Shown here: positions 1 through 20,000 of the stretch, one piece after another | Position numbering within the stretch: position 1 is the first letter of the stretch | Layout: every line of letters begins with the position of its first letter | Program-made: the position numbers and the translations under genes | The notes under the pieces: generated by a model | The model's database searches: none | Told to the model about the DNA's origin: nothing | What the model saw: only the letters and a program-made list of their open reading frames with translations | Virus record (IMG/VR): IMGVR_UViG_3300045391_004154 | From: an uncultured virus (IMG/VR IMGVR_UViG_3300045391_004154) | Lineage: Duplodnaviria; Heunggongvirae; Uroviricota; Caudoviricetes | DNA length: 20,000 nt | Strand: one strand, 5' to 3'

Positions 1-398
1 CAGCGCGTCAGCTTGGCGCGCACCAGCTTGGCCGGCGCCGGCTCGCTCAGGAACAGATAGAGATGGGCGCCGCCCGACTTGGTGCGGCAGACAATGAGCG
101 GAAGGTTGAGAGCCTGGACGAGGGCGTTGAGTGCCTTCAGGTCCAGATTATATTCGTCGATGTCGATCGCGCCGAAGTAGCAGAGGCTCTGCTCGTTGAT
201 CGGCACAACGCCGATGGCGTAGGTGCCGGCCAGGTGGGTTTCCCACAGCGCGGCCGTATAGGGCTTGTGAACGGTCTTGCGCTTGCCGGTGAACTTGCCC
301 TTGTCGTCGATCGTGAGGCCCGTACCCACGGCATAGGTGCCGTGGCTCTTGAGGAGCCCCGCGAAACGTTCATAAAACTGTGCGGCAAGCGATGTCAT
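1..398 (-). CDS. Archaeo-eukaryotic primase (AEP/prim-pol) family protein, 5' part only (runs off the window edge)
   Basis: Not in the ORF track. My translation from the ATG at 398 gives MTSLAAQFYERFAGLLKSHGTY...WETHLAGTYAIGVVPINEQSLCYFGAIDIDEY...VCRTKSGGAHLYLFLSEP. It has AEP motif I (DxD) and motif II (SGGxH), and no stop before position 1. Confidence 0.85.
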   Translation of the reverse strand, partial: MTSLAAQFYERFAGLLKSHGTYAVGTGLTIDDKGKFTGKRKTVHKPYTAALWETHLAGTYAIGVVPINEQSLCYFGAIDIDEYNLDLKALNALVQALNLPLIVCRTKSGGAHLYLFLSEPAPAKLVRAKLTR

Positions 399-429
399 AC
401 CCAACCTATGTTATTCTTGTGAAAGCAGA

Positions 430-462
430 CGGGGTGATGATCTCTCGTAACTCATCACCCCG
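430..462 (-). terminator. Stem-loop between the SSB-like gene and the primase gene (terminator/attenuator or processing site)
   Basis: Perfect 11-bp inverted repeat CGGGGTGATGA (430-440) / TCATCACCCCG (452-462) with an 11-nt loop. Only a weak U-tract (TCTGCTTTC) follows on the minus strand. Confidence 0.5.
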
Positions 463-503
463 CCCCTCATATCCGCGGCGCCGCAAGCACCACGGTTATT
501 CAC

Positions 504-1451
504 TTACATGGGAGGAGTATCGGAACCCTTGACCGCGATGTCGCCCGTGCCGGTCTGGTCGGTGCTGGTATCGGCCTTGGCCTTGCCCTCCTTGAGCATG
601 ACGTGGAAGGCCTTCGCCTCCTGGTACAGATTGTCACTCAGGGGCAGCAGGCTTTTCTGATAGGCGTCCTCGCTGCCGTCCTCGCGCTTGACGGCCAGCG
701 TGAGGGTCAGGCCATAGAAGTCGCCCTGCTTGTTGCTCTCGAACACCGTCTTGAGGGTCCAGCGATGGGCCCACATCGGCGGCGTCACGTCCGGCAGCTT
801 GTTGTTTTCCGTGGACCGGGGATTGGGATACTTGAAGCTGGTCACACGGCCCATGAAGCCCTGGTACTTCTTGATCTGCGTGGACTTGAAGCTCACCACG
901 GCCCGGAACCACTGGCCGCTGCTCGGGTCCTTGAAGATACCGAACAGCGAGAAGACCTCGGTGATTTCCGTGCCGTCCAGCGCTTCGCCCTTGTCGTTGC
1001 GCTTCGTAACGCCGCGAGGCAGGCGACCGAACTTGCCGTGCTGCTGCTGGAGCTGGAGCACGATGGGATCGGTGGGCTCGTAGACGGCAACCAGGCCGCC
1101 GCCGAGAGCGCGAGGAGTGAACTCCAGGAACTTGTGATCGCGATAGACCGGGATGAACTCCATCGGGGCCTCATCGATCTTGTAGAGCTCACCAGTAGCA
1201 CCATTGAGCAGCATGCCGGCAACGGCGCCGGGCATTCCACCATTGGCCACGGGCTTGACCTGCGGCGAGAGCGGCTGCAGCAGGTTCAGGAAGGGAATCT
1301 TGAGCTCGGCGCTGGAGACGTCCTCCAGGCCCGCGCCGGCGTCGTCGCCAAAGTCGTAGGTCTGGACGGCGGTGCCGGTGCCGGCCGCGGCCGGAAGGTT
1401 CTTGTCTTCGGTCTTGGGCTCTTCAACTTTGGATGCTTGTGCTTTCGACAT
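504..1451 (-). CDS. Probable phage ssDNA-binding / single-strand annealing protein
   Basis: 315 aa with RBS GAAGAGGT. The N-terminal GAGLEDVSSAELKIPFLNLLQPLSPQV motif, SFKSTQIKK and NKQGDFYG, plus an acidic tail, are typical of this phage replication-module family. It lies between the primase and helicase genes. Confidence 0.65.
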   Translation of the reverse strand: MSKAQASKVEEPKTEDKNLPAAAGTGTAVQTYDFGDDAGAGLEDVSSAELKIPFLNLLQPLSPQVKPVANGGMPGAVAGMLLNGATGELYKIDEAPMEFIPVYRDHKFLEFTPRALGGGLVAVYEPTDPIVLQLQQQHGKFGRLPRGVTKRNDKGEALDGTEITEVFSLFGIFKDPSSGQWFRAVVSFKSTQIKKYQGFMGRVTSFKYPNPRSTENNKLPDVTPPMWAHRWTLKTVFESNKQGDFYGLTLTLAVKREDGSEDAYQKSLLPLSDNLYQEAKAFHVMLKEGKAKADTSTDQTGTGDIAVKGSDTPPM

Positions 1452-1473
1452 GTCTAACTTACCTCTTCAATAT

Positions 1474-1506
1474 GCCCGAACTTTCTAGCGGCAACGGGCT
1501 AACCGC
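1474..1506 (-). promoter_or_regulatory. Candidate H-type RNA pseudoknot in the leader of the SSB-like gene
   Basis: The mRNA reads GCGGU-UA-GCCCG-UU-GCCGC-UAGAAAGUU-CGGGC, giving two interleaved 5-bp stems just upstream of the RBS. Confidence 0.4.
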
Positions 1507-1512
1507 GGCTTC

Positions 1513-1545
1513 TGTTCGTACGCATCAATTAGATGTGTACGAACA
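1513..1545. other. Inverted repeat / hairpin in intergenic DNA
   Basis: TGTTCGTACGCATC-AATTA-GATGTGTACGAACA: a 14-bp stem with one G/T pair and a 5-nt loop. Confidence 0.6.
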
Positions 1546-1630
1546 AAATCAATTGGGTGGCGCGTGCTGGCTGGCGACGTAGAGCATATAACCCACGATC
1601 ATGAGCACGGTAACGGTGACGCAGATAAAG

Positions 1631-1819
1631 TCAGTCTTTGTCACTGGCGTATCTCCAATGGGTTATGTCGTTGTCGGGGTCGCGGTGATCGTGGTACCAG
1701 GAGAGGCTGGCCGCGCGAATGCGCAGCCGCTCGCTTCCATCGCGATGCCGCACGGCCACGAAGGCCTGCGCGTTGCAGGGGCGCCCGTCTCCCTCGTGGG
1801 GCTTGTATCCATTAGCCAT
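1631..1819 (-). CDS. Small phage hypothetical protein (62 aa)
   Basis: The ATG at 1819 has GGGAGT upstream and overlaps the end of the upstream gene. MANGYKPHEGDGRP...VAVRHRDG...SWYHDHRDPDNDITHWRY resembles a common small phage protein pattern (W..DI..R). Confidence 0.65.
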   Translation of the reverse strand: MANGYKPHEGDGRPCNAQAFVAVRHRDGSERLRIRAASLSWYHDHRDPDNDITHWRYASDKD

Positions 1820-2702
1820 CGAACGCCGCCACTCCCTTCTTGCGCTCCTTCTTGCTGAACACGGCGAAGCGCAGCTTGAACTGGTCCACCTGCTTGGGCA
1901 GGGCCTCATCGGGGTTGCGGCCGGCCTTGATGAGCTTCTCGCGCTCCTCGCGGCAGTAGCTCTGCAGGGTCTGGTAGTGGATTTCCTCCTTTACCTCCGG
2001 CTCAAGATCAACCTTGCGCTTGGCCAGGTCGGCGAGGAATTTCTTGGCGGCCTTCACCTGGTCGCGGCCGAACTTGATCACGATGGTGCGCTTGACGATC
2101 GCGTCGTCCTTCTTCTTTTCCAGCCAGCCAATGAAGCCGGGAAGGTTTTCCTTCTTGACGGAGAACTTGACGTCCTCCACCAGGTCCGTTTCCCACTCGC
2201 CGTCGTTGCGATCCTTGTAGACCCAGCCGCTGACGCGCGCGTCGGTCATGACGTTGGGCAGCGTGATTTCCGTTAGCTCCTTCAGCTCCTTCTGGAGCTT
2301 GGCGAGCTCGGCCTCGGCCTCGGGAATGAGTATCTCCTGCAGCTTCAGCCCCCTGCTCACCAGCGCGGCGAGGTTCTTGACCTGCGCTTCACTCGGGCCG
2401 GTCTCCTCATCGGCCTCCACCTCGAGCGGCATCGGGTTCTTGAAGCTCGCCAGCACCTGGTCAGCGGTGATGATTTGCACCTCCTCACCCTGCTGGACGT
2501 ATCGCGCGCCGCGGTTGCTGACGTTGTGATCGGCGCACAGCCCGCACATCGGCAGGCAAACCTTATCGGTGCCCATCACCACGAAGGTTGCGGGCTGCCG
2601 GCATGGCGTGTAGGTGGCTGCGCCCATGACGCACTCGGCGCAATCCACGCCGGGGCCGGGATGCATGTGCTTGACGGATTTCTTTTCAGGCTTCTTGGGC
2701 AT
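1812..2702 (-). CDS. Conserved phage replication-module protein with an N-terminal Cys/His-rich extension
   Basis: The real start is likely the ATG at 2702 (RBS AAGGAG, MPKKPEKK), not 3068. A coiled coil is followed by TLPNVM...GWLEKKKDDAIVKRTIVIKFGRD...IHYQTLQSY, a pattern usually found next to the SSB-like gene in such phages. Confidence 0.7.
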   Translation of the reverse strand: MPKKPEKKSVKHMHPGPGVDCAECVMGAATYTPCRQPATFVVMGTDKVCLPMCGLCADHNVSNRGARYVQQGEEVQIITADQVLASFKNPMPLEVEADEETGPSEAQVKNLAALVSRGLKLQEILIPEAEAELAKLQKELKELTEITLPNVMTDARVSGWVYKDRNDGEWETDLVEDVKFSVKKENLPGFIGWLEKKKDDAIVKRTIVIKFGRDQVKAAKKFLADLAKRKVDLEPEVKEEIHYQTLQSYCREEREKLIKAGRNPDEALPKQVDQFKLRFAVFSKKERKKGVAAFDG

Positions 2703-3081
2703 GGGATTCTCCTTGGGGCTCTGGGTTGGGAAGCAGGGGGATTTGGCAGGCGACGTAGCCGAGCTCGCGACCACGCCACACCAGGATATTGATGCAGTAT
2801 TTTTGCGTGGTGCCGCAATAGGCGCCGATGATGGAAGCGGCCGCGGTGATGAGCGCGGGATGGCCGACGGGAAGCAGGAAGTCCTCGGCCGGATTGAAGT
2901 CCAGCAGCTTCTTGGCCATCTCCGGCCACCAGCCGAACGGGTCCAATGGCGGCTCGCCGGCGGGCGCGAGATAGACGAGCTCGCCGAACACCTCGGCCGG
3001 CCGCAGGTCAATGGCGCGACCATAGGCGCTCGAGCCGGGAATGCGCTTGAGAGGTTCGTTGACGACAAAGACCTTGGGCAT
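2686..3081 (-). CDS. Conserved phage hypothetical protein (alpha/beta, 131 aa)
   Basis: Coupled to both neighbours (TAATG at 3081; overlap with the 2702 start) and has good codon usage. Contains DFLLPVGHPALITAAA...LVW...Y. Confidence 0.7.
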   Translation of the reverse strand: MPKVFVVNEPLKRIPGSSAYGRAIDLRPAEVFGELVYLAPAGEPPLDPFGWWPEMAKKLLDFNPAEDFLLPVGHPALITAAASIIGAYCGTTQKYCINILVWRGRELGYVACQIPLLPNPEPQGESHAQEA

Positions 3082-3404
3082 TATGACTCCGGGCTCAGGA
3101 TGGCCGCAATCACCTTCTCGGCAATTTCAGCGGGGGTGAGGGTGGTATAATCGATGTTATCCAGTACGGCGGTGATGCGGCCGATGGCGCTGTGTACGCC
3201 GGTCATCTGGGCGGCGTGCATGTTCATCTCGGCAACCAGCCGCCCCGCATTCTCCGGGGTGAACAGGAAGTCCAGGAAGCCGTGGATGGGATGACCGAGC
3301 CGCAGCAGTGGCGCCTGGGTTTCCCCAAAGGGCACCGTGCTCACCAGGAAGTGCGGGTTGAGCGCGATCATGGCCACTTCGCCGTTTTCCATCTGCACGA
3401 TCAT
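3081..3404 (-). CDS. Hypothetical protein (107 aa)
   Basis: Start overlaps the upstream stop (ATGA), with GGAAGGA upstream. Confidence 0.65.
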   Translation of the reverse strand: MIVQMENGEVAMIALNPHFLVSTVPFGETQAPLLRLGHPIHGFLDFLFTPENAGRLVAEMNMHAAQMTGVHSAIGRITAVLDNIDYTTLTPAEIAEKVIAAILSPES

Positions 3405-3595
3405 ATGGGCGTTCCTTCCGGGTCCTGGAGCTCAAAGGGCTTGAAGTAGACGCCACCGATCAGCAGAATGGAGCGGTATTGCTGGGTGGCGCGCAGGAGC
3501 AGGCCCGGATCAACCCACACCACCGCGCCGGGTGGCACCCCGCGAGCCCGCTGGCGCAGATAGACCTGGGCCTTGTTGTTGGGATCGGGGTTCAC
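3401..3595 (-). CDS. Hypothetical protein (64 aa)
   Basis: The GTG at 3595 overlaps the upstream stop (GTGA) and has GGAG 8 nt upstream, so I prefer it over the TTG at 3676. Confidence 0.5.
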   Translation of the reverse strand: MNPDPNNKAQVYLRQRARGVPPGAVVWVDPGLLLRATQQYRSILLIGGVYFKPFELQDPEGTPI

Positions 3596-3846
3596 TTGCG
3601 ACACTCCGATGGAATATTCACGGGGTCCTGCAGGATGGTATTGGGAGAGCGCGCCTCCACCAGGCGGCCGTGCCAATAGCCATTGAGATAGCAGGCCTGG
3701 CTCGCGGCGCGATAGGCAGCGTTGAGCTTCTCCCGGCTATCGCTTCGCAGCGTGGGGGAAGCCTCGGTAAAGGCTATCACGACCATGATAATCGCGGCGT
3801 TGCTTATAAAAACGCTGGTGATAATTATAGCCGCTCTCATATCCAC
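3592..3846 (-). CDS. Small protein with an N-terminal hydrophobic (membrane/signal) segment
   Basis: 84 aa with the hydrophobic stretch AAIIITSVFISNAAIIMVVIAF. It overlaps the helicase stop. Confidence 0.55.
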   Translation of the reverse strand: MDMRAAIIITSVFISNAAIIMVVIAFTEASPTLRSDSREKLNAAYRAASQACYLNGYWHGRLVEARSPNTILQDPVNIPSECRK

Positions 3847-5465
3847 TTCCCCGAATGCTCGTTCAAGATCAGGTCGCTCAGCTTGCGGCGCGCCCGGTGC
3901 GAGCGCACGATGTCCTCGTCCTTGGTCTCCGCGGCGATGAGGTCGATGATGCCGGTGGCGATTGTCCTCAATCCCGTTTGCGCTCTGACTTCGGATTGAA
4001 GCCTCTGGTTCAATCCGAATTCAGAGGAGTAGTACATCATCCACTCGGCCGCTGATACATTCACAGCTCTGCCGGCAGAACGAGTCTTCGCCACGAATGT
4101 ATCAGCGTCCCCGGCCTGGAACGCGGCCTTGTTGCGGTGCTTGGTCTCGTCGTCCACCTGGCCGTCGTAGCGGACGGGCCGGCGGCCTAGTTGGCGACTG
4201 AGTTCAAGAACGTCGTCGATATCCTGGTTGAAGCGGCACCAGATGATTGCCGGTTGGGGAGCGGCCTTGAACTCGGCGGCAAGGCCAAGAAGCTTTGGGT
4301 TTCGATCCACCGGAACAATGCGCTGAAGGGGGATTTGGGTTTCAATAACTCCAAGACCGTCACAAGCGGCGCAGCCGTCGCCCTCGCCGGAGCATAGCTC
4401 GCACACCTCGGCAGCCTTCGCGTTGGGCCAAAATCCGCTGGTAAGCTGCTGAAGGCGCAGGTAGCGAGTGAGAACGTTGGCGACCGTAACCTTGCCGAGG
4501 TGCTGGAGCTCCAGCTCGTACTCGGTGGACAGCTTCTCGTATGCGGCTCGCTGCTCATCGGTCAACTCCACGTAGCGCTTCTGATAGATGGGATCGGGGA
4601 CATTGGCAAAGACCTCCTTGAAGCGCACTCTATAAGTGTGCGGCGCAATGAGGCGCTGCAGCTTGTCGAGGTTGCGATAGATGGGCTGGCCCTGGTCGTC
4701 CTTCTTGATCTGTTTAAACGCCTTGGCATTCTTGCCGTACTGCATCACCTGCTGCTCGGAATATTCGGCGCGGAAGGCGGTGGCGTTGGAGCCGAGAATG
4801 TGCTCGCTGAGGAAGCGATACTGGGCGAACAGGTCAAAGGGACCTTCACCCGTGGGCGTGCCGTCCAGCACGCGCCGCATCTCCGCCTTCTTGCTCATCC
4901 AGTGCAGCGACTTGGTGCGCGCCGCGTCGGGAGACTTCATGAGCAGCGTGCCCTCGTCGCCGACCAGCAGGGTCTTGCGCTTCACCAGGAAGTGGTTGAG
5001 CATGTAATCGCAGAAGGCGGGCGTGTTGGTGCTTTCGCCGTTGATGCAGATGATGGCCAGGCCCTCGTAGGTGAGCAGGTCCTTGAGGAGCTCGGTATGG
5101 GTGAGGTTCTTGACCTTGAAGCGGCCGGGACGGTTCGGATCGCGCTTCTTGGTCTTGCCCGATTTGGTCGGGTCCCACAGCAGGGTGCGCCGCTCGATGA
5201 AGGCCGGCAGCATGAGGGCGTTGATCTCGTCCAGCCAGTTGCGCGGCGCGCCGCTCGGCATGGCCGCGATCACCAGGCCATTGATGCGGCGGTTGAGGAA
5301 GTTGAGGCCCGCGGTATCCAGCACCACCTGGGTCTTGCCGGTGCGCTGCTCCATGGAGAGGTAGAAGCCCGTGCGATCGTGCGATCGGGCGAAGCCCTCC
5401 ACCTGGTGGTCCCAGCGGGTGCGATCGGGCAATGGCGCTGACGCCAGATATTCGTCCACGTTCAC
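3837..5465 (-). CDS. SNF2-like superfamily 2 helicase
   Basis: 542 aa. Q motif WDHQ, motif I MEQRTGKT, motif II LVGDEGT, motif III LDGTP, RLQQLTSGF, motif IV IIWCRF, motifs V/VI SAGRAVNV...RLQSEVRA. RBS GGAGA. Confidence 0.92.
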   Translation of the reverse strand: MNVDEYLASAPLPDRTRWDHQVEGFARSHDRTGFYLSMEQRTGKTQVVLDTAGLNFLNRRINGLVIAAMPSGAPRNWLDEINALMLPAFIERRTLLWDPTKSGKTKKRDPNRPGRFKVKNLTHTELLKDLLTYEGLAIICINGESTNTPAFCDYMLNHFLVKRKTLLVGDEGTLLMKSPDAARTKSLHWMSKKAEMRRVLDGTPTGEGPFDLFAQYRFLSEHILGSNATAFRAEYSEQQVMQYGKNAKAFKQIKKDDQGQPIYRNLDKLQRLIAPHTYRVRFKEVFANVPDPIYQKRYVELTDEQRAAYEKLSTEYELELQHLGKVTVANVLTRYLRLQQLTSGFWPNAKAAEVCELCSGEGDGCAACDGLGVIETQIPLQRIVPVDRNPKLLGLAAEFKAAPQPAIIWCRFNQDIDDVLELSRQLGRRPVRYDGQVDDETKHRNKAAFQAGDADTFVAKTRSAGRAVNVSAAEWMMYYSSEFGLNQRLQSEVRAQTGLRTIATGIIDLIAAETKDEDIVRSHRARRKLSDLILNEHSGKWI

Positions 5466-5642
5466 CGAATAGTCTCCAAGGCTCTGTGTAATCGGTTCAA
5501 GTAATAGTCACGCGGGCGAGAAGCGCGGGTCGCGCTACTCGTTTAGATCATTGGTTCACGGTGATAGGCCCCGGCTCCTCGCCCAGAGGCAGGACGCTAA
5601 GAGAAGGAGTAAAATGGTGTCCATAGGTGAGCGAAAATTATT

Positions 5643-6155
5643 TTAGACGTCGTAGGCGTCGGTGGAGGTGAGCTGGTAGGCAATCCTACCCTCCGGGGTA
5701 AAGGCCTTCTTTACGAGGCCCTCCTCCTTGAGCTTCCACAGCGCAACAAGGGCCTTGGTGCGGGCGTGCTTCTGGTTGAATTTGGTGTCGGGCATATCCT
5801 TCATGAAGAGGGCGGCGACATTGTCCACGGAGATGGGCCGATCAACGTGCAGCGTACGGATTATCTCCATCTTGCTGACGCGCACCCATGTGTGCCGCTG
5901 ATTCTTTAGGATGCCACCTTCCTCCACTGGTCGCTCGTTCAGGGCGATGCCCAATCGGCGCAGGGCCACCTGGGCGCGGCGCAAATCCTCGCGCTGCTCG
6001 GGTCGCCATTCTGTGATAAATTGCCGCACCGGAGAAAAGAACAACTCGCTGTCGGGCCAGGTCGGGCCGAGGGCCTCGTCCTCGTCGGAGCGAAGGACCG
6101 AGGTGGAGAAGGCATCTAGGTTGTTGTAGGTGCGTCCGGAGCCTGGACCGCCCAT
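5643..6155 (-). CDS. Putative winged-helix DNA-binding protein
   Basis: 170 aa with RBS AAAGGA. The C-terminal IIRTL...PISVDNVAALF...ALVALWKLKEEGLVKK...AYQLT fits a wHTH pattern. It is the first gene of the leftward arm. Confidence 0.6.
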   Translation of the reverse strand: MGGPGSGRTYNNLDAFSTSVLRSDEDEALGPTWPDSELFFSPVRQFITEWRPEQREDLRRAQVALRRLGIALNERPVEEGGILKNQRHTWVRVSKMEIIRTLHVDRPISVDNVAALFMKDMPDTKFNQKHARTKALVALWKLKEEGLVKKAFTPEGRIAYQLTSTDAYDV

Positions 6156-6259
6156 ATTGTGTTTCCTTTCAGGGAGTTAGAGAGAAAAACAGGGGGTTTT
6201 GCCTGGAATTTGGTTCAGCGTCTCCTCCTGGTCTAATAAGTATCGGTGGGGATTTTAAG

Positions 6260-6288
6260 TTGACCTCTATACTAAGAAATACTAACTT
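6260..6288 (+). promoter_or_regulatory. Candidate sigma70 promoter for the rightward operon
   Basis: TTGACC (6260-6265), 17-bp spacer, TAACTT (6283-6288), inside the AT-rich divergent intergenic region. Confidence 0.55.
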
Positions 6289-6436
6289 GTATTTTTTAGG
6301 TTTGTCTTCAGTTTAAAATCTCCGTGCGCGTATACGCGGGCGCGCGGGAGGACGCGGTGGCCTGGGGAGAAGATCAGCAGAGACGAAGTTTTAAGGATTT
6401 GTGGAGAAGGATGCGGGGACATCTGGGAGGCGATGC

Positions 6437-6943
6437 ATGAAGCGATGGTACGTGGCGAGAACCCAACCGGGTCTCGGGATCATCGCGGAGCGTGAGCTGC
6501 AAAAGAGCTACGGCGATAGGCCGGCATTTCAAACGCTGCTGATAATGGATGGAAAGGGGCGATCGGTATTCGGGCCATATATCTTCATTGAGATTGATCT
6601 TGACGAGGATTATTGGGAGCCAATCAATTCAGTGCGAGGAGTGAGCCGGCTTCTGCCCATCGGCACTGCCACCCCCCTGCCACTTCCAGAAACGTTCATG
6701 CGGGAATTGCGAAAGCGGCTGGGTAGCGGGGATTTTGATGAGCGGGCCGCGGCGGAATTGGTCTATGCCTACTCGCCGCAGGAGCCGGCGCTGGTGACTT
6801 CGGGACCGTGGGAGGGTCATGTTGGCAATTTTGTTCGACGAAAGAAAGGATTTATAAACCTTTCTCTGGTACTGTTCAACCGTCCATTCGAAATTCCAGT
6901 TCCGGCCCACCAGGTCCGACCCGCGTCGCCCAAAGCAGCTTGA
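6437..6943 (+). CDS. NusG/RfaH-family transcription antitermination factor
   Basis: ATG at 6437 with RBS GGGAGG. NGN-domain features: WYVARTQPG, VFGPYIFI, WEPINSVRGVSRLL, PLPLPE. KOW-like C-terminus VTSGPWEGHVG...LVLFNR. Confidence 0.88.
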   Translation: MKRWYVARTQPGLGIIAERELQKSYGDRPAFQTLLIMDGKGRSVFGPYIFIEIDLDEDYWEPINSVRGVSRLLPIGTATPLPLPETFMRELRKRLGSGDFDERAAAELVYAYSPQEPALVTSGPWEGHVGNFVRRKKGFINLSLVLFNRPFEIPVPAHQVRPASPKAA

Positions 6944-6996
6944 GGCTGAGTGCGGCAGCTATGACCTCTTGATTTAAACCAAGAACAATTCAAACG

Positions 6997-7485
6997 ATGG
7001 CCGGCAAAGCAGTAGCAAAAACAAATGGTCACGGCGGCGCCCGCCCGAATGCGGGCCGAAAGCCGGGTGGCCTGGGTGAGAAGGCTCGGGCCTATGCGGC
7101 GGAAGCGGCTGAGGAGGGCGTTCGCCCCATCGATGTGATGCTCGGCAATATGCGCTATTACCATGAGCGTGCCGTTGACTTCGACAAGAAGTTGGAAGCT
7201 ATCGCCGAGACCATGACGGCGGAGCAGATCGTCAAGGGCGGTGAAGAGGTCATGAACGTTTTGAAGCTCGTCGCCAAGATCGGCGAGTTTCGCATGAAGG
7301 CGCAACAGTGCGCCGTGGATGCGGCACCCTATGTTCATCCGCGCTTGACCGCGATCGCGGTGAAGGTGGACAATGGCGATTCCCAGAAGCCGCTGTTGAC
7401 CTTGACCGAGCAGAAGACGGCGCAGCAGGCGGCGGACGCCTACGCGAGCATGCTAGCCGGCACCTATCGTGAAACTGCAGTATAA
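6997..7485 (+). CDS. terS: Terminase small subunit (putative)
   Basis: HGGARPNAGRKPG and AAPYVHPRL motifs. It lies directly upstream of, and overlaps, TerL. Confidence 0.8.
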   Translation: MAGKAVAKTNGHGGARPNAGRKPGGLGEKARAYAAEAAEEGVRPIDVMLGNMRYYHERAVDFDKKLEAIAETMTAEQIVKGGEEVMNVLKLVAKIGEFRMKAQQCAVDAAPYVHPRLTAIAVKVDNGDSQKPLLTLTEQKTAQQAADAYASMLAGTYRETAV

Positions 7486-9223
7486 GCCGCCCGTAGTTCT
7501 GGGCAAGAGCAGTTGGCCGCCCGATTACATGGCGGTGCACAAATGGCGCCAGCAACAGCTGATGATCTTTCGAAAAGATCAGAAGATGCTTGAGGCAGCG
7601 TTGGCCTACTATGCGATGCCCGAGCACGCAGCCGAGTTCATCTGCCACTGGGTTGACACCTACGACCCGCGCAATGCCGGCTCCAACCTGCCGACGCGCC
7701 TGCCACTGATTCTGTTTGAGAAGCAGGCCGAGCTCGTCGATTTTCTCAATAGTCTGGTCAAGAACCAGCAGAATGGGCTCATCGACAAGAGCCGCGACAT
7801 GGGTGCAACCTGGCTCTGCTGTGCCTACAGCGTGTGGGCCTGGTTGTTCATTCCCGGCGTTTCGATCGGCTGGGGCTCGCGCAAGCAGGAGCTGGTCGAC
7901 AAGCTCGGCGACATGGACAGCATCTTTGAGAAGCTGCGCCAACTCATTCGCGGCTTGCCGCGCGAGTTCTTGCCGCATGGCTTTGCCTACGCGCGCCATC
8001 TGAGCTTTGAGCGGATATTGAATCCCGAGACCAACGCCAGCATCACAGGCGAGGTCGGCGATAACATCGGTCGTGGCGGCCGCAAATCGTTTTACTTCAA
8101 GGATGAGAGCGCCCACTATGAGCACCCCGAGCTCATCGAGGCGGCACTGGGCGACAACACCCGCGTCCAGGTAGACATCTCAACGCCGAATGGCATTGGC
8201 ACCGTCTACGATCGCAAGAAGGAAAGCGCGATCGAGTGGAAGCCGGGTGACAAGATGAAGCCCGGTTTCACGCAGATGCTCGTGATGGACTGGTCACATC
8301 ATCCGGCCAAGACGCAGGCCTGGTATGATGAGCGGCAGGCCAAGATGAAGCGCGAAGGCCTCATCCACATCTTTCGCCAGGAAGTGGACCGCAACCCGGC
8401 GGCCTCGCTCGTCGGCGTCATCATCCCGCCCGAGTGGGTCAACGCCGCGGTGGACGCCCATGTAAAGCTGGGCTTCGGCGCGACTGGCAACCTGGTGGGA
8501 GCACTGGACGTGGCCGATGAGGGTGGTGATCTGAACGCACTGACTCTGCGCAAGGGCGTGATATTGCAGATGGCGGAGGACTTCGCCGGTGATGAGGAGG
8601 GCGTGGGCAAGAGCGCGCGCTATGCCATCGGCGAGCTGCACCAGCGTGGCTGCTTCAACCTGCAATATGATTGCTGCGGCATTGGCGCCGGCGTGAAGAC
8701 CGAGGCCGCCAGGCTGCGCAAGGAGAAGAAGCTGCCGCATGGTTTCCAGGTCATCGCCTGGGATGCGGGCCAGAGCGTGCTGCGGCCCAAGGAGCGCGTG
8801 GTGCCGGGTGACAAGACCTCACCACTGAATGAGGACTTCTACAAGAATTTGAAGGCGCAGGGCTGGTGGGAGTTGCGCCGGCGGTTCGAGAAGACCTTCC
8901 AGATGGTCACCGAGCCGTATATCTACCAGTACAAATTCAACGAGCTCATTTCACTGCCGAGCACGTTGCCGCGGCTGCCGCAGCTCAAGCGTGAGCTCTC
9001 GCAGCCCACGATCAAATATGATGGCGCCATGAGAATCATGGTGGACAAGAAACCAGACGGCGCGAAGTCGCCCAACCTTGGAGATAGCGTAATGATGGAT
9101 TACTTCCCGCTCCAGGGCGCGATGGTCGTCACCGACCAGCACCTGCGCAGCATGGGCCAGCCGACTCCGATGAAGATCAGAGGCGGCCAGTCCCAGCAAG
9201 ATCAGGTATCGCAGTTCCGGTGA
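7469..9223 (+). CDS. terL: Terminase large subunit
   Basis: Walker A KSRDMGATW, Walker B FYFKDESAH, ISTPNG, and nuclease acidic motifs ALDVADEGGD and SPNLGDS. Confidence 0.95.
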   Translation: MKLQYKPPVVLGKSSWPPDYMAVHKWRQQQLMIFRKDQKMLEAALAYYAMPEHAAEFICHWVDTYDPRNAGSNLPTRLPLILFEKQAELVDFLNSLVKNQQNGLIDKSRDMGATWLCCAYSVWAWLFIPGVSIGWGSRKQELVDKLGDMDSIFEKLRQLIRGLPREFLPHGFAYARHLSFERILNPETNASITGEVGDNIGRGGRKSFYFKDESAHYEHPELIEAALGDNTRVQVDISTPNGIGTVYDRKKESAIEWKPGDKMKPGFTQMLVMDWSHHPAKTQAWYDERQAKMKREGLIHIFRQEVDRNPAASLVGVIIPPEWVNAAVDAHVKLGFGATGNLVGALDVADEGGDLNALTLRKGVILQMAEDFAGDEEGVGKSARYAIGELHQRGCFNLQYDCCGIGAGVKTEAARLRKEKKLPHGFQVIAWDAGQSVLRPKERVVPGDKTSPLNEDFYKNLKAQGWWELRRRFEKTFQMVTEPYIYQYKFNELISLPSTLPRLPQLKRELSQPTIKYDGAMRIMVDKKPDGAKSPNLGDSVMMDYFPLQGAMVVTDQHLRSMGQPTPMKIRGGQSQQDQVSQFR

Positions 9224-11277
9224 AGCCCCACAAGCCCGGCGAATATACCCGGCGCAAGCGCCGGCAACCCGCGCCCGCGAAGAAGCGGCCGGCGATCGCC
9301 AAGCATCCAGTGAAGGCCAAGGCCAAGCCGGGACCGCGCCTGCGCGAGACCGGCCTGGGAGCCGACCAGCTTTCGCAGTTCACCGGCATTCAGCGCGAGC
9401 TGAAGAAGCAGGGCCGCAAGGAGCTGAAGGGCAAGCGCCTATTCCGCATCACCGATCAGATGCTGATGAACGCCAAGGGCAGCACGGCCGGCAGCGTGGA
9501 GCTGGCGCGGCGCATCTTTGCGGCCGCGAAGCCATTGCCGACGGTGATCCCAAAGGACAACACCAAGGCCCTGCTGGCCATGGACGAGAACATTTCGCTG
9601 TTCACCGCCTGGGCCGCGCAGAGCATCTACAACGGTGCGTTCCAGCAGGGCGTGACCTTCCTGGGCTATCCATATCTCGCCGAGCTCGCGCAGCGCGGCG
9701 AGTATCGGCGTGTGAGCGAAGTTATCGCCACCGAGATGACGCGCAAGTGGATCGAGGTCAAGGCCCACAGCGCGCAGAAGCTCCAGGTAACGCTGGCCGA
9801 GACGGAGGGCCAGGACACCGAGGAGGAGGACCTCAACGCCGGCGGGCCCGAGGAGGCGGACGAGCTCGAGGGCAATGATCCCAGCTTCCAGTACGATGAC
9901 GAGACGGCCAACGACAAGGCGCCAGTGGCCTGGGCCGACACCGAGCAGCAGGCCGAGCAGATGGCCGCGAGCCTGCAGGCTGAGCCGGCGCAGCAGCAGA
10001 ACGGCGAGGCGCCCACCGATCCCAACGCCAACATCGAGGCGGACGGCGAGGCGGACATTGACGTGGACGGCGCGGTGGCGGAGAGCCAGCCATCAGCACC
10101 GGACAAGACGGCCAAGATCAAGGAGCTGAACGAGGAGCTGGAACGTTTAAACGTCCAGGCCATCTTCAAGAGCATCGCCGAGCAGGATGGCTTCTTTGGC
10201 CGCGCCCATCTCTACATCGACACGGGCCACACCGACAACCTGCCCGAGCTCAAGATGCCCATCGGCGACGGCCAGGACCAGGTGTCAATGGCCAAGCTCC
10301 AGGTCGGCAGCATCAAGGCGCTCAAGACCGTTGAGGCCATCTGGTGCTATCCGGCCAACTACGACAGCTTTGACCCGCTCAAGTCAGACTGGTATCGGCC
10401 GTGCTCCTGGTTCGTCCAGGGCAAGGAAGTTCATTCATCTCGCCTGCTGACCTTCGTCGGGCGCGAGGTGCCGGACATGCTGAAGCCGGCCTACTCGTTC
10501 GGGGGCCTATCGCTCTCGCAGATGATAAAGCCGGTGGTCGACAACTGGCTGAACGTGCGCCAGAGCGTCGCCGATATCATCAAGGCCTTTACGGTTTTCG
10601 TACTGAAGACCAACCTGGCCACGCTGATGATGGAGGATGGCGACCAGGTAACGCGCCGCGCCGATTACTTCAACGCCACGCGCAGTAATCGCGGCGTGAT
10701 GATGGTGGACAAGGAGACGGAGGACTTTGCCAACGTCTCCGCGCCGCTTGGCTCATTGGACAAGCTCCAGGCCCAAGCGCAGGAGCACATCTGCTCGCTG
10801 TCCGGCCTCCCCCTGGTCAAGTACACCGGCATTTCGCCCAGTGGCCTCAACGCCACGAGCGAGTTCGAAATTCAGGTCTTCTACGACTGGGTGCGCGCCT
10901 ATCAGATGTGGTTCTTTGCGCCAAACCTGACGCGGGTATTCCACATGGCCCAGATTAATCTCTGGGGTGCCGTGGACCCGGACCTGTATTACGAGTTCTT
11001 GCCGCTCCAGGAGCTGAGCGAGAAGGATCGCGGCGACATGGAGAAGTCCGAGGCCGATCGCGACAAGGTGCTGATCGATGCCGGCGTGCTCCACGCGGAG
11101 GAAGTCCGCGCGCGGCTGAGCCAGGAAGATTCCGGACCGTATGCCGGCATCGACGTGAACAACGTCCCCGAGCCGCCGATGCCGCCGGGTGGTGAGGACC
11201 CGTTTGGCCGCGAGGAGGGCTTCGACGAGGAAGGCCCGGGCGGCAAGGGTGAAATTCCAGAAGGGCTGAATAAATGA
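9220..11277 (+). CDS. Portal protein (DUF1073-type)
   Basis: Follows TerL with a GTGA overlap. Contains FLGYPYLAELAQRGEYR, EMTRKWI, VHSSRLLTF, YSFGGLSLSQ and LVKYTGISPSGLNATSE. Confidence 0.9.
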   Translation: MKPHKPGEYTRRKRRQPAPAKKRPAIAKHPVKAKAKPGPRLRETGLGADQLSQFTGIQRELKKQGRKELKGKRLFRITDQMLMNAKGSTAGSVELARRIFAAAKPLPTVIPKDNTKALLAMDENISLFTAWAAQSIYNGAFQQGVTFLGYPYLAELAQRGEYRRVSEVIATEMTRKWIEVKAHSAQKLQVTLAETEGQDTEEEDLNAGGPEEADELEGNDPSFQYDDETANDKAPVAWADTEQQAEQMAASLQAEPAQQQNGEAPTDPNANIEADGEADIDVDGAVAESQPSAPDKTAKIKELNEELERLNVQAIFKSIAEQDGFFGRAHLYIDTGHTDNLPELKMPIGDGQDQVSMAKLQVGSIKALKTVEAIWCYPANYDSFDPLKSDWYRPCSWFVQGKEVHSSRLLTFVGREVPDMLKPAYSFGGLSLSQMIKPVVDNWLNVRQSVADIIKAFTVFVLKTNLATLMMEDGDQVTRRADYFNATRSNRGVMMVDKETEDFANVSAPLGSLDKLQAQAQEHICSLSGLPLVKYTGISPSGLNATSEFEIQVFYDWVRAYQMWFFAPNLTRVFHMAQINLWGAVDPDLYYEFLPLQELSEKDRGDMEKSEADRDKVLIDAGVLHAEEVRARLSQEDSGPYAGIDVNNVPEPPMPPGGEDPFGREEGFDEEGPGGKGEIPEGLNK

Positions 11278-11807
11278 CCAACATGGTAGCACGCCACCAG
11301 GAGCTGGCGCAGAAGGCCAAGGCCGCCGGCTCTCTCGAGGGCTTTGTCATTCACACTCGGGCGGCGAACGCGCATGCCGTCGCGCACGTCTCACCGTTGC
11401 ACGCCAATGCCGCGGCACTTGCCACGGGCCTGGCCTTTGATGGCTGGAACGAGAGCGATCATCCCCGTTCCGATAACGGGCAGTTTGGCTCGGCGACCAG
11501 CGCGCACAGCTCCATTGGGAGTAAGAGCGAGGCACAGGGTCATGCGCACAAATCGCTGCATGAGTCCGATTTTACCGAAGGTGCTCCAAATCATTTGGGT
11601 CGGCAAGGTAGCCTGCGGAACTATCACGGCAAGCACAAGGGCGAGGGCGCAACCGCCAGTCGCCTGAGCGTTGAGCCAGGGGGTGAGTGGAGTCATCATG
11701 AGCAGTACACGGCGGGAACACCCGACAAGGTGCTGCGCGCGGGTAAGAACCATGAGGACCTGGCGGCTTATTTAAAGGAGCATGCTGAAAAGCACGCGAA
11801 GAAGTAG
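11274..11807 (+). CDS. Accessory head-module protein carrying LAFD plus the HPR tag (candidate internal capsid protein)
   Basis: 177 aa, ATGA-coupled to the portal. Contains LAFDGWNESDHPRSDNGQFGS followed by one copy of a small alpha/beta module also seen in the ART protein. Confidence 0.75.
   Translation: MTNMVARHQELAQKAKAAGSLEGFVIHTRAANAHAVAHVSPLHANAAALATGLAFDGWNESDHPRSDNGQFGSATSAHSSIGSKSEAQGHAHKSLHESDFTEGAPNHLGRQGSLRNYHGKHKGEGATASRLSVEPGGEWSHHEQYTAGTPDKVLRAGKNHEDLAAYLKEHAEKHAKK
11430..11492 (+). repeat. Dispersed coding repeat, copy 1 (LAFDGWxESxHPRxxNGQFGS)
   Basis: By manual alignment it shares 52/63 nt and 17/21 aa with 15141-15203. Confidence 0.9.
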
Positions 11808-11809
11808 GC

Positions 11810-12622
11810 ATGGTGAAGAACGCCAAGCCCAAGCTCCTCAAGCCGGTTCGGCCCTCCGCGGCCATTGACGCCTGGTACAAGCGCAAGCTGGACCAGATGA
11901 TTGATGAAATGAATGCGTCGATTGCCTTCTGGCTGGAGCGCTCCTACGCCAGCCGCCAGGACCAGATCGTGGCAATGGATGAGCTGCCCGCCAAGCAGCT
12001 CAGTCGCGCGCTGAACAAGCTGCGCCGGCGCTGGCAAAAGAACTTTGATGAGGCGGCGCCCAAGCTGGCGAAGTATTTCACCCAGCAGGTGGACGACCGC
12101 AGCAAGAAGCAGCTGCAGGACATCTTGAAGGAGGCCGGCTTTTCGGTGGAGTTCACGATGACCTCCAAGCAGGCCGACGGCATTCGGGCCAACATCACCG
12201 AGAACGTGTCGCTGATCCGGTCCATCCCGCAGAAGCACTTTACCGACATCGAGGGCATGGTGATGCGCTCGGTCCAGGCCGGCCGCGATCTTCACACGCT
12301 GAGCAAGCAGCTGGAGAAGCAGTACGGCAAGACCAAGAAGCGGGCGGCATTGATTGCTCGCGACCAGAACAACAAGGCTACGGCCTTCTTGACACGCACT
12401 CGCCAGGGCGAGCTCGGCGTGAAGAAGGCCATCTGGGTGCATAGTCACGCCGGAAAGGTGCCGCGGCCGACGCACCTGGCCAACGACGGCAACGCCTACG
12501 ACATCACCAAGGGCTGGTACGACCCCGACGCCAACGGCAAGGGCAACGGCGCCTACATCTTTCCCGGCGAGCTTATCAACTGCCGGTGTATTTCCAGGTC
12601 CATCATTCCAGGGTTTTCATGA
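11810..12622 (+). CDS. Head morphogenesis protein (Mu gpF / SPP1 gp7-like, MuF)
   Basis: ENVSLIRSIP, RAALIARDQNNKA, WVHSHAGKVPRPTH and PGELINCRC. Confidence 0.92.
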   Translation: MVKNAKPKLLKPVRPSAAIDAWYKRKLDQMIDEMNASIAFWLERSYASRQDQIVAMDELPAKQLSRALNKLRRRWQKNFDEAAPKLAKYFTQQVDDRSKKQLQDILKEAGFSVEFTMTSKQADGIRANITENVSLIRSIPQKHFTDIEGMVMRSVQAGRDLHTLSKQLEKQYGKTKKRAALIARDQNNKATAFLTRTRQGELGVKKAIWVHSHAGKVPRPTHLANDGNAYDITKGWYDPDANGKGNGAYIFPGELINCRCISRSIIPGFS

Positions 12623-12813
12623 GCACGTTGAAACTGGACGCCAACGACACGCAGTTTGTTGCGCTTGCCACCTCGCTCGGCTTCACCGAGATGGAGGGCA
12701 GATACCTGGTGCGCGGCAAGCCGCTCAGTGCGGATGAGACCGAGCGGGTCCGCGATGCGCTGCAGGGCGGCATGTTTAAACTCTACCACGCCGAGGTGAG
12801 GGGTAGCGCATGA
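12619..12813 (+). CDS. Hypothetical protein (64 aa)
   Basis: ATGA overlaps at both ends; begins MSTLKLDAND. Confidence 0.65.
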   Translation: MSTLKLDANDTQFVALATSLGFTEMEGRYLVRGKPLSADETERVRDALQGGMFKLYHAEVRGSA

Positions 12814-13439
12814 GACCGCGCGAACAGATACTGAACTTCTTCAAGCAGTATCCCACGCGCCGGCCGGTCTCGCGCGTTGCGCTCTCGGGTGTCCTGAACA
12901 TCGCCTACCCCACGCTGGACGTGGTGCTGGAGCAGCTCAAGAGCGAGAACATGTTGGAGCAGACCAGCTGCAACGAGTGGCGGCCGACGCTGGCCTTTGT
13001 TCGCCTGGAGCTCGCCAAGCGCGAGGTGGCGGACGAGCATGCGGTGATGGTGATCACCAAAACCGCCGAGCGTCGGGCCAAGGCCGACAAGGTACGGTCG
13101 GAGAAGCTGGCCAAGCGCGAGGCCGCAATGCAGCAGCGCCTGCTGGAGCGCCTGCAGCGGGAAACGCAGCGCGCCAAGGAGCGCGAGCAGAACCGCCTGG
13201 TGCGGATGGCGGAGCGGGCGGATAAGGCGATGATCAAGCGCCTGGAGAACATTCTGGACGAGCGGCCCGTCCCCGGCAAGATACCGCCGGCCGTTGCCGA
13301 GCCGATCGTGTTCGTGCCCAAGGTGGTTCACTCCACGGACGACGCCTGGGCCCGCGTGCGGGCACGGCACTATTCCAAGCCGGCTTACCTGGGCAGCGAC
13401 TTCGTGCCCAATGAGAAAAAGATGATGGGAAGCCGATGA
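12810..13439 (+). CDS. Putative HTH plus coiled-coil protein
   Basis: N-terminal wHTH-like ILNFFKQ...VSRVALSGVLNIAYPTLDVVLEQLKSENML, then a long R/E/K-rich helix. ATGA-coupled at both ends. Confidence 0.6.
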   Translation: MRPREQILNFFKQYPTRRPVSRVALSGVLNIAYPTLDVVLEQLKSENMLEQTSCNEWRPTLAFVRLELAKREVADEHAVMVITKTAERRAKADKVRSEKLAKREAAMQQRLLERLQRETQRAKEREQNRLVRMAERADKAMIKRLENILDERPVPGKIPPAVAEPIVFVPKVVHSTDDAWARVRARHYSKPAYLGSDFVPNEKKMMGSR

Positions 13440-13741
13440 AACTGGTCAAGTGGCCGACAAAGGCCGAGCACGGGCAGCACACTTACCACTGGTGCCCGGC
13501 CTGCGAAAAGCTGCACGTCCTGCCAGACAGCTGGAGTCGCAGCGGGCCGGATGAGGCGCCGAGCTATTCGCCGAGCTTCCTGCAGTACGACGCCAGACCC
13601 GAGGGTAATTGCCACTATATCATTACCGCGGGCGTCATTCAATTCTGCCCCGATAGCTGGCACAAGCGCGGCGACGCGGTGCCGATGCCGGAGATACCCG
13701 AGACCGTGCTGGCGAAGCTGACCGAGGAGGTTTTCCGGTGA
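13436..13741 (+). CDS. Cys/His metal-binding protein, DUF6527-like, copy 1
   Basis: HWCPACEKLH...W...G...PSYSPSF...CHYIITAGVIQFCPDSWH. Confidence 0.75.
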   Translation: MKLVKWPTKAEHGQHTYHWCPACEKLHVLPDSWSRSGPDEAPSYSPSFLQYDARPEGNCHYIITAGVIQFCPDSWHKRGDAVPMPEIPETVLAKLTEEVFR

Positions 13742-14148
13742 ACGCAATGGAGGAGCCAGTGCAGCGCTTCCAGCGCCTCAGCGCCAAGATGATCCGGCGC
13801 TGCGGCTACCACTTTCCAGTCGGAGCCTGGACGCACGCGCACTGGTGTCCGGCCTGCGAGGAGCTTCACGACTTTGCGGTGGAGCAGCCCTTCACCAACG
13901 GCGCGCGCTGGACGGTGAGCGGCCTGGGCTTTGAGGCGCCGACGCTCAGCCCGAGCATGAACATCACCGTGGGCCCATTTCCCGTCGGCAGCGAGAAGCC
14001 CGGTGCGATGGAGGTCTGCCATTATTTCTTGACCAACGGCAAGCTGCTCTATCTGACTGATTGCACGCACCGGCTTGCCGGCCAAACCGTGGAGCTGCCG
14101 GATATCCCGGCCAGGGCTCTCCAATATATGACCGAGGTCTCACAATGA
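13738..14148 (+). CDS. Cys/His metal-binding protein, DUF6527-like, copy 2
   Basis: HWCPACEELH...W...G...PTLSPSM...CHYFLTNGKLLYLTDCTHRLAGQTVELPDIP. Confidence 0.75.
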   Translation: MNAMEEPVQRFQRLSAKMIRRCGYHFPVGAWTHAHWCPACEELHDFAVEQPFTNGARWTVSGLGFEAPTLSPSMNITVGPFPVGSEKPGAMEVCHYFLTNGKLLYLTDCTHRLAGQTVELPDIPARALQYMTEVSQ

Positions 14149-14453
14149 GCGAACACCTGCGCGAGTTCACGCGCCATCTGATTGACGAACGCGAGGGCGT
14201 GCCGGTACAGGTCGCCACGATCGTAGCCGTCTTCACCAACCTGGGCAACCTCATCGAGGGCAAGACGCCGGCCGAGCAGCGCGCGGCTGCGCGCGAGCTC
14301 CTCAAGGAGGACAAGGGCCTGGCCTTTGACGAGGAGGCCGACACCTTCGACACCATCAACGAGGGTGAGAGCGCCGAGGAGTTTGAGGCGCGCCGCCAGG
14401 CTGGCTTGGATTGGCCCACGATCACCGAGATTGTACGCGCGCCCAATGCCTAG
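14145..14453 (+). CDS. Acidic hypothetical protein (102 aa) with an internal LAFD
   Basis: ATG at 14145 (ATGA overlap, GAGGT RBS); KGLAFDEE with LAFD at 14319-14330. Confidence 0.65.
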   Translation: MSEHLREFTRHLIDEREGVPVQVATIVAVFTNLGNLIEGKTPAEQRAAARELLKEDKGLAFDEEADTFDTINEGESAEEFEARRQAGLDWPTITEIVRAPNA

Positions 14454-15111
14454 CGTCTCGGAAAAGCAGCACAACGCCATGGAGGCGGCCGCGCACGGCC
14501 ACTCCACGCTCGGCATTCCGGCCTCGGTCGGAAAAGAGTTCGTTCAGGCCGATAAGCTCGGTAAGGACGGCTTCACCGATTTGGGCGAGAGTAACGGACC
14601 GAGCAAGCCCCGTGCCGCCGGTGTCCTGGTGCGCGATTCGGATGGCCGCGTGCTGTTCGGTCGCCGCTCGGGCACCGGCGACTACGGTGGCCACTGGGCG
14701 CTGTTCGGTGGTGGCGTGGAGGACGGCGAGACCGATGAGGAAGCGGCGCGCCGCGAGCTCTACGAGGAGAGCGGCTACAAGGCCGATGCTCTCAACCACG
14801 TGCACGAGCACGACTTTGGCGGCTTGAACTTCGCGACCTTCGCGCATGATGTGGAAAAGCCCTTCGCGCCTGCGCTGACGGATGAGCATGACGCGTGGGC
14901 CTGGGCCCATCCGAGCTCGCCGCCATCCCCCCTGCACCCCGGCGTTGCCGCGACGCTCGGCGACGTGGCGCGCGAGCAGGAGCAGAAGTTCACCTGGGGG
15001 CCGGGCATGATGGAGATTGAGCAGCCGGAAAATCCCCAGCCGGCGCCGCCCTACGTCGAGGAGATCGATGACCCGGGCGAGGCCGCGGTAGAGATCGAGA
15101 TTTCGGAATAA
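14446..15111 (+). CDS. Nudix hydrolase with an N-terminal leader
   Basis: Likely start is the ATG at 14446 (MPSVSEKQH). Complete Nudix box GGVEDGETDEEAARRELYEESGY at 14710-14778, then LTDEHDAWAW...PLHPGV. Confidence 0.92.
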   Translation: MPSVSEKQHNAMEAAAHGHSTLGIPASVGKEFVQADKLGKDGFTDLGESNGPSKPRAAGVLVRDSDGRVLFGRRSGTGDYGGHWALFGGGVEDGETDEEAARRELYEESGYKADALNHVHEHDFGGLNFATFAHDVEKPFAPALTDEHDAWAWAHPSSPPSPLHPGVAATLGDVAREQEQKFTWGPGMMEIEQPENPQPAPPYVEEIDDPGEAAVEIEISE

Positions 15112-17132
15112 TGATTCCGAACCTGAATTCACTGGCGCGCCTGGCGTTTGACGGCTGGAGCGAGAGCGAGCATCCTCGCGCCAGCAACGGTCAGTTTGGC
15201 TCGGGCGGCGGCAGCGGCCCCAAGATGCGCGACTACGCGCCCAAAGAGCTGGACTGGGAATATGACGTGGAATACGGCAAGTATTCCAAGCATGCCTTCC
15301 CCGACGCGTTCAAGTCGCGCGACGACTTCCAGCAGAAGTTTGATGCGGCGCCGATGCGCCCGCTCACGGAGGCGGAGTTCAGGGGGCTGGGCAATTCGAT
15401 GGCCGCAGCTGGCATTGGAAAGAATGAGAAGTGGGTGCACGAGAATTTCTCGCATCGCCGCGACAGCAGGCGCATCATCGATGCCCTGAAGAACGGTGAG
15501 ACGGCGCCGCCGATCGTGCTCAAGAGCGGCAAGCGCCTGCGGTTGATGGCGGGACAGACCCGCCTGGCGGCCGGCGCCGCACTCGGAATGAGCGTGCCGG
15601 TGAAGATCATTGACGTGGGACCAGGCGGCCAGGCCAGCGATGAGGCCGACTTCAAGGAGTCGCAGCACCCGCGCGATAAGGATGGCAAGTTCACGAGCGG
15701 TGGCGGCAGCTCCGGCACGGGCCCGAGCAACATGAACAAGCCGGTGCAGGTCTCCACCACGATCGGCCAGCCGCTGAGCAAGGCCGGGTTCAAGAAGGTG
15801 AAGCAGCCAGGCCCGAACGGATCGGTGACGTATTTCCATCCCAGTGGAGTGAAGGTGCACGTGCACCCGGCACCCGAGGGCAAGAAGTATTCCAGCAAGT
15901 GGACGCACGAGGCCGAGGGCCAGCAGACGGCTGGAGAGGGTTCCAAGCTGGAGCAGCTGCTGAGCAAGCTGGTGCAGAAGGCGGAAGCGGCGAAGCCGGC
16001 GACATCAGAGAAAAGCGGAACTCCCGCGGAGCAGGCCGAGAGCGCGCTGAATAAAGCGGGCTGGGAAAATAATAGCTTGCTGTCAACCCCGATGGTTGCC
16101 GCGTATAAAAATCCGAATAGCGACTCCACCTTCTACGTGAACAAGGTGGACGGAAGCTGGTTCAAGGTACTACCGACCGGGAAGACCGTTGGCGGTGAGA
16201 ACCTGGGAGAACTACAGGCAAAGCTGGGGCAGCAAAAAGCTGAACTAGCACCAGCGCCGCTTGACGGTGCGACCGTTGCCGCGGTGAAGGCCTCGGGCGA
16301 GATGCTCAAGGACAAGGGCTACAAGCCGCTGGAGGTGAACGGCACGACCGTCATCTATGAAAAGAATTTGCCCGGCCAGCCTGGAAATGGCAAGGTAAAA
16401 TATGATGCCAAGACCCACGAGTGGGTAGCGCAGACACACGGTCACATGACCAAGGAGGGAAAGGGTTTAAACGAGCTCGACCTCCTTCTAGGTGGCAACG
16501 GCATTCCGGCTGGTGTCAAGAACTCGCAGCAGACCATCCAGACCCAGGCCGAGTTGGCGCAGCAAACGGAAGCGCAGAAGAAGGCACAGGCGGCGCAGAA
16601 GGAACACAATACCCTCAAGAGCACCTATCACAAGCTCGTGGCGCAGGCTCCGCATCCGACCGCGACGCAGCAGAACGCCATCAGCAAGTACAGTGGCAAC
16701 GGGTATCATCAGTGGAACGACAAGCTCCGCCACGATCCGAACTTCGCCAAGAGCGATCCACTGACCAAGCACCTGGACGACTACCTCAACAACGCGGTGT
16801 TTGAGGAGGACTTCACGGTAACGCGCAAGGTCGATGGCGATTATGCCAAAATCCTCAAGAGCATCATCTTCGAGGGCACGAAGTTCATCGATCGCGGCTA
16901 TATCAGCACCAGCGCCACCGGCCAATGGAGCGGCAGCTTCAAGTTTGTCATTAGCATCAAGAAGGGTCAGCGCGGCGCGGCGATCGGCAAGTGGTCGCAC
17001 CATCCGTCCGAGGATGAGGTGCTGCTGCCACGCAATTCGGCCTTCGTCGTCAAGAGCTACGACCACGGCAGCGGCACCGTGCACGTTGATTTGGACCAAA
17101 GCCACTTTGAGGAAATGAAGAAGGCGGCATGA
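15111..17132 (+). CDS. Multidomain effector: tag, ParB/Srx-like domain, second tag, three repeats, VIP2/Alt-like ADP-ribosyltransferase
   Basis: 673 aa. ParB-like PPIVLKSGKRLRLMAGQTRLAA. ART features: AISKYSGNGYHQWNDKLR, catalytic R (VTRK, 16824), STS (16905-16913) and ExE (SEDEVLLPRN, 17010-17018). Confidence 0.9.
   Translation: MIPNLNSLARLAFDGWSESEHPRASNGQFGSGGGSGPKMRDYAPKELDWEYDVEYGKYSKHAFPDAFKSRDDFQQKFDAAPMRPLTEAEFRGLGNSMAAAGIGKNEKWVHENFSHRRDSRRIIDALKNGETAPPIVLKSGKRLRLMAGQTRLAAGAALGMSVPVKIIDVGPGGQASDEADFKESQHPRDKDGKFTSGGGSSGTGPSNMNKPVQVSTTIGQPLSKAGFKKVKQPGPNGSVTYFHPSGVKVHVHPAPEGKKYSSKWTHEAEGQQTAGEGSKLEQLLSKLVQKAEAAKPATSEKSGTPAEQAESALNKAGWENNSLLSTPMVAAYKNPNSDSTFYVNKVDGSWFKVLPTGKTVGGENLGELQAKLGQQKAELAPAPLDGATVAAVKASGEMLKDKGYKPLEVNGTTVIYEKNLPGQPGNGKVKYDAKTHEWVAQTHGHMTKEGKGLNELDLLLGGNGIPAGVKNSQQTIQTQAELAQQTEAQKKAQAAQKEHNTLKSTYHKLVAQAPHPTATQQNAISKYSGNGYHQWNDKLRHDPNFAKSDPLTKHLDDYLNNAVFEEDFTVTRKVDGDYAKILKSIIFEGTKFIDRGYISTSATGQWSGSFKFVISIKKGQRGAAIGKWSHHPSEDEVLLPRNSAFVVKSYDHGSGTVHVDLDQSHFEEMKKAA
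15141..15203 (+). repeat. Dispersed coding repeat, copy 2 (LAFDGWSESEHPRASNGQFGS)
   Basis: Matches 11430-11492. A third, diverged copy (QASDEADFKESQHPRDKDGKFTSGGG) lies at 15630-15707. Confidence 0.9.
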
Positions 17133-18619
17133 TTGAAATACATCTAGTCGACAAGCAGTGCGTGATCATGGGACGCCCGGACCTGGGCGGCTTTCCCAAT
17201 CCCTTTGCCGCGCTCAAGGCGGCGGAGCTGCTCGGCATGGACGAGATGCCGAACCGCACCATCGATCGCGATGGCCGCATGCACGTGCGCACCTCGAAAA
17301 TCTCGAAGGCGAACGTCTGCGACTATTACGGCCGAGAGATTCCGAACTGGGACAAGCTGGGCCTGGACCCGCTGCGCAAGTACCGGCTGCTCCGTCATCC
17401 GGACGAGCTTGCCAAGGCCGCGGCGACCTTCAACAATCTGCCGATCCTCATTCAGCACAAGCACGTGACGGCCGACGATCACCAGCCGCACCTGATCGTG
17501 GGCACGACGGGCTCGGATGCCCGCTATGAGCACCCGTATCTGAAGAACGGCACGAGCTTCTGGGCCGGCGGCGCCATCGATGGCGTCCGCACCGAAGCCA
17601 TGAATGAGCTTTCCAGTTCTTACCATTACCGTCCGGACATGACCCCGGGTGAGTATGAGGGAGAGGCCTACGATGGAGTAATGCGCGATATCGTAGGAAA
17701 CCATGTCGCATTGGTCCGTGATGGACGAGCCGGGGACGACGTCGTCGTCGGCGACAGCAAACCAGAGGAGTATCTTATGAGCAAGACTGTGTTGTCGCGC
17801 ACGGCTCTCTACGCCGCGGGGGCCTTGCAGGCCCTCATCGGTGCGAAGCTGGCGATGGATGAAAAGCCGATTGACACCTCGGCGGTTTTCGAGGGCGTAA
17901 CGGCCAAGAACTTCAACGAGCAGAAGCCGGTGGTCAAAACCCGGCTGATGAAGTTGCTGGAGGGCGTCAAGCTCGCCCAGGACGCCACGCCCGAGGAGCT
18001 CGCCGGCTACGCTGAAAAGATGGAGATGCCGGCGGTGCAGGAGGGCGCAGATGCGGACCCCGAAACCGGCGCGCCGCTCGATCTGGATGCGCTCAAGTCG
18101 GCCATGCACGATCCGGGTGCCTCCGACATTGACGTGGACGAAAAACGGCGCGAGTTTCTCGCAGGCAAGCTCTCCGCCGACGACATGAAGGCCTACGACG
18201 CGTTGGGCGGCGCTCCGTCCGAAGAAGCAGTGGTTGCACCCGAAAAGGAGAAAATCGAGGACATGATCACCAAGCCGGCCATGGATGAGGCCATCAAGTC
18301 TGCTACCGAAACCGCCATCGCTGGCGAGCGTCGGAACCAGCAGGCCATCCACGCCGCTCGCGAGGCGGTCGAGCCCTTTGTCGGCAAGCTCTCGCTGGCA
18401 TTCGACAGTGCACCCGATGTGTACCGCAAGGCCCTGACCATGCTGGGCGTGAAGGACGCGGAGAAAATCCACGCCGACGCGCTGCCGCACGTCCTGGCCT
18501 CGCAGCGCAAGCCGGGAGAGCGCGTCAATCACGGTCGTCCGAGCCTGGCACACGACGCCAGGCCGTCGGAGGACTTCACCACTCGCTTCGCCGGTGCCGC
18601 ACGCATCGGTGTTGCGTAA
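17129..18619 (+). CDS. Prohead protease/scaffold (DUF2213-type)
   Basis: ISKANVCDYYGREIP, RHPDELAKAAATFNNLPILIQH, ELSSSYHY and GNHVALVRDGRAG, followed by a helical/acidic scaffold-like C-terminal half. Confidence 0.9.
   Translation: MIEIHLVDKQCVIMGRPDLGGFPNPFAALKAAELLGMDEMPNRTIDRDGRMHVRTSKISKANVCDYYGREIPNWDKLGLDPLRKYRLLRHPDELAKAAATFNNLPILIQHKHVTADDHQPHLIVGTTGSDARYEHPYLKNGTSFWAGGAIDGVRTEAMNELSSSYHYRPDMTPGEYEGEAYDGVMRDIVGNHVALVRDGRAGDDVVVGDSKPEEYLMSKTVLSRTALYAAGALQALIGAKLAMDEKPIDTSAVFEGVTAKNFNEQKPVVKTRLMKLLEGVKLAQDATPEELAGYAEKMEMPAVQEGADADPETGAPLDLDALKSAMHDPGASDIDVDEKRREFLAGKLSADDMKAYDALGGAPSEEAVVAPEKEKIEDMITKPAMDEAIKSATETAIAGERRNQQAIHAAREAVEPFVGKLSLAFDSAPDVYRKALTMLGVKDAEKIHADALPHVLASQRKPGERVNHGRPSLAHDARPSEDFTTRFAGAARIGVA
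17777..18619 (+). CDS. Possible nested in-frame scaffold protein
   Basis: GAGGAG (17765-17770) lies 6 nt before an in-frame ATG (MSKTVLSR), right after the protease domain. Confidence 0.55.
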   Translation: MSKTVLSRTALYAAGALQALIGAKLAMDEKPIDTSAVFEGVTAKNFNEQKPVVKTRLMKLLEGVKLAQDATPEELAGYAEKMEMPAVQEGADADPETGAPLDLDALKSAMHDPGASDIDVDEKRREFLAGKLSADDMKAYDALGGAPSEEAVVAPEKEKIEDMITKPAMDEAIKSATETAIAGERRNQQAIHAAREAVEPFVGKLSLAFDSAPDVYRKALTMLGVKDAEKIHADALPHVLASQRKPGERVNHGRPSLAHDARPSEDFTTRFAGAARIGVA

Positions 18620-18646
18620 ACCTCGACACGAAAGGAGATACAACTC

Positions 18647-19618
18647 ATGTCGTTGGGAATTCAAACTCAGGTCGGCGCCGCCAACGTCCCCGCAATTGCG
18701 GGTGACTGGGCCTCCGGCAACCCGCGTGCGTTCTTCGATGCGGGCCCGGGTGGCCTGGTCGCGGGCCTCTCGGGACTTACCGTTGGCGTCTTTGCCTGGG
18801 CGAGCTCCGCGCGCGTCGATGGCGATGGCGCTCCGGCAATCGCCAACAACTTCGGTGCGGGAGTACCCACGGGCATTCTGCATCGTCAGCAGCAGGCCCT
18901 CATCACGACCTTCTTGGCCGATGCCTCGATGGTCGTTCCCTCCGGCATCCAGGTGGCGCTCTGCACCGCCGGTGATATCTGGGTGAAGAACGATGGCGCC
19001 ACGCAGGCGCTGCCGGGCCAGAAGGCCTATGCGAACCTCACGACCGGCAAGATCAACTTTGCCGCGACCGGGGCCGCAACGGCTGGCGCCACTTCTTCGG
19101 CGTCCACCATCGCTGCTGCAACCAGTTCCACGACTGGCTCCATCAACAACAACGTGCTGACCATCACGGCCGTGGGCTCGGGTACCGTTTACCCCGGCAC
19201 GACCATCAGCGGCACGGGCGTGGCGACCGGCACCAAGATCGTGTCGCAGCTCACCCCCCTGCTCTCGGGCGAAGCGCTGGGCGGCATTGGCCGTTACGCG
19301 GTGTCGATCCCCGAGCAGTCGGTTGCTTCCACGACCATCAGCGGCACCTATGGCCTGCTGACCGTGGGCGGCACCGTTGCGGGCACCTTCGCCGTCGGTC
19401 AGGCTCTCGCCGCGACCGGCTCGGTGGTGGCGGGCACGACCATCACGGCACTGGGCACTGGCGTCGGTGGCGCCGGCACCTATGTCGTGGACAACAACAC
19501 GGTGGTTGCCTCCCAGGCCATCAACGTGCTGGCGGTCAACGTCGAAACCCGGTGGTACGCGGTCAGCTCCGGCCTTGCCGGTGAGCTGGTCAAGATCACC
19601 TCGCATCCGGTCGGCTAA
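18647..19618 (+). CDS. Head decoration / minor capsid protein with inserted beta-rich repeats
   Basis: RBS AAAGGAG; lies between the protease and MCP genes. Contains AGDWASGNPR, GLTVGVFAW, GILHRQQQALIT, GDIWVKN and GELVKIT. Confidence 0.8.
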   Translation: MSLGIQTQVGAANVPAIAGDWASGNPRAFFDAGPGGLVAGLSGLTVGVFAWASSARVDGDGAPAIANNFGAGVPTGILHRQQQALITTFLADASMVVPSGIQVALCTAGDIWVKNDGATQALPGQKAYANLTTGKINFAATGAATAGATSSASTIAAATSSTTGSINNNVLTITAVGSGTVYPGTTISGTGVATGTKIVSQLTPLLSGEALGGIGRYAVSIPEQSVASTTISGTYGLLTVGGTVAGTFAVGQALAATGSVVAGTTITALGTGVGGAGTYVVDNNTVVASQAINVLAVNVETRWYAVSSGLAGELVKITSHPVG

Positions 19619-19645
19619 CGGCCACTCGAAAGGAGCATGAAACAA

Positions 19646-20000
19646 ATGAACTTGATTGAAGCACAAGCCCTGTTCGAGTCGGATCGTCCGCACCTCGAAG
19701 AACTGGGCATCAGCCTGCCGGCGGTGATGTCGTACCTGCCGACCGGTGCCAAGAAGAACTGGACCATCGCGTTCGATGCCCAGCCCAGCCTGACAACGGA
19801 CCCGAACTCCGCCGTGCCGGCGATGCTCACCACGATGATCGATCCCGACGTCATCAAGGTGCTGTTCTCGCCGACCAAGGCCGCCGAGATTCTCGGTGAA
19901 AAGCGCAAGGGTACCTGGCTGGATGACGTTATCATGTTCCCGGTCACCGAAGACACCGGCGAGGTTTCCTCGTACGATGACTTCGCGGAGAACGGGCGCA
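19646..20000 (+). CDS. Major capsid protein (DUF2184-type), 5' part only
   Basis: Not in the ORF track. RBS AAAGGAG is 10 nt before the ATG at 19646. MNLIEAQ...WTIAFDAQPSLTTDPNSAVPAMLTTMIDPDVIKVLFSPTKAAEILGEKRKGTW...GEVSSYDDF, open to the window end. Confidence 0.88.
   Translation, partial: MNLIEAQALFESDRPHLEELGISLPAVMSYLPTGAKKNWTIAFDAQPSLTTDPNSAVPAMLTTMIDPDVIKVLFSPTKAAEILGEKRKGTWLDDVIMFPVTEDTGEVSSYDDFAENGR

Follow-up and report, generated by a model that had tools for sequence, protein, structure and literature searches.

In phage T4, internal proteins and Alt carry a capsid-targeting sequence and are processed by gp21, and the leader that is removed serves as the address. The head protease of phiKZ and SPN3US cuts at S/A/G-x-E sites, and is described as processing ejection and inner-body proteins. 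Packaging of Alt is cited by Iyer et al. 2017 (PMC5512222), and that study and a later one (Iyer et al. 2022, PMC9503650) predicted head-packaged ADP-ribosyltransferase (ART) and Nudix effectors linked to portal, MuF or protease. Packaged portal- or MuF-linked effectors are already a published concept. We did not find a description of the peptide analysed here, the HPR tag, which appears to be undescribed; in the main texts of the two studies, neither the header peptide nor the A-x-D site appears ('HPR' occurs 0 times).

The 20,000-nucleotide stretch of DNA analysed here (the window) contains the head operon of an uncultured high-GC tailed phage. Our preferred reading is that the HPR tag would act as a header, a portable N-terminal label that a conserved virion component reads for cargo loading, retention or exit.

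Organization of the head operon

Pfam and PHROG matches give the gene order TerL-portal-p11274-MuF-...-Nudix-ART-protease-cement-MCP, with overlapping stops and starts (Table 1). The ORF layout bears out the original prediction of eight accessory open reading frames located between portal, MuF and protease, and the near-universal ATGA, GTGA or TAATG overlaps that it described are found at 9 of the 11 junctions from TerL to the protease. These genes are set among portal-terminase head genes, as are phage-type polyvalent or capsid cargo proteins.

Table 1 Genes and sequence features of the window, in nucleotide positions
Feature	Position	Strand	Evidence or remark
Terminase large subunit (TerL)	7469..9223	+	phrog_2 E=6e-17; stop overlaps portal start (GTGA)
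Portal, Phage_portal_3/DUF1073 at aa 296-616, unfused	9220..11277	+	Pfam E=6e-72
Portal LLAMD site, aa 118-122	9571-9585		
p11274, 177 aa, His/Lys-rich	11274..11807	+	tag copy 1 + LAFD
LAFD before tag copy 1, p11274 aa 53-56	11430-11441		
Tag copy 1, p11274 aa 58-73	11445-11492		
MuF/SPP1 gp7-type minor head protein, unfused	11810..12622	+	Phage_Mu_F E=4e-12, phrog_324 E=1e-74
Five small accessory genes without HPR tag	12619..14453	+	ORF calls, Pfam
p12619, small accessory gene	12619-12813	+	
p12810, small accessory gene	12810-13439	+	conserved in L002 and L003
p13436 and p13738, two DUF6527 paralogues	13436-13741; 13738-14148	+	
p14145	14145-14453	+	LAFD at aa 59-62
Nudix hydrolase, free-standing	14446..15111	+	Pfam NUDIX E=6e-20
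ART polyprotein, 673 aa	15111..17132	+	PF03496 match
LAFD before tag copy 2, ART polyprotein aa 11-14	15141-15152		
Tag copy 2, ART polyprotein aa 16-31	15156-15203		
Tag copy 3, ART polyprotein aa 181-196	15651-15698		preceded by ASDEAD
ADP-ribosyltransferase domain, aa 509-652	16635-17066		PF03496, 59.5 bits vs cut-off 23.4
Protease-scaffold protein, DUF2213 domain aa 43-210	17129..18619	+	Pfam E=2e-45
Cement/minor capsid protein, XM1 gp53/E217 gp24 type	18647..19618	+	Pfam E=4e-17, phrog_2122
Major capsid protein (MCP), N-terminal 121 aa, DUF2184/Major_capside type	19637..20000	+	phrog_264; window end cuts gene
MCP IAFD, aa 44-47	19766-19777		directly before conserved core

The portal has a very basic N terminus. 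MuF is unfused, as predicted: Phage_Mu_F (aa 146-261) is the sole domain of the 270-aa protein, and the ART is encoded by a separate gene. The cement protein gene was considered as the MCP gene and rejected, because its product matches the XM1 gp53/E217 gp24 type and the MCP starts downstream of it. The C-terminal half of the cement protein is repetitive and rich in Ala, Gly and Thr (repeat family D1).

Three HPR tags in two proteins

The tag has the consensus [FW]xExxHPRxx[DN]G[KQ]F-GSGGG, that is, a header of about 22 residues followed by a glycine-rich linker. Six-frame translation of the window yields exactly three matches to HPRxxxGxF, all in frame, at aa 63 of p11274 and aa 21 and 186 of the ART polyprotein, in agreement with the three copies in two accessory frames that had been reported just after A-x-D. 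The residues before the tags are LAFD-GW, LAFD-GW and ASDEAD-F, so that each tag starts 1-4 residues after an A-x-D. All three tag positions are kept in L002, a 54% relative.

p11274 has no Pfam, PHROG or NCBIfam match. Its counterparts are a gene at 9953-10405 in L002 and the C-terminal tail of the portal in L003, an 88% relative in which the portal continues into PPAFD-ADFDESKHRR plus a His-rich tail. The ART polyprotein is arranged as a leader, tag 2, module 1, ASDEAD, tag 3, an unassigned module and the ADP-ribosyltransferase domain, which is the only domain that Pfam names in it. This domain contains RGYISTSAT and PSEDEVLLPR, which we take to be the STS and E-x-E catalytic motifs of an ART (R-S-E, C3/VIP2/Alt-like). 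For module 1 (aa ~34-175/180), a resemblance to ParB is a lead only (Atlas score 0.89; PF02195 present in 21% of a single cluster). The L003 ART polyprotein lacks exactly the first tag-plus-module unit of the window, and the proteins P0051 and P0079 begin at the equivalent of tag 3. The presence of two tags and the loss of a module in L003 together point to three or more modules in the ART polyprotein.

The Nudix protein and p14145, which had been named as possible cargo, carry no HPR tag, nor do the other accessory proteins beyond p11274 and the ART polyprotein. The Nudix N terminus bears a second header-type motif, PSVSEKQHNAMEAAAHGHSTLGIP..VGKEF, which in fused relatives comes after A-x-D sites; a Nudix-protease fusion is present in 13 related loci.

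A tag family linked to head modules

A profile built from six tag copies was searched against 5.8 billion proteins and found 129 at E<=10; among these, the 120 that were listed carry 206 tags in total. When 1.84 billion representatives were scanned exhaustively with HMMER, 3,791 proteins (clusters) matched at E<=0.001. Single proteins carry up to 20 tags. No curated Pfam, PHROG-annotated or NCBIfam model covers the tag, either in the proteins of the window or in a set of 144 that bear it, and the only models that include it are phrog_30637 and phrog_15528, two unnamed fused-protein profiles.

Tags lie between domains throughout. Fusions with portal, protease or MuF are frequent; other tags stand at the N terminus of free-standing effectors in head operons. 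Head partner domains are portal (PF06381, PF04860, Portal_Mu), DUF2213, S78 and MuF, and effector partners are ART, NUDIX, Acb1, Top1B, InPase, ddrB-ParB, Zeta toxin, RelA/SpoT and GNAT. Of the 120 tag proteins listed, 58 have a domain of a portal or of a prohead protease, and MuF-fused tag proteins (P0179, P0182) are a minority. In L055 an unfused ART with the tag at its N terminus is encoded between portal and protease, and in the cultured P. syringae phage Orimi01 the portal is joined to an ART through TASD-ADFDENKHPR. Tags were found in 12 of 44 related loci, in all 12 at or upstream of the protease, and lie inside head modules in 8 of 12 independent bacterial-genome contigs. In three other contigs of these 12 (L048, L050 and L059) no head gene is recognisable within 5.5 kb and the residues preceding the tag differ; these contigs may be other mobile elements. 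These counts uphold the expectation of a genuine tag family, associated with head modules and followed by varying domains.

The tag might be a mere junction or cassette boundary, a conserved linker that marks module swaps and has no reading partner, like the pre-toxin motifs of polymorphic toxins. This would account for the absence of tags from the interior of Pfam domains (0 of 132, against 30% expected at random positions), for module gain and loss exactly at tags (as in L003 versus the window, and in P0051 and P0079), for the glycine-rich linker after the tag, and for the tag being itself an indel unit, because the same module has a tag in L008 and none in L009. However, a simple linker needs neither H-P-R nor two fixed aromatic residues, and conservation is at the protein level: E, H, R and G are invariant and P and F near-invariant across very distant phages with different DNA, and copies 1 and 2 of the window, which at 83% DNA identity over 69 nt form the longest good direct repeat of the region, differ mostly at third codon positions. 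In addition, among 62 tag proteins that have no head domain, 53 keep the tag at the very N terminus, with the first tag starting within the first 60 residues. We consider a pure junction unlikely. Two observations also count against the tag as a label read in the virion, namely that it is optional on one module (L008 versus L009) and that it is repeated within fused proteins.

A-x-D as a candidate prohead protease site

An AF2 model of the DUF2213 domain (pLDDT 79.5) resembles T4 gp21 (5jbl; VIA Z 9.9, rmsd 3.1 Å over 130 residues) and the VZV protease (VIA Z 7.1), its top Foldseek matches are herpesvirus proteases, and H110, S162 and H192 are invariant in 36 sequences. As modelled, the domain has the gp21/assemblin fold with predicted Ser/His catalytic residues, which supports its original assignment as a prohead protease.

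The original prediction also placed a common A-x-D motif in portal, MuF, protease/scaffold and MCP. The motif is present in all of these, but the bare tripeptide is mostly at chance (portal, 4 versus 4.85 expected; ART, 2 versus 3.3 expected) and exceeds shuffles only in MuF (5 versus 1.8, p=0.02) and the protease (13 versus 5.5, p=0.002). With a hydrophobic residue added in front, the motif ([LIVMF]-A-x-D) exceeds expectation across the head set (11 versus 3.9, p=0.0005). This refinement was picked after inspection of the data and was therefore checked on relatives. In nearly all of 36 loci [LIM]-A-x-D immediately precedes the conserved MCP core, AQPSLTTDPNSAVP in the window, after a variable N terminus. 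The scaffold part has 13 conserved columns, and eight of them correspond to the A or the D of an A-x-D motif; the refined motif is conserved at six scaffold sites, and conserved A-x-D sites fall at aa 241-244, 282-285, 383-386, 423-426 and 473-476. MuF conserves [hydrophobic]-A-x-D once, as VAMD at aa 54-57, with D57 invariant among 33 homologues; the portal LLAMD site is conserved in L003, and the MuF, protease and MCP of Orimi01 show the same A-x-D pattern as the window. Among 171 unique tags, 74 (only 43%) have an A-x-D ending 1-4 residues before them, versus 3.2% at random positions; in S78/HK97-portal proteins this holds for 0 of 7 tags, which have Lys there instead.

A capsid structure bears on the same point. 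E217 gp25 is modelled from residue 66, and the near-identical phiKT28 sequence reads A62-M63-D64-S65-N66, the first visible E217 residue being 66, not 65. The authors allow that the missing 65 residues may be either cleaved or merely disordered (PMC10329688, PMC11456595). The conserved A-x-D columns could instead have a structural role. Most likely, judging from the alignments, the DUF2213 prohead protease of the phage itself cuts at hydrophobic-A-x-D, a proposal in line with the comparison of relatives and with the capsid model of E217.

If A-x-D is cut, the tag could be the primed-side part of the recognition site, an exosite that speeds or orders cargo cleavage and has no role afterwards. 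The tight spacing from Asp to tag (0-3 residues) is in keeping with this, as is the variation of the pre-tag residues with protease family, A-x-D for DUF2213 and Lys for the S78/HK97 type. Yet no tag follows any conserved A-x-D site of the MCP, scaffold, MuF or portal, so the protease does not need the tag, and the same tag is found across systems with different protease families and P1 residues. An exosite of this kind seems to us improbable.

A proposed model for tagged cargo

In the proposed pathway, effector genes would be inserted between the portal, MuF and protease-scaffold genes of a head-morphogenesis operon, and their products would enter the prohead in one of two forms: as fusions to portal or protease, the arrangement in many relatives, or as free-standing proteins, the arrangement in the window. 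The protease would cut after the Asp of A-x-D, as it would in the propeptide of the MCP and in scaffold, portal and MuF. With the cut at this position, each released module would begin with the header. It is, in our judgement, probable that cutting at A-x-D yields cargo modules that start with the tag.

The tag had been proposed as a signal that recruits effectors to the prohead. This is not supported: it repeats before every module of portal- and protease-fused proteins, which are already attached to a head protein, and it is therefore not needed for entry there. We infer that the tagged proteins would be cleaved, packaged and injected with the tag as their header, the label reading that we prefer. 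In its strongest form, which we advance only tentatively, the HPR header would be a universal portable cargo signal, exposed by the protease and read by the portal channel, MuF or the capsid interior, so that modules are retained and later leave with the DNA. Such a signal would work across phages with different proteases, and a foreign protein would need only the header to be loaded and delivered.

A tag left on the mature module by upstream cleavage could also act after delivery, in the infected cell, by docking to a conserved host factor or aiding refolding, and would then not be capsid-specific. Such a role would suit L050 and L059, where tags occur in Zeta-toxin polyvalent proteins beside DUF3560/methyltransferase genes and without nearby head genes, and Zeta-kinase polyvalent proteins are also described in conjugative elements (Iyer et al. 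2017, PMC5512222). Against it, most readable contexts are head modules (8 of 12 contigs and all 12 tag-bearing related loci), and because the hosts of tag-bearing loci span many phyla, any one host target would need to be present universally. We give an intracellular role little credence. That the three copies and A-x-D are chance or low-complexity matches, as the chance-level tripeptide in portal and ART and the Gly/Ser-rich sequence after the tag might suggest, is next to inconceivable given the 3,791 proteins at E<=0.001, the multi-copy arrays and the position conserved in relatives.

Comparison with known systems

The polyvalent proteins of Iyer et al. (PMC5512222, PMC9503650) are, as described there, similar in repertoire (ART, Nudix, ParB-like, Zeta kinase, InPase, RelA/SpoT, LPDs), in head-gene context and in predicted packaging, injection and processing into units; they differ in that the window chain is partly split into free-standing genes. 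In the MuF polymorphic toxins of temperate phages (Jamet et al. 2017, PMC5576092), effector domains are likewise attached to a head protein that exits together with the DNA, but there MuF and toxin share one polypeptide, whereas the window MuF is unfused.

The PB1-like phages E217 and Pa193 have homologues of the window MCP (Pa193 gp26, E217 gp25; E about 1e-20), of the DUF2213-type protein ('scaffolding' protein) and of the cement protein. In these phages A-M-D comes just before the first visible MCP residue, and A-x-D is present in the N-terminal regions of portal and MuF. In the accounts of the E217 and Pa193 structures drawn on here, gp24 is not called a protease and cleavage is left open (PMC10329688, PMC11456595). 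The head genes gp20 to gp26 of the PB1-like phage phiKT28 contain no HPR tag, despite the same protease and MCP families.

In phiKZ and SPN3US many head and ejected proteins are cut at a single three-residue code whose P1 residue is acidic, as is proposed for the window; they differ in the motif (A-x-D in the window), in being much larger phages and in that no header peptide is reported for them. T4 shares with the window an N-terminal leader, a short cleavage consensus common to capsid, scaffold and cargo (putative in the window), an ADP-ribosyltransferase cargo (predicted for the window) and, as modelled, the protease fold (Z 9.9). The T4 capsid-targeting sequence has no sequence similarity to the window header. 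Unlike the T4 leader, the header is located after the presumed cut, would stay on the mature protein and repeats in fused polyproteins.

Organization of the head operon

From position 6997 onward the window, which has a G+C content of ~61% and is matched by an identical fragment (G001), is occupied by a single plus-strand operon. ATGA/GTGA or TAATG overlaps are present at 9 of the 11 junctions between TerL and the protease. The original prediction counted eight accessory ORFs between portal and protease, and the ORF layout bears this out. The gene at 18647 is not the MCP: it encodes a cement protein with an N-terminal XM1 gp53 domain (aa 12–161), and the MCP is the next gene. The C-terminal half of the cement protein is repetitive and rich in Ala, Gly and Thr (repeat family D1, 42 nt), with weak matches to tail-fibre-like PHROGs.

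Features of the window (positions in nucleotides)
Feature	Position	Strand
Pam3 gp34-like, Pam3 gp33-like and SNF2-family helicase genes	504–5465	−
NusG/RfaH-like gene	6401–6943	+
Small terminase-like gene	before TerL (operon from 6997)	+
TerL	7469–9223	+
DUF1073/Phage_portal_3 portal	9220–11277	+
N-terminal portion of portal	9220–9585	+
p11274, 177 aa	11274–11807, between portal and MuF	+
MuF/SPP1 gp7-type protein	11810–12622	+
5 small genes, 2 of them DUF6527 paralogues	between MuF and Nudix	+
DUF6527 paralogues	13436–13741, 13738–14148	+
Nudix hydrolase	14446–15111	+
Second header-type motif, N terminus of Nudix protein	14446–14560	+
673-aa protein with C-terminal ADP-ribosyltransferase (ART) exoenzyme domain	15111–17132	+
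DUF2213 protein	17129–18619	+
Cement protein, XM1 gp53/E217 gp24 type	18647–19618	+
MCP	starts at 19637	+

As a query, p11274 retrieves only itself among 5.8 billion proteins and nothing from GenBank phages, and megablast of the region against phages gives no match. At E ≤ 1, Pfam contains no family for residues 34–180 of the ART polyprotein, p11274, the small accessory protein p14145, the scaffold half of the protease protein or the Nudix N-terminal motif. The tandem DUF6527 paralogues share the motif HWCPACE.LH and are 87% identical at the DNA level over 31 nt (repeat D13); one copy is present in L002, a 54%-identical relative, and none was seen in L003, an 88% relative. The portal N terminus is extremely basic over its first ~45 residues (MKPHKPGEYTRRKRRQPAPAKKRPAIAKHPVKAKAK...), a stretch upstream of an LLAMD sequence at aa 118–122 that is kept in L003; A-M-D at aa 70–77 is also found in the portals of PB1-like phages and of Pseudomonas phage Orimi01.

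Directly upstream of the operon, the NusG/RfaH-like gene (Pfam NusG, E = 1e-9; matches to RfaH, UpxY and LoaP are weak and far below cut-offs) may encode a phage antiterminator for the late genes. The minus-strand genes further upstream include Pam3 gp34-like (E = 3e-46) and gp33-like genes, indicating that the phage and the cyanophage Pam3 group have genes in common.

The HPR tag in the window and across proteins

The predicted three copies of the tag on two proteins are present and in frame. HPRxxxGxF occurs only three times over all six frames of the window, at residue 63 of p11274 and residues 21 and 186 of the ART polyprotein. The first two copies share 83% DNA identity over 69 nt, and differ mostly at third codon positions.

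A profile built from six tag copies gave 129 matches at E ≤ 10 among 5.8 billion proteins, with only the longer proteins searched. The 120 matches listed carry 206 tags with the consensus D-x-[DE]-[FW]-x-E-[SGA]-x-H-P-R-x-x-[DN]-G-[KQ]-F-[GT]-S-G-G-G, of which an HPRGQPGNAGQF variant exists. When 1.84 billion representatives were scanned exhaustively by HMMER with a second profile, made from 16 tags, 3,791 proteins matched at E ≤ 0.001, of which 392 reached E ≤ 1e-10. The longest tagged chains seen have up to 20 tags (P0130, 7,334 aa) and 17 tags (P0131, 5,313 aa).

A portal or prohead-protease domain is present on 58 of the 120 matches listed. In a systematic one-in-three, size-limited sample of the new top matches (40 of 133), a domain of the portal, MuF or Mu-protease type is present on 12 proteins, 14 lack any Pfam match and the remainder carry typical polyvalent-protein effectors. 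Effector domains on tagged proteins include ART, ART-PolyVal, NUDIX, Acb1, Top1B, InPase, ddrB-ParB, Zeta toxin, RelA/SpoT and GNAT. The idea that the tag never occurs on MuF-fused proteins, suggested by its absence from such fusions among the 120 matches listed, is contradicted by P0179 and P0182, which carry it.

Tags are placed between domains: in Pfam-annotated proteins 0 of 132 lie inside a domain, compared with 30% expected at random positions. On tag proteins lacking a head domain the first tag usually starts within 60 residues of the N terminus (53 of 62). No family in Pfam, NCBIfam or the named PHROGs covers the tag peptide. A chance origin is rejected on the large-scale profile counts and the between-domain position.

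Genomic neighbourhoods of the tag

Among 44 loci examined around relatives of the protease (L002 and L004 being one contig), 12 contain tags, in every case on the operon strand and at or upstream of the protease. A degenerate DNA pattern for the tag, applied to one genome per prokaryote species, returned 15 loci. Two of these (L047 and L060) appear to be chance matches, and the other 13 have true in-frame tags and represent 12 independent contigs, which together span at least six phyla. Eight of the 12 contigs have a head-module setting, including L055, where an ART of 189 aa, free-standing and tagged at its N terminus, lies between portal and protease, and two (L048 and L061) have uninformative contexts.

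The proposed link of the tag to head modules is supported by the 12 tagged protease-relative loci and by 8 of the 12 contigs. L050 and L059 have no head genes within 5.5 kb of their tagged Zeta-toxin polyvalent proteins. The latter (L050, 8184–11216; L059, 8172–11939, minus strand) adjoin DUF3560 and DNA-methyltransferase genes, with an integrase also nearby in L059, and the residues preceding their tags differ (Y-A-A-G, K/P). These two loci may represent a non-phage or remnant context for the tag.

A tag query of GenBank phages matched 15 records, in which the underlying features are annotated as portal or HI1409-family (6) or hypothetical (8), with one record unannotated. The 'hypothetical' gene of Pseudomonas syringae phage Orimi01 encodes a 704-aa portal-tag-ART fusion.

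A-x-D motifs at tags and in head proteins

A-x-D had been proposed as a motif common to the portal, MuF, protease/scaffold and MCP. Counted as the bare tripeptide, it exceeds expectation in MuF (5 versus 1.8 expected) and the protease-scaffold (13 versus 5.5) but is close to chance in the portal (4 versus 4.85), and also in the ART polyprotein (2 versus 3.3). A hydrophobic residue followed by A-x-D is enriched in the head set (11 versus 3.9, p = 0.0005), a refinement chosen post hoc, so the tests that matter are those on other sequences. In the MCPs of 36 related loci, [LIM]-A-x-D directly precedes a sharply conserved core (AQPxL...) after a variable N-terminal 35–60 residues; L002, L005 and L032 have a duplicate of this site. 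Beyond residue 215 of the protease-scaffold, 8 of the 13 conserved columns in an 18-sequence alignment correspond to Ala or Asp positions within five A-x-D motifs, and a sixth site immediately precedes the protease domain. In MuF, all 33 homologues retain the Asp of the site.

A-x-D ends 1–4 residues ahead of 74 of 171 unique tags, compared with 3.2% at random positions. It precedes tags in DUF2213 fusions (11 of 20) and DUF1073 fusions (27 of 47), and in none of the seven S78 or HK97-portal fusions, all of which have Lys there. In an independent genome set (DUF1073/DUF2213 contigs plus the uninformative L061), A-x-D precedes 9 of 12 unique tags and Asp occupies that position ahead of all 12. 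The leader before the site differs by lineage (MIPNLNSLARLAFD in the window, alternating His in other phages) and in some proteins is only 2–6 residues long, which argues that the conserved element is the tag and not the leader.

A second header-type motif, (P)xVSExQxxAMxAAAxGxSxLGIPxxVGxEF, forms the N terminus of the Nudix protein. It recurs in L003, L007, L015, L019, L020, L032, L041, P0005 and P0035 (10 regex matches among the sequences compared), and in fused relatives directly follows A-x-D-type sites (LAMD|PPVSE, IATD|PPVSE, AQD|KSVSP). At 13 loci (L007, L010, L013, L015, L019, L020, L022, L028, L034, L035, L041, L043 and L044) a Nudix domain is fused to the N terminus of the DUF2213 protease, and a conserved [LI]-A-F-D-R site separates the N-terminal part from the protease domain; in the window Nudix is a separate gene and the ART gene is inserted between it and the protease.

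Protease and capsid homologues

A model of the DUF2213 domain from a 36-sequence alignment (mean pLDDT 79.5) superimposes on T4 gp21 with Z 9.9 and an rmsd of 3.1 Å over 130 residues, and on the VZV protease with Z 7.1, against a background of ~4.9. The top Foldseek rows are herpesvirus proteases, at weak E-values (4e-3 to 3e-2). Residues H110, S162 and H192 are invariant in the alignment. A search of the accessible literature found no cleavage specificity for DUF2213 proteases and no cleavage data for DUF2213 or DUF2184.

The window MCP is homologous to Pa193 gp26 and E217 gp25 (E ~1e-20). According to the E217 paper, the first 65 residues of gp25 are not visible and could be either cleaved or disordered, and the model covers 66–382 (PMC10329688). 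The MCP of the related phage phiKT28, which has the same length, reads S61-A62-M63-D64-S65-N66, and the portal and MuF of this phage also have A-x-D in their N-terminal regions; no HPR tag was found in the phiKT28 head genes scanned. The N terminus of Pa193 gp24 matches the DUF2213 domain. Its authors call gp24 a scaffolding protein and report that residues 286–326 stay bound in the capsid (PMC11456595).

A candidate cargo system

Tag-bounded units behave as cassettes. The L003 ART protein lacks exactly the first tag and its module, and L008 and L009 differ solely in the presence or absence of a tag directly after A-E-D. Where the window portal ends and p11274 starts, the L003 portal extends into PPAFD|ADFDESKHRR... 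and a His-rich tail. The ART protein of L002 is tagged at the same two places as in the window, and in that relative an N-terminally tagged, His-rich protein of 150 aa lies between ART and protease. Compared with the fused chains of its relatives, the window is partly split, running portal / tag-p11274, then Nudix / tag-ParB-like-tag-X-ART / protease.

These features fit a system in which cargo modules, whether joined to the portal or the protease or encoded by head-operon genes of their own, would be cut after the Asp of A-x-D by a gp21-fold protease, each module then beginning with the header peptide. We infer the function of this system. The capsid-cargo interpretation is partly supported, by the link of the tag family to head modules, the conservation of A-x-D and the protease fold. 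Three features speak against the tag being simply an entry ticket: fused chains contain it repeatedly, at least one module can do without it, and a few loci that have it lack head genes. We favour, from sequence comparison, a label read by some partner, because the tag is N-terminal on free-standing proteins, would remain on the module after the presumed cut and is common to systems with different protease families.

Phage heads are predicted to contain enzymes with which the host is disarmed in the opening seconds of infection. We know of no phages other than T4, P1 and a handful of giant ones in which the choice and release of such head proteins is understood, nor, to our knowledge, has the very common DUF2213 protease family been studied. 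In combination with a readable DUF2213 cut-site code, a short header common to thousands of cargo modules would make the question of cargo choice and release testable and permit the prediction of cargo from its sequence, and could provide a simple tool for examining the material that phages deliver to hosts. Cultured tag-bearing phages such as Orimi01 and Xanthomonas phage PhiXhv-5 make a direct proteomic test possible.

Mechanistic precedents are the T4 capsid-targeting CTS/gp21 system and the S/A/G-x-E code of phiKZ type. A limited search of open-access text gave no published description of the tag, which is not proof of absence. Iyer et al. (2017, 2022) predicted head-packaged, injected effectors fused to or beside portal, MuF and capsid protease, explicitly including ART and Nudix; 'HPR' does not occur in the main text of either paper, and the 2017 supplementary files might define the tag (PMC5512222, PMC9503650). 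The kind of system is therefore known, and what is new is the header and the proposed cut-site code.

What the first reader, a model, noticed from the sequence alone, without database searches (positions are those of the whole stretch)
11430..15707. Protein-level conserved tag [WF]xESxHPRxxxGxFxS in three places
Copies: LAFDGWNESDHPRSDNGQFGS (11430-11492), LAFDGWSESEHPRASNGQFGS (15141-15203) and QASDEADFKESQHPRDKDGKFTSGGG (15630-15707). Copies 1 and 2 differ at 11 of 63 nt, five of which are synonymous third-position changes. Similarity ends abruptly at the motif edges, and each copy is followed by a Gly/Ser-rich linker and then a globular domain. This looks like a portable peptide module under protein-level selection. 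It could also act as a recombination point for swapping cargo domains.
Basis: partly seen in the sequence, partly recalled or inferred. Interest (0 to 1): 0.8.

Follow-up and report, generated by a model that had tools for sequence, protein, structure and literature searches.

The report
Leader motif of phage capsid cargo
A short, very strongly conserved peptide ([F/W]xExxHPRxxxGx[F/W] plus a glycine-rich tether) sits in front of the effector domains that many tailed phages carry in their heads; it seems undescribed, and what reads it is still unknown.

Summary
Three in-frame copies of [ED]SxHPRxxxGxF lie at the stated places, against 0.003 expected in shuffles. They sit in two genes of a Pam3/E217-like phage head module: a 177-aa protein just after the portal, and a 673-aa protein with a ParB-like and an ADP-ribosyltransferase domain.

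The motif is not local. A 34-column profile finds 3,336 protein clusters among 1.84 billion representatives, many of them giant multi-domain proteins with 2-20 copies. Selection acts on the protein: all synonymous codons are used and GC runs from 34 to 75%.

It lies between domains (1 of 206 copies falls inside a Pfam match). It is often at the extreme N-terminus of a gene and never near the C-terminus. It follows portal, MuF or protease anchors and precedes very diverse effector domains.

AlphaFold2 predicts a small autonomous hairpin outside the neighbouring domain.

My best reading is a leader or handling tag for each capsid-delivered effector cassette. A proteolytic processing site is the main rival. 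The function is inferred, not shown. I found no Pfam model or paper describing the motif.

The parts
11430..11492 (+). Motif copy 1 (core ESDHPRSDNGQF at 11451-11486), residues 53-73 of the 177-aa protein
15141..15203 (+). Motif copy 2 (core at 15162-15197), residues 11-31 of the 673-aa protein, so at its extreme N-terminus; followed by the tether GSGGGSGP
15630..15707 (+). Motif copy 3 (core at 15657-15692), residues 174-199 of the 673-aa protein, between the ParB-like domain and the rest; followed by TSGGGSSGTG
11274..11807 (+). 177-aa gene whose start overlaps the portal stop. It has no family and no homologue of similar length. In related phages a motif-plus-cargo stretch is fused to the portal's C-terminus and so occupies the same position after the portal
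   Evidence: portal fusions
15111..17132 (+). 673-aa multi-domain (polyvalent-type) protein: motif, ParB/sulfiredoxin-like domain (about nt 15228-15620), motif, about 270 unexplained residues, then an ADP-ribosyltransferase domain (PF03496, about nt 16635-17066)
9220..11277 (+). Portal protein (PF06381), one of the head anchors to which motif-led cargo is fused in other phages
11810..12622 (+). MuF-type head morphogenesis protein (PF04233), a separate gene here. In fused forms the motif follows 17-51 residues after the end of the MuF match
14446..15111 (+). Nudix hydrolase gene; its stop overlaps the start of the 673-aa gene. It has no HPR motif
17129..18619 (+). DUF2213 protein (PHROG name: head maturation protease) with a long C-terminal part; fused to motif-led cargo in other phages
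18647..19999 (+). Cement / minor capsid protein (XM1 gp53-like, 18647-19618) and the start of the major head protein (19637-19999)

Best explanation
The motif is a self-contained element of about 20 residues. Its consensus, from 484 copies, is [F/W]-x-E-x-x-H-P-R-[D/A]-x-[D/N]-G-[K/R/Q]-[F/W], followed by a Gly/Ser tether. It marks the N-terminal boundary of each effector cassette in proteins that tailed phages package in the head and are thought to inject with the DNA.

The unit is motif + flexible tether + cargo domain. It occurs in three settings: as the very start of a free cargo gene (copy 2 here), behind a head anchor (portal, MuF or prohead protease), or repeated up to 20 times in giant polyvalent proteins.

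I propose that the predicted small hairpin (a turn at E-x-x-H and an Arg...Phe cross-strand bridge) is a docking knob. Some conserved step in the handling of virion cargo would read it: loading or retention in the procapsid, or exit through the portal and tail. Its conserved sequence would also give a shared junction at which cassettes can be exchanged between genes and phages.

Shown: the anatomy, the distribution, protein-level selection, and the position relative to domains and gene ends. Inferred: that the motif is a recognition tag, and what recognises it.
For: - Real and non-random: 3 copies against 0.003 expected.
- Widespread: 3,336 clusters with E <= 1e-3 and 299 with E <= 1e-10 among 1.84e9 representatives. 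In 169 proteins examined there were 547 copies, 1-19 per protein by my own scan (the table lists 20 matched stretches for the largest protein), with a median spacing of 256 aa.
- Strong conservation: R and G 100% (fixed by the anchoring regex, so by construction), P 98%, H 92%, E 90%, aromatic at +8 99%, F/W at -5 89%, then G at about 60% of positions +11 to +13.
- Independent check: 100 instances were fetched from viral contigs with a DNA pattern that did not specify position -5 or the tail. All 100 have F or W at -5, and a mean of 4.0 of 6 G/S follow.
- Protein-level selection.
- Asymmetry: the first copy lies within 50 aa of the N-terminus in 60 of 169 proteins. The last copy is never within 30 aa of the C-terminus and is within 100 aa in only 6 of 169.
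- Same asymmetry on viral ORFs with real stops: in 30 of 81 the motif starts within 40 aa of the upstream in-frame stop, and in 0 of 81 a stop follows within 30 aa.
- Between domains: 1 of 206 copies lies inside a Pfam match. 59 of 66 cargo domains have a copy upstream. 18 of 18 portals have none upstream and one downstream.
- Head context: 27 of 71 top proteins carry a portal (three families), MuF or a prohead protease (three families). Named phages have the motif in C-terminal extensions of the portal.
- No match in 72,556 plasmids.
- Autonomous mini-fold: pLDDT 88 over the core, using 102 aligned instances; not packed on the neighbouring domain.
- The motif is kept where encapsidation is already guaranteed by fusion, and also where nothing lies upstream to be cut off (P0011 starts MAKFEEEKHPR, then a ParB-like domain, then DUF2213). 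This argues for a role tied to the cargo itself.
Against: - No partner is identified.
- The motif occurs with at least four portal families (PF06381, PF04860, PF06074, PF05133) and with DUF2213, S78 and S78_2 proteases. A single sequence-specific head partner is therefore hard to name.
- A MuF-like gene was detected in only 6 of 15 loci that lacked my first-pass hits.
- The motif is not obligatory. Bcep781 (portal-Nudix), the PB1-like phage LBL3 and Amjad_SA have related head modules without it. Only about 4 of 67 long DUF2213 fusion proteins (mostly Nudix-DUF2213) have it. 7 of 66 cargo domains, mostly Nudix and InPase, have none upstream.
- The core is strongly acidic, so DNA binding is unlikely.
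- The uniform conservation of every copy within a multi-copy protein fits a processing site at least as well as a docking tag.
Confidence: 0.4

Rival explanations
1. Proteolytic processing site. The motif, or the flexible stretch beside it, is where the prohead protease or another peptidase cuts polyvalent and anchor-fused proteins into single domains, so that they can leave the capsid through the tail.
For: - Copies lie at the boundaries between domains.
- Portal-fused cargo could not leave the head without being cut. This is inference.
- Prohead proteases are fused into the same polypeptides.
- Every copy in a multi-copy protein is intact.
- The [F/W]-x-E part resembles the hydrophobic-x-Glu sites of T4-type prohead proteases (recalled, not tested).
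- Iyer et al. 2017 propose processing of polyvalent proteins by peptidases (PMC5512222, passages read).
Against: - The motif is common at the extreme N-terminus of genes, where nothing needs removing, for example 3 residues from the start in P0011.
- It is never left at a C-terminus, as a cut after it would predict for split genes.
- It occurs with unrelated protease families, DUF2213, S78 and S78_2, which are unlikely to share a 15-residue specificity.
- The window's DUF2213 protein and the start of its major head protein, the usual protease substrates, contain no motif-like sequence.
- Most long DUF2213 fusion proteins (mostly Nudix-DUF2213) lack it.
- None of the 71 top proteins had an MPTase-PolyVal match at E <= 1e-5.
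Confidence: 0.25
2. Host-side function. The tag acts after injection. It could bring each effector to a conserved bacterial factor, or its invariant Arg could be a modification or regulatory site, for example for the co-packaged arginine ADP-ribosyltransferases.
For: - The motif is conserved across phages of Pseudomonadota, Campylobacterota and Bacillota hosts despite different head modules. That fits a universal host partner better than a phage-specific one.
- ART domains are the most common cargo, in 27 of 71 top proteins.
- Arg is invariant in the motif alignments (A1; A5).
Against: - Effectors with unrelated targets (nucleotide hydrolases, topoisomerase, nucleases, kinases) all carry the same tag.
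- Many motif-bearing proteins and phages have no ART in the same polypeptide (44 of 71).
- No known bacterial hub-binding motif resembles it (recalled).
Confidence: 0.12
3. Structural spacer or metal-binding knuckle. A small hairpin, possibly with Glu/His/Asp ligands, that only insulates neighbouring domains during folding or storage, with no partner.
For: - An autonomous local fold is predicted.
- E, H, D and D/N are conserved at positions -3, 0, +3 and +5.
- The [D/N]-G turn is typical of tight hairpins (own knowledge).
Against: - A spacer would not be needed at the extreme N-terminus.
- A spacer would not be so directional, always before a domain and never after the last one.
- Near-invariance of seven positions across GC 34-75% is more than linkers usually show.
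Confidence: 0.1
4. Recombination junction only. The conserved stretch is kept because it supplies homology for swapping cargo cassettes, with no role for the peptide itself.
For: - An 83% identical 69-nt direct repeat lies between two genes 3.7 kb apart, with unrelated flanks.
- Near-identical motif flavours occur in otherwise unrelated proteins: P0023-P0028 compared with copy 3.
- The ParB-like cassette is found joined to ART, DUF2213 or portal.
Against: Conservation is at the amino-acid level, not the DNA level. Identity at third positions is 38% against 85% at positions 1+2, and Arg is written with six codons. A DNA-level signal would show the opposite.
Confidence: 0.05

Closest known systems
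Phage-type polyvalent proteins and portal/MuF-effector fusions (Iyer, Burroughs, Anand, de Souza, Aravind 2017, PMC5512222; passages read)
   Same: The protein class and context are the same: multi-domain effectors (ART, Nudix, InPase, PBECR, RelA/SpoT, zeta toxin, ParB-like) encoded beside the portal/terminase module, often fused to portal or MuF, and thought to be packaged and injected.
   Different: The main text of that paper has no occurrence of 'HPR', 'linker', 'interdomain' or 'glycine'. Of its 14 uses of 'motif', I read only those among the 12 of 23 matched passages shown to me, and none of those concerns this element. Its supplementary files were not seen. The recurring leader motif is an added layer of organisation, not one of its catalogued domains.
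MuF polymorphic toxins (Jamet et al. 2017, PMC5576092, term search only; Bxa paper PMC11699363, passages)
   Same: A head-morphogenesis domain is thought to carry variable C-terminal toxins into the capsid. In fused relatives the motif sits 17-51 residues after the end of the MuF match (5 of 5).
   Different: In the window MuF is a separate gene with no toxin fused to it. The motif also follows portals and proteases and heads free genes. Neither paper mentions such a motif: 0 hits for 'motif' and 'linker', and 0 for 'linker'.
T4 capsid targeting sequence of internal proteins and Alt (own knowledge; only the listing of PMC3012670 was seen)
   Same: A short N-terminal peptide in front of head-packaged, injected proteins, including an ADP-ribosyltransferase.
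   Different: The T4 sequence has no sequence likeness to this motif, is used once per protein, and is removed by the T4 prohead protease. Here the element is repeated internally, is followed by a Gly tether, and occurs across several head-module types. Cleavage is unknown.
Pre-toxin delimiter motifs of polymorphic toxins, such as VENN of CdiA and DPxGL of Rhs (own knowledge)
   Same: A short conserved motif marks the border between a conserved carrier and a variable toxin, and is a likely cassette-exchange point.
   Different: Those belong to secreted bacterial toxins, occur once per protein, and (for Rhs) are part of a larger autoproteolytic fold. This motif is phage-head associated, repeated, and autonomous.
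Encapsulin cargo-loading peptides (own knowledge)
   Same: A short tag on a flexible tether that docks cargo inside an HK97-fold shell.
   Different: Those are usually C-terminal, have a different sequence, and have a partner known from solved structures. No partner is known here.

Membership tests
Phage-type polyvalent protein (Iyer et al. 2017) | Two or more unrelated effector-type domains in one polypeptide | tested here: met
   The 673-aa protein has a ParB/sulfiredoxin-like domain (AF2 pLDDT >90; weak Foldseek hits at E about 0.01) and an ART domain (PF03496, E 3.6e-16).
Phage-type polyvalent protein (Iyer et al. 2017) | Encoded within a portal/terminase head-packaging module | tested here: met
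   It is flanked by terminase, portal, MuF, DUF2213, cement and major head genes.
Phage-type polyvalent protein (Iyer et al. 2017) | Packaged in the virion and delivered to the host | not testable with these tools
   Inferred only, from context and from portal, MuF and protease fusions in relatives.
MuF polymorphic toxin (Jamet et al. 2017) | N-terminal MuF domain fused to a C-terminal toxin domain | tested here: not met
   The window's MuF (11810-12622, 270 aa) ends right after its Pfam match, and the ART lies in another gene. Relatives P0012 and P0013 start with a region ending in the Cys-x-Cys signature that closes the MuF alignment; no Pfam MuF match was recorded for them.
T4-type capsid targeting sequence | N-terminal peptide of about 10 residues ending in a hydrophobic-x-Glu site cut by the prohead protease | tested here: inconclusive
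   An N-terminal position is frequent and [F/W]-x-E is present. The element is longer, is also internal, and cleavage cannot be tested here.
Any Pfam, NCBIfam or solved-structure family covering the motif | A curated model or solved chain that aligns to the motif itself | tested here: not met
   There was no Pfam or NCBIfam hit on the 177-aa protein. Only 1 of 206 motif copies lies under a Pfam match, at the edge of an ART alignment. No PDB chain matched the profile at E <= 10. Only multi-domain PHROG profiles (phrog_30637, phrog_15528) include it, at inter-domain positions.

The most novel reading that the evidence does not exclude
The motif is a general, portable cargo signal of tailed phages. 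It would be a hairpin tag that, with its glycine tether, is enough to have a protein loaded into the procapsid and/or passed out through the portal and tail. It would be shared across phages with different portal, protease and capsid families, and so read by a conserved structural feature of the head or ejection pathway that has not been recognised.
Probability: 0.25. Interest if true: 0.85.

Novelty: new variant of a known kind. Interest (0 to 1): 0.62.

Why it matters
Phage-packaged effectors (polyvalent proteins, MuF toxins, portal fusions) are known. How their domains are delimited, loaded, separated and delivered is not.

A single 15-20 residue element sits in front of many of these domains. 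It is conserved from Faecalibacterium and Helicobacter phages to Pseudomonas and Burkholderia phages. That makes the question testable: one peptide to mutate, to fuse to a reporter, or to use as bait.

The motif is also a practical marker. A simple profile finds thousands of candidate injected effectors and shows where each cassette begins, including many domains with no known family (15 of 71 top proteins had no Pfam match).

Tried and rejected
- Complex prediction of DUF2213 protein + MuF + 34-aa motif peptide, each with its own alignment: 'no answer', score 0.00 in both runs, controls not run. This counts neither for nor against binding.
- The window's whole genome is not held.
- No nucleotide match (window 7000-20000) and no protein match (the 673-aa protein) in the phage collection. 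No relative of the 673-aa protein in genome contigs.
I used a back-translated DNA pattern instead.
- The 177-aa protein has no homologue of 97-310 aa. The Atlas gave only weak leads for it and for residues 205-480 of the 673-aa protein.
- PDB sequence searches with the N-terminal 220 residues and with the motif profile gave nothing.
- I looked for a single co-occurring head gene. DUF2213 was rejected as an obligate partner: the motif also occurs with S78-type proteases and other portal families. MuF could not be shown to be universal.
- Self-cleavage through a Ser/Thr nucleophile after the aromatic residue was considered and rejected, because positions +9 and +10 are not conserved.
- An EF-hand-like loop or a Ni-type S-x-H site were considered and not supported, because the needed positions vary.
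- tblastn hits in an Achromobacter primase gene and a Salmonella phage phosphatase gene lie on the strand opposite the annotated genes and were dropped as chance. The other four Achromobacter rows and the two Xanthomonas rows were not inspected.
- Literature: searches for HPRxxxG-type strings, for motif pentapeptides, for HPR + MuF + ADP-ribosyltransferase and for DUF2213 found nothing relevant.
- Earlier findings of this scan held nothing on this motif.

Full report
**1. The observation**

The three peptides are in the sequence exactly as reported. The pattern [ED]S.HPR...G.F occurs three times in the six-frame translation, at 11451-11486, 15162-15197 and 15657-15692, all on the + strand. In 300 base shuffles of the window it occurs 0.0033 times per shuffle.

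Copies 1 and 2 differ at 11 of 63 nt. Five of those are synonymous, by my reading of the positions printed. The flanks are at chance identity, 14/60 and 17/60. This pair is the first-listed (D1) of the direct-repeat families reported in 11200-17200: 69 nt, 83% identical.

**2. The setting**

The window is a phage or prophage with a Pam3/E217-type structural region. The minus strand holds Pam3 gp34-like and gp33-like proteins and an SNF2 helicase. A NusG-like protein follows on the plus strand.

The plus strand then carries the head module:
- large terminase, 7469-9223
- portal PF06381, 9220-11277
- a 177-aa protein with motif copy 1, 11274-11807
- MuF, 11810-12622
- a 209-aa protein and two DUF6527 proteins
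- a 102-aa ORF
- a Nudix hydrolase, 14446-15111
- the 673-aa protein with copies 2 and 3, 15111-17132
- a DUF2213 'head maturation protease', 17129-18619
- a cement-like protein
- the start of the major head protein

The 673-aa protein reads: motif, ParB/sulfiredoxin-like domain, motif, about 270 unexplained residues, ADP-ribosyltransferase.

**3. The motif is not part of a fold**

An AlphaFold2 model of residues 1-220, built with 17 aligned sequences, gives the ParB-like core pLDDT above 90. Both motifs lie outside it at pLDDT 54-68. Each shows the same local shape: a short turn at E-x-x-H and a bridge between the Arg of HPR and the final Phe.

A 43-residue stretch around copy 3, folded with 102 aligned instances, gives the same shape. 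pLDDT is 88 over the core and 57-74 in the flanks.

**4. Distribution**

Homologues of the first 210 residues number 25 proteins, the window's own included. They join the same ParB-like cassette to ART, portal, DUF2213, Nudix or ART-PolyVal domains.
- 18 of the 25 carry the strict motif.
- Five more carry variant forms at the same places, for example F-D-P-D-Q-D-R-D-x-x-G-x-W.
- Two carry none.

A profile of 19 instances was run against 1.84 billion representative proteins. It found 3,336 with E <= 1e-3, 299 with E <= 1e-10 and 2 with E <= 1e-30. The best hits are proteins of up to 7,334 residues with up to 20 matched stretches.

In the 169 proteins I could scan there are 547 instances. Of 503 that I could anchor, 484 have the canonical spacing. 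The consensus is [F/W] at -5, E at -3 (90%), H (92%), P (98%), R (100%), [D/A], x, [D/N], G (100%), [K/R/Q], [F/W] (99%), then [G/T/A/S]-S-G-G-G. The anchoring regex itself requires R and G, so those two figures are by construction.

As an independent test, I scanned viral contigs with a back-translated DNA pattern that left position -5 and the tail unspecified. All 100 distinct instances have F or W at -5 and a G/S-rich tail.

In those 100 instances every synonymous codon is used. Identity is 85% at codon positions 1+2 and 38% at position 3, and GC ranges from 34 to 75%. Selection is therefore on the peptide.

**5. Named phages**

The motif lies in C-terminal extensions of the portal in four groups of named phages:
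- Burkholderia phages vB_E436, phiE131 and phiE058: portal, motif, PBECR3 nuclease
- Pseudomonas phage Orimi01 and its relatives: portal, motif, ART
- Faecalibacterium phage FP_Brigit: portal, Nudix, motif, an unknown domain
- a Helicobacter prophage

The Burkholderia phages phiE131 and phiE058 were seen only in the listing.

No match was found in 72,556 plasmid records.

The motif is not universal in this head-module type. Bcep781 (portal-Nudix), the PB1-like phage LBL3 and Amjad_SA lack it. Of 67 long DUF2213 fusion proteins (mostly Nudix-DUF2213), about 4 have it.

**6. Position rules**

In 71 of the best proteins scanned with Pfam (the 33 and 38 best-scoring of the 146 top proteins that I could scan):
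- 27 carry a head anchor. That is 18 portals of three families, 5 MuF, and 4 prohead proteases of three families.
- 27 carry an ART.
- 15 have no Pfam match at all.
- Other cargo includes Nudix, InPase, topoisomerase IB, zeta toxin, SET, RelA/SpoT, Acb1, GNAT, C39 peptidase, a LigT-like domain and a PI3K-like domain.

Of 206 motif copies in the Pfam-annotated proteins, one overlaps a Pfam match. 59 of 66 cargo domains have a copy upstream. None of 18 portals has one upstream and all 18 have one downstream. After MuF the motif follows within 17-51 residues in 5 of 5 cases.

The first copy is within 50 residues of the N-terminus in 60 of 169 proteins. The last copy is never within 30 residues of the C-terminus and is within 100 residues in only 6 of 169.

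On viral ORFs bounded by real stop codons:
- in 30 of 81 the motif starts within 40 residues of the upstream in-frame stop
- in 0 of 81 the gene ends within 30 residues after the motif

The unit is therefore motif + tether + domain, read from the N-terminal side.

**7. What it does**

Two simple ideas each fail on part of the data.

A pure encapsidation tag should be dispensable where cargo is already fused to portal, MuF or protease. Yet it is kept there.

A pure cut site between domains should not sit three to fifteen residues from the start of a gene. It is also unlikely to serve the unrelated protease families DUF2213, S78 and S78_2 alike.

MuF-like genes could be detected in only some loci.

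My best reading, at about 0.4, is a leader or handling tag that belongs to each cargo cassette. A conserved step of cargo loading, retention or exit would read it, and cassette exchange at the shared junction would be a by-product.

The rivals are:
- processing site, about 0.25
- host-side role, including modification of the invariant Arg, about 0.12
- spacer or metal-binding knuckle, about 0.1
- DNA-level recombination signal as the sole cause, about 0.05 (argues against it)

**8. Comparison with what is known**

The protein class is the phage-type polyvalent protein and the portal/MuF-effector fusion of Iyer et al. 2017 (PMC5512222; passages read). It overlaps the MuF toxins of Jamet et al. 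2017 (PMC5576092; term search only) and of the Bxa study (PMC11699363; passages).

None of the text I saw mentions this motif. No Pfam or NCBIfam model and no PDB chain covers it. String searches of the paper library found nothing relevant. Supplementary files of these papers were not seen.

In function it most resembles three things I know from memory, not from a call here: the T4 capsid targeting sequence, the delimiter motifs of polymorphic toxins, and encapsulin cargo-loading peptides. It is not a sequence member of any of them.

**9. Verdict**

The mechanism is open but directly testable.

Noticed in passing
window 13436-13741 and 13738-14148 (+): Two tandem paralogous DUF6527 genes (101 and 136 aa) sit inside the head module between MuF and the Nudix gene. 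They share an HWCPACE[K/E]LH cysteine motif and a 31-nt repeat (13487-13517 / 13840-13870, 87% identical). Their role is unknown; immunity or regulatory partners of the neighbouring effectors is one possibility.
   Followed up: partly
window 14145-14453 (+): A likely unannotated 102-aa gene whose start overlaps the stop of the second DUF6527 gene and which ends just past the probable Nudix start. It contains K-G-L-A-F-D-E-E, whose DNA (14312-14329) is 94% identical to the stretch just before motif copy 1 (11423-11440), but it has no HPR core. No Pfam match.
   Followed up: partly
window 14446-14560 (+), N-terminus of the Nudix protein: The Nudix protein begins with a conserved peptide (MPSVSEKQHNAMEAAAHG..GIP..VGKEF) that matches a 58-position PHROG profile of its own (phrog_16759). 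The same peptide stands at the N-terminus of homologue P0018, directly before a motif copy. It may be a second kind of cargo leader.
   Followed up: no
window 15720-16550 (+), residues 205-480 of the 673-aa protein: About 270 residues between motif copy 3 and the ART domain have no Pfam, PHROG or Atlas explanation. By eye they look like three similar beta-rich segments, each starting K-A-G-[F/W] or D-K-G-Y.
   Followed up: partly
window 6401-6943 (+): A NusG-like protein (PF02357, E 1.4e-9) is encoded just upstream of the terminase genes. It is a possible late-operon antitermination factor.
   Followed up: no
P0010, P0013, P0014, P0042 (related proteins): A sister form of the motif, [F/Y]-[D/N]-P-x-Q-[P/D]-R-D-x-x-G-x-W, sometimes with an insertion before the Gly, occupies the same inter-domain positions. 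It can be mixed with the HPR form within one protein (P0042).
   Followed up: partly
P0046, P0038 (related proteins): Within some proteins the motif and 10-15 flanking residues are repeated almost letter for letter while the domains between them differ. This suggests concerted evolution or recent cassette duplication.
   Followed up: no
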